Below, piece by piece: positions 1 through 64,000 of a DNA stretch of 64,000 nucleotides; positions within the stretch are counted from its first letter, which is position 1, and the number at the start of each line of letters is the position of its first letter. The notes beneath the pieces were generated by a model. That model worked only from the letters and a program-made list of their open reading frames with translations, had not been told where the DNA came from and did no database searches. The position numbers were made by a program, and so were the translations under genes. Source of the stretch: an uncultured Verrucomicrobiota bacterium (GTDB lineage Bacteria; Verrucomicrobiota; Kiritimatiellia; CAIQIC01; Lenti-01); contig CAZYGH010000010.1 of assembly GCA_964647595.1 (NCBI GenBank), forward strand, positions 20,362-84,361. Direction: 5' to 3'.

Positions 1-9026: not shown

Positions 9027-9802
9027 AGGTGGTGGGAATCGATGCGGGATCGCGGACGATCAAAATCGTCCTCTATGACGCGGAGCAACGGCGGGTGTTG
9101 GGCCGTCGCCTCTGCGACCAGGGCGTCCGGCAGGAAGCGCTTGCGGCGGAACAACTCGACGCGCTGTTGGCGGAGTTGGGGCTGGCTCGGAATCATCTCC
9201 GGCGCATCGTGGCCACGGGCTATGGACGGGCGGCACTTCCTTTCGTCCATGAAACCATCACGGAGATCACGTGCCATGCGCGCGGCGTTCGCGAGCAAAC
9301 GCCAGAGGCGGAGATGGTGATCGATATCGGGGGACAAGACAGCAAGGCCATCTGGATCGATTCGCACGGAGAGGTGCGGGATTTTGTGATGAATGAACGG
9401 TGTGCTGCAGGAACCGGGCGGTTTTTGGAAGTGCTGGCCGCTCGACTGAACATCGCTGTGAACGATCTTGGCGCTCAGGCGGCGGGGAGTGTTTCTCCGG
9501 TGCCGATCAATAGCACGTGCGTGGTGTTTGCCGAAACGGAAATTGTGGGATTGTTGGCTAACAACACAGACCCGAAAGACATTGCCGCCGGGGTATTGAA
9601 ATCGATGGCGGCACGCATGGCCTCGATGATCGGCCGTCGTGCCAAGGAACCCATTTTGCTGACTGGCGGAGTGGCGCGAGTTCATGGAATGGCCGATCGG
9701 TTGGCAGAGGCCATGGGTTGTCCGATTCGCATTGCGCCGGATCCAGAATATACGGGTGCGTTGGGTGCGGCGTTGCTGGCGGCGGCTGGCTTGTGCGCCT
9801 GA
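9023..9802 (+). CDS. CoA-substrate-specific enzyme activase (BadF/BadG/BcrA/BcrD / HgdC ATPase family)
   Basis: MKVVGIDAGSRTIKIV... acetate/sugar-kinase-like ATPase, and two Cys that would bridge the 4Fe-4S cluster. ATGA overlap with the upstream gene. Confidence 0.85.
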   Translation: MKVVGIDAGSRTIKIVLYDAEQRRVLGRRLCDQGVRQEALAAEQLDALLAELGLARNHLRRIVATGYGRAALPFVHETITEITCHARGVREQTPEAEMVIDIGGQDSKAIWIDSHGEVRDFVMNERCAAGTGRFLEVLAARLNIAVNDLGAQAAGSVSPVPINSTCVVFAETEIVGLLANNTDPKDIAAGVLKSMAARMASMIGRRAKEPILLTGGVARVHGMADRLAEAMGCPIRIAPDPEYTGALGAALLAAAGLCA

Positions 9803-9808
9803 ACGGCG

Positions 9809-11752
9809 TCACAATTCTAGTTGGCGGTCGATCCATTCCATCCACCACGTCAAAACGCTTCGGACGAACAGCAGGAACTGTTGCCAGCGTGTGGGATGGG
9901 CGGGTCGCGGAGGAGTGGAGAACGGTTTGGGGTGCTCAAAGGTCTGTTGGACGGCGGATTCGCTGGCGGCCGGCAGCGTGAAATCCTTCGGGTTCATTGT
10001 GCAAAGGAAAGGTCCCGGCTTGTAGTTGCCGACGATTCGATACGCTCCAGGAGTGAGGTGGCCACTCCATGTGGCCGAACAGGAGAATCCTCATCCATAC
10101 TCGAACGAGCCGGAAGTGATTCGTTCCCCATCGGGTTTGATGATCCGATAGGTGGGCTCCTCGGGGCGGTTCGTGTCGCGCTTGGCCAACTTGTGCTGCG
10201 TATGGGTTCCAGAGATTCGGCGAAGATCGGTGATCTGCTCGTTGACTGAACCGATTAAATTAAAGGTGATCCTCAAGGCCCCTTTGGCGACGGCTTGCTG
10301 GAGAGACCAATCGGCAATGGAAATGACCGCTTGCAGGGGTTCACCGATGGGCAGCGAGACGGAGCCATTCAGGGGCACGGTGATGGGGGAGGAGTCGCCG
10401 CTTCCCGTTGCGCGGAGGAGCCATTCGTCGCCCCATCCATCGGTTTTGATTTGCTGATAATCCATCAGGCGATACGTGCCTGAAGGGACGTCGATTCGTT
10501 CGCCAGTCCGAACCATCATGATCCCTCCGGAATCCGTTGTGGACAGCAAGGTCATCGAGCGGATGGGGGAGGGCAGTTCCAGGGTCCCGAGATCGGTCTG
10601 CCAAGGGGTCAGCGTCATGTGCCCGGCCGGGATGTCGATCTGGACCTCGAAAAGGTGATCCCCAAGAGCGAGATAACGGCCCAGCATAAGTCCATCAGTT
10701 GAGGCAATGCGAGCGGATGCGGCGATAAAGAAGGAGTCACCCTGTGCGTTCAATCGTTGTTTCGAATAGGGTCTGTCTTTTTCGAGAAGGGCCATTTGGT
10801 CAAAGGAACCGTTGGCGGTGGAATCGCCCAGCGCGACGCGGTAGCCGATTCCATCCAGCGCCAGTTCTCCCAGATAGGAGCAATAGGGCATGGCGAGTAC
10901 GCGCATGTTTCGCACCACTTCGGAATCTTCCAAGTCGCCAGACGGTTGTTCCGAAATGTTTCCGTTGAGACGAAGGTTGAGGCAATACGGCATGCGGTGT
11001 CCCCCCACATCGATTTCCAGATCGATGGCAGGGAATGAACAGTCGAAATAGCTGCTTTGGGAGAAGGTTCTGGCCTTGCCATCTAGGGGTTCGTCGTCCG
11101 TCAAATCGTGATTTCCATTCCGGTCGAAGTAGGCGCGTTTGTAGAGGGAGGTGGCGGCGGGTGGCTGGTCGAAGGCTGCGAGAAATGTCGATTGGCCCAG
11201 CGTGATGACCGTAAACAGAGGACGAGAGCCTTCGAAGTCCGGCAATTTCCAGTCGCCCGCCGGAGGGATAGTTTGAAGCGGACAAAAGGCATACCCGACG
11301 GGTCGAGAGGAAGAGCCGTTTTCTGAGTATCGGTCGTAGAAAAGCGGAACTTCGATTCTTTGCTCGGTTGTGCTGGCGTGCTGTTGACGGGCACGAAAGG
11401 TGTCGAGATCGTCTGGAATGACAAGGATCGAACTCGACCGGCCCCGTTTCTTACGAGTTTCGCCGGAACTTTTCCAGTCGAGAAGCCACTTTTCCTCGAC
11501 CTTGAAATTGTAGGTATAGGTGCCGTCGTCCAAGGTCAACGTTTTGCGCCAGATGCCGTTCTCGTTGGACATCCGGGAAGAATCGGAGATTTTTTCGTGG
11601 TTGAACGAGCCCACCAAATCGACGCGATCCGCTTCGGGCATCACGATGGAAAAATCGACCTCGTGCGATGCGGCGATGGAGGAGAGTGACAGCGCGAGAA
11701 AACAGGCCAAGCCCCCCCGGACTTTCTGTTCCGTTTTCCGTTGCGCTTTCAT
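9809..11752 (-). CDS. candidate selenoprotein, paralog 2: signal peptide + CBM48/E-set-like N-domain + large domain ending FEYG-U(TGA 10091..10093)-GFSCSATW + 93-aa tail with a C-terminal hydrophobic helix
   Basis: ORF 10091..11788 (real start ATG at 11752, MKAQRK...) is in frame with ORF 9809..9997. The post-TGA peptide is conserved with paralog 3 at the amino-acid level, with synonymous differences. Confidence 0.6.
10056..10093 (-). promoter_or_regulatory. SECIS-like element: UGA + 14 nt + hairpin GGCCAC-AUGGA-GUGGCC
   Basis: Perfect 6-bp stem (plus-strand 10060..10076) with loop AUGGA at the same offset from the UGA as in paralog 1. Confidence 0.65.
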
Positions 11753-11797
11753 GAGGGGCAGGATGCTGGATGGAAGTGGAGGAGTCAAGTTGGCTTC

Positions 11798-13753
11798 CTA
11801 TGCAAGGAGTTGATCGATTCCCTTCACCAGACCTGCCAACAGCCAGCGAATGAAACACAGGAACCATTGCCAGAGGGTCCATTCGGCGGCGGGTGTCGTC
11901 GAGGGTAGGGTGGATGGAGTTTCGAATTCCTCGGCGTTTCCTATAGCCTTCGGAAGGATGAAATCATGCGGGGAAACCGTGCACGCAAAGGGACCCGCCG
12001 CATATTTGCATGCGATTCGGTATGGACCAGGGGTGAGGGGGCCACGCCATGTGGCCGAGCAGGTGAATCCTCATCCATACTCGAATGAGCCGGATGTGAT
12101 CAATTCCCCGTCGGGCTTAATGATTCGATAGGCGGGTTCCTTTGGACAGTTTGATTGGCGAACAGATGTTTCGTGCTGAGTGCGGGAGCCTGAAATACGC
12201 CGGAGGTCTGTAATGATTTCGTCTCGATGGCCGCGGAGCAAAAACGACATGCGTAGGGAACCGGCGGCCACCGCCCGTTCACGAGCAGAATCGGCGATTT
12301 TCACGAGGCTTTGCAGGGGTTCACCTACATCCAGATGGGCCGAGCCGTTGTTCGGAACGGCCACCGCAGGATTTTCGCCGCTTCCTGCCGCGCTGAGAAC
12401 CCACTGGTCTCCCCACGCGTCTTTCTTCAACAGGGAATACGTGAGCAGGCGCCATTCTCCGGACGGAACCGGGACTTTGTTCCCTGTGTCCACCATCATA
12501 AGACCTTTGCCCTTGGAGGAAATCAGGTTCATCGACTGCATGGAGTTGGGGAGTTCCAGAGTCCCCACATCACTTTCTCGAGGTTGCAAGAGGAGAGTGC
12601 CCCGTGGAAGGTCCAAATGAACATCAAAGAGATGATCGCCGACGATCAAGGAATTGCCAAAAAGAAGAGAATTTTTTCCCGAGAAATAGTTATTCCGGGT
12701 GATCAGGAAGGAATCGCCACGGGGATAGAGCCGTTGATTTGGCGTGTCTGCGCCTTCGGGGAGCTCGATGGTGTCTCCAAAGAGAGCATTGCCCGTGGCG
12801 TCGCCAAGCGCCACGCGATATCCAATGCCATCTAGCATAAACTCGCCCATGTAGGCGCAGGAGGGCATCGCGTAGAGAATCATGTTGCCCAGATTTCTCT
12901 CATCCGGCTGGTCTGACTCAGAAAAGGAGCCATTGAGGGTCAGGGTAAATCGATACGGTTGTACGCGGCCCTTTGCGGCCACTTGAATGTCGACGGGAGA
13001 AAAGGTGTAGTAAAAAGAACCCTCGCTAAAAGTGCGCTTGGAGTTGACCGCAATCGGTTCCTCATCGGTCAAGTCGCGATTTCCGTTTCGGTCAAAGTAA
13101 ATACGGTCATAGAAAGGCTCGTCTTCGTTTGTCTGATCCAGAATGGCTAGAAAGGTTGAACCACCCAGTTCGATAGGGCAATAGAGGGGTTCCGTTATGG
13201 TGAAGGCGGGAAACTTCCAATCGCCGCTGGGCGGCGTGGTGGCAAGAGGGTGATGTCCGTATCCCCCCGGACAATAGGCGGCGTTCTGCTCTGGAAAGGC
13301 CTGATAGAAAAGAGGAATTTCAATGCCTGCCTCGGTTTGGCGCGCTCGTTGAAAACGGGCGGAATATCCCGTCAGGTCTTCGGGGATGATCAAACGGGAA
13401 TGATAGATTCCATCCTCTTCTCTGATTAGCCGCAGACTTTTCCAGTCACTAAACGTATCCCGACCGGAATTTTCACCGCCCACCACCTTGAAGTAATAGT
13501 CAACGGTTCCTTCCTCCAAGGAGATTGTTTTTGTCCAGACGCCGTTTTCATTCTTCATCAGCGAATCGTCCGTCATTTCCCCATGATTGAAAGTGCCCAG
13601 AAGATAGACGCGTTCGGCATCGGGTAGGAGAATGGAGAAGTCGACATCCTGCGGGAGTGCGATGGAAGAGAGGACGGACGCGAGCAGGGCTCCGAGGCTC
13701 CAAAGAGCTTTCTGTTTCCGATGCAGATTCCAACTAGGTAGCGCCGCTTTCAC
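11798..13753 (-). CDS. candidate selenoprotein, paralog 3: signal peptide + CBM48/E-set-like N-domain + large domain ending FEYG-U(TGA 12071..12073)-GFTCSATW + 90-aa tail
   Basis: ORF 12071..13921. The probable start is the GTG at 13753, giving a signal peptide KAALPSWNLHRKQKALWSLGALLASVLSSIALP. The in-frame extension past the TGA to the TAG at 11798 was translated by hand and aligns with paralog 2. Confidence 0.55.
12038..12073 (-). promoter_or_regulatory. SECIS-like element: UGA + 14 nt + hairpin GGCCAC-AUGGC-GUGGCC
   Basis: Perfect 6-bp stem (plus-strand 12040..12056), same offset from the UGA. Confidence 0.6.
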
Positions 13754-13907
13754 GGGATGAAGAATGGAGCAAGGAGAGAATAGAGTCAAGATGGAGAAGA
13801 CCCCCCATAAACCGAATACCCCAACCCAAACGATGCCATCCGCATGGGGAAAGGAACGGGAGGCAGAGTCGGTTTCCGCGTGCGGAGCGCGTTCCACAGT
13901 GTGGAAA

Positions 13908-13939
13908 ACTTGAGCTATCACTTATAATTATAAGTGATA
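13908..13939. promoter_or_regulatory. perfect 32-bp palindrome GAGCTATCACTTATAA|TTATAAGTGATAGCTC in a divergent intergenic region
   Basis: Read directly from the sequence. Contains TATAAT-like hexamers on both strands. Lies between paralog 3 (minus) and the porin gene (plus). Confidence 0.5.
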
Positions 13940-13999
13940 GCTCGGAAGGCGCGGCTCTTCCCTTGACATGCCTCATTTTGAAAAGGTACGGTTTCCCTC

Positions 14000-15237
14000 A
14001 TGCGCATGCATAAAATGTCGTTTTCAGCCCTTCTTTTTGGGCAAATCCTAAGGCATGGGCCCCTTCATCGTTTCGCCCTTGCGGTATTTTTGTTAGTTCT
14101 TCCTTTTCGAGCCACTGCCCAGCAACAGGGTTCGCACGGCGCCTATCTTCACAGAGGCTTTGATGCGGCTTGCGACTTTCGGGAGTCTCTTCAATCGGGT
14201 CACGGTCTGGAGCTGGGAGGCTTGCTCAATGCGCAGTCTCAGTCGCTCTTAAGCAGCCCGTATAACAGCGGCAAGAATCGCAGTTCCGCATACTATTGGC
14301 TGCAGGCTGATAAAACCCTTTGGCCTGGTGCGAGCTTCATTGTCGAAATCGAAGGTGGCTGGGGGGAGGGACTGGATCGTCTGGTGGAAACATATTCCGT
14401 GTTAAACGGCAATGCCGGGGAACCTTCCACCTTGTACATTCCCAAAGCGTACCTGACCCAATCTTTGCTGGATGAACGGTTGACGATTTATGCCGGCAAG
14501 TTGGATTTGAGCAGCTGGTATGATCTGAACGATGTCGCGAACAGCAGCGATATTCAATTTCTTTCTTCCTCCCTGGTTTATAACTTGGCCATTCCTTTTC
14601 CTGCAAAAGGATTGGGCATGATGGCTGCTTTTTCACCCTCCGACGCGTGGTACATTCAGTCCGGTTTTTCCGATGCGCAAGCTGTGTCCACCCACACAGG
14701 CTTCGATACCGCGTTTGCAGACGATGCGCGAATGTTTGCCATCGCCGAAGCAGGATGGTGTCCCGTCATACGGGAGCGCCGCGGACACTACCGTTTTATG
14801 ATCTGGTACAATCAGCTCGAATATCCGCGTTTTGATGAACAGGGAGACGAAGCGGGAAGTCCGGGAGGGGCATTCAGCTTCGATCAGGGCATTCATGATG
14901 TGGTCACCCTGTTTTGCCGATATGGGAATGCGGATCCAGATGTTTACACAATCGAACACTTCTGGTCATGCGGTGCTCATTCACCCAATGTGTGCCTGTG
15001 CGTCCCAACGACGTGCTTGGATTGGCGATGGCTCAATCCATCTTGAGCAAGAAATATCGTGACAGCTTGGAGGAAAGTTCAGGACCGTCGGAAACGCTAT
15101 ATGAGGTATATTATTTGATGCCTTTTGGCGATTATGTGACCTGTACCCCGGTCGTGCAGTATGTTCACCATCCCCTCGGTGAGACGGATGCGGAAGCCGT
15201 GCTGACGGCCGGCTTGAGAATGGTGCTGTCATTTTAA
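14000..15237 (+). CDS. OprB-family carbohydrate-selective porin, apparently frameshifted near 14960-15010
   Basis: ORF 14000..15046 (signal peptide, porin-like body) and ORF 14914..15237 (…PVVQYVHHPLGETDAEAVLTAGLRMVLSF, a typical OprB C-terminus) are in different frames. Confidence 0.5.
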
Positions 15238-15250
15238 CAAGGAGAAAACC

Positions 15251-17047
15251 GTGAAGAATTCAAGTGTTATGGTTGCGACATGGATCGTGTATGCATTAAT
15301 GGTTTTGCTGGCGTCCCCGACATTCTCGGAAGAAACTCCCTCGGCTGCCTCTGAAAAACCGTATTATGAGACCACAAACGTTGACATTCCCATGCGGGAC
15401 GGCGTGGTGTTGAGGGCTGATATTCGACGCCCTGCCGCAGAGGGTAAATATCCGGTTCTGATTTTCCGAACCCCTTACGACAAGGAAGAGGGCGATCCCG
15501 ACAATGAGAAAACATTTAACGCAGCCGTCCAGCGCGGTTATGCCGTGGTCATTCAGGATGTCCGCGGACGGTTTGCATCGGATGGCGAATTCGTGCCTTA
15601 CGAAAATGAGGGACGGGATGGGTATGACACCATCGAATGGGCTGCGGTCCAACCCTGGTCTACCGGAGAAATTGGCACATTCGGCCTTTCCTATCCAGGC
15701 GCGGTTCAATGGCTGGCGGCGGTGGAGAATCCGCCGCATCTGAAAGCCATGGTGCCGGCCATGTGTTTTTCAACCCTGCGAGAATGCATCTATTTCGGTG
15801 GCGTGTTTGAATCCGCCTGGGTGAGCTGGATTTACAAGTATATCACGCCCGACATCCGCGTGAAAAAAGATTTGACGGGGCCCAAAACCATCGAAGAGGC
15901 AACCGTGGAATGGGGGCGCTTGGGTGGAACGGATTACATGCAAGGGTCGTGCCCGAGCTTGTTGATGCCCCATCTCCGTGATGCCGCGCCATTTTATTAT
16001 GATTGGCTGGAACATTCGCCCTATGACCCGTGGTGGAATTGGGGGGATGTGAATCGCAAGTATGACCAGGTGCAGGCGGCGGTGCTGAATCTTTCGGGGT
16101 GGTATGATGAACCCTACGGCACCCAGGGGGCCATTGCCAACTACCTGGGATTGCTCCAAAATCGAGTCGGCGCTGACCCTCGCACTCGGCTACTTATCGG
16201 ACCGTGGATTCACGGCGTAGACGCCACTGGCGCAGCCTGCGCAGGAAATCGCGTGTTTTCCGAATCCGCTCGACTGGACTACCATTCGGTGGTTCTGGAT
16301 TGGTTGGATTATTATGTCCGCGGGATTTCCAACAGCGTTCCATGTTGGCCGAATGTCATGGTATATTTAATGGGGCGGGAAGAATGGTTGAAGTCCGATG
16401 TGTGGCCGTTGCCGGAGATTTCCGGGCAACCCCTGTATTTTGGCGACCATGGGGCACTGGTTCCCTCCATCCCGGAGGAGGACGGGTTTAGTGCGTTTGT
16501 GTCAGACCCGGCCAACCCTGTGCGGGATGAGTTGGATACGAATTTTGGGGCTTATGACTTGCGTAGCCTTTCTGATCGCCCGGATGTTCTCACCGTGGAG
16601 ATGCCGCCGGTGGAAAACGATCTGGATGTCGTCGGCCACATCCTCGCGGAAATCTATGTTTCCAGCGACGAAGCCCCCGATTTTGATATTTATGCCAAAT
16701 TATTGGACGTAGCGCCGGATGGCACGGCGTTCAATCTGGAAAGTGCCGGCCACGAAGTCATTCGAGTCAGTTACCGGAATAAAACCGCAGATCGCCAACT
16801 GCTGAGCCCGAACGAAGTGGTGAAATTGTCGTTCGACAATCTGCTGACCGCCAACACCTTGAAACCGGGACATCGTTTGCGCGTCTGTCTTATGGCCTCT
16901 TGGTTCCCGACCTACTCCCGCAACCCGCAAAATGGTGAACTGGAAACAACGAGCGGAAACTGTAGGAAAGCCACCATTCGCATCCATCATGGCCCGCAAT
17001 ACCCATCCCGTCTGGTGTTGCCCGTCCATAGGGCGGAACAGCATTGA
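15251..17047 (+). CDS. CocE/NonD family hydrolase (S15 X-Pro dipeptidyl-peptidase-like), secreted
   Basis: N-terminal signal peptide, alpha/beta-hydrolase region (VLIFRTPYDKEE..., GLSYPG serine motif) and a C-terminal beta-sandwich. Confidence 0.8.
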   Translation: MKNSSVMVATWIVYALMVLLASPTFSEETPSAASEKPYYETTNVDIPMRDGVVLRADIRRPAAEGKYPVLIFRTPYDKEEGDPDNEKTFNAAVQRGYAVVIQDVRGRFASDGEFVPYENEGRDGYDTIEWAAVQPWSTGEIGTFGLSYPGAVQWLAAVENPPHLKAMVPAMCFSTLRECIYFGGVFESAWVSWIYKYITPDIRVKKDLTGPKTIEEATVEWGRLGGTDYMQGSCPSLLMPHLRDAAPFYYDWLEHSPYDPWWNWGDVNRKYDQVQAAVLNLSGWYDEPYGTQGAIANYLGLLQNRVGADPRTRLLIGPWIHGVDATGAACAGNRVFSESARLDYHSVVLDWLDYYVRGISNSVPCWPNVMVYLMGREEWLKSDVWPLPEISGQPLYFGDHGALVPSIPEEDGFSAFVSDPANPVRDELDTNFGAYDLRSLSDRPDVLTVEMPPVENDLDVVGHILAEIYVSSDEAPDFDIYAKLLDVAPDGTAFNLESAGHEVIRVSYRNKTADRQLLSPNEVVKLSFDNLLTANTLKPGHRLRVCLMASWFPTYSRNPQNGELETTSGNCRKATIRIHHGPQYPSRLVLPVHRAEQH

Positions 17048-17204
17048 TTGTGCTCCGCGCCAACGATGCCTGTTCGTGTTCCTACGGTTGTGCCTTTGCT
17101 GAGGACAAGCCTCCATGTAAATAATGAGCGTTGAATGCGCGGGGGTGGAGGGTTAGCATGGACGGGATCAACAAACTGAAACGCATCTTGGGGAAGCCTG
17201 TCTT

Positions 17205-19625
17205 ATGAAAACATGTGTCGTCTCTGCACGGTCCCGTGGCGCCATCCAACCCTTGGAAAAATGCGCGAAAAATGTTCCAACCCTTGGAAAAAATCCAAAA
17301 AAAAGTTCTAAGGGTTGGAACTTTTTGCTGGGCGTCCTGCTGGCGCTGATGCCGGCGGCGGAGGTCCGGGCGCAGTTTATTGGCTGGGCGTGCGGCGGAA
17401 TGGATGGGCAGGGCGGGCTGTTGGTGTGTACGACAAATGGCGTGGACTGGTTCCGGCAGGGCGTGGGCCAGCTCGGCACCGTTCCGCTGGGCGGCGTGGC
17501 CGCAGTGAATGGGCGGCATGTTTGGGTGACGGGAGATCTGAAGGACGGCTACGCCTCGATCTATTATTCGTCCAACGCGGGGCAAACTTGGATGCGGCAG
17601 GGAAACGCTTCTAGCCTGCCGGACCAGTCGTTGCGCAAGATTTGGGCAGTGGACCGGAACGTTCTCTGGGCGGTGGGGGTGAGGGGTACGGTCGTGGTCA
17701 CGGATAACGGGGGCGTGGACTGGCATGACGTGTCCGTGGCGGGCTACACGAACATGTTGCAGGGCGTGACGGCGGTGGATCCGCACAAGGCGTGGGTCAG
17801 CGGCCAAGTGAATCCGGATACGGGTCTGGCGGGGTTGTTTTACACGGAGAATGGCGGCCAGGACTGGCTGGCGCTTACCAACGGGGTCCCTGCCCAGACC
17901 GATCGCCTGCTCGGGCTTGCCGCGCTGGATGAAAATCGCGTGTTCGCGAGCGGGGGATACGAGACCATCCTGGCGACCACCAATGCCGGCGCGCAGTGGG
18001 AGACCCTTGCGGGGGGGGGATTTAAGGATGGCAACGAAATCTGCGTGCTCGACGAGAACCGCATTTGGGCGGCCAACGATGCCCATGTGAGCTGGACTAC
18101 CAATGGCGGCGTGAGCTGGAATTCGTTCAATACAAGCGAGTACACGATGGATGTTTCGACGCCGGACGGCACGAATGTCTGGGCGCTGTCCCACGGTCAT
18201 TGGGGCGGGATTATTTATTATTCGTCAGATGGCGGCGCGAGCTGGATCGAGCAGGCGAAGTCGAATGCGTGGATAAGGCTTGTCACGGTGGAGGTTCAAC
18301 GGATGCCTGTTTCGCGCACCCTGCACGTGGATGCGGCATCGGGAACCGCCGTTCCTCCTTACGATTCGTGGGCGACAGCGGCCTCGAACATCCAAGACGC
18401 GGTAGATGCGGCGTTGGATGGCGACATCGTGCTGGTGACCAACGGCGTGTATTCAGCAGGCGGCAGGACCACGTTGGAGGGGCTGACCAACCGTGTGGCG
18501 ATCGACAAGCCGGTGATGGTCACAAGTGTGAACGGGCCCGAGGTTACGATGATCGTGGGCCGTAGACCGAACAGCGATGCGGCGGTGCGCGGGGTTTATA
18601 TGGTGGAGGGCGCATCGCTGATTGGCTTTACCGTGACGAATGGAGCAACCTTGGCCCGGTTGGGGGAGGATGGTGCGGGAGGCGGGATCTTCGCGCAGGG
18701 TGGCGGTGCGATTATTTCGAATTGCATGGTGACCGGAAATACCGCTTGGAAGTGGGGCGGCGGTGTATATGGCGGAACGCTCTATCATAGTGTGTTGAGA
18801 GGGAACGAGGGAGACTTGGGCGGGGGTGCTTGTACCAGCACGCTCTACAACTGCTTGCTGACCGGCAACCGGGCTTGGGTCGACGGCGGCGGTGCGAGCG
18901 GCGGTGCGCTATTCAATTGCACCCTTGTCGGCAACTCGGCAAATTCGGTCGGAGGTGGAGCGTGGGACGCAGATCTGCACAATTGCATTGTGTATTACAA
19001 TGATGCGCCGAGTGGCGCTAATTGGTCCAACGGACTGTTACGGTTTTCCTGTACGACGCCCTTGCCCGAGGGCGCTGGAAATATGACCGCCGAACCGGGG
19101 TTTCTCGATCCGGGCAGTGGGGTTGGGACAAATCATGTCGCGGGCGACTACCGCCTGCAAAGCAATTCACCTTGTGTGAACGCGGGCTTCAACGATTCCT
19201 GGATGCACGAAGCGACCGATCTGGATGGCAATGCCCGCATCCAAAACGCCGTGGTGGACATTGGCGCGGTTGAGTCCGCGTGGTGGGGAATTTTTGCGGA
19301 CGTGGACGCGGACGGGTTCACGGATTGGACCGAGGTGGAGGTCACCGGCACGGACCCGACAAACGCGTCGTCGTTTCTGGGAATGATGGACGGGAGCGCT
19401 GAGGCGGAGGGTATGGTGATCCGCTGGCAAAGTGTCGAAGGCCGACTTTATCATGTGGACCGGTCACTGGATCTGATGGCCATCCCGGCCTTCCAATCGC
19501 TGACGAGCAACATTACCGGCCAGCCCGGAACAACCACCGTGACGGACACCACCGCCACCGCGAAGAGCCCCTATTTCTACCGGGTGGTGGTGGGGAGAGA
19601 GTCCCATGCGCCGGAACAACCATGA
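17205..19625 (+). CDS. secreted BNR-repeat (Ycf48-like) / right-handed beta-helix (choice-of-anchor-Q-like) protein with a C-terminal FN3-like domain
   Basis: Repeated xxDGGxxW BNR motifs, then repeated GGG...N beta-helix turns. C-terminal domain ends PYFYRVVV. Confidence 0.65.
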   Translation: MKTCVVSARSRGAIQPLEKCAKNVPTLGKNPKKSSKGWNFLLGVLLALMPAAEVRAQFIGWACGGMDGQGGLLVCTTNGVDWFRQGVGQLGTVPLGGVAAVNGRHVWVTGDLKDGYASIYYSSNAGQTWMRQGNASSLPDQSLRKIWAVDRNVLWAVGVRGTVVVTDNGGVDWHDVSVAGYTNMLQGVTAVDPHKAWVSGQVNPDTGLAGLFYTENGGQDWLALTNGVPAQTDRLLGLAALDENRVFASGGYETILATTNAGAQWETLAGGGFKDGNEICVLDENRIWAANDAHVSWTTNGGVSWNSFNTSEYTMDVSTPDGTNVWALSHGHWGGIIYYSSDGGASWIEQAKSNAWIRLVTVEVQRMPVSRTLHVDAASGTAVPPYDSWATAASNIQDAVDAALDGDIVLVTNGVYSAGGRTTLEGLTNRVAIDKPVMVTSVNGPEVTMIVGRRPNSDAAVRGVYMVEGASLIGFTVTNGATLARLGEDGAGGGIFAQGGGAIISNCMVTGNTAWKWGGGVYGGTLYHSVLRGNEGDLGGGACTSTLYNCLLTGNRAWVDGGGASGGALFNCTLVGNSANSVGGGAWDADLHNCIVYYNDAPSGANWSNGLLRFSCTTPLPEGAGNMTAEPGFLDPGSGVGTNHVAGDYRLQSNSPCVNAGFNDSWMHEATDLDGNARIQNAVVDIGAVESAWWGIFADVDADGFTDWTEVEVTGTDPTNASSFLGMMDGSAEAEGMVIRWQSVEGRLYHVDRSLDLMAIPAFQSLTSNITGQPGTTTVTDTTATAKSPYFYRVVVGRESHAPEQP

Positions 19626-19642
19626 TGACCAGAAAGGGGCAG

Positions 19643-19717
19643 TCCCATAATTAAATATTTCATTTCTTCGCATCCTCCTTACACTCAAAAATTTTATAGA
19701 TTATAGGACTGCCCACC
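19643..19717. repeat. long inverted repeat (arms GGGGCAGTCCCATAA / TATAGGACTGCCCACCCC) between convergent genes
   Basis: The arms are members of the GGGCAGTCC repeat family also seen at 20491, 21645 and 39383. May act as a bidirectional terminator. Confidence 0.45.
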
Positions 19718-19792
19718 CCTTGGTCATGGGTCATTGGATATTGGATATTGGATATTGAAATCTCCCCCCCGCCCCCCCCCATTTTTCGCGGA

Positions 19793-20074
19793 TCAATCCG
19801 CCCGGTGCGTCACTTCCACCAGATGGAAGCCAAACTGGGTCTTCACCGGCCCCTGCACCACGCCGATGGGCGCGCTAAACACCACCTGATCGAACTCCTT
19901 CACCATCTGCCCCGGCGAAAACGTGCCCAAGGCCCCCCCCTCGCGACCCGACGGACACGACGAATGTTTCTTGGCCAGCGCCGCGAAGTCCGCGCCCTCC
20001 GCAATCTGCTTCTTGAGGTCGTTGCACTGGGCTTCGGTAGGGACAAGGATATGACGGGCGGCGGCTCGGGCCAT
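19793..20074 (-). CDS. PpiC-type peptidyl-prolyl cis-trans isomerase (parvulin)
   Basis: 93 aa, colinear with E. coli PpiC (…DFA.LAK..S.CPS...GG.LG.F..GQMV.EFD..VF…PV.T.FG.HL..V). Confidence 0.8.
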   Translation of the reverse strand: MARAAARHILVPTEAQCNDLKKQIAEGADFAALAKKHSSCPSGREGGALGTFSPGQMVKEFDQVVFSAPIGVVQGPVKTQFGFHLVEVTHRAD

Positions 20075-20671
20075 GGGATGCTCCTGGGGTTTGGGTTTAA
20101 AACCCTTACCATGCCCGGATGCCGCAAAAATTCAAGTATAGGTTTTGATGCCCTCTCCTCATCCGTTGCTTGCCACGCCTCAGCGTGGGCACTCGCGCCC
20201 CATTTCCACCCCCCCATTTTTCCACACAATGGAAAACTTTTTCGCGATTTTTCCACACAATGGAAAAAATGTTTCCACAGTATGGAAAACTTTAGGCCGG
20301 CCCCATTCCCGTGGCTACTCTGTAGGCCCGGGCGCTGACCGGGCGGCTGTTTGATCGGGACGCCCCCGTCCCGCATCTGCCCCTTCTGAATCCTGAATCA
20401 TCGCGCCCTCCGCCCCCCCTTCTCCGCTTGCCAACCCACCCCATTTCCTCCATCCTCATCATCCTGTGAACATTGCACCGCCCAAAGAACATCATTTCAT
20501 AGGACTACCCCTTTTATGTTCATATTAATGCTTACTTTTCCCTAAACACCTTTAACAATTTTAGACATGCCCCCGACATTCCGCCTGCATTGACATAACG
20601 CCTCCATTGGCCATACCGTCAGTATCGCAGTATATTGCATGCCCACAGCACATTCACCGGTCTACTCATAA

Positions 20672-21223
20672 ATGCCAAAGATTAAGACAAAACTATGCCA
20701 AGGGTATCTAAAACAGCAGATATTCAAGCATCCGGCAGCGGATCGTGACGGATACGTCCTACAGCACAAACTTGTCATTGAAGATCATATCAAACAAATT
20801 TTGCCACCTGGGTGCATTGTCCATCACATTGATCAAGACAGAAAAAACAATTCAATCGACAATCTACTCTTGATTCCAAATGACTCCCTTCATATGCGGC
20901 TGCATCTTCTGAAACTGAGCAAGCCGTCTGATTACGATAAGTTGTTCATGTTTTTTCTGGAGATACAGAATGCAGTCACAACTGGGAGCATCGATCTACA
21001 GAAATATTACCGCGAAGAGAAAATCAAGGCGCAGGCTCGATATCGGTCCGTTTCAGCAATTCCGGAGCTGAGCGAGATCGCATGCGAGATCCTTGAAGGT
21101 CGGAGAATCGGCGTGCAAAGGCTACGAGAGCAGCACGGCGACGATGTGCTTAAGCAGATGATTCGCTCTGCGTTGTTACAAATGCCAATCGATGCTCAAG
21201 AGTATGCGTGGGAACTAATTTGA
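20672..21223 (+). CDS. HNH endonuclease
   Basis: GYVLQHKLVIEDH...CIVHHIDQDRKNNSIDNLLLIPNDSLHMRLH is an HNH_3-type motif. Low-GC codon usage. Confidence 0.7.
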   Translation: MPKIKTKLCQGYLKQQIFKHPAADRDGYVLQHKLVIEDHIKQILPPGCIVHHIDQDRKNNSIDNLLLIPNDSLHMRLHLLKLSKPSDYDKLFMFFLEIQNAVTTGSIDLQKYYREEKIKAQARYRSVSAIPELSEIACEILEGRRIGVQRLREQHGDDVLKQMIRSALLQMPIDAQEYAWELI

Positions 21224-21277
21224 TCACTTGGCGAAATACAATCGCACGGAAGTATCACATTCATTGCAAAATATTTA

Positions 21278-21607
21278 TTGGATAACTACCGATCTTTTCG
21301 ATCCGCCAATACTATTATCCAAGGAATGATAGCTATCTATAAGCTGTGTAAGCTGTCGCCAGATCACATGCTAGGGTGGGATGAAAAGCTACTAATGTGC
21401 AAGAACATGCTTTCAAAAAGTAAGACTGCTATTCATTGGACCATATGTCTTGCCAATACTGTCCAGCTAGACGAGGTGACCAAGCTAAACCTGTACTCTA
21501 GCATTGATAAAAACAAACTGTACTGGCGCTCAAAGATTGAAATGAAGAGGCTCTCAAAGCCTCCTTCTGCCGAAGAATTGCAGGTTATTTATGAAGATTC
21601 TCTCTAG
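21278..21607 (+). CDS. hypothetical protein (AT-rich island)
   Basis: ORF only; no recognisable family. Confidence 0.3.
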   Translation: MDNYRSFRSANTIIQGMIAIYKLCKLSPDHMLGWDEKLLMCKNMLSKSKTAIHWTICLANTVQLDEVTKLNLYSSIDKNKLYWRSKIEMKRLSKPPSAEELQVIYEDSL

Positions 21608-22069
21608 AATATGGATATCGGTCCAATAATCAAAAAAAGTGGGCAGTCCTATGAAATGATGTTTTGCTGCGCGGATCCGTTTCATCCCTTCCTCTTTTCG
21701 CCCATCCAATATGCCGCCCGCAAACGCGTTCCCCCACCCCGCCTCCTACTTTCTTCCCCAAATCCCCGCGCACTCTATCCCCAAAGAATAGAACTATCTT
21801 TTGACATTTTGGACACGCCCTGACTTCCCTCCCCACCTTGGCGCCCTTTGCGAGTTGCCACTCCGTTCACGCGGCTCTGCCATAGAACTCGCGTTCGCCC
21901 ATCGCCTTTAGCTTGGGCTCTGCACTCGTCTATTTGCGAGAGATGGTTTTTTAAATCTCAACAGGGGGAAAAACCCAATAGGTCGGAGTCCCCCCCTCCA
22001 TTTCCTCCTCCCCCGTCTCTTCGGTCTCTCACTCCGCGCCCTCTTCTCCCTACTGCCCGTGCCGGCCCC

Positions 22070-22966
22070 TCATCCACTTGTCGCCATGGTTTGCACGAAG
22101 TCGAGCTCGAGTTCCTCAGCCGGGTTGCTCAATCGCACCCAAACCCTCACGCGCAGCACTCCGTCCAGAAGGTCGTCGGCGGTCATGGTGCTGCCCAGCC
22201 CAACCGACACCGCAAAGGCCTCGGCGGGCGTGGCACCCTCCAGCTGGCCTTCCTTCCACTCGTCCGTCAGAAAACTGTTGATCATGGAATGAACGGCATT
22301 CCAGGTGTTCGCGTCATTGGGCGCAAAGACATACGCCTGCATGGCTATCTGAACGGCCGCCTTGATCCGGCTGAGCGGATCGGTGTAGTCAATCGGCACC
22401 ACGGGAAAAGCCGTTTCGTGGGGCACGATCTCCACCTGCTCCGACTTCCCGACCGCGAGATGGTGCTGTTTCATCACGAGGTGCAGGCTCGCCCTGAACG
22501 TTTGGGGATCCGCCACAAACGGCACCTGCGCGGCCACGTCGTTCTCTGTGAAGAAGCGGTGGGTCGCTTCCGGAATCTCGATTCCGTTGCGCGGGTTGCG
22601 GTCGGCATCTAGGGTCTGCAGAAAGACGCATACGTTGGCCGTGACGTGGCGCGCCTGATGGTAGCCATCGATCGTCAGATCCAGCGGGGTGACCACGGGC
22701 CGCCCCATGGCCCGGCCCAGTTCCAAGTCGCCGACCGAAAACACCACCCACTCTCCCTCGCGATACTGAAAGGCCCCGCGCGCATCAGTCAAGCCGCGCA
22801 GCGTCGCGGAGCGGTAGGTCAATCCCGCCACCGCGCTGTCGAGGAACACCCCTTCCCGCACTGGACCGTCATCCGAATCGTCGCACCCCATCGCCAGGAC
22901 GCCCAGCGCCAAGACGAGACAGATAGATCGGAGACCCCCCCGCTTGCAGGAGGCCCCAGGCCTCAT
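22070..22966 (-). CDS. hypothetical lipoprotein
   Basis: Start at the internal Met (MRPGASCKRGGLRSICLVLALGVLAMGC), giving a lipobox LAMGC. No recognisable family. Confidence 0.4.
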   Translation of the reverse strand: MRPGASCKRGGLRSICLVLALGVLAMGCDDSDDGPVREGVFLDSAVAGLTYRSATLRGLTDARGAFQYREGEWVVFSVGDLELGRAMGRPVVTPLDLTIDGYHQARHVTANVCVFLQTLDADRNPRNGIEIPEATHRFFTENDVAAQVPFVADPQTFRASLHLVMKQHHLAVGKSEQVEIVPHETAFPVVPIDYTDPLSRIKAAVQIAMQAYVFAPNDANTWNAVHSMINSFLTDEWKEGQLEGATPAEAFAVSVGLGSTMTADDLLDGVLRVRVWVRLSNPAEELELDFVQTMATSG

Positions 22967-23067
22967 GACGGTGAATTTCCCATCCCCTGTTTGTCCGGCC
23001 TTCGCGGTTTTGTTGTTCATTTGGCTTGCTCCAACTGTGCCCATGCTCGACGACTTGGAATCAAATC

Positions 23068-24051
23068 TCAAGCGCCAAAGGGGCAGACCCGCAACATTAT
23101 CATGCGAACCGGCTCGGGCATGTTGTTCATCACCTCAAACAACGCCTTGCGGTTTCCACCTCCGCCCAGCTTGCCAACTCCGCCAGCAACCCATACTCTC
23201 CACTGCATCCAACGGAAATACGCCCCCGCATGATCACTCGATTTATGAATTTGGAAGAGGCCCATCGCGCGGAAGCGGGAGAAGGCAGGAATGGCATCGT
23301 GGGGGCCTGGGGCGGCTTCGGGATGATACTGGAGCGAAAAGGCAGGAACCTTCTTCGCCTCCAACCCTTCCACGGTTCGGTCGTTCAAACTGACGTGCGT
23401 GATTTCGGCCTCGGCCGGATCTAGACTATCCGCATCCACCCGATAATTGTGATTCTGCGATGTGATTTCCACCGTCGCCGCCCGCACATCCATCACGGGG
23501 TGATTGCATCCGTGGTGACCGAACTTCAATCGGCACGTTTTCCCGCCCAGCGCCAGCCCCAGCAACTGGTGGCCAAGACAGATGCCCATGATCGGCACCT
23601 TGCCCAGCAATCCCCGAATCGTGGCGATGGCATAGTGCAACGCCGCCGGATCCGCCGGGCCGTTGGACAGCATCACACCCGCAGGAACGGTGAAAGGACG
23701 AACTGAACCGCCACCGCTGATGGTCACCCGGAAGCCGTTGTGATTCGTATTCAGGTAACTAGCGTTGGGCGTGCCTGAAATGACCACCGTGCCGGTGACA
23801 TTGAGCGTGCTCGCAAGCGCAATGGTCGTTTCCTTGAAGCCAAAGGATATGGAGCGCGTGCCCGTGCAGGGCTGGGCCAGCGCCCAGCGCAGCGTGCCCG
23901 TCCCGCTGTCTAGATGGTTGGTGACCGTGAAGGTCTGGTCGGCGCGGGCGGCCATGAGGCTCAGGGCGAGCGCCAGAGCCACTTGCATGACCAGTCGGTT
24001 CCACGTGTAGCGTGTTGGTTTCATCGTTGTTCCATCCAGTTTGTCATCCAT
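23068..24051 (-). pseudogene. carA: chimeric ORF: N-terminal secreted beta-helix-like fragment fused to the C-terminal ~130 aa of carbamoyl-phosphate synthase small subunit (CarA glutaminase domain)
   Basis: The C-terminal half (KVPIMGICLGHQLLGLALGGKTCRLKFGHHGCNHPV...HPEAAPGPHD) is colinear with the E. coli CarA C-terminus, but the CarA N-domain is absent and replaced by a signal-peptide-bearing fragment. Confidence 0.5.
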
Positions 24052-24562
24052 ATTTCACATTCAGGGCCGCCGCCGTGCGGGGGCTCAGGTAGGGCGCGCC
24101 AGTCAACAGGGCTTGGATGCCATGAATTAAATGACCGGCGGCTTCGCGTTTGGTGACATATCCATTGGCGCCGGCAGTTAACGCACTGCGTATCATGTGC
24201 GCGCCTTCGTGCATCGAGCAGACCAGGACGATCAGGCCGCGTTCCCGTAGCGGCCCGATCAGGTCGATGCCGCTTTCGTCACCCAGTTTCAGATCGAGCA
24301 GCACCACCCCGCCGGAGGAAAGGTTCGCGTGCGCCAAGGCTTCGCGGCCACCGCCAGCTTCGCCGGCGATTGCGCACCCCATGGACCGCAACAGATTCTT
24401 CAACCCGGCGCGGACTCTTGGCTCATCGTCCACGATAAACACGGACGGCTTGGCAAGCGCCTGCAGCGGGGCGGCACGATCCATCCCGATTCGATCCATC
24501 GAATTCATGCGGGCAAGAATAGGCAGACAGACGGAGGAGAGAGAGGGGGATTTTCCTCTCAT
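24044..24562 (-). CDS. response regulator receiver domain protein (no output domain)
   Basis: CheY-like (VFIVDDEPRVRAGL..., D..K...GANGYV) with no HTH. Confidence 0.7.
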   Translation of the reverse strand: MRGKSPSLSSVCLPILARMNSMDRIGMDRAAPLQALAKPSVFIVDDEPRVRAGLKNLLRSMGCAIAGEAGGGREALAHANLSSGGVVLLDLKLGDESGIDLIGPLRERGLIVLVCSMHEGAHMIRSALTAGANGYVTKREAAGHLIHGIQALLTGAPYLSPRTAAALNVKYG

Positions 24563-24572
24563 TCGGACGGCA

Positions 24573-25199
24573 TCAAGCCACGGGAGGAGAAGAGGCGTCC
24601 CGGATGGTCTGGCGGCGCAGGTCTTTCATGCTTTGCAGGCCGAGTTTGTTCATGATGCGGGTGCCATACGATTCGAGGGTGCGAACGCTGATGCCAAGCT
24701 GCCGGGCGATTTCATCGTTGGACAGGCCCTGTCCCATGAGCCGGTAGATCTGTTGCTGTTGTCCGGTTAGCGTGTCGATGGGTGTCGCATGAGCAAGCGC
24801 TATTTCGGCGCGGGGGCTTAGAAAACGGGATCCGGCCGCAACCGTACGGATGGCTTCGAGCAACGAGCTGGAAACCTCGCGCTTGGTCACATAGCCTCCG
24901 GCCCCTGCATCCAAAGCCTTCCGTATGACATCCGAGCGCTCATGCATGGAATACACCAAGACGGACAAACTACATTCGCGAAGGCGTTGGATCAAGGAGA
25001 TGCCGTTCTCTTCGCCCAAGGCCAGATCCACGATGACCAAGTTGCTTTTGCTCAATGCGGGGTGTTGCAGGGTTTCCCGGATGCCTCCCGCCTCGCCCGC
25101 AATGGCAAGACCCGCCCCGCGCAGCACGTTGGCCAAGCCTTCGCGCACCATGGGATGGTCGTCCACCAAAAATATTCTTGCCGGATTCGGGGTTGTCAT
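24573..25199 (-). CDS. NarL/LuxR-family response regulator
   Basis: Receiver domain plus C-terminal LuxR HTH (LTGQQQQIYRLMGQGLSNDEIARQLGISVRTLESYGTRIMNKLG). Start taken at Met 25199; ATGA overlap with the kinase gene. Confidence 0.85.
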   Translation of the reverse strand: MTTPNPARIFLVDDHPMVREGLANVLRGAGLAIAGEAGGIRETLQHPALSKSNLVIVDLALGEENGISLIQRLRECSLSVLVYSMHERSDVIRKALDAGAGGYVTKREVSSSLLEAIRTVAAGSRFLSPRAEIALAHATPIDTLTGQQQQIYRLMGQGLSNDEIARQLGISVRTLESYGTRIMNKLGLQSMKDLRRQTIRDASSPPVA

Positions 25200-26305
25200 G
25201 CGGCACCCATCGCGTGCGGCACTCGACACAGGACGGTTGTGCCTTTGCCGGGTGCGCCGGAAATTTCCAGCGATCCGCCCATCAATCCAGCGCGGTACGC
25301 CATGATCCGCCGCCCCAAGCCTTCCCCCGCATCGCTCGCGATGCCCTTGCCATCGTCGGTCACGCTCAGTTCGAGTTCGCCGGGACGGCTGATCAAGCGG
25401 ATGACCACCCGCGTGCAAGCGGCATGCTTGGCGGCGTTGGTCAGGGCTTCGCTAGCGATCCGGTAGAGCTGCAAGGCGCAGTTCGGGTCGCAGACACTCA
25501 CTCGAGCATTTGCTTGGAGTTCACATGCGATGCCCCGATGTTCGCGCGCCGTGCGGCACAGATCCTCCAGCGCGGGAATCAGGTCTTCCGGCTCCAAATC
25601 CACCGGACAGAGCCCGCGCGCCACGTCGTAGGCCATGTCGATGGATTGCTCGATCTCTTCCCGAATGCGCGTCACCTCAGCCGCTTCTGTCGCACCGGAC
25701 GCCGTTTGTCGATTCTCGAGGGCCGTGCAATTCAGCAATGCCGCCGTCAGGTTTTGGCACAGCCCGGCGTGCAACTCGGAACCTAGGTTCCGACGCTCCG
25801 CTTCGCTGATGCGGGCGACTTTCGTTTCCAGCCGTTTACGGTCAGCGGTTTCCTCCTCCACCTTCCGCAATGCGATGCGTTCGGCGATCATGGTGCGCCG
25901 CTGCAAGGCATGGAATTGGGTCAGGAGAATCATTAACACCAGAATGCTTCCACCAAAGCGAAGCCCTTGCAAAAACCAGAACTCCGGCTGGGCGGCCACC
26001 CCCTCCACCTCCACCAATTCCGTCAGCATCGGACTCTCGACCAGAAGAGCAACCGCCACAAACAGCAGGCTGATCAGGCCCGCCATCCACCACCCGGTAC
26101 GGGGTCCGTCCAGGATCACGGCTAATAGCGGCAGGACCAGCAAAGACAATCTTCCATCGCCCGCCAACTGTGTCACGGCCAACTGGATCACGCCGAATAT
26201 GGCGATCACACCGAGCATGATGAAGGCCCTCCATCGGGGTAGCCAGCGCGGCCGCACAGACACGATTGCCGGAGCCAGATACAGCAGGAGGCAAACGATC
26301 CGCAA
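25196..26305 (-). CDS. sensor histidine kinase (HisKA_3 / NarX-LiaS type)
   Basis: Four N-terminal TM helices, a conserved His in ELHAGLCQNL, and an HATPase_c domain (DDGKGI...GLGRRIMAYRAGLMGGSL). Confidence 0.8.
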   Translation of the reverse strand: MRIVCLLLYLAPAIVSVRPRWLPRWRAFIMLGVIAIFGVIQLAVTQLAGDGRLSLLVLPLLAVILDGPRTGWWMAGLISLLFVAVALLVESPMLTELVEVEGVAAQPEFWFLQGLRFGGSILVLMILLTQFHALQRRTMIAERIALRKVEEETADRKRLETKVARISEAERRNLGSELHAGLCQNLTAALLNCTALENRQTASGATEAAEVTRIREEIEQSIDMAYDVARGLCPVDLEPEDLIPALEDLCRTAREHRGIACELQANARVSVCDPNCALQLYRIASEALTNAAKHAACTRVVIRLISRPGELELSVTDDGKGIASDAGEGLGRRIMAYRAGLMGGSLEISGAPGKGTTVLCRVPHAMGAA

Positions 26306-26480
26306 CCACCATGGAAGGTTAAAAAATGCGGCCGTTCAAAACGGCAATCATAGCGGGTAGTTCGGTAGCAGCGGCAACCGCCAACACGATGGCGATGGCC
26401 TTCGACCTCCACTCGTTCAGCAATCCGTCCACTTCATCGGCGACGGCTTGCTGGGTACATCCGGCTCGATCCGTCATCGT

Positions 26481-27281
26481 TTAGTCTCGGTCGAGGCCTT
26501 GTCGGAGGTCGCGGATTTTGGCGGCCATGCGGGCGGGGAGGTCGGGGGCGGCGGGGGCGGTGCCGATGACGTTGACGAGGGTGGAGCCGACAATGACGCC
26601 ATCGGCCATGGGGGCGAGTTTGGCGGCATCGTCGCCGTTGCGGATGCCGAAGCCGAGGCAGACGGGGAGGGGGCTGACAGCTTTGACTTCGGCGGCGTGT
26701 TTGGCGATGGCGGAATAATCTAGGCCACCTTCGCCGGTGGTTCCGGTTTTTGTGATGAGATACAGGAAGCCGCCGGTTTCGTTGGCGATTTTTTGAAGGC
26801 GGTCGGGGCGCGTGGTGGGGGCGGCGAGCAAAATGATTTGGATGTCGGTGCCCTTCAATGCGGCGCGGAGGGGGGCGGCCTCTTCGGGCGGGAGATCGAC
26901 GACGAGGAGGCCGTCGACGCCCGCTTCATGCGCGGCCTTCGCAAGCCGTTCGAGGCCGTATTTGAAAAGGGGATTGTAGTAGCCGAAGAGCATAATGGGG
27001 ATGTCGGATTCGGCGCGGAGGCGGGCGGCGAGCCCGAGGGTTTTTGTGAGGGTCATGCCGGAGGCGAGGGCGCGTTGCGAGGCGAGCTGGATGGCGGGGC
27101 CGTCGGCAGTGGGGTCGGAGAAGGGGACGCCGAGTTCGAGGATGTCGATCCCGGCGGCACAGGCGGCGCGCAGGATTTCAAAGCTGGTCTCGAGGTTCGG
27201 GTCGCCCGCCGTGAGATAGCCGACGAGGGCTTTGCGATGGGTGGAGGAGAGTTTTTGGAACGTGGTCGTAATTCTATTCAT
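26481..27281 (-). CDS. trpA: tryptophan synthase alpha chain
   Basis: TIM-barrel TrpA motifs (LVGYLTAGDP, GVPFSDPTADGP). Confidence 0.9.
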   Translation of the reverse strand: MNRITTTFQKLSSTHRKALVGYLTAGDPNLETSFEILRAACAAGIDILELGVPFSDPTADGPAIQLASQRALASGMTLTKTLGLAARLRAESDIPIMLFGYYNPLFKYGLERLAKAAHEAGVDGLLVVDLPPEEAAPLRAALKGTDIQIILLAAPTTRPDRLQKIANETGGFLYLITKTGTTGEGGLDYSAIAKHAAEVKAVSPLPVCLGFGIRNGDDAAKLAPMADGVIVGSTLVNVIGTAPAAPDLPARMAAKIRDLRQGLDRD

Positions 27282-27295
27282 GTTTCAAACCCAAA

Positions 27296-27470
27296 GAAGA
27301 ATGTTCACCACAGAGGGCACAGAGATTCACAGAGGAAAAATTCTCTGTGGAACTCTGTGTTCTCTGTGGTTCAAACGGCTGTTTGAAAGTTTTCCACAGT
27401 ATGGAAAAAATTTTCGCGATTTTTCCACACAATGGAAAAAATGTTTCCACACTGTGGAAAACTTTTTGGG
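27296..27470. repeat. composite intergenic repeat: CACAGAG inverted-repeat module + ~75-bp module of three TTTTCCACAnnnTGGAAAA palindromes
   Basis: Near-identical copy at 39205..39375 in the opposite orientation, plus partial copies at 20215..20290, 40003..40098, 48785..48815, 56335..56380 and 13885..13905. Confidence 0.7.
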
Positions 27471-27472
27471 GG

Positions 27473-28681
<1,209 letters not shown>

Positions 28682-28806
28682 TTTATGGAATTATGAAATG
28701 TTGGAAAGATTGGGAATATGGAGAGACTGTCGTGGATCGGTGGGGGAGGGTGTTAGAGATAGATGATTTCTGTTTGATTTAGGCTGTTCAAATTCGGTTG
28801 GGCTAT

Positions 28807-29238
28807 TCATCGGTAGTGTGGATCTTTGCAATTATTGCATTCACTGAATACAGCAGGCACTAATTCTTTACCCCAAATTTTATTACCAGCACGTTTAGGG
28901 TTTTCAATATACGACCGATTACGGTCGCTAAAGTAAAGGTTTATGCAACTCTTGCAATGGTCTACTGATTCGTCATCCCTGTTGTGAATAGTTGCTCTAG
29001 CCATACCGCTAAAAACAGATTCAATCACATTCAGGAATTGAGCACAGGCGGGAAGCGGAGCCGTTTTTACGATTGGGGTTTGATGCTTACTCCTATCTTC
29101 ATCGCTGTTAACGAGTTCAACTTCGACTTCGCACATACGGTTTAGGTGGTGGATACCAGACCATGCGGATGGCGGTGACGAAACCGCGAGAGGGCGAATT
29201 TCGGATGGGGAGGTCATGTCGGTAGCCGGGTTTTCCAC
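28807..29238 (-). CDS. hypothetical protein (lower-GC insert)
   Basis: ORF in an AT-richer segment between trpB and the toxin-antitoxin pair. Cys/His-rich C-terminus; no confident family. Confidence 0.3.
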   Translation of the reverse strand: MENPATDMTSPSEIRPLAVSSPPSAWSGIHHLNRMCEVEVELVNSDEDRSKHQTPIVKTAPLPACAQFLNVIESVFSGMARATIHNRDDESVDHCKSCINLYFSDRNRSYIENPKRAGNKIWGKELVPAVFSECNNCKDPHYR

Positions 29239-29522
29239 TTTTCAGGGTCTTGGGAGCAATGGAAAACTGAATAGACGACGTAGCGATTGAGGGCCGTTTC
29301 AAACTCGAAAAAAATAGCGAAGGGAAAGTGGCGGACAAGTAATCTGCGGTAGGACTCAATGGCAATTGGATAGGTGAGAGGGGTACGCTGAATCGCAAGA
29401 AGAGCCGTCTCAACGCATCGCAGGAATTCCATGCCAAGTCCCATTTTTTGGTGTTCATACCACAGGAAGGCGTCCGCAACGTCTTTCTGGGCCTCAGGAA
29501 GGAGTAGAGGGGGCTCTGTCAT
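29214..29522 (-). CDS. type II toxin-antitoxin system RelE/ParE-family toxin
   Basis: ParE-like core (...AIESYRRLLVRHFPFAIFFEFETALNRYVVYSVFHCSQDP). Start at the internal Met, with an ATGA overlap with the antitoxin stop. Confidence 0.7.
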   Translation of the reverse strand: MTEPPLLLPEAQKDVADAFLWYEHQKMGLGMEFLRCVETALLAIQRTPLTYPIAIESYRRLLVRHFPFAIFFEFETALNRYVVYSVFHCSQDPEKWKTRLPT

Positions 29523-29737
29523 CCCGGTTGGAGGATGGACCTCTTGACTTGAGCCCAAGTTTGGCAGGAATCCGGATTTTGTAGATAGCTTGCCTTGCGT
29601 CGGGCCAGTTCTTCCGTCTGCCACTGAGGGACGGGCAGGTTGGCATTACTTCGTGCGATGCTGTCCCACAGGTCCTCGACGAGTTGCATGCGTTCCGGCA
29701 CGGACAACGATTCAAGTTCTTGTAATGCTATAGTCAT
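29519..29737 (-). CDS. putative addiction-module antitoxin component
   Basis: 72 aa (MTIALQELESLSVPERMQLVEDLWDSIA...), typical of the small antitoxin partnered with ParE/RelE. Translationally coupled to the toxin. Confidence 0.65.
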   Translation of the reverse strand: MTIALQELESLSVPERMQLVEDLWDSIARSNANLPVPQWQTEELARRKASYLQNPDSCQTWAQVKRSILQPG

Positions 29738-29781
29738 GATTCAAAACTTTACCTCTTTTTAGGGTCGGGGACAATTTGTTT

Positions 29782-30846
29782 TCATTTATCCCCGCGTATC
29801 TTCTTGAGTCGCGTATTTGCCTCGCGCAGGAGGGATTCGGTGGTGGGCCAGTCGATGCAGGCGTCGGTGATGGAACAGCGCGGGTTGAGGAGGGCGGGGT
29901 TGGAGAGCATGGGCTGGTTGCCGGCTTCGAGATTGCTTTCCAGCATGAAGCCGCGGATGGAATGGTTCCCGGCTTCGACTTGCGAGAGAACGTCGAGAAG
30001 GACGGGGCCTTGGCGATCGTGCTTTTTGCTGGAGTTGCCGTGGGAGCAATCGATGATGAGGTTCTGGGGCAGGTGGGCGTCGCGCAGAGCGTTGACGCAG
30101 GCGGCGACGGAGGCGGCGTCATAGTTTGGCTTCTTGCCGCCGCGGAGAACGACGTGGGGATAGGAATTTCCGGTGGTGGAAAAGACGGCGGGGAGGCCAT
30201 CTTCGGTGACACCGAGGAAGTGGTGCGGCCCCATGGCGGAACGTACGCCGTTGATGGCGGCTTCGAGCGTTCCATCGGTTCCGTTTTTGAAACCGATGGG
30301 CGTGGAAATGCCGCTGGAAATTTCGCGGTGCGTTTGGGCTTCGGCGGTGCGCGCGCCGATGACGTTCCACGAAATCAGGTCGCCGATGTATTGCGGCATG
30401 AGGACGTCGAGCAGTTCGGTTCCGGCGGGGAGGCCGATCTCGGCGACGCGGGTGAGAAAGTGCCGCGCCATGCGGATGCCTTCCTCGATGTGGAAGGTGT
30501 CGTTCATGTAGGGGTCGTTGATGAGTCCCTTCCAGCCGATGGAGGAGCGAGGCTTCTCGAAATAGACGCGCATGACGACAAATATGGATTCGGCCACTTC
30601 GTCAGAAAGCGTCTTGAGCTTCTGGGCATATTCCTCGGCGGCGTCGAGGTTGTGGATGGAGCAGGGACCCACCACGGCGATCAGGCGCGGGTCATCGCCA
30701 TCGAGAATGTGCTCAATGGTTTCGCGGCCTTTGGCGACGGTGGCGATGGTGGTGGCGTTGAGGGGAATGGCCGTTTTCATCTCGCGCGGAGTGGGGAGAG
30801 GAAGGACGGATTCAATGTTGATATTTTCGAGGCGTGGGTGGCTCAT
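29782..30846 (-). CDS. aroG: 3-deoxy-7-phosphoheptulonate (DAHP) synthase, class I
   Basis: Full-length AroG/AroF-like (…GPCSIHN…, KPRSSIGWKGLINDP, IDCSHGNS). Confidence 0.9.
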   Translation of the reverse strand: MSHPRLENINIESVLPLPTPREMKTAIPLNATTIATVAKGRETIEHILDGDDPRLIAVVGPCSIHNLDAAEEYAQKLKTLSDEVAESIFVVMRVYFEKPRSSIGWKGLINDPYMNDTFHIEEGIRMARHFLTRVAEIGLPAGTELLDVLMPQYIGDLISWNVIGARTAEAQTHREISSGISTPIGFKNGTDGTLEAAINGVRSAMGPHHFLGVTEDGLPAVFSTTGNSYPHVVLRGGKKPNYDAASVAACVNALRDAHLPQNLIIDCSHGNSSKKHDRQGPVLLDVLSQVEAGNHSIRGFMLESNLEAGNQPMLSNPALLNPRCSITDACIDWPTTESLLREANTRLKKIRGDK

Positions 30847-30880
30847 GATTTCCTTATGAAGTGGGCGCGCGAGAGAAGGC

Positions 30881-33800
30881 TCAGGGCAGGGTGACTTTCA
30901 CCCGGTAGATGCGGGAGCCGGATCCATTCTCGAGCGGCAGGGACATGGTGGTATTGGTGCCGCGCCGGTTGAGAACGGACGGAACATCGGTCCAAACTTG
31001 CGGGGTGGCGGTAGGGTTGTCGATATATTGCAACGTGTAGCAGCGGCGCGTGGAGGCGGGGAAGAGAATGGAATCGGCGGCGATGCCTTCGACTGTAAAT
31101 CGGGTGTCGGGGTTCAGGGTGTCGTTGGGATTGCGGTCGAGAATAAATTCTTCCCAGTTCTGGAGATCGTCGCCATCCGGATTTTCATCGGAACCGGAGA
31201 CAATGGAGCGGAAGAAGCTGGTTTCCCACGTGTCTTCCAGACCGTCGCTGTCGTCGTCATCGCCGGCGATTTCTTCGGCGACGATGCGAAGATCGTCGAT
31301 GAAGAAGAAGTCGCTGGTGTTGTCGGATGCGGCCCCTTCATCGAAGCGGATGCGCACCTTGACTTGTTCGGTGCCGGAAGGGATTTCCAGCGTGGCGGGA
31401 TTGGCGCTGACCGACATGGAGGACGTGGCATCGAAGGCGAGATTTCCGTTTCGGAATCCGCCGACGAGCCGGACGGAATTGTCTTCCTTCCATGTGAGGC
31501 CGTTGTCGAAGGACAGGTCGAGCCACAAATTGTCGCCCGAATCGGGACCTTGTGCGCTGAAGGCGATGAGAATTTGTGCGTTGTCGTATTGGGCGAGGTC
31601 GATGTTGGCAAATTCGACGGCGGGGTCCACGTTGAGCCCGGCCGAACCGGCCAGCACGAGGGAATGGAACCACGTACGGGCACGCTCGGAGGTCAGGGCG
31701 GTGCTAGCGCCCAGCTCGTAGCTCCACGTGTCGTCGGAAGTTTCTTCAAATCCTTGCGAAGCCAGCACGGTGGCATCGGTGCTCTCGGAGTCTGCGCGGC
31801 GAGTAATTGTCACAGAGGCGGTGGCGGTGGCACCTGCGGCGTTGGTGGCGGAAACGGAGAGAATGTTTTCGCCGATGAAGAGCGGGATGGAAGGAAGGGT
31901 CCATTCGGCGGCAGCAGGAATGGAGAAAGAGCCGCCCTGATCGTTCGATCCGTTCAGCAAACCCGTTGCAAAGGCGTTGCAGGAACCGAAGAGAGCGATG
32001 GTGGTGACCGAGTTCGGGACGGTGAACGCATCTGCCGCGGGATCAGTGATCTCGATTTGCGGATCGTCCTCGGCCAGGGGTTGCATTTCGGCCAGAACGC
32101 GTGCACCGCCGCCGATGGTGAGGCGGACGTCGTCGATGAAATAGTGATCGGACAGATTGGATGCGCCAGCCTTTTCGTCGAAGCGGACGCGCACTTGGAT
32201 TTGAGCGGCGCTGGCGGGGATGTTGACGATCCACGGGTTGGAAGCGACGGTCATGGGATTGGCGGCGACGGTGGCACCGAAGGCGATGTTGGCGTTGCCG
32301 TAGCCGTCGACAAGTTTGACGGAGCCGGTGGCGTTCCACGTGGCCCCGTTGTCGGTTGAGAGGTCGAGATAGAGGTCGTCGTCGGAATCGGGTCCGAATG
32401 CGGAGAAGGCGATGGAAAGTTGTACGCCGCTTTGTCCGGCGAGATTAACGTTGTCAAAGGTGACGAACGGATCGGCCGAGCCATTGGCAGAACCAGACAA
32501 TTTCAGGGATTTCGCGCCGGACAGGACGCGGTTGGTGGTGACGACGGCGATGGTGCCTGATCCGGGTGTGGAGGTGTAGGCCCACGTGTCGTTGGTGGTG
32601 CCTTCAAATCCTTGGAATTTTACGGAGCCGGAGCCGTAAGAAGCGGGGATCACGGTAATGGAAATGGTTTCATAGGCGGTGCCATCTTGATCACCGGCCC
32701 AGAAGGTGACGGGATAGGAACCGGCGGGCGTGGCGGAGAGCCACGAGAAAGTGCCGCTGGTTTTATTTGAGCTGGGAGTGAAGGTCGCGCCGGTCGGCAA
32801 GCCCACGGCCCACAGGTTGGTGATGGCATCGCCATCGGTGGCGGTGGCGGTGATAGCGAACGACAAGGTGTTGGAGACTTGCACCGACTTGTTGCCGATG
32901 GCGGCGAGAATCGGAGGCGAGCCCAGCAGGCCGCCGCTGGAAGTCGCGGTGAGCTTGATGCTGTCGATGTAGTAGTGATCGGAGGTGTTGGCGGAACCGG
33001 ATTTTTCGTCGTAGCGCACGCGGACCTTGAGTTGGGCCGTTCCGGCGGGAATGGCGACGCTCCATGGATTGGCCCCCACGGTGGTGGGTTTGGCTGCATT
33101 GGTGGCACCAAAGAGGATCTTGGCGTTGTAGTAGCCGGTCACGAGTCGGTTGGTTTGAGGCCACGTGGTGCCATTGTCGAAGGAGAGGTCGAGCCAGAGA
33201 TCGTCGCCCCCGTCGGGACCGTCGGCACTGAAGCCAATGGAGAGAATGACGTTGCTACAACCGGCGAGGCTGACAGTGTCGAACACGACGGTGGGGTCGG
33301 AGGATCCCGCGCTGGAGCCGGACATCTTTAGGGATTTTGTTCCGGCAGCACTGCGGTCGCTACTGATAGCGAGAGTTCCCAAACCGGGTGTGGCGGCATA
33401 AGTCCACGTGTCGGAAACGGCACCTTCGAAGTCCTGCAATTTCAATACGACTGCGCCGCCACCGGAGGCGGGTGGATTCGTAACGGTGATGGAAATGGTT
33501 TCGGAATCGACACCATCATGGTCAGCGGCCCAGAACGTAATAGAGTGTGAACCGGCTGGCTTGGCAGAGGGCCATGAAAACGTTCCGCTGAGGTGGTTGG
33601 AGGTGGGCGTGAATGTGGCACCGGAGGGAAGGCCTGTGGCCCACAGATTGGTGACGGCATCGCCATCGGTGGCGGCGACGGTCACCGCAAACGATAATGC
33701 GTTGGAAATTTGCACGGACGAATGGCCGATGGGGGCGAGCACCGGTGGCGTTTGCGGTGTCACACCGCCGGTATTGCCGGTCAATTGGATGTCGTCGATG

Positions 33801-36481
33801 AAATAGTGGTCGGAGGTGTTTGCCGATGCGATTTTCTCGTCATAGCGCACACGCACTTTGAGCTGTGCGGTTCCGGCGGGGATGGAAACCGTCCACGGAT
33901 TGACGGCCACGGTGGTGGGCTTGGCGGCGTAGGTTGCACCGAAGGCGACGTTGGCGTTGCCATAGCCATCCACGAGCTTGACGGAGCCTGCGCCGGTCCA
34001 CGTGGTGCCGTTGTCGTAGGAGAGATCCAGATACAGGTCGTCATCGCTATCGGGGCCGCTGGCGGCAAAAGCGACGGAGAGTTGGACGTCGGAATAAGAA
34101 GAAATATTCACGTTGGCGAATTCCACTCTTGGATCAGAATTGAGACCGGCTGAGCCGGATATCTTGAGGGACTTGGTTCCCGACATGAAGCGTTCCGTGC
34201 GGGTGGCGATGGTGCCGGAGCCCGGCGTAAAAACAGGAGCCCAGTTGTCGTCGGCCGAGGCTTCGAATCCTTGCGAGCGGATGACGGCGGGACCGGCGAC
34301 GGGCGCGGAATTGGTGACACGGATGACCATGGAAATCGACGAGACGCCATCGTTGTCAGCGGCCGAGAAGGTGACGGAATACGTTCCGGTCGGCGAAGGG
34401 TTTGCCCAAGAGAACGTGCCGTTGGTGTTGCCGGTGCCCGGTGTGAACGTGGCACCGGAGGGCAGGCCCGTTGCCCAGAAGTTGGTGATGGAGTCGCCAT
34501 CTGTTTTTTGTGCCACGACGGTGAATTGCACCGCCAATCCGACGGCGGTGCTCTGGTTGCTGATGGCGGGGAAGAAGGGGGGAGACTGGGGAGATTGCGT
34601 GGCGGGGAAGGGTAGAACGGCGGGATCGCCCTGCAAATTCAGGCCAAACTGAATCCAGCGTTCGGAACCGTTGGCCGCGCACTGGCTGATCATGTCGGCT
34701 TTGTGCATGGCGAAGGCCGTGCCGGCGGTGCGGTTGGTGGTTTCGTAGAGGCGCTTGTAGAATTTGTAGCCATAGACGGTGGAAGGGCCGCCATCGGAGG
34801 TGTTGCTGGCGGGAGAAGCATCCGGCTCGCCCCAGCCATAGCGGCTGCATCCAACGTAGACCAACGCACCGCCGGTTGGATTGCGCAAGAAAGCTTCGCT
34901 CAGGCAGGGGTCGGTCGAACCATCGAAGTGGCCTGTCAGACATGCGTCGGTGTAGACGAAGGGGGTTTTGTTTGTGAGCAAGGTTGCATCGCTACTATAA
35001 AACGCGCCGCTTTCAAGACCCCAGGCGGTGACATCGCCGTGACCCGAGAAGAAGAGATGCCACCAGCCTTCGTTAAAACGCTTGCGGACGTTGGTGGCGT
35101 TTTCTAGATAATCGCCGCCGGTGGTGGTGTCCCACGAGGTGAGCGTGTCGCAGAAGATGCCGATGGTGGTGGCTTGCCAGTAGGGGCGGATGCCGTCGCG
35201 ATAGAGGCGGCGGTCCCACATTTCGGAATCGCTGATGCTGGGATGGGTGGTGTCGCGGAAAGCGCGGTGACCGTCGGCGGTGACGTCATCCGAGGGGCGG
35301 CTGGTGCCGGTATAGGTGTCCCATGCGACCATACCGCCGAGGATGATTTTTTTGGAGAGGTTCGTGGGCGGGGCCGTTTCGAAGGAAATGAGTTTATTGA
35401 TGTAGGCGGTGGCCTGCGCGGCCGTGCGTACGGGAATGCGGCCCACCACTACTTCCCACGCCATGTCGGGATTGTCGGTGATTTCGCCATAGACGGTGTT
35501 GCTGTTGGCGTTCCAGTCGCGGTCGAGTCCGGAGTAATACAGATCGGTGGGCATGGCGGATTCCACTTCGGTATCCACCGAGACTTTGGTTCCGCGGGGC
35601 GGCACCAGCGTGTCATCGCCGCCCAATACCACATAGAGGGTGCCGTGGTTTTGGTAGTAGTCCTTGATGCAGGCGCGAATTTTGGCTTGGGCATCAGTTC
35701 CGGTGTAGGAATTTGTGATGGATTCCACCGTCAGCATTTGGCAGGTGAAGCGCGAGGCGCGGTGTTGAATCAAGGCATTGAAGGCATTGGTGCAGGACTG
35801 GCGCGTGATGAGGAGATATTGTGCCGCTGTGTCGGCCAGCAGACCTCGGGAAGCCGTTGGGGCAAAAGCCTCCGAAGAGTCGGCATTGACGACAAGATCC
35901 TGAACCCATGTGGCCGCTTCTGTGCGTTGTGCGGCGGGTGCGCTGAGGCGGGCGCGGGGTTCGGAATAGGTCACGGTCAGGTTCAACTGGGTGGAGAGAA
36001 AGAGTTGCTTGGAAGTGGCGATGTAGCGGATGGGATGGAGTCGCACGGAAACGAGGGAATAGCCGCTCATCGTGTGTTCACCCGCCGTCGCAGCCAACGT
36101 GGCCGGAATTTTATCGGTTTGCGCATAAGCGGAAGCCAAGGCGGGAACAAATGCATGGCGTGCGCCACTGCGTTTTTGTGGAGGCTGTGCGGGCAGGACG
36201 GTGATGTCGTCGCGCAGCAACACTTCGTTGCCTTCCGCGCGGACGTCCGTCACGGTGGCCCCCGACGGAATCAGCACGTTGACAAATGTTGCGGGCAGCC
36301 AAGGCGTTCCGGGGGGATCTCCCGGAAGAACGGCACCGGCCAGATGCACTTTTTCATAGGCGCCTTGTATGGCGTAGGTGACCTCGGATGGATCGAAAGA
36401 AAAGGTGAGGGACACTTCTCCTGCTCGGGCCAAAGTTGAAAGACACATCGTCGCGATGAATGCACCGAACCATTTTTTCAT
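30881..36481 (-). CDS. giant secreted protein: N-terminal gingipain-like C25 cysteine peptidase domain + 5 tandem ~170-aa jelly-roll-like repeats alternating with Ig-like (He_PIG-type) domains + C-terminal D-rich/FN3-like region
   Basis: Signal peptide, then C25 catalytic His and Cys motifs (FSGHGDVTAWG, YTDACLTGHFDG). Repeats QGFE..D.W....GSG....SG.KSLK.SG....DP.V.F..V.L...S.V.LS..FSA.GPDS.DDL.LDLS.DNG.TW...VRVRYDEK...NTSDHY.IDD recur five times. Confidence 0.8.
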   Translation of the reverse strand: MKKWFGAFIATMCLSTLARAGEVSLTFSFDPSEVTYAIQGAYEKVHLAGAVLPGDPPGTPWLPATFVNVLIPSGATVTDVRAEGNEVLLRDDITVLPAQPPQKRSGARHAFVPALASAYAQTDKIPATLAATAGEHTMSGYSLVSVRLHPIRYIATSKQLFLSTQLNLTVTYSEPRARLSAPAAQRTEAATWVQDLVVNADSSEAFAPTASRGLLADTAAQYLLITRQSCTNAFNALIQHRASRFTCQMLTVESITNSYTGTDAQAKIRACIKDYYQNHGTLYVVLGGDDTLVPPRGTKVSVDTEVESAMPTDLYYSGLDRDWNANSNTVYGEITDNPDMAWEVVVGRIPVRTAAQATAYINKLISFETAPPTNLSKKIILGGMVAWDTYTGTSRPSDDVTADGHRAFRDTTHPSISDSEMWDRRLYRDGIRPYWQATTIGIFCDTLTSWDTTTGGDYLENATNVRKRFNEGWWHLFFSGHGDVTAWGLESGAFYSSDATLLTNKTPFVYTDACLTGHFDGSTDPCLSEAFLRNPTGGALVYVGCSRYGWGEPDASPASNTSDGGPSTVYGYKFYKRLYETTNRTAGTAFAMHKADMISQCAANGSERWIQFGLNLQGDPAVLPFPATQSPQSPPFFPAISNQSTAVGLAVQFTVVAQKTDGDSITNFWATGLPSGATFTPGTGNTNGTFSWANPSPTGTYSVTFSAADNDGVSSISMVIRVTNSAPVAGPAVIRSQGFEASADDNWAPVFTPGSGTIATRTERFMSGTKSLKISGSAGLNSDPRVEFANVNISSYSDVQLSVAFAASGPDSDDDLYLDLSYDNGTTWTGAGSVKLVDGYGNANVAFGATYAAKPTTVAVNPWTVSIPAGTAQLKVRVRYDEKIASANTSDHYFIDDIQLTGNTGGVTPQTPPVLAPIGHSSVQISNALSFAVTVAATDGDAVTNLWATGLPSGATFTPTSNHLSGTFSWPSAKPAGSHSITFWAADHDGVDSETISITVTNPPASGGGAVVLKLQDFEGAVSDTWTYAATPGLGTLAISSDRSAAGTKSLKMSGSSAGSSDPTVVFDTVSLAGCSNVILSIGFSADGPDGGDDLWLDLSFDNGTTWPQTNRLVTGYYNAKILFGATNAAKPTTVGANPWSVAIPAGTAQLKVRVRYDEKSGSANTSDHYYIDSIKLTATSSGGLLGSPPILAAIGNKSVQVSNTLSFAITATATDGDAITNLWAVGLPTGATFTPSSNKTSGTFSWLSATPAGSYPVTFWAGDQDGTAYETISITVIPASYGSGSVKFQGFEGTTNDTWAYTSTPGSGTIAVVTTNRVLSGAKSLKLSGSANGSADPFVTFDNVNLAGQSGVQLSIAFSAFGPDSDDDLYLDLSTDNGATWNATGSVKLVDGYGNANIAFGATVAANPMTVASNPWIVNIPASAAQIQVRVRFDEKAGASNLSDHYFIDDVRLTIGGGARVLAEMQPLAEDDPQIEITDPAADAFTVPNSVTTIALFGSCNAFATGLLNGSNDQGGSFSIPAAAEWTLPSIPLFIGENILSVSATNAAGATATASVTITRRADSESTDATVLASQGFEETSDDTWSYELGASTALTSERARTWFHSLVLAGSAGLNVDPAVEFANIDLAQYDNAQILIAFSAQGPDSGDNLWLDLSFDNGLTWKEDNSVRLVGGFRNGNLAFDATSSMSVSANPATLEIPSGTEQVKVRIRFDEGAASDNTSDFFFIDDLRIVAEEIAGDDDDSDGLEDTWETSFFRSIVSGSDENPDGDDLQNWEEFILDRNPNDTLNPDTRFTVEGIAADSILFPASTRRCYTLQYIDNPTATPQVWTDVPSVLNRRGTNTTMSLPLENGSGSRIYRVKVTLP

Positions 36482-36579
36482 AGTCGCTCCTTTGTCAAAC
36501 CGCTCTTCATGATACGCTCATTTGTCGGAAATACAGGAGATTTCAAGCGTGAACTGAACTTTTTTCCAGAGCGACCCCG

Positions 36580-37248
36580 CTAGGGTTGAGCCTTCCAGCA
36601 CATGGGAAATTTCGGGGTGGATAATTCGGCGGCGGCGCGCAGGAAGGCGCGGATGGCGGATTCGTCTTTGATTCCGGGGGCGGATTCGACGCCGGAGCTG
36701 GCGTCGAAGGCGGAGGCTAGACTGTGGCGTGCGACGATGGCGAGGTTTTCGGGATGGAGTCCGCCGGCGATGGCGAAGGGGCGGAATTCGGCCAGCGCCG
36801 CCGCCTCGCTCCAATTCCACGCGATGCCGTTGCCGCCGGGAAGGGCTCCACGGCCGCACTCAACGAGGATCCCGACTTGGGGAGGTAAACTGCGGGCGAC
36901 GGTGAGTAATTCCTTGCCGGTACGCTTGATGGCTTGGACCACATGAAACCCCGCGCGGCGGACAGATTCGATCACGTCCAGCGTTTCTTCGCCGTGCATT
37001 TGGATGGTGTCGAGTTTGGCCTCGTGAGCGGTTTTGATCATGGTCTCGACGGAGGCATTGACGAACACGCCGACGCGCACGATTCGTGTGGGCAAGCCAT
37101 CGAACAGTTCGCGGGCTTGAGCGGGCGAGACGTTTCGGGGGCTTTTGGGATAGAAGACGGCACCCAGCGCGCCCACGCCGGCTTCGGCGCAGACCAGAGC
37201 ATCTTGTCGCCGAGTGATGCCGCAAATTTTGACAGATGGAACAAACAT
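36580..37248 (-). CDS. trpF: phosphoribosylanthranilate isomerase
   Basis: VKICGITRRQDALVCAEAG... motif. Start taken at Met 37248. Confidence 0.85.
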   Translation of the reverse strand: MFVPSVKICGITRRQDALVCAEAGVGALGAVFYPKSPRNVSPAQARELFDGLPTRIVRVGVFVNASVETMIKTAHEAKLDTIQMHGEETLDVIESVRRAGFHVVQAIKRTGKELLTVARSLPPQVGILVECGRGALPGGNGIAWNWSEAAALAEFRPFAIAGGLHPENLAIVARHSLASAFDASSGVESAPGIKDESAIRAFLRAAAELSTPKFPMCWKAQP

Positions 37249-37259
37249 GAACGTTTCAA

Positions 37260-38057
37260 TTATGAAAGGGTAGAATCGACGCGAAGGGCTGTCCATTGGC
37301 GGAGGAGAGCAGTTGGATCGTTGTGACGCACAAGTGTTTCGCCGACGAGAAAACGGCGGATTCCCGCAGAGAGAGAGCGTTGAATATCGGCCTCCTCATG
37401 AATGCCGCTGGCGGCGACCACTGACGAGCCGCGGGGCAACAGGGCGGCGATTCGGGCGGCTCGGTCTGTGTTGGTGTGGAAATGTGCCAAGTCGCGATTG
37501 TTGATGCCGACCAGCGGGGGGGGCAGTGGCACGATACGTTGGACATCGGCCTCATCGTGGATTTCAACAAGGGTTTCAAGGCCGATGCCGTGGGCAAGAG
37601 CCAGAAGCGATTGCAGGGTTTCGTCGTCCAGAATGCGCACAATGATCAGCATGGCATCGGCACCCATCGCGGCGGTTTCGTAGACCTGATAGGGGGAGAG
37701 GATGAAGTCTTTTCGAAGGATAGGCAGCTCGACGAATTCTCGCGCGCGCTTCAGATCTTTCGCGGAACCTTTGAAGAAGGCGGGTTCGGTCAGCACGGAA
37801 ATGGCCGCCGCGCCGCCGTTTTGATAGGCCAGCGCGAGATCGCCGGGGTGCAGGTCGGGGCGGATGTCGCCCAGCGATGGGGAGGCGCGCTTGATTTCCG
37901 CGATGATCCGAACGCCGGGGCGCGCGAGAGATTCTGCAAAACCACGAAAATCTTCGCGTTTGGCGGCCAAGCGTTCCAGTTCGGACTGTGGTTTGAGGGC
38001 GCGTGCCGCATCCATTTCGGCGCGTTTGGCAGATAAGATTTTTTCAAGAAAAGACAT
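37260..38057 (-). CDS. trpC: indole-3-glycerol phosphate synthase
   Basis: IIAEIKRASPS and LTEPAFFKGS motifs. Confidence 0.9.
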   Translation of the reverse strand: MSFLEKILSAKRAEMDAARALKPQSELERLAAKREDFRGFAESLARPGVRIIAEIKRASPSLGDIRPDLHPGDLALAYQNGGAAAISVLTEPAFFKGSAKDLKRAREFVELPILRKDFILSPYQVYETAAMGADAMLIIVRILDDETLQSLLALAHGIGLETLVEIHDEADVQRIVPLPPPLVGINNRDLAHFHTNTDRAARIAALLPRGSSVVAASGIHEEADIQRSLSAGIRRFLVGETLVRHNDPTALLRQWTALRVDSTLS

Positions 38058-38165
38058 AAGAATTTTAGATCATTTTTACTACGAATGATACAAATGGCAC
38101 GAATTGGGGAAAGGGGAATACAGGCTGTTCATTCGTTTGATTCGCGTGATTCGTAGTTGTGGTTT

Positions 38166-39182
38166 TCAGGATTTGGAGAATGCCACGAGTTTCTCGAGTT
38201 TGTCGAGGGCGGCGCCGGAGTCGATGGAGGCGGCGGATTGGCGAATGCCGTCGGCCAGGTCGTTGCATCGGTTGGCCGCGAGAAGAGAGGCGGCGGAATT
38301 GATCAGCACAATGTCGCGCTTGGGGCCTTGGATTTTTCCTTCCAAAATGCCGCGCGTGATTTGTGCGTTGTCGGCAGGCATTCCACCTTCCAAATCCGCG
38401 TTGGTACACGTACTTTCAAAATAGAGGGTTGGATCAATGTCGTAGGTTTTTACCACGCCATCCTTGAGTTCCGAGCAGCGCGTCGTGGTGGTCAGCGTGA
38501 TTTCATCCATTCCATCGTGACCGTGCACAACCAAGACGCGACGCGAACCCAGTTTCTTGAGCACCTCCGCGAATGCTTCGGTCAATTCCGGTGCGAAAAC
38601 GCCGATGAGTTGGCACGGCGCTCCCGCCGGATTCGTGAGCGGTCCTAGCAAATTGAACAGCGTACGCACGCCCAGTTGCTTGCGAACGGGGCCAGCAAAA
38701 CGCATCGCCTTGTGGAAGGAAGGGGCGAACATGAACGTGATGCCGATTTCATTGAGGGCTTGCTCCATGATTTCGGGCGCGGCGGCAAGATTGAAACCGA
38801 GGCATTCGAGGCAGTCGGCACTTCCGCTTTTGCCCGAGCTGGCGCGATTGCCATGCTTGGCGACGACCGCCCCGGCACCCGCCGCAACAAACGCGACGGT
38901 GGTCGAAATATTGAACGTCATGCCCCCATCGCCGCCCGTGCCGACGGTGTCGAGCGTGTTGGGCGCGAGCGATTGAATACGCGTAGCCGCCGCGCGCATG
39001 GCGCGAGCCCCGGCCGCGATTTCGTCGATGGTTTCGCCTTTGGCCGCCAATGTGGCGAGGAAGCCGCCGATCTGGCCTTCCGTGAATTCGCCCGACAAAA
39101 TACCGGTGACAGCTTCAAAGGCCTCCGCTTCTGTCAGGTCTTTGCGGGCGATGAGTTTTTTGAGCAAGGCTGGAATGTTCAT
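38166..39182 (-). CDS. trpD: anthranilate phosphoribosyltransferase
   Basis: GTGGDG and FMFAP motifs; full length. Confidence 0.9.
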   Translation of the reverse strand: MNIPALLKKLIARKDLTEAEAFEAVTGILSGEFTEGQIGGFLATLAAKGETIDEIAAGARAMRAAATRIQSLAPNTLDTVGTGGDGGMTFNISTTVAFVAAGAGAVVAKHGNRASSGKSGSADCLECLGFNLAAAPEIMEQALNEIGITFMFAPSFHKAMRFAGPVRKQLGVRTLFNLLGPLTNPAGAPCQLIGVFAPELTEAFAEVLKKLGSRRVLVVHGHDGMDEITLTTTTRCSELKDGVVKTYDIDPTLYFESTCTNADLEGGMPADNAQITRGILEGKIQGPKRDIVLINSAASLLAANRCNDLADGIRQSAASIDSGAALDKLEKLVAFSKS

Positions 39183-39204
39183 GAAGACTCCTTGGAATGA
39201 AGAA

Positions 39205-39375
39205 ATTCACCACAGAGGGCACAGAGATTCACAGAGTAAAAATCTCGGTGGTCCTCTGTGTTCTCTGGGGTGAAAACGGCTGTTCAACAGTTTTCCACAG
39301 TGTGGAAACATTTCTTCCATTGTGTGGAAAAATCGCAAAAAAGTTTTCCATACTGTGGAAAAATATTAAATTATA
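39205..39375. repeat. composite intergenic repeat (second full copy, inverted orientation)
   Basis: See 27296..27470. Lies between trpG and trpD. Confidence 0.7.
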
Positions 39376-39392
39376 GGGCTGACCCCTATTCA

Positions 39393-39986
39393 TTATTCTG
39401 ACTCCTGAATTCTGGATTCTGAATTCTTCAAGAAATTCCGAAGGATGCGTTTGCCGACGGGGGTCATGATGGATTCGGGGTGGAATTGGATGCCTTCGAG
39501 GGCGAATTGTTTGTGGCGGATGCCCATGATTTCGCCGTCCTCCGTGGTGGCGGATACTTCAAGGCACTCAGGCAGGCTTTCGCGTTCGATGGCGAGAGAA
39601 TGGTAGCGCATGGCTTTGAAGGGGCGGCTATCGAGGCCCTTGAAAACGCCTTTGCCATCGCAGGTGATGTCGGACGTTTTGCCGTGCATAAGTTTTTTGG
39701 CGTGGATGACTTTTCCTCCGTAGGCGAGACCCATGGCTTGGTGGCCGAGGCAAACGCCGAGGAGGGGAATTTTTCCGGCGAAGGTGCGGATGACTTCGCA
39801 CGAAACGCCAGCATCTTCGGGCCGTCCGGGGCCGGGAGAAATCACAATGGCGGTGGGGGCAAGTTTCTCGATTTCGGCGATGGAAATGGCGTCGTTGCGG
39901 AATACCTGCACATCGGCGGCCATCTCGCGCAGATATTGCACAAGATTGTAGGTGAAGGAATCGTAGTTATCGATCATCAAAATCAT
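39393..39986 (-). CDS. trpG: anthranilate synthase component II (glutamine amidotransferase)
   Basis: Class-I GATase triad (GVCLGHQ, …HPES). Start at MILMIDNYDSFTYN. Confidence 0.9.
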   Translation of the reverse strand: MILMIDNYDSFTYNLVQYLREMAADVQVFRNDAISIAEIEKLAPTAIVISPGPGRPEDAGVSCEVIRTFAGKIPLLGVCLGHQAMGLAYGGKVIHAKKLMHGKTSDITCDGKGVFKGLDSRPFKAMRYHSLAIERESLPECLEVSATTEDGEIMGIRHKQFALEGIQFHPESIMTPVGKRILRNFLKNSESRIQESE

Positions 39987-40002
39987 GGGATTCTCCGGGA
40001 AG

Positions 40003-40098
40003 GTAGAGTTTCTCTCACAGAGAGGCACAGAGATTCACGGAGAAAACGGAATCGCTTCTCTGTGGGACTCTGTGAACCTCTGTGAGAGGAAGGGCTGT
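40003..40098. repeat. partial copy of the CACAGAG inverted-repeat module
   Basis: ctcacagagaggcacagagattcac...ctctgtgggactctgtgaacctctgtgagagg, between trpE and trpG. Confidence 0.6.
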
Positions 40099-41676
40099 TC
40101 ATGGCTGTTTAGATTCGGCTTGTTGGGCGGTTTGGAGAAGTTCGAGGGCGCGGGACATTGCGGCGGCCTTGTTTTGAGTCTCGCGTAGTTCATATTCAGG
40201 ATCGGAATCGGCGACGATGCCGGCTCCGGCGCGGATGGTGAGCCTTCCGTGTTCGGCCACAGCGGTGCGGATGCAGATGCAAAAATCCATATTGCCGTCG
40301 AAGGAGACATAGCCGACGGCACCGCCGTAGGGTCCGCGCGGCTCGTCTTCGAGGTCGGCAATGATTTCCATGGCGCGAATTTTGGGCGCACCGCTCAACG
40401 TGCCGGCGGGGAAGGAGGATGCAAACAGGTCGAACGCATCATGGCCGGGTTCCAAATCGGCGGTGATGTTGGAGACGAGGTGCATGACGTGGGAGTAGCG
40501 TTCGACAATCATCAGGTCCGTGACTTGCACGGTGCCGGGAAGGGCGACGCGTCCGAGCTCGTTGCGGCCCAGATCGACCAGCATCAGATGTTCGGCGCGT
40601 TCTTTTTCGTCTTGCAGGAGGCTATCGGCGTTTTTGCGATCTTCCTGTTCGGTGTCGCCGCGCGGGCGGGTGCCGGCGATGGGTCGCAGGGTGGCGGTTC
40701 GAGAATCGAGCCGGATCATGGTCTCGGGTGAGGAGCCAATGAGTGTGCAACCCTGCGCCTTCAGGAAAAACAGATAGGGCGAAGGGTTCACATGTCGTTG
40801 GGCGCGGTACAAGCTGACCAAGTCGTCGGGGGCGGGGCCGACAAAACTTTGGGAGATCACGCATTGAATGATGTCGCCCTCAAAAATGTGGTCCTTCACT
40901 TTTTTGACCATTCCCTTGAAATACTCCGGCGGACGCACGGGCAAGGGCTTGCGAATGGGCGTTTTGCCGGTGACCGAGCCCGCCGGAATGGGCTTGGCCA
41001 GCGTATTCAGCAAATCCTGTACGCGGGCGGTGGCCGCCTCAAAGAGCGCATCGGCCTCTCCATCTTCCTTGAAGGCCAGCGCCAGCGCGGTCAGCGTATG
41101 CGTGACATTGTCGAAGATGAGGAGCGTGTCCGGGATGACAAATTCGGCCATGGGGCGTTCGGGCGGGAGCTTGTTGGGAACGCGCGATTCAAAAAAATGA
41201 ATCATTTCGTAAGAAAAATAGCCCACCAAGCCGCCGCAAAAGCGGGGGAGTCCGGGCAGATGAGCCAACGAATACGGTTTCATGATATTGCGCAACACGG
41301 CCAGCGGATCACCCTTGTGGGGGATTCGCTTTTCGTCGATGCCTTGGCGGATGACCACATCGTTGCGATAAACCGTGATCATGGATCGAGCCGAGACGCC
41401 CATGAAACTATAGCGGCCCCAGCGCTCGCCGCCTTCCGCACTTTCGAGCAGAAACAGGTGGGGATGGTGGGGGGCAAAGCGGGCGAGGACGGAGACGGGC
41501 GTCTCGGTATCGGCCAGAATGCGCGCGCCCACAGGCACCACGGTGGCGGTGTGGAGCAAGGATTGAAATTCCTCGCGAGAGGGGAACGTTTCGAGCAACA
41601 TGGGATTTCCTGGGTTCATGAATAATCTTTTGCCGTTGTTTCTGTATATAGAAACATACCTTTTCCTAGTTGTCAA
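40099..41676 (-). CDS. trpE: anthranilate synthase component I
   Basis: Chorismate-binding enzyme motifs (GAVGYVSFDGNMDFCICIRT…). The start may be one of the internal Mets (MNPGNP… or MLLETF…). Confidence 0.9.
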   Translation of the reverse strand: MTTRKRYVSIYRNNGKRLFMNPGNPMLLETFPSREEFQSLLHTATVVPVGARILADTETPVSVLARFAPHHPHLFLLESAEGGERWGRYSFMGVSARSMITVYRNDVVIRQGIDEKRIPHKGDPLAVLRNIMKPYSLAHLPGLPRFCGGLVGYFSYEMIHFFESRVPNKLPPERPMAEFVIPDTLLIFDNVTHTLTALALAFKEDGEADALFEAATARVQDLLNTLAKPIPAGSVTGKTPIRKPLPVRPPEYFKGMVKKVKDHIFEGDIIQCVISQSFVGPAPDDLVSLYRAQRHVNPSPYLFFLKAQGCTLIGSSPETMIRLDSRTATLRPIAGTRPRGDTEQEDRKNADSLLQDEKERAEHLMLVDLGRNELGRVALPGTVQVTDLMIVERYSHVMHLVSNITADLEPGHDAFDLFASSFPAGTLSGAPKIRAMEIIADLEDEPRGPYGGAVGYVSFDGNMDFCICIRTAVAEHGRLTIRAGAGIVADSDPEYELRETQNKAAAMSRALELLQTAQQAESKQP

Positions 41677-43972
41677 GCGGCGGTCACAAAAATTGAATAA
41701 AACAGATCGGTCGTGAAAATATCGAAGGTAAATTCAATGGAATAGAACGGGTTCAATTGACGATGAAGAGACTGAACACGAATGGAGAGCTTGCATGAAG
41801 ATATCTTGATAGAATACGGTCTGAAAGATAATGCAATAACCTGAGCAATACGAAAAGAGAGCGACAGATTGTGAATATGCCATTGACCTTTAAGTATATC
41901 CTCATTGGACTGTTTTGTTTAAGCAACGATTTCAACAGTATTTGCTTCGCACAGAACATCAAGCCCAGCGCGCTACAGTTGGCAGAGGACGCGTATAACA
42001 AAACCGTTGAAAATGCATTAACTGATTTGGATAGACGGTATTGGGAGGCAAATACTGAATGTCAGCAATCTGAAAACGATGTCCTTAAAGAAATCGGTAA
42101 TCTCCGAGAGATTGGCAAACAGGTGGCAAAGGAGACAGATGAGTTGCAACGATCTCAACTGTGTATTGTGTGGGCGGATGCCATGGAAAAAACAACTGCC
42201 AGTGTTGTTCAATATTTAAAGGCGGTTGAATTGTTGTGGGCAACAATCGAAGCAAAGAGCGTTATTGAGCCGATGAAAAACGTTCCTGAAAAAGCCATTT
42301 ATCCGCACACTGAATATGTCCAATGCCCTCAAGAAATCATACAATTTAAAGAAGGATTGTACGAGGAAATGAAGGGCATTTTAAATGAGCGCCGGGTGAG
42401 TGATGAAAGCTGGGCATGGGGACGTATTGAAGATTTCGTGCTAGATTTAACGGCTTTGACGGGAAAGAGAATCGATGTTCACGCGCTAAAACGAGAAATG
42501 CGATTTAGTTTTCAGTGGGACGAAAAACGGCTTCAAGATTCTAATGAACTGAATAATCGAATTCTCGCTATAAAGCGCGAAAAAAACCGAGCAATGAAGG
42601 AAAATGGGATCAGTGAAGATCGATGGTATAAATACAAACTTACTGAACTAGAGCAACGACAGAAAGCACTGGTTAATGGATATTTCGACTCGCAAGCTAT
42701 AATGACCCATCTTTATAATTATTACAATTCAAGTGTTGTGGATAAAGATAATCAAATTTTTGCCGCAAATGTGTCGAAACACAGCGCACTTCGTGTTGAA
42801 TATGAGGCCACCATTAAAACGGTTGCCGAGCGAGTTCTCGCAGCGAAAAAATTGGAGGAAAACACGGAAAGAGAAAAAGGAAATCAATTCGACCCAAAAG
42901 AAAAATCCCAAGTAATTGTAGAAGTGAGTGGGGAACCTCAAGACGGCAATAAAGGATATCCATTATCATCCCCTCGAAAAGGAATCATGGGATCTTCGGA
43001 ATTGCCAAACTACGAAAAGCTACACCCATATTTGATCGTTGATTTGAGTGGAGGGACCGGCGTGAGCAAATTCCCAATTCGCTTTTCGGAAAAAGGACCC
43101 GATTTGAATGACGAGCATTGCAAAACCACAGAACTTTGGATGAGGTATATCCCAAGTGGAACCTTTCTCATGGGTGCTCCTTCGGAAGAAATCGGGCATA
43201 AAAAGCATGACAACGAGCCAGAGCATCCGGTGACGATCACCACGGGTTTCTACGCAGGTATTTTTGAGGTGACTCAAAAGCAGTGGGAGAATGTAATGGG
43301 CGAAAATCCGTCCCGTGCAAAAGGAGATGTGAGGCCAGTTGACAACGTTAGTTATGACATGATTCGAGGGAATGCAGTTGGGAATGGGTGGCCCACTTCT
43401 CGAGCTGTGGATGAAGGGTCTTTCATGGGAGTATTGCGGTTAAAGACGGGTTTGTGTTTAGACCTTCCAACGGAGGCAGAATGGGAGTACGCCTGCCGCG
43501 CAGGTACAACAACGTCATTGAATAGTGGAAAAAATCTGACAAGTGAAGAAGAGTGTCCAAATTTGGCAGAGGTTGGGCGGTATAATGGCAATGAAAAAGA
43601 TGGGAAGGGTGGATTTTCGTCCAAACATACGCGAGTTGGGTCGTATCTTCCCAATGCTTGGGGTTTATATGACATGCACGGGAATATTCAGGAATGGTGT
43701 TTAGATTGGCAAGGGCGGTTATCAGACGTTGCGGTTACGAATCCGATGGGTCCACCAAATGGAGACCTCAGGGTAAGCCGTGGAGGAGGTTGGAGTACGG
43801 GAATAGCACGCGGGTGTCGTTCGGCGACACGATATTGTGGCTATTCTCCACAACATGCAGCTGGAATGACAGGCTTGCGAGTGGCTCTTGTTGTGGGTGC
43901 TTCAAATAGGTGAAGAGTAGTGAGTGGATTTACAATGCTAAGTGCGATTCCGATTCCTAGTTGTCAAGCGGC
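41673..43972. mobile_element. AT-rich genomic island flanked by 20-bp direct repeats TTCCTAGTTGTCAAGCGGCG (41673..41692 and 43953..43972)
   Basis: Exact direct repeats read from the sequence, bracketing a low-GC segment with a single foreign-looking gene, inserted between trpE and thrS. Confidence 0.5.
41871..43913 (+). CDS. secreted protein with an N-terminal coiled-coil-rich region and a C-terminal formylglycine-generating-enzyme (FGE/SUMF1)-family domain
   Basis: Signal peptide; the C-terminal 280 aa carry FGE-sulfatase signatures (RYIPSGTFLMGAP, EAEWEYACRAGTTT, GLYDMHGNIQEWC, RVSRGGGWS, GLRVAL). GC is far below that of the flanks. Confidence 0.7.
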   Translation: MNMPLTFKYILIGLFCLSNDFNSICFAQNIKPSALQLAEDAYNKTVENALTDLDRRYWEANTECQQSENDVLKEIGNLREIGKQVAKETDELQRSQLCIVWADAMEKTTASVVQYLKAVELLWATIEAKSVIEPMKNVPEKAIYPHTEYVQCPQEIIQFKEGLYEEMKGILNERRVSDESWAWGRIEDFVLDLTALTGKRIDVHALKREMRFSFQWDEKRLQDSNELNNRILAIKREKNRAMKENGISEDRWYKYKLTELEQRQKALVNGYFDSQAIMTHLYNYYNSSVVDKDNQIFAANVSKHSALRVEYEATIKTVAERVLAAKKLEENTEREKGNQFDPKEKSQVIVEVSGEPQDGNKGYPLSSPRKGIMGSSELPNYEKLHPYLIVDLSGGTGVSKFPIRFSEKGPDLNDEHCKTTELWMRYIPSGTFLMGAPSEEIGHKKHDNEPEHPVTITTGFYAGIFEVTQKQWENVMGENPSRAKGDVRPVDNVSYDMIRGNAVGNGWPTSRAVDEGSFMGVLRLKTGLCLDLPTEAEWEYACRAGTTTSLNSGKNLTSEEECPNLAEVGRYNGNEKDGKGGFSSKHTRVGSYLPNAWGLYDMHGNIQEWCLDWQGRLSDVAVTNPMGPPNGDLRVSRGGGWSTGIARGCRSATRYCGYSPQHAAGMTGLRVALVVGASNR

Positions 43973-44254
43973 GCTCCCAAAAAGTTTTCCACCGTGTGGA
44001 GGCTCTTGCAAAACGACGTTTCGCAAGAGCAGTAGTCAGGAGCGAGTAGCCAGTCGTCAGCATGAATAGCCACCGAACTTTCTTTACGTAGCTCATGGCC
44101 AAATTCTGACTACTGAATCCTGACTCCTGACTACTCTCTTGCAACAACTCCGTCAGGAGTTTTGCAAGAGGTTCCATTGTGTGGGTGGTGCATTGACTTT
44201 GCGGGGGTGAAAGGGTAGGTTTTTGCGCCTTAGGAAGGATTCCATATAAATTTC

Positions 44255-45991
44255 ATGAAGCCTGATTCTGTTGGTTTGGAGACGATGCGCCATAGTGCGG
44301 CGCATGTGATGGCGGCGGCGGTTCGTCGCTTGTGGCCGGATGCGTTGTTCGACATTGGTCCGGACACGGAGGACGGTTTTTACTACGATTTCGACCTGAA
44401 GCATCGGCTGACGGTGGAAGACTTCCCGGCCATTGAGGCCGAAATGGCCAAGATTGTGGCCGAAAAAGCGCCGTTTGTGCGCGAGGAGAAAACCCGCGCC
44501 GAAGTGATGGAGCTGATGTCCCAGCGGGGACAGAAATACAAGTTGGAGCGCTTGGCGGATATTCCAGAGGGCGAGACGATTAGCTTGTATCATTGCGGCG
44601 ATTTCACGGATTTGTGCCGCGGTCCGCACGTCGCAAATACGGGCGAGGTGAAGGCATTCAAGATTCAGTCGGTGGCGGGTGCGTATTTCCGCGGCGACGA
44701 AAAGAATCAGATGATGCAGCGGTTGTATGGAACGGCGTTTTTGACGCAGGCCGATCTGGATGCGTATTTGAAGATGTTGGAAGAGGCGAAGTTGCGCGAC
44801 CACCGCGTGCTGGGGCGCGATTTGGATTTGTTTAGCATTCAAGAAAGTGTGGGTCCCGGGCTGGTGCATTGGCATCCCAAGGGCGCACGCATTCGCTCGA
44901 TCATCGAAGAATTCTGGCGCAAAGAACATTATCGCGCGGGCTACGAAATGCTGTACACGCCGCACATTGGGCGGGCGGGGCTGTGGGAGACGTCGGGGCA
45001 TCTGGGGTTCTATAGCGAGAACATGTATGCGCCGATGGAAATCGACGAGCAGCGCTATTACATCAAGCCGATGAATTGCCCGTTCCACATTCAGATTTAT
45101 AAGAGCCGCAAGCGGTCGTATCGCGAGTTGTCGCTGCGCTGGGCCGAGCTGGGCACGGTGTACCGCTATGAGCGGGCGGGCGTGTTGCATGGGCTGATGC
45201 GCGTGCGCGGGTTTACGCAGGATGATGCACACATTTATTGCACCGAAGAGCAGGTGGAGAGCGAAGTGCGCGAATGCGTGCGGTTCGCCATTGCCATGTG
45301 GCGTGCATTTGGCTTTGAGGACATTGTGGCGTATTTGGCCACGCGTCCCGAAAAATCCGTGGGCGATCCGGCGCGTTGGGATTTGGCGCAACGGTCGCTC
45401 GAAGCCGCGCTGAAGGCCGAGGGCATTTCCTACGAAATGGACGAGGGCGGCGGCGCGTTCTATGGCCCCAAGATCGATTTGAAGACGCGCGATGCCATTG
45501 GTCGCGAGTGGCAGATGAGCACCGTGCAGTTCGACTTCAATTTGCCCGACCGTTTCGACATGGTCTACACGGGCGCGGACGGTCAGGAGCATCGACCGTA
45601 CATGGTGCATCGTGCGTTGTTGGGCAGTTTGGAGCGTTTCTTTGGCATTCTGATTGAGCAATACGCGGGCGCGTTCCCGTTGTGGCTTGCCCCGGTGCAG
45701 ATCAGTCTGATTCCGGTGACGGACAAGCAGATTGCTGCGGCCAAAGAAATTGCCGCGAAGCTGAAAGAAAAAGATTTCCGTGTGTTGCTGGACGATCGGC
45801 CCGAAAAAATGGGCGCAAAGATCCGCGATGCGCAGATGCAGAAGATTCCCTACATGCTCATTTTGGGCGGACGGGAATTGGAAAACGGAACCGTTTCGGT
45901 CCGCAGCCGGGTGGCTGGGGATCTGGGAGTCATGACCCTGGAGGCCTTCATCGCCAAGGTGGATGCCGAGCGGCAAGTGACGCTGAAATAG
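44255..45991 (+). CDS. thrS: threonine--tRNA ligase (lacks the N-terminal TGS domain)
   Basis: Class II aaRS motifs and editing/catalytic/anticodon-binding domains. HXXXH…C zinc site. Confidence 0.9.
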   Translation: MKPDSVGLETMRHSAAHVMAAAVRRLWPDALFDIGPDTEDGFYYDFDLKHRLTVEDFPAIEAEMAKIVAEKAPFVREEKTRAEVMELMSQRGQKYKLERLADIPEGETISLYHCGDFTDLCRGPHVANTGEVKAFKIQSVAGAYFRGDEKNQMMQRLYGTAFLTQADLDAYLKMLEEAKLRDHRVLGRDLDLFSIQESVGPGLVHWHPKGARIRSIIEEFWRKEHYRAGYEMLYTPHIGRAGLWETSGHLGFYSENMYAPMEIDEQRYYIKPMNCPFHIQIYKSRKRSYRELSLRWAELGTVYRYERAGVLHGLMRVRGFTQDDAHIYCTEEQVESEVRECVRFAIAMWRAFGFEDIVAYLATRPEKSVGDPARWDLAQRSLEAALKAEGISYEMDEGGGAFYGPKIDLKTRDAIGREWQMSTVQFDFNLPDRFDMVYTGADGQEHRPYMVHRALLGSLERFFGILIEQYAGAFPLWLAPVQISLIPVTDKQIAAAKEIAAKLKEKDFRVLLDDRPEKMGAKIRDAQMQKIPYMLILGGRELENGTVSVRSRVAGDLGVMTLEAFIAKVDAERQVTLK

Positions 45992-46115
45992 AAAAGAAAA
46001 ACGGGGCGGCGAAAGACCCCCGGAAAACAAGGAGACAGCCATACAACCACCGACCAACCCTAGGGACCCTCGCGGCGGGGGAAATTTCACCACACGCATC
46101 AATCAGCGCATTCGT

Positions 46116-46637
46116 GTGCCGGAGGTGCGTCTCATCGGGCCTACGGGCGAACAGCTTGGAATTGTGGCGACCTATGACGCGCAGACTCAGGCCCGCAATG
46201 CGGGACTGGATCTGGTGGAGATTTCGCCGACGTCGCGGCCTCCGGTGTGCCGAATCATGGATTACGGCAAATACCGCTACGAGCTCAGCAAGAAGGAAAA
46301 AGTGAGCAAGCGGAATGCGTCGACCACCAAGGTGAAAGAAATTCAGTTGCATCCCAGCGTGGGCGATCACGACTACGAAGTGAAGATGCGGCACATGAAA
46401 GAGTTTTTGGAAGATGGCCACCGGGTAAAAGTGTCGCTGTACTTCCGCGGACGTGAAAACGCCCACAAGGAACTCGGGTTCCAGTTGATGACCCGCGTAC
46501 TGGCCGACCTTCACGAAATCGGCATTGTGGAACAGGCGCCCAAGTTGCTAGGAAAAAATATTTTGATGGTGATTATGCCCAATCCAAAGGCGCGGCAGGC
46601 GGCGAAAACGACCACGGCGCCGACTCCTGAATCATAA
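46116..46637 (+). CDS. infC: translation initiation factor IF-3
   Basis: EVRLIGPTGEQLGIV…DLVEISP… matches IF-3. The track ORF begins at a GTG; the true start is probably a non-canonical codon just upstream (ATT 46110 or ATC 46098), as is typical for infC. Confidence 0.85.
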   Translation: MPEVRLIGPTGEQLGIVATYDAQTQARNAGLDLVEISPTSRPPVCRIMDYGKYRYELSKKEKVSKRNASTTKVKEIQLHPSVGDHDYEVKMRHMKEFLEDGHRVKVSLYFRGRENAHKELGFQLMTRVLADLHEIGIVEQAPKLLGKNILMVIMPNPKARQAAKTTTAPTPES

Positions 46638-46768
46638 AAATCGGAAGAGATGGACGATTCTGCTAGACGGACGGGTACAAATCCCGTACAAGTCGCCGTC
46701 TGTTTTTGAAGAGTTGAAAAGACGGGAGTGGATTTGCGTCCATTCCCAGATGCGAGGACAATCGAATC

Positions 46769-46972
46769 ATGGCTACGAAAGTGAAGAAGAAAACGCGCAA
46801 GGCAGTGTCCAAGCGCTTCAAGAAGTCGGCGAACGGCAAGATTTTGCACAAGAAGCCGGGGCGGCGCCATTTGGCCGCCAGCAAGACGCGGAAGCAAAAA
46901 CGTCGTCTACGCCAAAGTGTGCAGGCCGGCGGAAAATTCGCCAAGTCCCTCTCGATTGAGATGGGCGCCTAA
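46769..46972 (+). CDS. rpmI: 50S ribosomal protein L35
   Basis: Small basic protein MATKVKKKTRKAVSKRFKKSANGKI…. Confidence 0.9.
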   Translation: MATKVKKKTRKAVSKRFKKSANGKILHKKPGRRHLAASKTRKQKRRLRQSVQAGGKFAKSLSIEMGA

Positions 46973-46995
46973 ATCAACGGAAGTAGGAGAGAAAC

Positions 46996-47367
46996 ATGCC
47001 CAGAACAACCAATGCCCCGGCGAGCCGCAAACGCCGCAAACGTCGTCTCGAGCAGGCCAAGGGCTTTTACGGGAGCCGCAGCAAGCTGTTCCGTATTGCC
47101 ACGGAAGCCGTCGATCGCGCGATGGAACTCAGCTATACGCACCGCAAGGCCAAGAAACGCGATTTTCGCGGTTTGTGGATTGTGCGTTTGTCCGCCGCCT
47201 GCAAACTCAATGATATCAGCTATAGCCGTTTCATTGAAGGCACGCTCAAGGCTGGTATCGAGCTGAACCGCAAGATGCTGTCCGAAATTGCGATTCACGA
47301 TCCGGAAGGCTTTGCCTCCATCGCCAAAATCGCAAAGAGCAAGGCTACTCTGCCCGCCGCGAAGTAA
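46996..47367 (+). CDS. rplT: 50S ribosomal protein L20
   Basis: MPRTTNAPASRKRRKRRLEQAKGFYGSRSKLFR…. Confidence 0.9.
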   Translation: MPRTTNAPASRKRRKRRLEQAKGFYGSRSKLFRIATEAVDRAMELSYTHRKAKKRDFRGLWIVRLSAACKLNDISYSRFIEGTLKAGIELNRKMLSEIAIHDPEGFASIAKIAKSKATLPAAK

Positions 47368-47380
47368 TTCAAAGCGACAA

Positions 47381-47420
47381 AACCGAGGCGCGCGAGACGA
47401 AAGTCCCGCGCGCTTTGCTT
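47381..47420 (+). terminator. putative rho-independent terminator after rplT
   Basis: GC-rich imperfect hairpin GGCGCGCGAGAC-GAAA-GTCCCGCGCGC followed by TTTGCTTTGC. Confidence 0.4.
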
Positions 47421-47508
47421 TGCATGAGAGCGGAATAGCCCTGCGATGATTGCAACCAATATTGTTCAGGCGGTTGTCGTGTTCAGGTGGGGATGGTAAA
47501 AGGGGGAT

Positions 47509-48294
47509 ATGAAAATACCCATTTATCAGGTGGATGCGTTTGCGTCGGAGGTGTTCGCGGGGAATCCGGCGGCGATTTGTTTGCTGGAGTCGTGGTTGGA
47601 GGATCGCGTGTTGCAGGCGATTGCGGCGGAAAATAATTTGTCGGAAACGGCGTTTTTGGTCGGGAATGGGGAAGGGTTTGAGTTGCGGTGGTTCACGCCG
47701 GCGTCGGAGGTGACGTTGTGTGGGCACGCGACGCTGGCGGCAGCGAAGGTGTTGTTTGATTTGCGAGGATGGAGCGGGGCGCAGATTCGGTTTCAGACGA
47801 AGTGGCGGGGTGTATTGACGGTGGAGAAGTGCGGGGAGCTGTTGGAGATGGATTTTCCGGCGCTTCCGGCGAAGCCGGTGGAGACGCCGAAGGGTTTAGC
47901 GGATGCGTTGGGGGTGGAGCCGCGGCAGGTGCTGGAGTCGGCAGAAGATTGGTTGATTGTATTGGACGATGAGGCGGCGGTGCGAGCGCTGAAGCCGAAT
48001 TTTCTAGCGCTGGAAACAATGCCGTGTCGCTGTGCGGTGCCCACGGCGCGGGGAGAGAAGTCGGATTTTGTGTCGCGGGCCTTTGCGCCACGGCTGGGGA
48101 TTTTGGAGGATCCGGTGACGGGTTCATCGCATTGTGTGTTGACGCCGTATTGGGCGGGGGTGTTGGGGAAAGACGCGCTGCACGCGTTTCAAGTTTCGGC
48201 GCGCGGGGGAGAGGTGTTTTGCCGCCATGCGGGAGATCGGGTGAAGTTGGCGGGGCGTGCGGCGGTGTATCTGGAAGGGATGATTTATGTGTGA
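47509..48294 (+). CDS. PhzF-family phenazine-biosynthesis-like isomerase
   Basis: MKIPIYQVDAFASEVFAGNPAAICLL… with a conserved catalytic Glu (SETAFL). Confidence 0.8.
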   Translation: MKIPIYQVDAFASEVFAGNPAAICLLESWLEDRVLQAIAAENNLSETAFLVGNGEGFELRWFTPASEVTLCGHATLAAAKVLFDLRGWSGAQIRFQTKWRGVLTVEKCGELLEMDFPALPAKPVETPKGLADALGVEPRQVLESAEDWLIVLDDEAAVRALKPNFLALETMPCRCAVPTARGEKSDFVSRAFAPRLGILEDPVTGSSHCVLTPYWAGVLGKDALHAFQVSARGGEVFCRHAGDRVKLAGRAAVYLEGMIYV

Positions 48295-48697
48295 GGTGGT
48301 GGTTTCATTATGCGACGAGATTGAAACGGGCGAGGTGGTGGAGATTTATCGCGCGAACGGATGGTCGTCGGCGGAAAAGCCGGTGGAGCTGATGGCGGCG
48401 TTACGGAATTCGCACAGCTTGGTGACGGCGCGGATCGGGGGGCGGTTGGTGGGGCTGGGTAATGCGATTTCGGATGGGCATTTGGTGGTGTATTATCCGC
48501 ATTTGCTGGTGCATCCAGATTTCCAGGGGCGCGGGGTGGGGCGAAAGCTCATGGAGGCAATGAAGGAGCGGTATTGCGGCTTCCATCAGCAGATGTTGAC
48601 GGCGGACGGGAAGGCGATCGAATTTTACAAGCGAATGGGTTTTACGCGGGCCGGGAAGACCGAGCCGATGTGGATCTACGCGGGGAACGACCACTGA
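48287..48697 (+). CDS. GNAT-family N-acetyltransferase
   Basis: Acetyl-CoA-binding motif VHPDFQGRGVGRKLME. Confidence 0.75.
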   Translation: MCEVVVSLCDEIETGEVVEIYRANGWSSAEKPVELMAALRNSHSLVTARIGGRLVGLGNAISDGHLVVYYPHLLVHPDFQGRGVGRKLMEAMKERYCGFHQQMLTADGKAIEFYKRMGFTRAGKTEPMWIYAGNDH

Positions 48698-48891
48698 ACC
48701 TCGGATGCACACGGATGGGAACAGGAGTCGGGATTACGGGAAAGAGAGACTACGAATGTTGCGAATGGGGGAGGGAAGAATTTTTGCCACAGAGGGCGCA
48801 GAGCTATAGAGAGAGGTAGAATGGGGGTGAATAGGGGGGAGGCCGGGGTTGGGATCCCCGGCTATCATGGAGAAGGATGGGGTGGTGGGGG

Positions 48892-50805
48892 TTAGATTTT
48901 GTAGGCGATGACTTGGGCGGGGCGGAGGGTGGGGGGGAGGGGTTGTCCGCTGATTAGATCGGTGGTGGCGGAGGAATGGGGCAGGGTGAGGGGTTGCGAG
49001 TTGTGCATGTCGCTATTGCCGAGAATGGCGAATCCTTTTTTGGATCCGGGCTTTTGCCGGATATATCCGGTGATGGCGCGGTTGGATGTTTCCAGCGGGA
49101 TGATGGTGCCGGGGGAAGGATCGCTGAAGAGTTCCGGGTGCTTCGCACGGAGGGCGTGCACGCGGCGCAGGTCGGCGACGAGCGTGTGCTCGCGGGTCCA
49201 GCCCATGGCGGCGGCGCTGAAGAGGGGCAACACGGAGGGGGGCAACTGGGCGACTTCTTCGTTGGTGAAGTCGAAGCCGGTGTTGACGGGGACGGGTTCG
49301 GCGAGCTCGATGCCATTGTGGAGGTAGGGAACACCGGGGAGGAAGGCGCCGATGGCTTGTGCATAGAGGGCGTAGGCGGGGCCACCGGCCCAATGCACGG
49401 CGCGCGGGGTGTTGTGATTTTCGGCCATGGCCATGAAGGGCACGGGCAGGCCTGCGCCGTGGATCCAGCTGAGCCAGCCGCGGAAGTTTTCGGGGTTTCG
49501 CACGGTTTGCATGAAGGGGCCGACGCAGACGTTGTAGCCTTCTTCGCGGGCGGCGGGGCTGAGGTTGAATTCCTCGGCCCAGAGGGCGAAATCGGGGTCG
49601 ACTTGGCGGGCGCGCGCGACGAGTTGCCGCTTGAGGTCGCCGGGGAGGGCGTGACCCATGTCAATCATGACGCCATCCACATGATAATGCGTTTGGTAGT
49701 GGGGGATGACCTCGGTGATTTTGTTCCAGAGCGGCTGCACGACATTTTCGGGGCGCGCGAGCTGGGAGGCATACATGCGAACGGTGTTGTAGCCGATGTA
49801 ATTGAAATCGGGGTGATCGTAGAGGCGCAGATAGGTGACATCGGTCCAGGGCGGTTGCTCGGAGTCCGGGCCCCAGTCGCAGAACGCGCCGGGAATGCGA
49901 ACGGAAACAGGCTGACCGTTGCGGGGGTCGGGGGCGGTTCCGCGCCAGCACCCATTTTCCATGTGAATGGTGTCAGGGGAGGGTGGCGCGGTGAACATGT
50001 CGAGATAGGTTTTGTGAGGCGGTAGCAATTCATGGAAGCGACCGTTGCCGACGGCGTCGTAGATGTTTTTGAGCTCGTCAGGAGTGAAGAGCGGGGCGCC
50101 GTAGGTGTCTTCGGATTTTTCCCCATTTTTGCGGTCGGGAACGCTGGCGCGAATCCAGTAGAACCACTCGGGGTGCTCCTTGGCCCAGGCGGCATCCTTG
50201 GCGGCGGTGCGGAAAACAAATTCAACGATGACGCGAATGCCGAGGCGGTGCGCGGCTTGGACAAAGGCGGCAAACTCGGTTTCGACATCAAGACCTAGGG
50301 CGGGTTCGGCAAGATGTTCATCGAGCGCATACGGATCGCGGATGGCGAAGGCGCTGCCCATATCTCCCTTGTTGCCGTCTTGTCCGATGGAGGTGATGGG
50401 GAGCAGATGGATGGTGTTGCAGCCGAGCGAGCGAATGAACGGCAACATCGTGATGGCCTTGAGGAAGGTGCCGGTTTCGCGCCATCCCGAGGCGAGAGGC
50501 TTGCAGGAAATGGAGCCATTGCCATCGTGATCGAAGGCGGCGCCGTAGCGGACGAGAAGATTATAGGCAATGGCGTTTTTGCCCCAGTCGCCGGGCATGC
50601 CACCATCCACCACTCGCTTCTGCGGACGGGTGGAGAGGATGGCGCGGAGGCTGTCGCAGAAAAATTGTTCCGGAACGACGGATTGCGCGGCGACGGGGCC
50701 GTCGGGGTTGAGCCAAAGTCCGGGGATGAGATGGGGTGAGGAAGGGGAACTCGACAGGCGTTTTTCGAGTTGGGCGAGGACGGTTTTGAGGGGATTTGAA
50801 TTCAT
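48892..50805 (-). CDS. glycoside hydrolase family 13 (alpha-amylase superfamily) protein
   Basis: TIM-barrel GH13 signatures (GIRVIVEFVFRT, HVDGVMIDMGHALP, WAEEF). Confidence 0.65.
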   Translation of the reverse strand: MNSNPLKTVLAQLEKRLSSSPSSPHLIPGLWLNPDGPVAAQSVVPEQFFCDSLRAILSTRPQKRVVDGGMPGDWGKNAIAYNLLVRYGAAFDHDGNGSISCKPLASGWRETGTFLKAITMLPFIRSLGCNTIHLLPITSIGQDGNKGDMGSAFAIRDPYALDEHLAEPALGLDVETEFAAFVQAAHRLGIRVIVEFVFRTAAKDAAWAKEHPEWFYWIRASVPDRKNGEKSEDTYGAPLFTPDELKNIYDAVGNGRFHELLPPHKTYLDMFTAPPSPDTIHMENGCWRGTAPDPRNGQPVSVRIPGAFCDWGPDSEQPPWTDVTYLRLYDHPDFNYIGYNTVRMYASQLARPENVVQPLWNKITEVIPHYQTHYHVDGVMIDMGHALPGDLKRQLVARARQVDPDFALWAEEFNLSPAAREEGYNVCVGPFMQTVRNPENFRGWLSWIHGAGLPVPFMAMAENHNTPRAVHWAGGPAYALYAQAIGAFLPGVPYLHNGIELAEPVPVNTGFDFTNEEVAQLPPSVLPLFSAAAMGWTREHTLVADLRRVHALRAKHPELFSDPSPGTIIPLETSNRAITGYIRQKPGSKKGFAILGNSDMHNSQPLTLPHSSATTDLISGQPLPPTLRPAQVIAYKI

Positions 50806-50891
50806 GACAGCTCCAGTAGAGTGGGCGTGTATAGACGAACTGGAGCGAGAAGAAAAGAGGAAAGCGTTCTACTAAGCGAAAAAATTCAATT

Positions 50892-52334
50892 TCAGGGCGG
50901 GGAAGGGGGAACGACTTTTTTGGCGGGGCGATAGAGGTGGGCGCAGAGGCCTTTGTGGAGCTCGGCCGCTTCGGCGAGCGTTTCGGAGAGGGTGGGGTGG
51001 GGATGGATGGTGTGGGCGAGGTCGGCGATGGTGGCATCGGATTCAAGAGCGAGGGCGGCTTCGGAGATGAGATCGCCTGCGCCGGGGCCGGCGATGGCGA
51101 CGCCCAGCAGTTGACCGGTGCCGGGATCGGCGAGGATTTTGGTGACGCCATCGGCGCGGTCGAGGGAAAGGGCGCGTCCGCTGGCGGCCCATGGGAATTT
51201 GGAAATTTGGACAGGGATGCCTTGTTCGGCCACTTGCGCTTCGGTGCGGCCGACCCAGGCGATTTCCGGATCGGTGAACACCACGGCCGGAACATGCGGC
51301 GAGAGACGCTCTTCGCGGCCGAGCAACCGCGCGACGAGGGCTCGAGCCTCGTGGGTGGCCTTGTGGGCGAGCATGGGATTTCCGGCGACATCGCCGGCGA
51401 CAAACACGTTGGGATTGGCGGTTCGTCCGTCGGGATTGCAGAGGATGAAGCCGCGTTCGCCGGTGAGGATGCCAGCGTGTTGCAATTCAAGGCCATCGGT
51501 GAAGGGGCGGCGTCCGATGGCGATCAGGGCTTTAGCAAACACTTCCGTGCGGGTTTCATTCGTCTTGATATTTTCCAAAACGATGCGGAGTCCGGCGGGA
51601 TCTTCGGCGATGTCGACGACGCGAGTATTCAAATGAATGGCGTGGAACAAGCTGCGGAGGCGCTTGGCGAGAGGAACGATCAAATCGCGATCGACGCCGG
51701 GAAGGAGTCCGCTGGCCATCTCGACCACGGTGACGCGGGATCCCAACGCGGCATAGACCGATCCGAGTTCCAATCCGATATAGCCGCCGCCCATCACCAA
51801 CAGGTTGGCTGGAATTTCCGGAAGATCCAGAGCGGTGGTGGAATTCCACAGATGGGGATTTCCCGCCGGAAATCCTTCGGGCAAAATGGAGGAGGAACCT
51901 GTGGCGAGGACCAGCGTATCAAAATCGTGAGGCTCTACGGAACCCGGGGCGGCCAACAGAAGTTGGGTTGGTGAGGCAAAGGAGGCGTGCGCCTGCACGA
52001 CACGAATGCCCCGAGCCTTGGCGAGTTGGGCAAGCCCTTGCGAGAGGCGGGTTGTGACGGACCGCTTCCAGTCGCGCAATTTTTCGAGGCGGACAACGGG
52101 GGGAGCGAATTCGATACCGATGGCGGCGGCTTCGCGGGCATCGGAGAGAAGGCGTGCGGCATGCAGAAGAGATTTGGACGGAATGCAACCGCGATGCAAA
52201 CAGGTGCCACCGAGAGCGGGGGAGGAATCGACAAGTGTGACGGGCAGACCGAGGTCGGCCGCTAGGAAGGCCGCCGGATAGCCGGCGGGACCGGCACCGA
52301 CAAAGGTAATGGATTTTGGGGCTGGGGCTGTCAT
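50892..52334 (-). CDS. lpd: dihydrolipoyl dehydrogenase-family pyridine nucleotide-disulfide oxidoreductase
   Basis: FAD-binding GAGPAGY, redox-active disulfide GGTCLHRGCIPSK, and a C-terminal dimerisation domain with HPHPTLSE. Confidence 0.8.
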   Translation of the reverse strand: MTAPAPKSITFVGAGPAGYPAAFLAADLGLPVTLVDSSPALGGTCLHRGCIPSKSLLHAARLLSDAREAAAIGIEFAPPVVRLEKLRDWKRSVTTRLSQGLAQLAKARGIRVVQAHASFASPTQLLLAAPGSVEPHDFDTLVLATGSSSILPEGFPAGNPHLWNSTTALDLPEIPANLLVMGGGYIGLELGSVYAALGSRVTVVEMASGLLPGVDRDLIVPLAKRLRSLFHAIHLNTRVVDIAEDPAGLRIVLENIKTNETRTEVFAKALIAIGRRPFTDGLELQHAGILTGERGFILCNPDGRTANPNVFVAGDVAGNPMLAHKATHEARALVARLLGREERLSPHVPAVVFTDPEIAWVGRTEAQVAEQGIPVQISKFPWAASGRALSLDRADGVTKILADPGTGQLLGVAIAGPGAGDLISEAALALESDATIADLAHTIHPHPTLSETLAEAAELHKGLCAHLYRPAKKVVPPSPP

Positions 52335-52526
52335 AGGAGAGACACCGTAGATTTTTGATCGGCGCGGGGCAAGGGGAAAGGGCAGGGCTACACATTTCAC
52401 GGGTGAATCTGCAGATGCGCCCTCTTGGCTGGGGCTGACCTTTACAGGGGGGGGGCGTTATGAGAGAGTTTTTCACGTTGAACGAATGTTGGTTATTTGT
52501 TGTGTGTTTTCCTGAAGGTGTCTGAA

Positions 52527-53159
52527 ATGGATTGGATTCATCTGTTAAAAGAGGCGATTGGCTATGCGGCTTCGCTGATCATTTTGGTGTCGCTGCTGAT
52601 GACCAATGTGTATCGCTTGCGCTTGATCAATCTGGTGGGTTCGCTTTGTTTCTCGCTCTATGGGTGGCTGATTGGGGCTTGGCCGGTGTGCGTGATCAAT
52701 CTGGTGATTGCGGGCATTGATGCGTGGTATTTGTTGCAACTCATGCGCAGTAGCGCGTTTTTCGATTTGGCGCCGGCCTCGAGTCTGGGCACGGAATATC
52801 TCAAACGGTTCTTCTTGTTTCACGAGCGCGAACTGTTGAAGTACGTTCCCGAATTAACGATCGAAGAGTTGTTGGATGCGCACACCTGTATTCTCTTTCG
52901 CAACATGTTGCCGGTGGGGCTGTTCTCGTATCGTCAAGTGGGGCCGGAGGCGAACATCGTGATTGATTTCATGATTGCGGAATATCGCGATTTTAAGGCC
53001 GGCCGTTATTTGTACAAGACGAAGCGGATGTTTTTCAAAGAGCAGGGAATCAAGCGGTTTCATGCGGTGGCGCGGCATTCTTCGCAGCCCAAGTATTTTT
53101 TGCATAACGGATTTGTTCGGGAAGAGGACAAGCCCGATGGATTCGTGAACTCGCTGTGA
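52527..53159 (+). CDS. hypothetical membrane protein (YgjV-like N-terminus)
   Basis: Three predicted TM helices, then a soluble domain with no recognisable family. Confidence 0.4.
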   Translation: MDWIHLLKEAIGYAASLIILVSLLMTNVYRLRLINLVGSLCFSLYGWLIGAWPVCVINLVIAGIDAWYLLQLMRSSAFFDLAPASSLGTEYLKRFFLFHERELLKYVPELTIEELLDAHTCILFRNMLPVGLFSYRQVGPEANIVIDFMIAEYRDFKAGRYLYKTKRMFFKEQGIKRFHAVARHSSQPKYFLHNGFVREEDKPDGFVNSL

Positions 53160-53166
53160 GGGCGGC

Positions 53167-54036
53167 ATGACAGGGGCGCTTTCCGTGCGGGGGGATGCGG
53201 CGCTGGTGCTGGAGGGGGGGGGTATGCGTGGGCAGTATGCTTCGGGGGCGATGGATTTCTTTTTGCGGGAGGGAATTCATTTTCCTTACGTGATTGGCGT
53301 ATCGGCGGGGATCAGCAATGCGGCCTCGTATGTGGCGCGGCAGTTGGAGCGAAATCGTCAGGTGTTCACGCGCTTTGCGGGCGACCCTCGCTATTTTTCG
53401 TGGCGCAACTGGATCACGCAGGGAAATCCGTTTGGGATGCATTTCATTTATCACGAATTACCGAATCATTTGCCGTTTGATTTTGCCACGTTTGATACGG
53501 CGCCCGTGCGATTTCGCATCGGGGCGACGGATTGCGAAACGGGGAAGGCGGTCTATTTCGACAAGGGTGAGGTGAAACTAGAAGACGCGCTCTTGGCGAG
53601 TTCATCGTTGCCGTTGGTGGGTCGGATGGCGCGGGTGAAAAGGCGGCTCTATTTGGATGGAGGAATTGCGGACCCGATTCCATTCCGTCAGGCGGCAGCG
53701 GATGGGTTTTCGCGGCGCGTGGTGGTCTTGACGCGAAATCGGGGATTCCGAAAATCCGCGCCGAGTGCGGCTGTGAGGGCGGCGATCCGGCTGAAATATC
53801 GGCGGTTTCCGGCGTTGGCTAAGGCGGTGGCTTGTCAGCATGAAACCTACAACCATGCGATGGATCAATTGGAGGCGGAGGAAGTGGCGGGAAACCTGTT
53901 GGTGATCCGTCCATCTCAACCGCTGGTGGTGGGTCGCTATAGTCAAGACCGTGAGCAGCTTGAAAGGCTGTATCAAAATGGAGTTGCCGATGCGGCGGCG
54001 ATCATGGAAAAACTGAAGCTCTATTTATCCCCATGA
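53167..54036 (+). CDS. patatin-like phospholipase
   Basis: GGGMRG oxyanion motif and GVSAG serine motif. Confidence 0.8.
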   Translation: MTGALSVRGDAALVLEGGGMRGQYASGAMDFFLREGIHFPYVIGVSAGISNAASYVARQLERNRQVFTRFAGDPRYFSWRNWITQGNPFGMHFIYHELPNHLPFDFATFDTAPVRFRIGATDCETGKAVYFDKGEVKLEDALLASSSLPLVGRMARVKRRLYLDGGIADPIPFRQAAADGFSRRVVVLTRNRGFRKSAPSAAVRAAIRLKYRRFPALAKAVACQHETYNHAMDQLEAEEVAGNLLVIRPSQPLVVGRYSQDREQLERLYQNGVADAAAIMEKLKLYLSP

Positions 54037-55001
54037 CACCCACGACGACTATTTCGCTGAACTCCGTGGAGGTGCGCTTTCCCATACGGCGCGGCGTGTT
54101 GGCGCGCGTCAAAGGGCATGTGCATGCCGTGGGTGGCGTATCCTTGGAAATCGCGCCGGGCGAAACGCTGGGGCTTGCGGGGGAATCGGGTTGCGGCAAG
54201 ACCACGCTGGGGCGCGTGTTGGCGGGGCTGGAACGACCGACAGCCGGCACCGTGAAGTTGGGGGATGAAATCTTGTTTTCGCCGTCCCGGAAAAAGCCCA
54301 TCACCCAAGACCAGCGCCGCCGCATCCAGATGATTTTTCAAGATCCCATGGCCTCGCTGAATCCGCGCATGACGATTTGCGATTTGCTGACGGAAGGCAT
54401 GGTGGAACACGGTCTGTTGAAGGACGAGTCACGTGAAGAAGCGGCTACGCGCTTGCTCGCCGAAGTGGGAATGAATGCCGATGCTTTGTGGAAATATTCG
54501 TTTGAATTTTCGGGCGGCCAACGTCAGCGCATTTGCATTGCACGCGCCTTATCGCTTCGGCCGGATTGGGTGGTGTGCGACGAAGTGGTGAGCGCGCTCG
54601 ATGTGAGCGTGCAGGCTCAAGTGATCAATCTGCTGATGGATCTGCGAAAAAAACACGGATTGTCGTATCTGATGATCAGCCATGATTTGAGCGTGTTGCG
54701 GCATGTGTCGCACCGGATCGCGGTGATGTATCTTGGGAGATTGGTTGAAGTGGGGCCGGCGCAATCGATGGTGGAGGCGCCGCAGCATCCCTATTCGCAG
54801 GCGCTGGTGGCGGCGGTGCCCGTGCCGGGTGTGAAGCGAAAACGAAAAGCACTTTCCGGCGAGCCACCCTCGGCCACGAATCCTCCCAAGGGATGTCCAT
54901 TTCATCCGCGTTGTCCGAAAGCCATGCCGATTTGCACCAGCCAAGTGCCCGCGTGTCGCATGGTGGGTTCTCACAGCGTTTGGTGCCATCTATTTGCATA
55001 G
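54033..55001 (+). CDS. ABC transporter ATP-binding protein (oligopeptide/dipeptide OppF/DppF type)
   Basis: Walker A GESGCGKTT, signature LSGGQRQR, and a C-terminal CPFHPRCP motif. Confidence 0.85.
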   Translation: MTPTTTISLNSVEVRFPIRRGVLARVKGHVHAVGGVSLEIAPGETLGLAGESGCGKTTLGRVLAGLERPTAGTVKLGDEILFSPSRKKPITQDQRRRIQMIFQDPMASLNPRMTICDLLTEGMVEHGLLKDESREEAATRLLAEVGMNADALWKYSFEFSGGQRQRICIARALSLRPDWVVCDEVVSALDVSVQAQVINLLMDLRKKHGLSYLMISHDLSVLRHVSHRIAVMYLGRLVEVGPAQSMVEAPQHPYSQALVAAVPVPGVKRKRKALSGEPPSATNPPKGCPFHPRCPKAMPICTSQVPACRMVGSHSVWCHLFA

Positions 55002-56328
55002 CCAAACCATGCATAGAAATCGAGCAGTCAAACGGTGGGGGGCCGTTCTTCTCATCTATGGAGTGTGTCTGGGGGGCTGGGCGGAAGATGTGGCGGTTCG
55101 CGTGGGTAATCCCCTGCTGGATCGATTTCCGGTGTCAGGCGATGCGCGTCCTCGTTCCATCTGGGACCTGCACACGTTCGACGGGAAAATATATCTGGCC
55201 CATGGGGATTACTGGAATAATCGGGGTCCAGTCGATATCTGGACCTACGCGGGTGATGGCACGAATTTCGTTAAGGAGTACACAACCAACGAAGAAATGG
55301 TCTGGGATTATTTTGAACAGGACGGCAAGCTGTGGATTCCGGGCGTGGATGCGCGAGAAGGCTTGCCCGACATTTCAAATCTCTATCTCAACGATCCGAC
55401 CCGCCTGCCCAATCCCGGATGGATCAAACAGCGCACGTTGACGGGAGGAGTTCATTCCTACGATGTGGCGCTTTTTAAGGGACGCCTCTATGCCAGCCTA
55501 TCGCTGTCGGACAACACGGGCCTAACGGTGGTATCGACCAACATGGGTCAAACATGGGCGACGGTCCTCCATCAGTACAGCGCTTTGGTGGCCTTCGACT
55601 CTTTCATCTACTTTCAGGGGCCGCAGCAGTGGATCTGTGATGGCCAAACGTGGAAACCGGTTTCACCCATTCTGCATGTGAACCAGTTGGCGATGGCGCG
55701 GAAGACTCGCTTTCGCGATGGCTTGGTCTATTCGTATCCCGTTCGCTATGGGTTGACTCTCACCACGAACTATTTCATTTCGGCTTCCACGATTTCGAAC
55801 AGCGGGACCGCGATGGCCATCGAGGCCTTCACCGATGCCAACGTCCGCGACACCGTGGTTCGGGGCAACGTGTGCTATGTGCTGACGGCCGAGGAAATCC
55901 AGCGCGATGGACTCTATCGCGGTCGCATCCACGCCTCGGATGATTTGGAGACTTGGCATCTAGCGACCGAATTCACGGTGCCGGGAATTCCCCTTTCCTT
56001 CGAGATTCTGAGCAACCGATTTTATGTCGGCATTGGAAGTCGTTTTGACGGATCCAACTGGGATGTGCTGATCGGGCCGGAAGCCGGAAGCCTGTGGTGC
56101 ATTCACCCGGAGCCTGTGTGGACGGGTCTCCGCCCGGATGGTGCAACTGGCATGACGTTGGAACTGGGAGTCGTGCCGGGGTTTTGGTTTGAAATCCAAT
56201 CCACGCCGAAGTTGGATCGACCGGAATGGACTCCCGTGGTCTCCACCAATTCCGTCGATCCGATTTTCACGTTTACGGATCCAGATGTGGAGGACAACGG
56301 GGTTCGATTCTACCGCCTGTTGAAGTAG
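54994..56328 (+). CDS. secreted hypothetical protein with a beta-propeller-like body and a C-terminal FN3-like domain (…RFYRLLK)
   Basis: Signal peptide; the C-terminal domain resembles those of 17205..19625 and the giant protein. Confidence 0.5.
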   Translation: MHSQTMHRNRAVKRWGAVLLIYGVCLGGWAEDVAVRVGNPLLDRFPVSGDARPRSIWDLHTFDGKIYLAHGDYWNNRGPVDIWTYAGDGTNFVKEYTTNEEMVWDYFEQDGKLWIPGVDAREGLPDISNLYLNDPTRLPNPGWIKQRTLTGGVHSYDVALFKGRLYASLSLSDNTGLTVVSTNMGQTWATVLHQYSALVAFDSFIYFQGPQQWICDGQTWKPVSPILHVNQLAMARKTRFRDGLVYSYPVRYGLTLTTNYFISASTISNSGTAMAIEAFTDANVRDTVVRGNVCYVLTAEEIQRDGLYRGRIHASDDLETWHLATEFTVPGIPLSFEILSNRFYVGIGSRFDGSNWDVLIGPEAGSLWCIHPEPVWTGLRPDGATGMTLELGVVPGFWFEIQSTPKLDRPEWTPVVSTNSVDPIFTFTDPDVEDNGVRFYRLLK

Positions 56329-56419
56329 GTGAGGAAGTTTTCCACACTGTGGAAAACTTTTTTCCACAGTGTGGAAAACCGGGGAAAAAGGCATGAGCCG
56401 CCGCAGAGCGCGGAGGGGG

Positions 56420-56875
56420 TTATTGGCGGCCGATGAGGTTTTCGATTTCGGAAAGGAATTGGGAGGCGTCGCGGAAGCGGCGGTAGACGGAGGCGTAGCG
56501 GAGGAAGGCGACTTCGTCGAGCTTTTCGAGTTTGTCCATGACTTTGCGGCCGATGACGGTGGAGGGGACTTCGTGTTCGTATTCGGCTTGGATGGCGAGG
56601 ACGATTTCGTCGACGAGGACGTCCATTTGGGGGCCGGAGATGGGGCGTTTGACGGCGGCATGGGCGATGGCGGCGCGCAGTTTGGTGCGGGAAAATTCTT
56701 CGTGGCGACCATCGCGCTTGAGAACGGTGAGGATGTCTTTGACGACTTCTTCGTAGGTGGTGTAGCGGTGGCCGCATTTGGTGCAGGCGCGGCGTCGGCG
56801 GATGACTTCGCCGTTGCGGATGGAACGGGAATCGATCACCTTGTCATCGGCTTGGGTACATTTGGGGCAACGCAT
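56420..56875 (-). CDS. nrdR: transcriptional repressor NrdR
   Basis: MRCPKCTQADDKVIDSRS…CTKCGHRYTTYE zinc ribbon plus ATP-cone. Confidence 0.9.
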   Translation of the reverse strand: MRCPKCTQADDKVIDSRSIRNGEVIRRRRACTKCGHRYTTYEEVVKDILTVLKRDGRHEEFSRTKLRAAIAHAAVKRPISGPQMDVLVDEIVLAIQAEYEHEVPSTVIGRKVMDKLEKLDEVAFLRYASVYRRFRDASQFLSEIENLIGRQ

Positions 56876-57076
56876 GGTTTGGAGTGTGCGGAGGGGGCGG
56901 GGGGAAGTCAAGTGCGGAGGGGGGGGTTGACTTTTGGCGGGGGGATGGGTAAGGTGCGCGAGTTTTTGTGGAATCCGTCCGGGTGGGCGGACCCGTTTTG
57001 TTCTTTGTCACGGTTGGGCACGGCGCTCGGGAGAGATGCTGTTGCGCGACCGAGGAAATGCCCATCGTAACAGCAT

Positions 57077-57150
57077 TGCCCGATGGTGTAATGGCAGCAC
57101 ACGGCCCTTTGGAGGCCAGAGTCAAGGTTCAAATCCTTGTCGGGCAACCA
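57077..57150 (+). tRNA. tRNA-Gln (anticodon UUG)
   Basis: Cloverleaf folded by hand: acceptor TGCCCGA/TCGGGCA, D-stem GTGT/GCAC, anticodon loop CTTTGGA, T-arm CAAGG-TTCAAAT-CCTTG, 3' ACCA. Confidence 0.65.
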
Positions 57151-57187
57151 TTGCACCCGAGAGCGGACGGACAGAAGAAAAGTATTT

Positions 57188-58147
57188 ATGGAAAATCACA
57201 TCAAAATTTTCGCGGGAAATGCGAACCGGCCGCTGGCAGAGAAGATTGCGGCGCGGGTGGGCATTCCGTTGAGTGCGGCGAGCGTGACACGCTTTCCGGA
57301 CGGGGAAATTTCCGTGACCTACGAGGAAACGGTGCGGGGGCGCGATGTGTTCATCATTCAGCCGACGGGAATGTCGCCGAATGAATACCTGATGGAGCTG
57401 TTGATTATGACCGATGCGGCCCGGCGGGCCTCGGCCAAGCGAATCACGGCGGTGATGCCTTTCTTTGCGTATGCGCGGCAGGATCGCAAGGATCGCTCGC
57501 GCGTTCCGATTTCGGCTAAGTTGGTGGCGAATTTGTTGGTGGCGGCGGGGGTGACGCGGGTGTTGACGATGGATTTGCATTCGCCGCAGATTCAAGGATT
57601 TTTTGATATTCCGGTGGACCATCTGTATGCGGCACCGCTATTGGTGCGGTATTTGCGCGAAAAAATTCCGGCGGAAAATCGGGTGGTGGTCGCGCCGGAT
57701 CCGGGCGGGCTGAAGATGGCCTATTCCTACTCGCAGTTGCTGGATGCGGGATTGGCGCTGGCGGGGAAACACCGGACGTCGGCCACGGAGGTGGAGGCGC
57801 TGGAGCTGGTGGGCAATGTGGAAGGGAAGGATTGCATCCTGACCGACGACATGACCACGACGGCGGGCACGCTGGTGGCGGCGGCGAAGATGGCGAAGGC
57901 GAATGGGGCGAAATCGGTTCGGGCGGCGGTGAGCCATTGCCCGATCACGGAGCTGGGCATCCGGCGGTTGCAGGAGTCGCCCATCGAAGAATTGATCACG
58001 ACGGATAGTTTGCCGCAACAAAAGTGGGACGATTTCCCGATTACGGTGCTGTCGGTGGCGGATCTGCTGGGGGACGCGATTAAACGAATTTACGGGGACG
58101 AGTCCGTCTCCAAGTTGTTCGAGATTCATCAAGGGAGAACGCAATGA
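57188..58147 (+). CDS. prs: ribose-phosphate pyrophosphokinase
   Basis: MENHIKIFAGNANRPLAEKIA…, DLHSPQIQGFF and the PRPP-binding loop. Confidence 0.9.
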   Translation: MENHIKIFAGNANRPLAEKIAARVGIPLSAASVTRFPDGEISVTYEETVRGRDVFIIQPTGMSPNEYLMELLIMTDAARRASAKRITAVMPFFAYARQDRKDRSRVPISAKLVANLLVAAGVTRVLTMDLHSPQIQGFFDIPVDHLYAAPLLVRYLREKIPAENRVVVAPDPGGLKMAYSYSQLLDAGLALAGKHRTSATEVEALELVGNVEGKDCILTDDMTTTAGTLVAAAKMAKANGAKSVRAAVSHCPITELGIRRLQESPIEELITTDSLPQQKWDDFPITVLSVADLLGDAIKRIYGDESVSKLFEIHQGRTQ

Positions 58148-58896
58148 AAGAGACGAAACTGACAGCCAAGCCGCGCGTCGGCAAGGGTAGCGGGGAGGCC
58201 GGTCGCCTTCGCCGCACGGGATGGTTCCCCGCGGTGGTGTACGGAGAGGGACGTCCGGGAGTGGACATCCAACTGAACGAGCATGATTTCGTGATGATGC
58301 TCCGGACCCACCGCAGCGAGAACATGATCGTGGACCTCGTGGTCGAGGGCACGGACAAGCCATACAAGGTGATGCTCAAGGCGATGCAACACCATCCGAT
58401 CACGGGCCGCGTGATTCATCTGGACTTCTACGAGGTCTCCATGACCCGGAAGATCGAGATCGAACTGCCGGTGAAGCTGGTGGGTGTGCCGACGGGTGTG
58501 GCCAACGAAGGCGGCATCTTGGAGCATGTGTTGCGCGCGTTGACCGTGCAATGTTTGCCGGGCGATTTGATCGAAGAAATCGAGCTGGACGTGAGCGCGT
58601 TATCCGTTGGCAAGACGCTTCGCGTTCGGGACATGAAGGTGGATACGGCGAAGTACCGGATCATGGACGATCCCGATCAGGTGATCGCGGCTGTGGCCGC
58701 GCCGCGTACGGAGGAGGAGGAGAAGGCGGATGCCGATGCCACCGCCGCCGGGCCGGAAGTCCTGACCGAGAAGAAGACCGAGGAAGGCGAAGAAGGCGCG
58801 GAGAAGGGCAAGGATGGCAAGGCGGTTGCTGGCAAGGATGCCAAGGCCCCGGCCAAGGATGCCAAGGCGCCTGCGGAGAAGAAGGAGAAGAAGTAG
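58144..58896 (+). CDS. rplY: 50S ribosomal protein L25 / general stress protein Ctc
   Basis: L25 beta-barrel N-domain, plus a C-terminal acidic/K-A-rich extension. Confidence 0.85.
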   Translation: MKETKLTAKPRVGKGSGEAGRLRRTGWFPAVVYGEGRPGVDIQLNEHDFVMMLRTHRSENMIVDLVVEGTDKPYKVMLKAMQHHPITGRVIHLDFYEVSMTRKIEIELPVKLVGVPTGVANEGGILEHVLRALTVQCLPGDLIEEIELDVSALSVGKTLRVRDMKVDTAKYRIMDDPDQVIAAVAAPRTEEEEKADADATAAGPEVLTEKKTEEGEEGAEKGKDGKAVAGKDAKAPAKDAKAPAEKKEKK

Positions 58897-58929
58897 GCCG
58901 TTTGAGGCGGCAGGAGACGCATTCCACAC

Positions 58930-59493
58930 ATGAAACTGGTGGTGGGGCTGGGCAATCCCGGACGGGCCTACGAAAACACGCGGCATAATGCCGGGTGGCA
59001 GGTCTTGGACGAGTTTGCGAGGCGCAGAAAGGCGGAATTCCGCCGATCGTGGCGAAGGCCGATCCAATCCACCAAGAGTTCGATGGAAGGTGTGGGTCCT
59101 CTGCTGCTGGTGAAGCCGCTGACGTTCATGAACTTGAGCGGAGATGTGTTGCCCGCGCTGATGCGTCCGGCGGGCATGACCGCAAAAGACTTGATTGTCG
59201 TGGCCGATGACGTCAACCTGCCGCTGGGCAAGCTGAGGATTCGGGCACGAGGAAGCGCAGGCGGCCACAACGGGCTGAAGTCGGTGATCGAGCGCCTTGG
59301 GACGGAAGAGTTTGTCCGGGTGCGGGTCGGTGTTGGAGACAAAGAAGAAGGAAAGAGCTTGAAGGATCATGTGCTGGAGCGGATGCCTTCCGAGGAGCGA
59401 AAAGCGCTTGCGGAGGCGTCGGCCCGGGCGGCGGATGCATTGGAATGTATTCTCCTTCAGGGTGTAGACAGTGCAATGAACCGGTTTAATTGA
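58930..59493 (+). CDS. pth: peptidyl-tRNA hydrolase
   Basis: MKLVVGLGNPGRAYENTRHNAGW… conserved His20-equivalent. Confidence 0.9.
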   Translation: MKLVVGLGNPGRAYENTRHNAGWQVLDEFARRRKAEFRRSWRRPIQSTKSSMEGVGPLLLVKPLTFMNLSGDVLPALMRPAGMTAKDLIVVADDVNLPLGKLRIRARGSAGGHNGLKSVIERLGTEEFVRVRVGVGDKEEGKSLKDHVLERMPSEERKALAEASARAADALECILLQGVDSAMNRFN

Positions 59494-59837
59494 GGAGGCA
59501 TGAGGTGAATAAATACGAGGCGATGATCATCTTTCGGGATTCTCTGAAGGATGCAGATTGGGATGGAGCGGTCGACGCGGTCCGCGCGGAAGTGGACAAG
59601 CTCGGTGGCAAGACGACCAGTTGTACGCGGTTGGGCAAGCGCGAATTCGCTCGTCCCATGCAGAAGCAGCAGGGCGGTCACTATGGCTTGGTTGCGTTCC
59701 AGTTGCCCGGCGACAAGGTGGGTGCGTTGCAGGCCCGTCTGAAGCTGAATGAGCAGGTGTTCCGCGTGCAGGTTGTGACGGCCCCCGTCGTGACGCCGCT
59801 GATCAAGAAGGATGCGGGCGATGGCATCGCTGAATAA
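59490..59837 (+). CDS. rpsF: 30S ribosomal protein S6
   Basis: YEAMIIFRD…; position at the head of the rpsF-ssb-rpsR-rplI cluster. Confidence 0.85.
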   Translation: MRRHEVNKYEAMIIFRDSLKDADWDGAVDAVRAEVDKLGGKTTSCTRLGKREFARPMQKQQGGHYGLVAFQLPGDKVGALQARLKLNEQVFRVQVVTAPVVTPLIKKDAGDGIAE

Positions 59838-60270
59838 AGTTTTGCTAGTCGGGAATCTGACTCACGATCCCGAATTGCGCCGAATTCCCTCCGGCACGGC
59901 GGTTGTCACGCTGCGCTTGGCGGTGAATGAGTCGTTCAAAAGCAAGACGGGCGAGGCGGTGGAAAAGGCTATATTTCTGGACGTCGATGTCTGGGACCGC
60001 CAAGCCGAGACGTGCCAGCAGTACTTGTCGAAGGGCTCGCCCGTTCTGGTGGAAGGGCGCCTGCAGATGGATACGTGGGATGACAAGGAGACGGGTCAAA
60101 AGCGTTCGCGCCTGAAGGTGCGGGCGGAGCGTGTGCAGTTCCTGAGCGGCTCCCGCCGCGAAGGGGGTGAGATGCGCGACACGGCACCGGCTTCTGCGGG
60201 CACCCCTGCGCCGTCGACCTTTGCAGAACCTTTGGCCAAACCGTCGGATGAAGAAGACATTCCCTTTTAA
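59821..60270 (+). CDS. ssb: single-stranded DNA-binding protein
   Basis: OB-fold MASLNKVLLVGNLTHDPELR…, acidic C-terminal tail ending DIPF. Confidence 0.9.
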   Translation: MASLNKVLLVGNLTHDPELRRIPSGTAVVTLRLAVNESFKSKTGEAVEKAIFLDVDVWDRQAETCQQYLSKGSPVLVEGRLQMDTWDDKETGQKRSRLKVRAERVQFLSGSRREGGEMRDTAPASAGTPAPSTFAEPLAKPSDEEDIPF

Positions 60271-60281
60271 ATACGGAGTAG

Positions 60282-60536
60282 ATGAATATGATGACGAAAG
60301 ATAAGAAGAAACGGGCCCCCCGCCGCGAACCCAAGACAGACGAGTTGGCGCGTACGCGCACCCGTCTGCTGAAGGCTGACCAGCAGGTGGACTATCGCGA
60401 TTATGAGTTCCTGCGCAAGTTCATGACCGAGCGCGGCAAAATTGTGCCGGGACGCATTACCGGTGCCAATGCCAAGCAACAGCGTCAGGTGAAGCGCGCG
60501 ATCCGTCGCGCACGAGTGATGGGATTGCTGCCGTAG
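60282..60536 (+). CDS. rpsR: 30S ribosomal protein S18
   Basis: …[25 protein letters not shown]…. Confidence 0.9.
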
Positions 60537-60558
60537 GCGGCGGAAGGACAGGTGTGTC

Positions 60559-61044
60559 ATGGGTAAATCCATTGAAGTGATTTTGGTGGGAGATGTTCCG
60601 GAGCTGGGCCGCTCTGGCGATGCCTGCCGTGTGCGTTCCGGCTATGCCCGGAATTTCCTGTTTCCGCAAAAGCTGGCGGTGACAATGACCGCGGGTACCA
60701 AGCGGCTGATCGAGAAGAAGCGCGCGGAAGCGTTGGTTCGGCTCTCAAAGGAAAAAGAGGAGGCGACGGCGCTCTTGCAGAAGCTGGAGAAGCTGACGCT
60801 GACCTGCTCGGTGAAGGCCAATGCGGACGGACGTCTGTTCGGTTCCGTGGGCCCGGCCGATGTGCTGGCCAAGCTGGCGGAAAAGGGCTTCCCTCTCCAG
60901 AAGAAACAGTTGGCGATGTACGAATCTTTCAAGTCTCTGGGCGACCACGAGGCGGCTTTGAACCTCCATCCCGAGGTGAAGGGCAAGCTGAAGGTGAAGG
61001 TCGTTGCCGAGAAGATGGCCGAGACCTCCGCGGACTCCGAGTAG
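60559..61044 (+). CDS. rplI: 50S ribosomal protein L9
   Basis: MGKSIEVILVGDVPELGRSGD…. Confidence 0.9.
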   Translation: MGKSIEVILVGDVPELGRSGDACRVRSGYARNFLFPQKLAVTMTAGTKRLIEKKRAEALVRLSKEKEEATALLQKLEKLTLTCSVKANADGRLFGSVGPADVLAKLAEKGFPLQKKQLAMYESFKSLGDHEAALNLHPEVKGKLKVKVVAEKMAETSADSE

Positions 61045-61057
61045 AAAGAGGCGGAAC

Positions 61058-62467
61058 ATGGCCGGAGGGGGAGAGGCGAGATCGGGCGCCAGGGTGCCCC
61101 GTCCAGGAGACCGCGTCCCGCCGCACAGCGAGGATGCCGAGCGCGCCGTTTTGGGTTGCGCGTTGCAGGATGCCGCCCGAATTCTGGACTTATGCATTGA
61201 GCGCCAGATTTCGGGCGAGTCGTTCTATGTGCAGAGCCATCAGGGCCTCTTTGAGACCATGATGGACTTGCATGTCCGCCAAAAACCGGTGGACTTTGTG
61301 ACGGTGACGGAGCGGCTCCGCGAGACGGGGTTGCTCGAGAGCGTGGGTGGGGAAGATGAGTTGGGGCGTTTGATTTCCGGCACACCCACCACGGCGCACG
61401 CGGAATACTATATCCAGCGGGTCTATGAAAATCACCTGACCCGGCGCATTATCGATGCGGCCCGCGTGGTGACAGAAGATTGCTACAAGGGGGAGATGGA
61501 GGCGGAATCCCTCCTGAATACTGCGGCAGAAACCTTCAACTCCATGGGCGAGCAACGGACGGGCGCCGAAAAGCTGTGGAGCAAGCTGGTCACCGACGAA
61601 ATGAAGGAAGTCGAGCGGTTGATCCAAGAGAAAAAAGGGATTACCGGAATCTCGACGGGATACGAAGATATCGACAAAATGCTGTTGGGTTTTCAGGCCA
61701 GCGATTTGATTGTCTTGGCGGCACGGCCCTCGATGGGGAAGACTTCGTTGGCGTTGAACATCGCGGAAAATATCGCGATTGGGGCTCGCAAGCAGGAGCC
61801 GCGGGCGGTGGGTGTATTCAGTTTGGAAATGTCGGCCGAATCGCTGGTGCGCCGCATGATTTGCTGTCATGCCCGCGTGTCGGCTCAACTCCTTTCTTCG
61901 GGGCGTGTGGGGACGGCCGAGCATAGTCAGTTGATGGCGGCGGCGGACACCTTGCGCCAAGCGCCTATTTATGTGGATGACACGGCCGGGTTGGAGGCGA
62001 TGGATTTGCGTGCGCGCGCGCGCCGCATGAAGCGGAAACACAACATTCAATTCATTGTGGTGGATTATCTGCAATTGATGAACTACTCCAAATTTGCCGG
62101 TGAAGGACGCCAGCGCGAGACGGCGGCGATTTCATCGGCGTTGAAAGGAATGGCGAAGGAGCTGAAGGTTCCCGTGCTGGTGCTGAGCCAGCTCAGCCGC
62201 GCGCCGGAAACACGCGAAAAAACGGCGGTTCCGAAGTTGTCTGACTTGCGCGACTCGGGTGCGATTGAGCAAGATGCGGATGTGGTCATGCTGTTGCGAC
62301 GTCCATGCAAATACAAGGACGACAAGGAATTTGAAGACAAACGTCTGGCCATTGTTGACATTGCCAAACATCGCAATGGCGCCACCGGCGAAGTACGTAT
62401 GAATTTTGAGGACCTCTACACGCGCTTCGAGAGTCGCCATGAAGGCGTGGACATGGCTGAAGGATGA
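61058..62467 (+). CDS. dnaB: replicative DNA helicase
   Basis: N-terminal domain (PHSEDAERAVLGCAL), Walker A ARPSMGKTS, RecA-like C-domain. Confidence 0.9.
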   Translation: MAGGGEARSGARVPRPGDRVPPHSEDAERAVLGCALQDAARILDLCIERQISGESFYVQSHQGLFETMMDLHVRQKPVDFVTVTERLRETGLLESVGGEDELGRLISGTPTTAHAEYYIQRVYENHLTRRIIDAARVVTEDCYKGEMEAESLLNTAAETFNSMGEQRTGAEKLWSKLVTDEMKEVERLIQEKKGITGISTGYEDIDKMLLGFQASDLIVLAARPSMGKTSLALNIAENIAIGARKQEPRAVGVFSLEMSAESLVRRMICCHARVSAQLLSSGRVGTAEHSQLMAAADTLRQAPIYVDDTAGLEAMDLRARARRMKRKHNIQFIVVDYLQLMNYSKFAGEGRQRETAAISSALKGMAKELKVPVLVLSQLSRAPETREKTAVPKLSDLRDSGAIEQDADVVMLLRRPCKYKDDKEFEDKRLAIVDIAKHRNGATGEVRMNFEDLYTRFESRHEGVDMAEG

Positions 62468-62481
62468 ACGGAAGGACGCAT

Positions 62482-64000
62482 ATGGGCAAGCGCTGGATTT
62501 TGTGGACGGTCGCAGGGTTTTTCTGGGCCTCGGTTTCGGGTGCCGCGCCGATCCGCGACATTCGTGTGTCTGCGGTGGGCGATGAACCCATCAATGCCGA
62601 GCAGGTGCTGGCACAACTGAGTGTTCGAGTGGGTCAAGAGCTGGAACGGTCGGCCTTGTCCGAAGATATTCGCACTTTGCAAAAGTCGGGTGCCTATTCG
62701 TATGCCGAAGCGCGCGTGGAACCGGCAACGGATAACGGCGTGGTTTTGCTGATTCGCGTAGCTGGACGGGCCAAAATTCGGACGTTGACCGTGACGGGCG
62801 CGAACGAAATCAGCAATAAAAAAGTGCGGACGCTCATGGAGATCGGGTCGGGGGATCGGGTCGACAATGCGCTGTTGGGGCAGAAGGCGCAGAAGGTTCG
62901 CGAGACGTACCGCAAGGAATATTATCCGGAAGCCAAGGTGACATGGACGTTCAAGCCGGTGGAAGGGAATCCGGAATTCACGGATGTGGAAATTCAGGTG
63001 GAAGAGGGGCGTCGCGCCGTGGTTCGCCGCATTCTATTCAAAGGGAACACGCACATTCCCCGGCGCGAGTTGCTGAAAGTGATGACGCAAAAGCAGTCGT
63101 CATGGCTCTCGTGGTTCAATAGTGCGGGTGTCTATGAGCCGGGGGCCCTGCTGGCTGACCGCGAAATGATTCGCAAGGTTTTCATGGACAAGGGCTATCT
63201 GGGGGCCGTGGTCAGCGAGCCGTCCTTTGAGTATGTGAGCCGCAAGAAAATCGACATTACGTTCAACGTGGTTGAAGGACCCACCTATTCCCTCTCGGCG
63301 TGGCGGGTGGGCGGTCTGACGTTGTTTCCGAGCAACGAGGTGTCGCACGGTGTTGTGGTGCTGCAGGGAGGAAAAGCCTCGTTGGCGGACATCCAGCGCG
63401 GCGCGCAAAACATTCGGGATTTTTACGGTTCGCGCGGCTACATCAAAACCGCTGTGGATCCTCGCATTACGCTCGACACGAACGCGGCCACGGCCACGGT
63501 GTCCTACGAGGTGAAGGAAGGCATGCTGGCCTATATCCAGAACGTGGAAATTCGGGGCAATGCGCAGACGAAGGACAAGGTGATTCGTCGCGAAATCAAT
63601 GTGATTCCGGGCGACATCTATAACGAGGTGAAGGTTCGTTCCAGCGAGAATCGGGTGCGCAATCTGAACTATTTTTCCTTTGTCAGCAGCTATCCCGAAA
63701 GCACGGTTGTTTCGAATCGCTACAACTTGATTTTCGATGTGGAGGAACAGCGCACGGGGCAATTCATGATTGGAGCGGGGCTTTCGAGCGTCGACAACGT
63801 CATTGGCTTCGTCGAATTAACGCAGGGCAATTTCGATCTGTTCGGGTGGCCTCATTTCACGGGTGGCGGACAGAAGTTGAAGTTGCGCTTGCAAGCGGGT
63901 AGCGAACGATCCGACATTGAATTCTCGTTGATCGAGCCTTGGTTCTTGAATCGGCGCCTCTCTCTCGGCTTGGATCTGTTCCGGCATGATGCCCGTTTTC
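62482..64000 (+). CDS. bamA: outer membrane protein assembly factor BamA (5' part; runs off the window end)
   Basis: Signal peptide, then POTRA repeats (…VRVEPATDNGVVLLIRVAGRAKIRTLTVTGANEIS…). Open frame to position 64000; not in the ORF track because no stop lies within the window. Confidence 0.8.
   Translation, partial: MGKRWILWTVAGFFWASVSGAAPIRDIRVSAVGDEPINAEQVLAQLSVRVGQELERSALSEDIRTLQKSGAYSYAEARVEPATDNGVVLLIRVAGRAKIRTLTVTGANEISNKKVRTLMEIGSGDRVDNALLGQKAQKVRETYRKEYYPEAKVTWTFKPVEGNPEFTDVEIQVEEGRRAVVRRILFKGNTHIPRRELLKVMTQKQSSWLSWFNSAGVYEPGALLADREMIRKVFMDKGYLGAVVSEPSFEYVSRKKIDITFNVVEGPTYSLSAWRVGGLTLFPSNEVSHGVVVLQGGKASLADIQRGAQNIRDFYGSRGYIKTAVDPRITLDTNAATATVSYEVKEGMLAYIQNVEIRGNAQTKDKVIRREINVIPGDIYNEVKVRSSENRVRNLNYFSFVSSYPESTVVSNRYNLIFDVEEQRTGQFMIGAGLSSVDNVIGFVELTQGNFDLFGWPHFTGGGQKLKLRLQAGSERSDIEFSLIEPWFLNRRLSLGLDLFRHDARF

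Follow-up and report, generated by a model that had tools for sequence, protein, structure and literature searches.

Five trp genes lie on the minus strand of the window, which is the whole 64-kb stretch of DNA analysed here, and their identities are confirmed by Pfam (Table 1). The trp gene order is trpEGDCF-aroG-trpBA. Three spacers between these genes are occupied by repeats, and further copies are found elsewhere in the window. The sequences reported at first reading are all present and far above chance, as detailed below, although they do not all belong to the same kind of element.

Table 1. Genes, spacers and repeat elements of the window
Feature	Position	Strand	Remarks
trpA	26481-27281	minus	Pfam Trp_syntA
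trpB	27473-28681	minus	Pfam PALP
trpD	38166-39182	minus	Pfam
trpG	39393-39987	minus	Pfam; start MILMIDNYD read from sequence
trpE	40099-41676	minus	Pfam
trpB-trpA spacer	191 nt		filled by array and hairpin
trpG-trpD spacer	210 nt		repeat-filled
trpE-trpG spacer	39988-40098, 111 nt		repeat-filled
Three-unit array, trpB-trpA spacer	27390-27408, 27421-27439, 27443-27461		spacing 31, 22
Three-unit array, trpG-trpD spacer	39291-39309, 39313-39331, 39344-39362		spacing 22, 31; inverted relative to 27390-27461
CACAGAG hairpin	27307-27370		ends about 25 nt upstream of trpA start codon
Second CACAGAG hairpin	39208-39268		about 25 nt upstream of trpD start; right arm partly decayed
CACAGAG hairpin without palindrome array	40009-40091		trpE-trpG spacer
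CACAGAG hairpin remnant, one arm	48783-48810		66% match to CACAGAG direct repeat
Three-unit array alone	20218-20289 (starts 20218, 20249, 20271)		spacing 31, 22
Two perfect units 22 bp apart	56338-56378 (starts 56338, 56360)		array alone
Single unit	13890-13908		2 arm mismatches
Perfect AT-centred 32-nt palindrome GAGCTATCACTTATAATTATAAGTGATAGCTC	13912-13943		adjoins unit 13890-13908
Variant array	17242-17322		three TCCA-ACCCT-TGGA-type units, A-tract/GCGCG spacers; upstream of gene 17325-19625
Region of about 200 bp	43985-44188		decayed units at ends 43985-44003 and 44170-44188

The main family is built from a 19-bp palindromic unit, TTTTCCA-YRSYR-TGGAAAA, with almost invariant arms and a variable centre. 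In the 64-kb window, TTTTCCACANNNTGGAAAA with at most two mismatches gives 23 strand-matches at 12 sites, compared with 0.06 expected, and TGTGGAAAA occurs 13 times, compared with 0.57 expected. The total is 12 canonical units plus variants, intergenic without exception, with roughly one array per 10 kb. The unit was initially written as TTTTCCACA-N3-TGGAAAA, whereas the conserved form is TTTTCCA-N5-TGGAAAA. All reading frames through the palindrome units are free of stop codons, so that open reading frames acquire spurious N-terminal extensions.

A long CACAGAG/CTCTGTG hairpin makes up the second family; its heptamer CACAGAG occurs 19 times in the window (4.2 expected). The hairpin at 27307-27370 consists of three direct CACAGAG heptamers, 9-10 nt apart, followed by three CTCTGTG heptamers, and its predicted RNA folding energy is -40.3 kcal/mol for the sense strand (z -8.6) and -49 kcal/mol for the other strand. 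The corresponding values are -27 kcal/mol for 39208-39268 and -43.6 kcal/mol (z -7.4) for 40009-40091. The initial annotation described the repeats of the trpB-trpA and trpG-trpD spacers as two copies of about 175 bp in opposite orientations. This holds for the three-palindrome modules (27382-27466 and 39286-39370), which are inverted and 91% complementary. It does not hold for the hairpins, which stay on the same side, close to where the downstream gene begins; their left arms (27304-27341 and 39206-39243) form a direct repeat with 97% identity. Hairpin and array co-occur at these two window sites only, and what had been taken for one composite family comprises at least two independent ones. 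The CACAGAG element is a separate REP-type hairpin family, independent of the palindrome arrays. In related genomes, the sites of 27307-27370 and 39208-39268 are both occupied in locus L109, the latter hairpin is absent from the trpG-trpD spacer of L037, and the site of 40009-40091 is conserved in L037. If transcribed, the hairpin would form a stem of -40 to -49 kcal/mol shortly before the next cistron of the trp operon, where it probably acts at the RNA level.

The remaining window sites are heterogeneous. The three-palindrome module reported at 20215-20290 is present as an array without hairpin, located downstream of gene 17325-19625 and a parvulin-like ORF, in a region 87% complementary to 39278-39364. 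Among the sites initially listed as shorter copies, 56338-56378 is an array situated between the convergent 3' ends of ORF 54994-56328 (plus strand) and nrdR (56420-56911, minus strand), whereas 40009-40091 is a hairpin alone and 48783-48810 is half a hairpin. One unit does lie at the copy placed at 13885-13905, but its neighbour is a different, perfect 32-nt palindrome. The core of GAGCTATCACTTATAATTATAAGTGATAGCTC recurs with 100% identity at 11 sites in 10 loci of MAG CAYNHA; 10 of the 11 sites abut an array, and most are near gene 3' ends. A promoter role for this palindrome, which carries TATAAT on both strands, was rejected because most copies are located at gene 3' ends. The degenerate copy indicated at 43981-44180 has a decayed unit at each end, but the region contains internal inverted repeats of its own, namely hairpins and runs of inverted heptamer repeats (44031-44063 and 44103-44135), with a DNA folding energy of -45.5 kcal/mol (z -4.7). 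The variant array at 17242-17322, for which TRF gives a period of 31 and 2.1 copies, had been overlooked. Period-7 tandem repeats are about 12-fold enriched per bp beside arrays; they are probably a separate repeat class that simply shares the intergenic location. In an Rfam scan of the window the only match above the gathering threshold is a tRNA (57077-57147), and the repeats match no curated model.

The palindrome arrays are not restricted to the window, a restriction that had been named at first reading as refuting the repeat. More than 107 loci carry them, spread over at least 22 species-level MAGs from digester or wastewater samples, whose labels are Verrucomicrobiota, Kiritimatiellia, Lentisphaerae or Opitutia. 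Both counts are minima, and only loci with two exact units at 22-bp spacing were picked up by the genome scan. No array is present in 75 loci (646 kb) from more distant relatives, in which TrpA identity is 65% or less, and viral contigs scanned with the pair pattern gave 0 matches. The first description as a REP-like small dispersed intergenic repeat is thus upheld by the many window copies, the occurrence in at least 22 related MAGs and the breaking up of operons.

Arrays hold from 1 to 9 units, and solitary units are almost never met. The start-to-start distances are 22, 30-32 or 41-43 bp, corresponding to 2, 3 or 4 helical turns, with linkers of 3 nt, 11-13 nt and about 22 nt, respectively. 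The 22-bp spacing was itself selected by the search. The other distances fall at 30-32 (n=110), 41-43 (n=9), 50-53 (n=5) and 61-64 bp (n=7), with zero cases at 23-29, 34-40, 44-49 and 54-60 bp; a hidden unit within the 41-42 spacings was looked for and none was found. Clusters with few fixed linker lengths resemble the layout of BIMEs, an analogy of layout only, as the unit sequences are unrelated.

The pattern of constraint is equally distinct. Across 403 units, information content is 1.4-2.0 bits per position in the arms, 0.6-1.1 in the centre and 0.15-0.5 in flanks and spacers. Watson-Crick pairing within the centre is below that expected from column frequencies, both for positions 8-12 (0.55 vs 0.62) and for positions 9-11 (0.44 vs 0.50). 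Compensatory covariation is absent, and the T8+A12 double variant occurs in only 9 of 400 units. Arm mismatches of 0, 1 and 2 are found in 301, 75 and 29 units, compared with 0, 0 and 14 in 646 kb of unrelated control DNA; consequently, there is no tail of decayed copies. Taken as a whole, invariant arms, a non-covarying centre and whole-turn spacing are characteristic of DNA sites bound by a dimeric protein.

Since each unit could also fold, as RNA or DNA, into a hairpin with a T-run behind it, the RNA level may contribute as well. A purely RNA-level explanation would treat the arrays as weak bidirectional terminators, RNase barriers or processing sites, comparable to the REPs of E. coli. Folding, which the initial annotation had proposed to predict, is indeed strong: -35 to -38 kcal/mol for arrays and -40 to -49 kcal/mol for hairpins, with z from -7 to -10. 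Two units are flagged as terminator-like, many arrays are found 10-60 nt past stop codons, the composite of AT-centred palindrome and array in CAYNHA is mostly at gene 3' ends, and an RNA role is plausible for the CACAGAG hairpin. However, the arms are invariant instead of covarying, pairing in the centre is below expectation, and whole-turn DNA spacing is meaningless for RNA. Neither strand nor orientation is biased, and arrays are also found in divergent promoter gaps. Terminator-like matches number 23, not above shuffled controls (18 +/- 3.7), and expression of trpA would be lost behind a strong terminator in the trpB-trpA spacer. Intrinsic terminators have a G+C-rich stem followed by a U-run and are enriched at the 3' ends of transcription units; the units have A/U-rich stems containing 3 G-C pairs, show no excess in convergent gaps and occur inside operons. 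A sigma-70 promoter scan of the trp region also gave nothing above shuffled controls. An exclusively RNA-level role is therefore considered improbable.

The half-site itself invites comparison with DnaA boxes, for which the consensus is TTWTNCACA. The commonest half-site, TTTTCCACA, fits this consensus and equals the cyanobacterial box; its use as a DnaA box is reported for Cyanothece. A perfect box is found in about 57% of half-sites, and intergenic DnaA-box clusters are known in other bacteria; as such clusters, the arrays would titrate or regulate the replication initiator. The constraint profile is, however, reversed. Position 5 is invariant here (100% C) and free for DnaA, while positions 8-9 are variable here (C 75%, A 64%) and lie within the stretch that is strict for DnaA (positions 6-9). 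About 14% of units have no perfect box, and at least one perfect box is present in 83%, compared with roughly 81% expected if the halves were independent. A palindrome is not required by DnaA, which binds as a monomer. The GC skew of the window gives no sign of an origin, and tBLASTn with E. coli DnaA, an approximate query, found no dnaA locus in the window or in the array and comparison loci. Binding by DnaA thus appears very improbable. ParB sites show a similar likeness: parS is a 16-bp palindrome, TGTTNCACGTGAAACA, and TTTTCCAC is one base from the half-site TGTTCCAC. The parS identity was rejected, since parS is present in few copies near the origin, whereas the halves of the 19-bp unit are 3 bp further apart, its many copies are distributed over many contigs, and no origin is indicated by GC skew. 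Unlike parS sites and DnaA boxes, the units are scattered along the chromosome and not clustered near the origin. The sites of NrdR, ArgR, TyrR, CodY and Lrp were likewise considered and discarded, each failing on sequence, spacing or site number.

Gene context was analysed with a crude ORF model in which the units were masked. Arrays lie only between genes, including inside operons, and the gaps that contain them are tandem, convergent and divergent in 56, 17 and 15 cases, compared with a background of 162, 52 and 65. Placement is therefore proportional to gap availability, without context bias. The distance of arrays to stop codons is similar to that to start codons, indicating neither promoter nor gene-end bias, and three-unit modules show no orientation bias (20 along transcription, 14 opposite). 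The neighbours include pyrB, panD with an amidohydrolase, pheT, a peptidase C25, a PIF1-like helicase, glycosyltransferases and an EF-Ts-family gene.

These observations bear directly on the suggestion that the units are operators of a specific transcription factor for the adjacent genes, for example a trp or aromatic amino-acid regulator. The sites are palindromes with half-sites, the three repeat-filled spacers of the trp operon are conserved in relatives, and one related locus (L023) has an array upstream of trpE. On the other hand, the same arrays flank unrelated housekeeping genes, divergent or upstream positions are not enriched, gap types are used as available with equal proximity to starts and stops, and the array at 56338 lies at convergent 3' ends. 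The trp sites of related species represent one inherited event and not independent ones, and trpE of the window has no upstream array. Gene-specific operators are accordingly given very little credence. The accompanying idea of a half-site for a dimeric regulator survives in part: arms, centre and phasing fit a dimeric protein, but one that would act genome-wide and not on specific genes.

Comparison of orthologous sites reveals both persistence and rearrangement. The trpB-trpA array is kept in four of five species, with TrpA identities of 80-86%: it comprises 2 units in L108, 3 inverted units in L109 and 4 units in L112, and is reduced to a remnant in L111. Arrays in the trpG-trpD spacer are also present in L037, in opposite orientation, and in L109. 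Overall, arrays at the same site vary across species from 0 to 4 units, with inversions and diverged spacers. A deeper comparison is provided by L005 (5 units) and L067 (9 units), whose arrays occupy the same site beside orthologues about 55% identical; the arms are identical, while spacers and flanks are unalignable. The arrays are old but intact.

Other features point to the copying of larger pieces. The 72-nt three-unit module is polar, with the centre CAC-N-A in units 1 and 2 and CA-S-TG in unit 3, and its 12-nt spacer is loosely conserved (67 modules). In MAG CAYNHA, the 12-nt spacers of L011 and L019 are interrupted by the same insertion of about 90 nt, which suggests module copying. Modules at unrelated sites in other species are 94-97% identical to the window copies, compared with only about 75-88% for coding DNA, pointing to copying or dispersal of whole modules beyond binding-site selection alone.

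Such dispersal is the core of an explanation in which the repeat is a selfish, non-autonomous element of REPIN/MITE type, its module or unit pair being copied by an enzyme encoded elsewhere. The enzyme would recognise a single-stranded DNA hairpin, with a RAYT-like HUH transposase or an Ssn-like GIY-YIG nuclease as candidates, and arm conservation would reflect enzyme recognition and ongoing turnover instead of host function. The consensus and polarity of the 67 modules, their high identity at unrelated sites across species, the shared interrupted module at two loci of one MAG, the duplicated composite copies in the window and the loss at the orthologous site in L111 are all in its favour. Precedents exist in REP with RAYT (PMC3733652) and NTS/SRM with Ssn (PMC11893778). 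Nevertheless, no target-site duplication was seen at the three full modules (20218, 27390 and 39291), and the outer units form inverted repeats only because each unit is palindromic. No transposase-bearing MITE parent occurs among the flanking genes examined. No gene for a candidate enzyme adjoins an array or separates two of them in the roughly 780 kb of array-bearing loci: when 586 predicted proteins were clustered all against all, the only recurrent neighbours were syntenic orthologues, and genes between two arrays share no common family. Among the best 25 of 80 Pfam matches for 68 small flanking proteins are housekeeping families only, with no transposase or nuclease and no GIY-YIG among them, and tBLASTn of HNH, NrdR and small window ORFs against the loci showed no association with arrays. 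The initial MITE-like reading thus finds no counterpart in these loci, nor do the flanking transposase-like genes that were to be looked for. Moreover, the tail of decayed copies is almost nil, the 12-nt spacers within one genome are mostly unlike each other, and helical phasing without compensatory changes is unexpected for recognition of a single-stranded hairpin. The GTAG/CGTC tag discussed below is also absent. A mobile element of this type is regarded as unlikely, though less so than the explanations weighed above.

Short dispersed palindromic repeats are known in Proteobacteria, Neisseria, streptococci and cyanobacteria. The closest resemblance is to the REP/BIME elements of Enterobacteria and Pseudomonas, including the RAYT-mobilised REPINs. 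These are likewise short palindromes of high copy number that are strictly intergenic, tolerated in operons and often near stop codons, and they form mosaics with few fixed linkers that persist at the same site across species. REP units are stem-loops of 20-40 nt, and the 19-nt unit shares their defining properties, as it is palindromic, of high copy number and extragenic. BIMEs of E. coli bind gyrase and IHF and stabilise mRNA. REPs are, however, imperfect stem-loops, whereas the present units are near-perfect palindromes with invariant arms, a variable 5-bp centre and whole-helical-turn spacing. Identical arms at about 55% orthologue identity are also deeper than usual for REP, and no gene for RAYT, an HUH Y1 transposase, was found near the arrays. 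Most described REP families are marked by a GTAG or CGTC tag (PMC3733652). No such tag is present in the logo of 403 units with 6-nt flanks, which are simply A/T-rich.

The BOX elements of Streptococcus pneumoniae are modular and intergenic, with a middle module of variable copy number and stable secondary structures. Their modules, in contrast, measure 45-60 nt and do not resemble palindromic protein sites, and helical phasing is not known for BOX. In terms of spacing, the nearest parallels are regulatory arrays: ArgR ARG boxes are 18-bp palindromes 3 bp apart, NrdR boxes are about 31-32 bp apart, and Lrp sites are separated by about 3 turns. Palindromic sites 3 bp apart (22-bp repeat) or three turns apart (31 bp) are found here too, an architecture that suggests a dimer of dimers or a larger oligomer on one helix face. 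Those regulators, however, act at few specific promoters, whereas the present arrays are many and occupy every type of intergenic gap. Their consensus sequences are unmatched, and nrdR adjoins the array at 56338 but by its 3' end.

The Neisseria repeat dRS3, ATTCCC-N8-GGGAAT, is the target of the GIY-YIG single-stranded DNA nuclease SsnA (PMC11893778). Like the present unit, dRS3/NIME repeats are palindromes, about 20 bp long, in which the arms are conserved and the centre is free; they are present in hundreds of intergenic copies and form mosaics with other repeat segments. In NTS, an asymmetric CGTC-containing flank gives orientation, and ssnA is typically repeat-flanked (PMC11893778). Here, the 403-unit logo contains no oriented CGTC-containing flank, no repeat-flanked ssnA was seen among the genes beside arrays, and the arm sequences are unrelated.

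Taken together, the window appears to contain at least two independent, lineage-specific intergenic repeat families, and the main unit is best read, on sequence evidence, as a putative double-stranded DNA site for a cooperatively binding dimer. We assign this reading a probability of roughly 0.55. The main family looks like a new lineage-specific REP/BIME-like dispersed repeat and not a trp switch. In the mechanism that we infer, each monomer would read one TTTTCCA arm, while the pyrimidine-purine centre, being flexible, would be either recognised by shape or ignored. Units 2, 3 or 4 turns apart would bring bound dimers onto one helix face, where they could assemble into a cooperative oligomer. 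Gain, loss and inversion of units would probably result from recombination between mutually inverted units. On this view an architectural protein or a domesticated enzyme would use the arrays as its platform across the whole genome, and the arrays would not be gene-specific operators but functional counterparts of REP/BIME or dRS3/NIME repeats.

A more specific version of this dimer-binding model can be offered only tentatively. The arrays may be landing pads, at perhaps some hundreds of intergenic sites, for a hitherto undescribed lineage-specific nucleoid-organising protein or for a domesticated recombinase, which would bind as a dimer and polymerise on phased arrays. The logic could be like that of Noc-NBS, MatP-matS or ParB-parS, but genome-wide and with selection at each site, and the attached strong hairpins could mark transcript boundaries.

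As far as the literature was searched, no such repeats have been described for this Verrucomicrobiota/Kiritimatiellia-type lineage, nor has this sequence been described anywhere. The trp operon, normally a compact one, has its spacers filled by these repeats, which probably also fragment metagenome assemblies of the lineage. Invariant arms, a free centre, strict helical spacing and persistence at about 55% orthologue identity together speak for a conserved protein partner. The consensus site is usable directly as bait for this putative partner. If the partner is an architectural protein or a new domesticated enzyme, it would constitute a third repeat-protein system beside REP-RAYT and NTS-Ssn.

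The palindrome family is built from a 19-bp unit with two well-conserved 7-bp arms. A logo of 403 units from the loci of a genome scan reads T4-C-C-A, Y-R-S-Y-R, T-G-G-A4, with 1.4-2.0 bits per position in the arms, 0.6-1.1 in the centre and 0.15-0.5 in the flanks. It gives TTTTCCA-N5-TGGAAAA in place of the motif TTTTCCACA-N3-TGGAAAA proposed in the initial annotation. The scan covered 185,579 species-representative genomes, with two units exactly 22 bp apart as the query, and returned at least 107 stretches from at least 22 metagenome-assembled genomes (MAGs); the repeat is thus not restricted to the window. All MAGs among the matches listed are labelled Verrucomicrobiota, Verrucomicrobia, Opitutia, Kiritimatiellia or Lentisphaerae. 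Their common proteins are mostly 75-92% identical (about 55% in the deepest pair), so a single lineage of family or order rank probably lies behind these mixed labels.

A pattern search of the window finds 12 palindrome sites against 0.06 expected, and 19 CACAGAG heptamers against 4.2 expected. The 191-nt trpB-trpA spacer, which includes the interval 27296-27470, carries both a CACAGAG hairpin and three palindromes. The initial annotation described a composite repeat with two 175-bp copies in opposite orientations. Both modules do occur together in the trpB-trpA and trpG-trpD spacers, but elsewhere they stand apart; moreover, the two copies keep the hairpin on one and the same side (97% direct identity) and differ in the direction of the three-palindrome module alone (91% complementary). 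The remaining sites it listed are all present in the sequence. An Rfam scan of the window gives one match only, a tRNA, and none in the repeats.

Features of the window and of compared loci (L003-L107 from the genome scan, L108-L187 from a TrpA metagenome search; positions without a locus name are window positions)
Feature	Position	Strand	Details
trpA	26481-27281	-	Pfam
trpB	27473-28681	-	Pfam
CACAGAG hairpin, trpB-trpA spacer	27307-27370		three CACAGAG heptamers 9-10 nt apart, then three CTCTGTG
Three 19-nt palindromes, trpB-trpA spacer	starts 27390, 27421, 27443		spacing 22, 31 on the sense strand
trpB-trpA spacer	L109		three units, opposite orientation, and the same CACAGAG hairpin
trpB-trpA spacer	L108		two units
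trpB-trpA spacer	L112		four units
trpB-trpA spacer	L111		remnant only
Hairpin and palindrome array	39208-39268 and 39291-39362		fill 210-nt trpG-trpD spacer
Hairpin without array	40009-40091		trpE-trpG spacer
Arrays without hairpin	20218-20289 and 56338-56378		
Single unit	13890		adjoins a different, 32-nt perfect palindrome
AT-centred perfect palindrome CTATCACTTATAATTATAAGTGATAG	13912-13943		
Variant array	17242-17322		missed by the initial annotation
Half of CACAGAG hairpin	48783		
Region of about 200 bp	43985-44188		inverted repeats inside, decayed unit at both ends
nrdR (Zn-ribbon and ATP-cone)	56420-56911	-	3' end 41 nt from two-unit array
Two-hairpin segment	L108 ~3130-3230; L112 ~1760-1865; L111 ~800-910		cccgccaccttgtgtggcggg and cccatggcacaaggccatggg
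Common insert TGGGCTTCGGGCCACGTTTGG...	L011 ~1045-1140; L019 ~3190-3265		about 90 nt
Tandem heptanucleotide repeats	19733-19757, 39395-39427, 44102-44132; L003, L014, L020, L031, L038, L066, L068, L089, L106, L113		intergenic
1866-aa ORF	30881-36481	-	three to four tandem internal repeats of ~831 nt
Region between DAHP synthase gene and trpB	28690-29780		~1.1 kb; low-GC3 ORFs 28807-29238, 29214-29624; one weak ParE-toxin match
Element of ~1.2 kb, low GC3	20480-21670		39-nt inverted repeats 20488-20526 / 21625-21663 (79%); HNH_3 endonuclease ORF 20672-21223; 109-aa ORF without family match
Motif CCTAGTTGTCAAGCGGCG(G/C)TC(A/C)CAAAAA	41667-41695, 43955-43985; L023 1085-1120		reverse strand TTGACA
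ORF within 22070-24562	22070-23071	-	weak match to phage tail sheath C-terminal domain

The CACAGAG hairpin is a family separate from the palindrome arrays. It also stands without an array in L060 and L037, and it is present in only three of 107 array-bearing loci (of at least 107 such stretches). The predicted folding energy of its copies is -40 to -49 kcal/mol (z -7 to -10). In the trp operon the hairpins always sit a little way ahead of the start codon that follows, and consequently an RNA-level role there, such as a transcript barrier or a processing site, is plausible. In L108, L112 and L111 a conserved segment of about 100 nt with two hairpins, set between the array and the start of trpA, stands where the window and L109 have the CACAGAG hairpin. 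Copies of CTATCACTTATAATTATAAGTGATAG with 100% identity to the window's occur at 11 sites in ten loci of CAYNHA, an array-bearing MAG of another species (loci named: L012, L019, L021, L028, L043, L061, L082, L104 and L107, the last with two sites). Ten of the 11 adjoin an array at 3-9 nt, and the majority are close to the 3' end of a gene. In other MAGs there are variants of this palindrome with compensating changes, or different perfect palindromes at the same position by arrays (GTCTCGGTTATAATTATAACCGAGAC and ACTCTCACAGTTAATTAACTGTGAGAGT). A perfect hairpin of at least 9 bp lies within 90 nt in 24 of 218 array flanks (one of the 24 being an N-run artefact); the pairing of arrays with hairpins is therefore frequent, not obligatory.

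In the palindrome units, Watson-Crick pairing is 0.55 at centre positions 8-12 and 0.44 at positions 9-11, against 0.62 and 0.50 expected from column frequencies; centre positions able to pair in a hairpin show no covariation, and a variant base in both halves of a unit is under-represented (9 of 400). A purely RNA-level role of the arrays is improbable. Arrays hold one to nine units, and unit spacing follows the periodicity of the DNA helix. Apart from the 22-bp distance, which the query preselects, units start 30-32 (n=110), 41-43 (n=9), 50-53 (n=5) or 61-64 bp (n=7) apart, with no distances between those classes in the scan loci and no hidden unit inside the 41-42-bp spacings. The TrpA-derived loci, fetched independently of the pair scan, again give 22, 30 and 31. 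The invariant 7-bp arms, the pyrimidine-purine centre varying mainly by transitions, the lack of compensatory change, the whole-turn spacing, the near-absence of solitary units and the indifference to strand and gap type suggest a dimeric protein as the cause. Such a putative protein would bind the double-stranded unit, and its dimers would oligomerise cooperatively along the phased array.

Known binding sites were compared with the unit. The DnaA-box consensus is TTWTNCACA, which TTTTCCACA fits; however, the pattern of constraint is opposite to the one that DnaA shows, and about 14% of units lack a perfect box, so that titration of DnaA is a highly improbable function. The half-site spacing of parS does not fit, and NrdR, ArgR, TyrR and Lrp sites are alike in layout but differ in sequence and copy number. 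NrdR boxes, too, are palindromes with a spacing of about three helical turns. The unit does not fit their consensus, and no nrdR homologue was found in other array-bearing loci.

The placement of the arrays bears on whether they could be operators of adjacent genes, as the initial annotation had also considered. All window arrays are intergenic when judged against Pfam-verified genes. Units are stop-free in every frame, and an unmasked ORF analysis consequently puts 34 arrays wrongly within genes. With units masked, arrays of at least two units, background gaps of at least 60 nt and locus genes called by own ORF and codon model, 56, 17 and 15 arrays lie in tandem, convergent and divergent gaps, against 162, 52 and 65 in the background. 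These counts are in line with each other, so the arrays prefer neither promoter regions nor transcription-unit ends. The polar three-unit module is found 20 times with transcription and 14 times against it. Neighbours are unrelated housekeeping genes (among them pyrB, panD with an amidohydrolase, pheT, peptidase C25, a PIF1-like helicase, glycosyltransferases, an EF-Ts-family gene). Given this number, placement and unrelated company, a gene-specific operator is very unlikely. GC skew is positive over the window except at 20001-24000, which indicates a window without a replication origin. ORF 22070-23071 falls in that one negative stretch and could belong to a prophage or a contractile-injection-system remnant. 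The segment at 20480-21670 resembles a small mobile element that inserted about 200 nt from array 20218-20289; no relatives were found among the loci compared.

Orthologous sites reveal both constraint and turnover. The trp region is syntenic with L037, L108 and L109; the order trpE-G-D-C-F-aroG-trpB is complete in L037, which stops within trpB, and in L109, where trpA follows, while L108 starts within trpF. Specific to the window are the 1866-aa gene after trpF and about 1.1 kb before trpB. In the three relatives trpF directly adjoins the DAHP synthase gene, so the 1866-aa ORF is an insertion into the operon. From the DAHP synthase gene to trpB the gap is about 145 nt in L108 and about 370 nt in L109; the window's 28690-29780 is probably a second operon insertion. 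The motif with CCTAGTTGTCAAGCGGCG is found upstream of trpE both in the window and in L023, also adjoins the decayed unit at 43985, and could be either the -35 region of a promoter or one more small repeat. Tandem heptanucleotides differ by site (ATTGGAT, ATTCTGA, CTGACTC, CATTCTT, CTCCGAC, TTCAGGG, CCAATAT) and recall cyanobacterial STRR heptamer repeats. One encodes the final ~10 residues of trpG, whose ORF runs into it, and in L113 they form the entire trpB-trpA spacer.

Among the 80 loci of the TrpA search, units are confined to those with TrpA of at least 80% identity, always including the trpB-trpA spacer; the 75 loci (646 kb) with TrpA of at most 65% identity contain no units with one arm mismatch or fewer. 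The window, L109 and L037 all have the trpG-trpD array, which in L037 is inverted, and the trpE-trpG hairpin is common to the window and L037. Further MAG pairs have same-site arrays with differing unit numbers (3 vs 5; 4 vs 5; 6, 6 and 2), and L005 and L067 hold 5 and 9 units beside proteins only about 55% identical. Across such pairs the arms are identical and the flanks and spacers unalignable; within one genome, 12-nt spacers are mostly unlike each other. Units with 0, 1 and 2 arm mismatches number 301, 75 and 29, against 0, 0 and 14 in unrelated DNA of similar size, so decayed copies are rare. Arms and spacing are evidently constrained at most copies, while arrays acquire units, lose them and turn them round. 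Such inversion is to be expected, since each palindromic unit forms an inverted repeat with every other.

Pure site-by-site selection would nevertheless not account for everything. The 67 three-unit modules (spacing 31, then 22) have a common polarity, with CAC-N-A centres in units 1-2, CA-S-TG in unit 3 and a 12-nt spacer that is loosely TTTTTCGCGAT. Window modules are 94-97% identical to those that other species have at unrelated positions, against only about 75-88% for coding DNA. In MAG CAYNHA, L011 and L019 have a common insert in the 12-nt spacer; either the module was copied after its interruption, or the spacer is the target of a further small element. Together these features indicate some duplication or dispersal of whole modules. 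It is rather unlikely that the arrays are a selfish element for which a hairpin-recognising enzyme does the copying. No recurrent transposase, nuclease or regulator was seen adjoining or between arrays in the array-bearing loci.

The early comparison with REP/MITE-like dispersed repeats holds for REP/BIME-like genomic behaviour; the MITE side lacks support, in that no recurrent transposase was seen at arrays and the window modules inspected show no target-site duplications. Described REP super-families carry a GTAG or CGTC tag (PMC3733652), which is absent from the 403-unit logo, so the family is not one of them. Nor is it the NTS/SRM-Ssn system, defined by an oriented flank and a flanking GIY-YIG gene (PMC11893778), since the units have no oriented flank and no such gene was seen among the families listed for array neighbours. 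In genomic behaviour the arrays stand beside REP/BIME and dRS3/NIME elements. With a probability of roughly 0.55, they would be REP/BIME-like arrays of protein-binding sites, spread genome-wide and maintained by selection.

Follow-up and report, generated by a model that had tools for sequence, protein, structure and literature searches.

A lineage-specific low-GC insertion between the trp and thrS operons of an uncultured Kiritimatiellia bacterium, bounded by direct repeats of the putative trp promoter

Analysis of a 64,000-nucleotide (64-kb) stretch of DNA from an uncultured Kiritimatiellia bacterium, hereafter referred to as the window, revealed that a low-GC, single-gene segment located between the trp and thrS operons is a lineage-specific horizontal insertion. 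The explanation that we consider best, with a probability of about 0.55, is that a foreign fragment of about 2.26 kb was inserted between the two operons, accompanied by a target duplication of about 30 bp of the host trp promoter. That direct repeats bracket a low-GC segment of about 2.3 kb between trpE and thrS had been proposed in the original prediction; both flanking genes were confirmed, and the GC and GC3 values agree with the proposed segment.

Results

The features of the locus are as follows.

40099 to 41601, minus strand: trpE, first gene of the trpE-G-D-C-F operon and left flank of the insertion site
41638 to 41655, no strand: palindrome GTTTCTGTATATAGAAAC, located between the trp -35 box and trpE and kept in all relatives
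41663 to 41692, no strand: left direct repeat, with the exact 20-mer at 41663-41682 and similarity reaching to 41692
41693 to 43953, plus strand: inserted low-GC DNA of about 2.26 kb (2,271 bp when counted from 41683), GC 0.44
41807 to 41815, plus strand: TGATAGAAT, read from the sequence as a candidate extended -10 element, situated some 60 nt upstream of the island gene
41877 to 43913, plus strand: island gene, the only gene of the island, coding for an FGE-fold protein of 678 aa
43954 to 43983, no strand: right direct repeat, with the exact 20-mer at 43954-43973 and extended to 43983
43984 to 44190, no strand: structured spacer with nested inverted repeats, including the REP-like units TTCCACCGTGTGGAG (43987) and TTCCATTGTGTGGG (44172)
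44193 to 44221, plus strand: thrS promoter-like element TTGACT-17 nt-TAGGTT, conserved in the intergenic sequences of all relatives
44255 to 45991, plus strand: thrS, first gene of thrS-infC-rpmI-rplT and right flank of the insertion site

The inserted DNA stands apart from its surroundings in base composition: the GC content ranges from 0.39 to 0.49 within the segment as compared to 0.55-0.62 outside, positions 42001-43000 form the lowest-GC 1-kb bin of the 64 kb, and the GC3 of the island gene is 0.40-0.43 as compared to 0.71-0.73 for trpE and thrS. The segment holds a single ORF, which is intact, and no positive sign of decay was seen in what had been suggested to be a possibly decayed island. 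Searches of plasmids, phages and viral contigs with the island DNA were negative; a search of positions 41400-44400 against Rfam returned no match, and neither did PADLOC. The candidate -10 element TGATAGAAT, which is absent from the list of the consensus scan, may be part of the island gene's own promoter. A second low-GC islet, coding for an HNH endonuclease, is located at about 20.4-21.9 kb and also adjoins REP-like palindromes.

The segment is bounded by two copies of the exact 20-mer TTCCTAGTTGTCAAGCGGCG; no further sites were found in the window even with up to three mismatches tolerated, so that the 20-mer is not a common repeat within the window. The original prediction was right about the two exact copies and wrong about their coordinates, since its starting positions of 41673 and 43953 are 10 too high and 1 too low, respectively. 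Similarity between the two copies reaches 30 nt with 28/30 identity (BLAST E 1.9e-6 within the window), both mismatches being clustered in the 10 nt that adjoin the perfect 20-bp core, and gapless extension gives 37 nt at 86%. Among the exact repeats of at least 20 nt in the window, only this pair bounds a low-GC segment. A chance repeat was rejected on the basis of the BLAST E value and of dinucleotide shuffles, none of which (0/100) contained a match to the repeat. An 18-mer of the repeat had no match in viral_contigs, and the 20-mer had none in metagenome_contigs, which is a weak negative result as the source contig itself was not returned there either.

The left copy lies at the site where the promoter of the trp operon is natively found, in one continuous stretch with the host palindrome and trpE. 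It holds a -35-like TTGACA (minus strand, 41671-41676) with an upstream T-run, and the corresponding -10 region TTCTAT (minus strand, 41648-41653) is located 17 nt from TTGACA and overlapped by GTTTCTGTATATAGAAAC. The repeat is thus the -35 region of the host trp operon, with a promoter function predicted from its sequence, and the palindrome may serve as an operator at the -10 region that it overlaps. The right copy starts 40 nt past the stop codon of the island gene and continues directly into a REP-like palindrome, being contiguous with host REP-like DNA. The spacer at 43984-44190 is strongly structured (RNA fold z = -5.4), and since the REP-like family is dispersed across this genome and those of relatives, the spacer is host DNA that lies outside the island. 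The element at 44193-44221, the putative thrS promoter, was left untouched by the insertion.

The empty site was found in relatives. In MAGs of related Kiritimatiellia, 19 syntenic loci with TrpE identities of 84-95% have trpE directly adjacent to thrS at a spacing of 199-969 bp, and each locus carries a single homologous copy of the motif with its TTGACA core. The FGE-like gene was present in none of them (0/19), contrary to what orthologs shared at this locus by all relatives would have given; the check for an empty site that the original prediction had called for was therefore positive. The distance from the TTGACA motif to the trpE ATG is 55-62 nt in the relatives and 61 nt here, and in an alignment with 13 relatives GTCAAG is invariant and located at a fixed distance from the palindrome. 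In the closest relatives (TrpE 92-95%), the sequence homologous to the 20-mer is identical at only 13-15 of 20 positions, so that both copies must stem from this lineage's own sequence. The closest relative is L005 with a TrpE identity of 95%, and a TrpE-based scan of metagenome_contigs returned nothing closer than 92%. One relative, L018, carries an independent insertion of 969 bp at the locus with a 154-aa ORF that belongs to no family; direct repeats around that insertion were not found.

No recombinase domain is present in the one gene of the island, and neither an integrase nor a transposase was found among the window genes examined by Pfam labels or scans; in the regions of 25-34 kb and 56-64 kb, these genes included part of the ORFs below 250 aa. 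The proposed lack of an integrase thereby held for the island and for the window genes checked. Local alignment of the island ends scored 7-8 as compared to a shuffle mean of 7-8, i.e., terminal inverted repeats (TIRs) are missing, and inspection of the repeat core showed no inverted-repeat architecture for recombinase binding.

The island gene, for which an alternative GTG start exists at 41871, codes for a protein that is predicted to be exported, residues 1-26 being signal-peptide-like. Residues 30-330 are predicted to be all-helical with low confidence, residues 330-380 form a low-confidence linker and residues 385-675 adopt the FGE-sulfatase (SUMF1-like, C-type-lectin-like) fold, with pLDDT values of 80-97 in most 10-residue blocks of the AF2 model. 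The Pfam family FGE-sulfatase (PF03781) matched residues 424-670 (E 8e-35), and Foldseek recovered human FGE (E 2e-13) as well as, as best structural matches, TvpA (2Y3C) and PvdO (5HHA) with E values of 4e-17 and 2e-16 and TM values of 0.70-0.77 on the target; TvpA was the best PDB match both by sequence and by structure. By contrast with the C-terminal fold, an exhaustive HMMER search with the N-terminal half (residues 1-398) against 1.84 billion representatives returned only the self-hit and no homologue was found in viral contigs, and by this measure the N-terminal helical half is an ORFan. The prediction of one protein with an N-terminal coiled coil and a C-terminal FGE domain was borne out with regard to the single ORF and the FGE domain, the N-terminus being helical at low confidence.

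Catalysis by FGE needs the cysteine pair Cys336/Cys341 (CxxxxC), which binds Cu(I). In phmmer alignments with the C336S and C341S mutant chains, the island protein has Thr at position 336 and either a gap or Gly at position 341 (human numbering); it reads GGGWSTGIARGCRSATR in this region, and the homologue consensus RGGGWxxxAxxCRSAxR likewise lacks the pair. As the pair is missing, the island protein is not a sulfatase maturase by this criterion, and the earlier designation as sulfatase-maturase-like is retained for the fold and withdrawn for the catalytic function. From its fold and the missing residues, it probably binds a ligand or has a structural role in the envelope, in the manner of PvdO, TvpA or PorK. 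NCBIfam scores were far under the equivalog cut-offs of PvdO and GldK, the only PHROGs hit, to a family with the label 'kinase', came from the FGE-like domain, and the matches of the protein in plasmids and phages were only distant FGE-domain ones with 36-38% identity. The best FGE-domain homologues (P0002 and P0005 among them) carry source names of PVC and gut MAGs, namely Kiritimatiellia, Victivallales and unclassified 'bacterium'. A blastn search (word size 7) of the 64-kb window showed no part of the gene to be present twice, hence the window contains no DGR template repeat, and no reverse transcriptase was seen among the window genes examined.

Discussion

We propose that a foreign fragment entered the variable spacer between the divergent trp and thrS-infC-rpmI-rplT operons in one Kiritimatiellia lineage, at a point immediately upstream of the trp promoter, and that about 30 bp of the host promoter segment were duplicated alongside the insertion. 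The duplicated segment spans the -35 TTGACA box with its neighbouring T-run, and 20 bp of it are still perfect. The simplest route to such a target duplication would be staggered cleavage about 20-30 bp apart followed by fill-in, and the agent might be a recombinase or transposase acting in trans or, alternatively, a break repair event that captured foreign DNA. The trp operon would thereby retain an intact promoter, and the second copy at the far end of the insert is probably inert. The low identity of the repeat in the closest relatives favours a target duplication over a conserved att core. The inserted foreign island of the original prediction as such stands; of the two origins that it named, att sites or a target-site duplication, a conserved attL/attR core is the less likely, as a lineage-specific host promoter fits a target duplication better. 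Two observations have to be considered here: the mismatches beside the perfect core also fit a crossover within the longest stretch of identity shared by two similar sequences (att-like or homeologous), which runs counter to this explanation, and there is no second insertion of the element by which its true ends could be set.

It is possible, if rather doubtful, that the segment arose by short-homology (Campbell-type) or site-specific integration, in which a circular DNA with some 30 bp of att-like sequence nearly identical to the trp promoter would have undergone a crossover in the 20-bp core to give attL and attR, with the integrase supplied in trans or lost as in CIMEs. Such an event would account for an insert flanked by direct repeats, for the single-copy empty site in relatives and for a perfect core whose arms are similar yet contain mismatches (28/30 identity across the extended repeat). 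However, the core belongs to a lineage-specific intergenic sequence that evolves fast, with only 13-15/20 identity in relatives whose TrpE is 92-95% identical. Known integrases usually aim at conserved sequences. Moreover, the island and the window genes checked contain no integrase, no match to the repeat was found in viral contigs or, as a weak negative, in metagenome contigs, we know of no further element that ends in this way, and the core lacks the architecture of a recombinase-binding site. If this integration had nevertheless taken place, the excised circle would show an attP-like junction of the form ...GCGATTCCGA-20mer-GTCACAAAAATTG. CIMEs, which are attL/attR-flanked remnants of integrative elements without an integrase, are a described class (PMC5704250), and the locus shares with them the direct repeats at both ends, the lack of recombination and transfer genes and the single-copy empty site. 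It differs from them in that the repeat is a lineage-specific promoter rather than a conserved gene end, and in that neither an integrative element nor an integrase lies next to it, remnants of mobility genes are missing and the core is not shared with any other element.

With regard to the preferred target duplication, duplications of this size (20-30 bp) are to our knowledge rare, and the elements known to produce them have TIRs and a transposase, both of which are absent here. In bacteria, insertion sequences of the IS1202 group generate target duplications of 16-28 bp; these elements are 1.5 kb in size, with TIRs of 24-26 bp (TGT...ACA ends) and a DDE transposase of 440-460 aa (PMC10132070). 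The duplication described here, with 20 perfect bp or 28/30 over 30 bp and a true extent that is uncertain, is within or just above that range, whereas the segment has neither TIRs nor a transposase and its cargo is an unrelated secreted protein. It is improbable that a new non-autonomous mechanism operated, in which a trans-acting enzyme would make cuts about 30 bp from each other and thereby duplicate the target, perhaps favouring the stretch just upstream of promoters, where REP-like hairpins are located, and would deliver single ORFan cargo genes without TIRs; the islet with the HNH endonuclease might then be either another product of this mechanism or its agent.

Decidedly improbable, too, is that the second copy has a regulatory function, for instance as a promoter or operator recruited for the island gene or thrS, and is not the scar of an insertion. 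The repeat is a promoter element, and the left copy, read on the plus strand, contains TTGTCA-17 nt-TTGAAT, which is weakly promoter-like towards the island gene. However, neither inspection nor the consensus scan found a -10-like partner at proper distance from the right copy on either strand, and on the minus strand this copy is directed into the 3' end of the island gene. Nor is it an element of thrS, as in the relatives the motif lies anywhere between about 70 and about 800 nt from the thrS promoter.

Direct repeats of 20 bp can drive precise deletion, and the gene might on this ground be ancestral to the locus and have been lost from all sampled relatives by recombination between the repeats; this is very unlikely, as it would need a loss at 19 of 19 syntenic loci spanning the whole range of TrpE identity, the GC3 of the gene is incompatible with long residence, and its N-terminal half has no homologue anywhere. 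Equally slim is the chance of an assembly artefact, in which a de Bruijn assembler would have joined a circular or unrelated low-GC sequence that shares the 20-mer: the repeat length of 20 equals k-1 at k=21 and the window stems from a metagenome assembly, but an independent Logan contig, built with k=31, is uninterrupted and identical from 39322 to 44149 (both ends inside REP-like repeats) and crosses both junctions, a JGI contig with SNPs elsewhere has the same island structure, and all three contigs with this exact TrpE carry the gene.

The inserted segment is genuine, and as a small genomic islet it is fairly ordinary. It has the atypical composition (low GC and GC3), the single cargo gene, the absence from syntenic relatives, the position between conserved housekeeping operons and the intact flanking context of genomic islets, and differs from these in the unusually long duplication of 20-30 bp of host promoter and in the lack of a tRNA target, a mobility gene or an identifiable donor. 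With regard to its cargo, the C-terminal fold, the missing FGE cysteine pair and the predicted export or envelope association are shared with TvpA (the DGR variable protein of T. denticola), PvdO (P. aeruginosa) and PorK/GldK, whereas the fused helical part of about 330 residues is unique, and unlike the DGR protein TvpA it is accompanied by neither a template repeat nor a reverse transcriptase in the window. FGE (SUMF1) has the PF03781 domain and the overall fold in common with the island protein and differs in its cysteine pair, which is replaced here by Thr and a gap or Gly.

Taken together, the locus represents a clean and well-bounded recent gene gain in an uncultured bacterium of the PVC group, with an empty site in many relatives and with junctions at which the host promoter was duplicated and not disrupted. 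A new question would arise only if more promoter duplications of 20-30 bp around ORFan cargo were to turn up. For proteins of PVC bacteria annotated as 'FGE-sulfatase' by Pfam, the cysteine pair should be checked before a sulfatase maturase is called. Furthermore, the locus provides a worked case in which direct repeats flanking an island need not be att sites.

The Repeat-Bounded Segment and Its Surroundings

The exact 20-mer TTCCTAGTTGTCAAGCGGCG occurs twice in the 64-kb window, at 41663–41682 and 43954–43973, and GC content between the copies is 0.39–0.49 as compared to 0.55–0.62 outside. The lowest-GC kilobase of the window is bin 42001–43000, and GC3 is 0.40 and 0.43 in the two halves of the gene between the repeats versus 0.71 in trpE and 0.73 in thrS. 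These data confirm the repeat-bounded low-GC segment of the original prediction; the exact repeat is real, but its first copy had been placed at 41673, 10 bases too high. No third copy was found in the window with up to three mismatches allowed, the 20-mer repeat was matched in 0 of 100 dinucleotide-preserving shuffles, and among the window's exact repeats of at least 14 nt it is the sole one of at least 20 nt that bounds a low-GC segment. Rightward extension to 41692 and 43983 yields a 30-nt match with 28/30 identical positions (a within-window blastn gave E 1.9e-6), and gapless extension 37 nt at 86%. The main features are:

Left of the island, minus strand: trpE-trpG-trpD-trpC-trpF operon
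41877–43913: the island's only gene (cargo gene), an intact 678-codon ORF in DNA of 42–49% GC
Right of the island, plus strand: thrS-infC-rpmI-rplT

The other window genes are housekeeping genes (trpA, trpB, DAHP synthase, prs, L25, dnaB, tRNA-Gln), and no integrase or transposase was found among the window genes for which Pfam labels were obtained.

The window stems from a metagenome-assembled organism, and an assembly artefact was rejected on the basis of further contigs with the same structure. JGI contig Ga0207193_1000728, a different assembly as judged from its SNPs around 48.2–49.5 kb, contains the island and both repeats, and a Logan contig (SRR7760390) is identical to window 39322–44149 across both junctions. 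Logan assemblies use k=31, hence a 20-bp repeat could not have caused a false join there. Moreover, all three recorded contigs with exactly this TrpE encode the island protein.

The Empty Site and the Putative trp and thrS Promoters

A TrpE scan in which each GTDB species was represented by one genome detected many Kiritimatiellia, "Verrucomicrobiota" and Lentisphaerae MAGs, and a scan of JGI metagenome contigs supplied further loci; 19 loci with TrpE 84–95% identical and a sufficiently long contig were counted. In these, thrS lies directly upstream of trpE in divergent orientation, with gaps of 199–544 bp, or 969 bp in one locus (L018). The empty site anticipated by the original prediction was found, as relatives carry a single motif and none of the 19 syntenic loci has an FGE-like gene in the spacer. 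On the trpE side, every relative spacer shows the palindrome GTTTCTGCATATAGAAAC, then about 12–15 nt, then (T)TGTCAAG, of which GTCAAG is invariant in an alignment of 13 relatives; this motif and the trpE ATG are 61 nt apart in the window, as compared to 55–62 nt in the closest relatives. Across relatives, the spacer is conserved at both ends and hypervariable in between.

On the trpE strand, a TTGACA hexamer lies 17 nt upstream of TTCTAT, which is itself inside the palindrome; because of this arrangement and its conserved position, the left repeat copy appears to be the -35-like promoter box of the trp operon in its native place, as conservation and consensus suggest. On the thrS side, TTGACT-17 nt-TAGGTT is equally conserved in relatives and intact in the window. 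The 20-mer matches the homologous sequence at 13/20 positions in the relative with 95% TrpE identity (L005) and at 15/20 in that with 92% (L087), and since so few positions are shared with the closest relatives, the repeat is a fast-evolving, lineage-specific piece of the host promoter. Both copies are the host lineage's own version, including the A/T run after the 20-mer; the left adjoins the host palindrome and trpE, and the right runs into host DNA of the REP-like palindrome family TTCCAC-N3-GTGGAA.

The palindrome GTTTCTG(C/T)ATATAGAAAC (window 41638–41655), between the -35-like box and trpE, is nearly invariant in all relatives of this synteny (fetched trpE loci L005–L023, L087, L091–L094, L162); conservation and consensus make it a candidate trp operon operator in this Kiritimatiellia clade. 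An in-frame ATG that precedes the called trpE start by 7 codons is also conserved (41602–41622, minus strand; ATGAACCCAGGAAATCCCATG), and may be an earlier TrpE start or owe its conservation to the ribosome-binding site AGGAAA.

In L018:6032–7000 (88% TrpE), an independent ~700-bp insert, which encodes an unrelated ORF of 154 aa, occupies the same spacer. No flanking direct repeats were found around it and no Pfam or PHROG family for the ORF; a perfect 24-nt hairpin adjoins it. Small inserts seem to have landed repeatedly in the trpE-thrS spacer. FGE-like genes occurred within the flanks of 3 of ~160 fetched loci. One of the loci, L053 (71% TrpE; MAG of ~65–70% GC), carries an unrelated single-domain 327-aa FGE-like gene (L053:3797–4780) in the same orientation as trpE and ~480 bp upstream of it, which is probably coincidence since such genes are numerous in this class.

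The Cargo Gene

The N-terminus of the encoded protein, MPLTFKYILIGLFCLSNDFNSICFA followed by QN, resembles a Sec signal peptide. In the predicted structure, residues ~30–330 form long helices of low confidence followed by a low-confidence linker, and residues 385–675 adopt a confident FGE-sulfatase fold. Residues 1–398 matched only themselves among 1.84 billion cluster representatives and nothing in viral contigs. The C-terminal domain shares 43–57% identity with domains found in multi-domain proteins of MAGs from the PVC group (Kiritimatiellia, Victivallales, unclassified gut bacteria). Its best PDB matches by sequence and structure were PvdO and the diversity-generating-retroelement (DGR) target TvpA (Treponema denticola variable protein 1), with human FGE next; no DGR template repeat was found in the window. 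NCBIfam scores for PvdO, GldK and EgtB were far under the equivalog cut-offs. True FGE has a cysteine pair, whereas alignment with the C336S and C341S mutants of the human protein placed Thr and a gap or Gly in the query, so that neither catalytic cysteine is conserved and the label "sulfatase maturase" is unsupported. Based on the signal-like start, the fold matches and the missing cysteines, the product is probably an exported, non-catalytic FGE-fold protein that binds a ligand or has a structural role, and its helical half is an ORFan. An extended -10 candidate, TGATAGAAT (41807–41815), may drive the gene, and the strongly structured REP-like spacer downstream (z = -5.4) may terminate it.

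Other Elements in the Window

The dispersed 15-bp REP-like palindromes usually occur two or three in tandem, with spacings of 22 and 31 nt:

Window: 13892, 20220–20290, 27392–27460, 39293–39360, 43987, 44172, 56340–56376
Relatives: L005:7186–7239 and many others

They lie in intercistronic gaps, e.g., trpG-trpD and trpB-trpA, and the family keeps conserved intercistronic positions in relatives; the trpG-trpD cluster is syntenic in relatives whose TrpE is 80–95% identical. As REP-like elements or binding sites, the palindromes may be connected with the regulation of trp genes or with mRNA processing. The ends of the Logan contig (k=31) fall inside them.

A second low-GC patch (20400–21900; 0.47–0.49 per kb) lies just right of three such palindromes (20216–20293) and contains:

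20672–21223: HNH-endonuclease gene (Pfam HNH_3, several PHROG HNH families)
21278–21607: 109-aa ORFan

It is flanked by a C-rich imperfect 26-nt direct repeat (20435/21992, 77%), which may be due to chance. An exact 21-nt direct repeat (10085–10105/12065–12085) lies at the 3' ends of adjacent ORFs, probably tandem paralogues with a common C-terminus:

10091–11788, minus strand: ORF, no Pfam family
12071–13921, minus strand: ORF, no Pfam family

Between the JGI contig and the window, 16 SNPs cluster within ~100 bp (48176–48282), and scattered ones reach 49456, extending into an amylase-like gene (48892–50805); no other differences occur in the 18 kb compared. The cluster reflects either variation between strains or a recombination tract in a PhzF-like gene (47509–48294).

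Origin of the Island

The island belongs to a known class of elements, the small genomic islets acquired by horizontal transfer; its unusual detail is the duplication of 20–30 bp of promoter, instead of a tRNA att site or a short transposon footprint. The simplest reading, to which we assign a probability of roughly 55%, is target duplication: entry of foreign DNA would have doubled a ~30-bp segment of the host promoter, and two substitutions since then would account for the 28/30 identity. Such substitutions are compatible with the clustering of the mismatches, as the chance that both of two changes in 30 nt fall in the terminal 10 is ~0.11. Target duplications of this length are rare but known: those of IS1202-group elements measure 16–28 bp (PMC10132070). 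These elements, however, possess TIRs and a transposase, whereas the island encodes no transposase and shows no inverted repeat above chance at its ends, and thus is not an IS or transposon; with no integrase, it is not a self-sufficient integrative element either.

Alternatively, a circular DNA bearing a nearly identical ~30-bp segment could have entered the chromosome by one crossover, either site-specifically with an integrase acting in trans, as in CIMEs (PMC5704250), or by short-homology recombination; this would account for a perfect core and mismatched arms. Such integration is less likely, however, as the foreign element would have to carry a promoter segment specific to this lineage, and no other sequence sharing the core was found in viral contigs (18-mer) or in metagenome contigs (20-mer), a set that misses the window's own contig. 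The originally proposed att sites are possible but not favored. Under either mechanism the complete trp promoter is retained because the segment was duplicated, and the insertion probably survived owing to this intact promoter.
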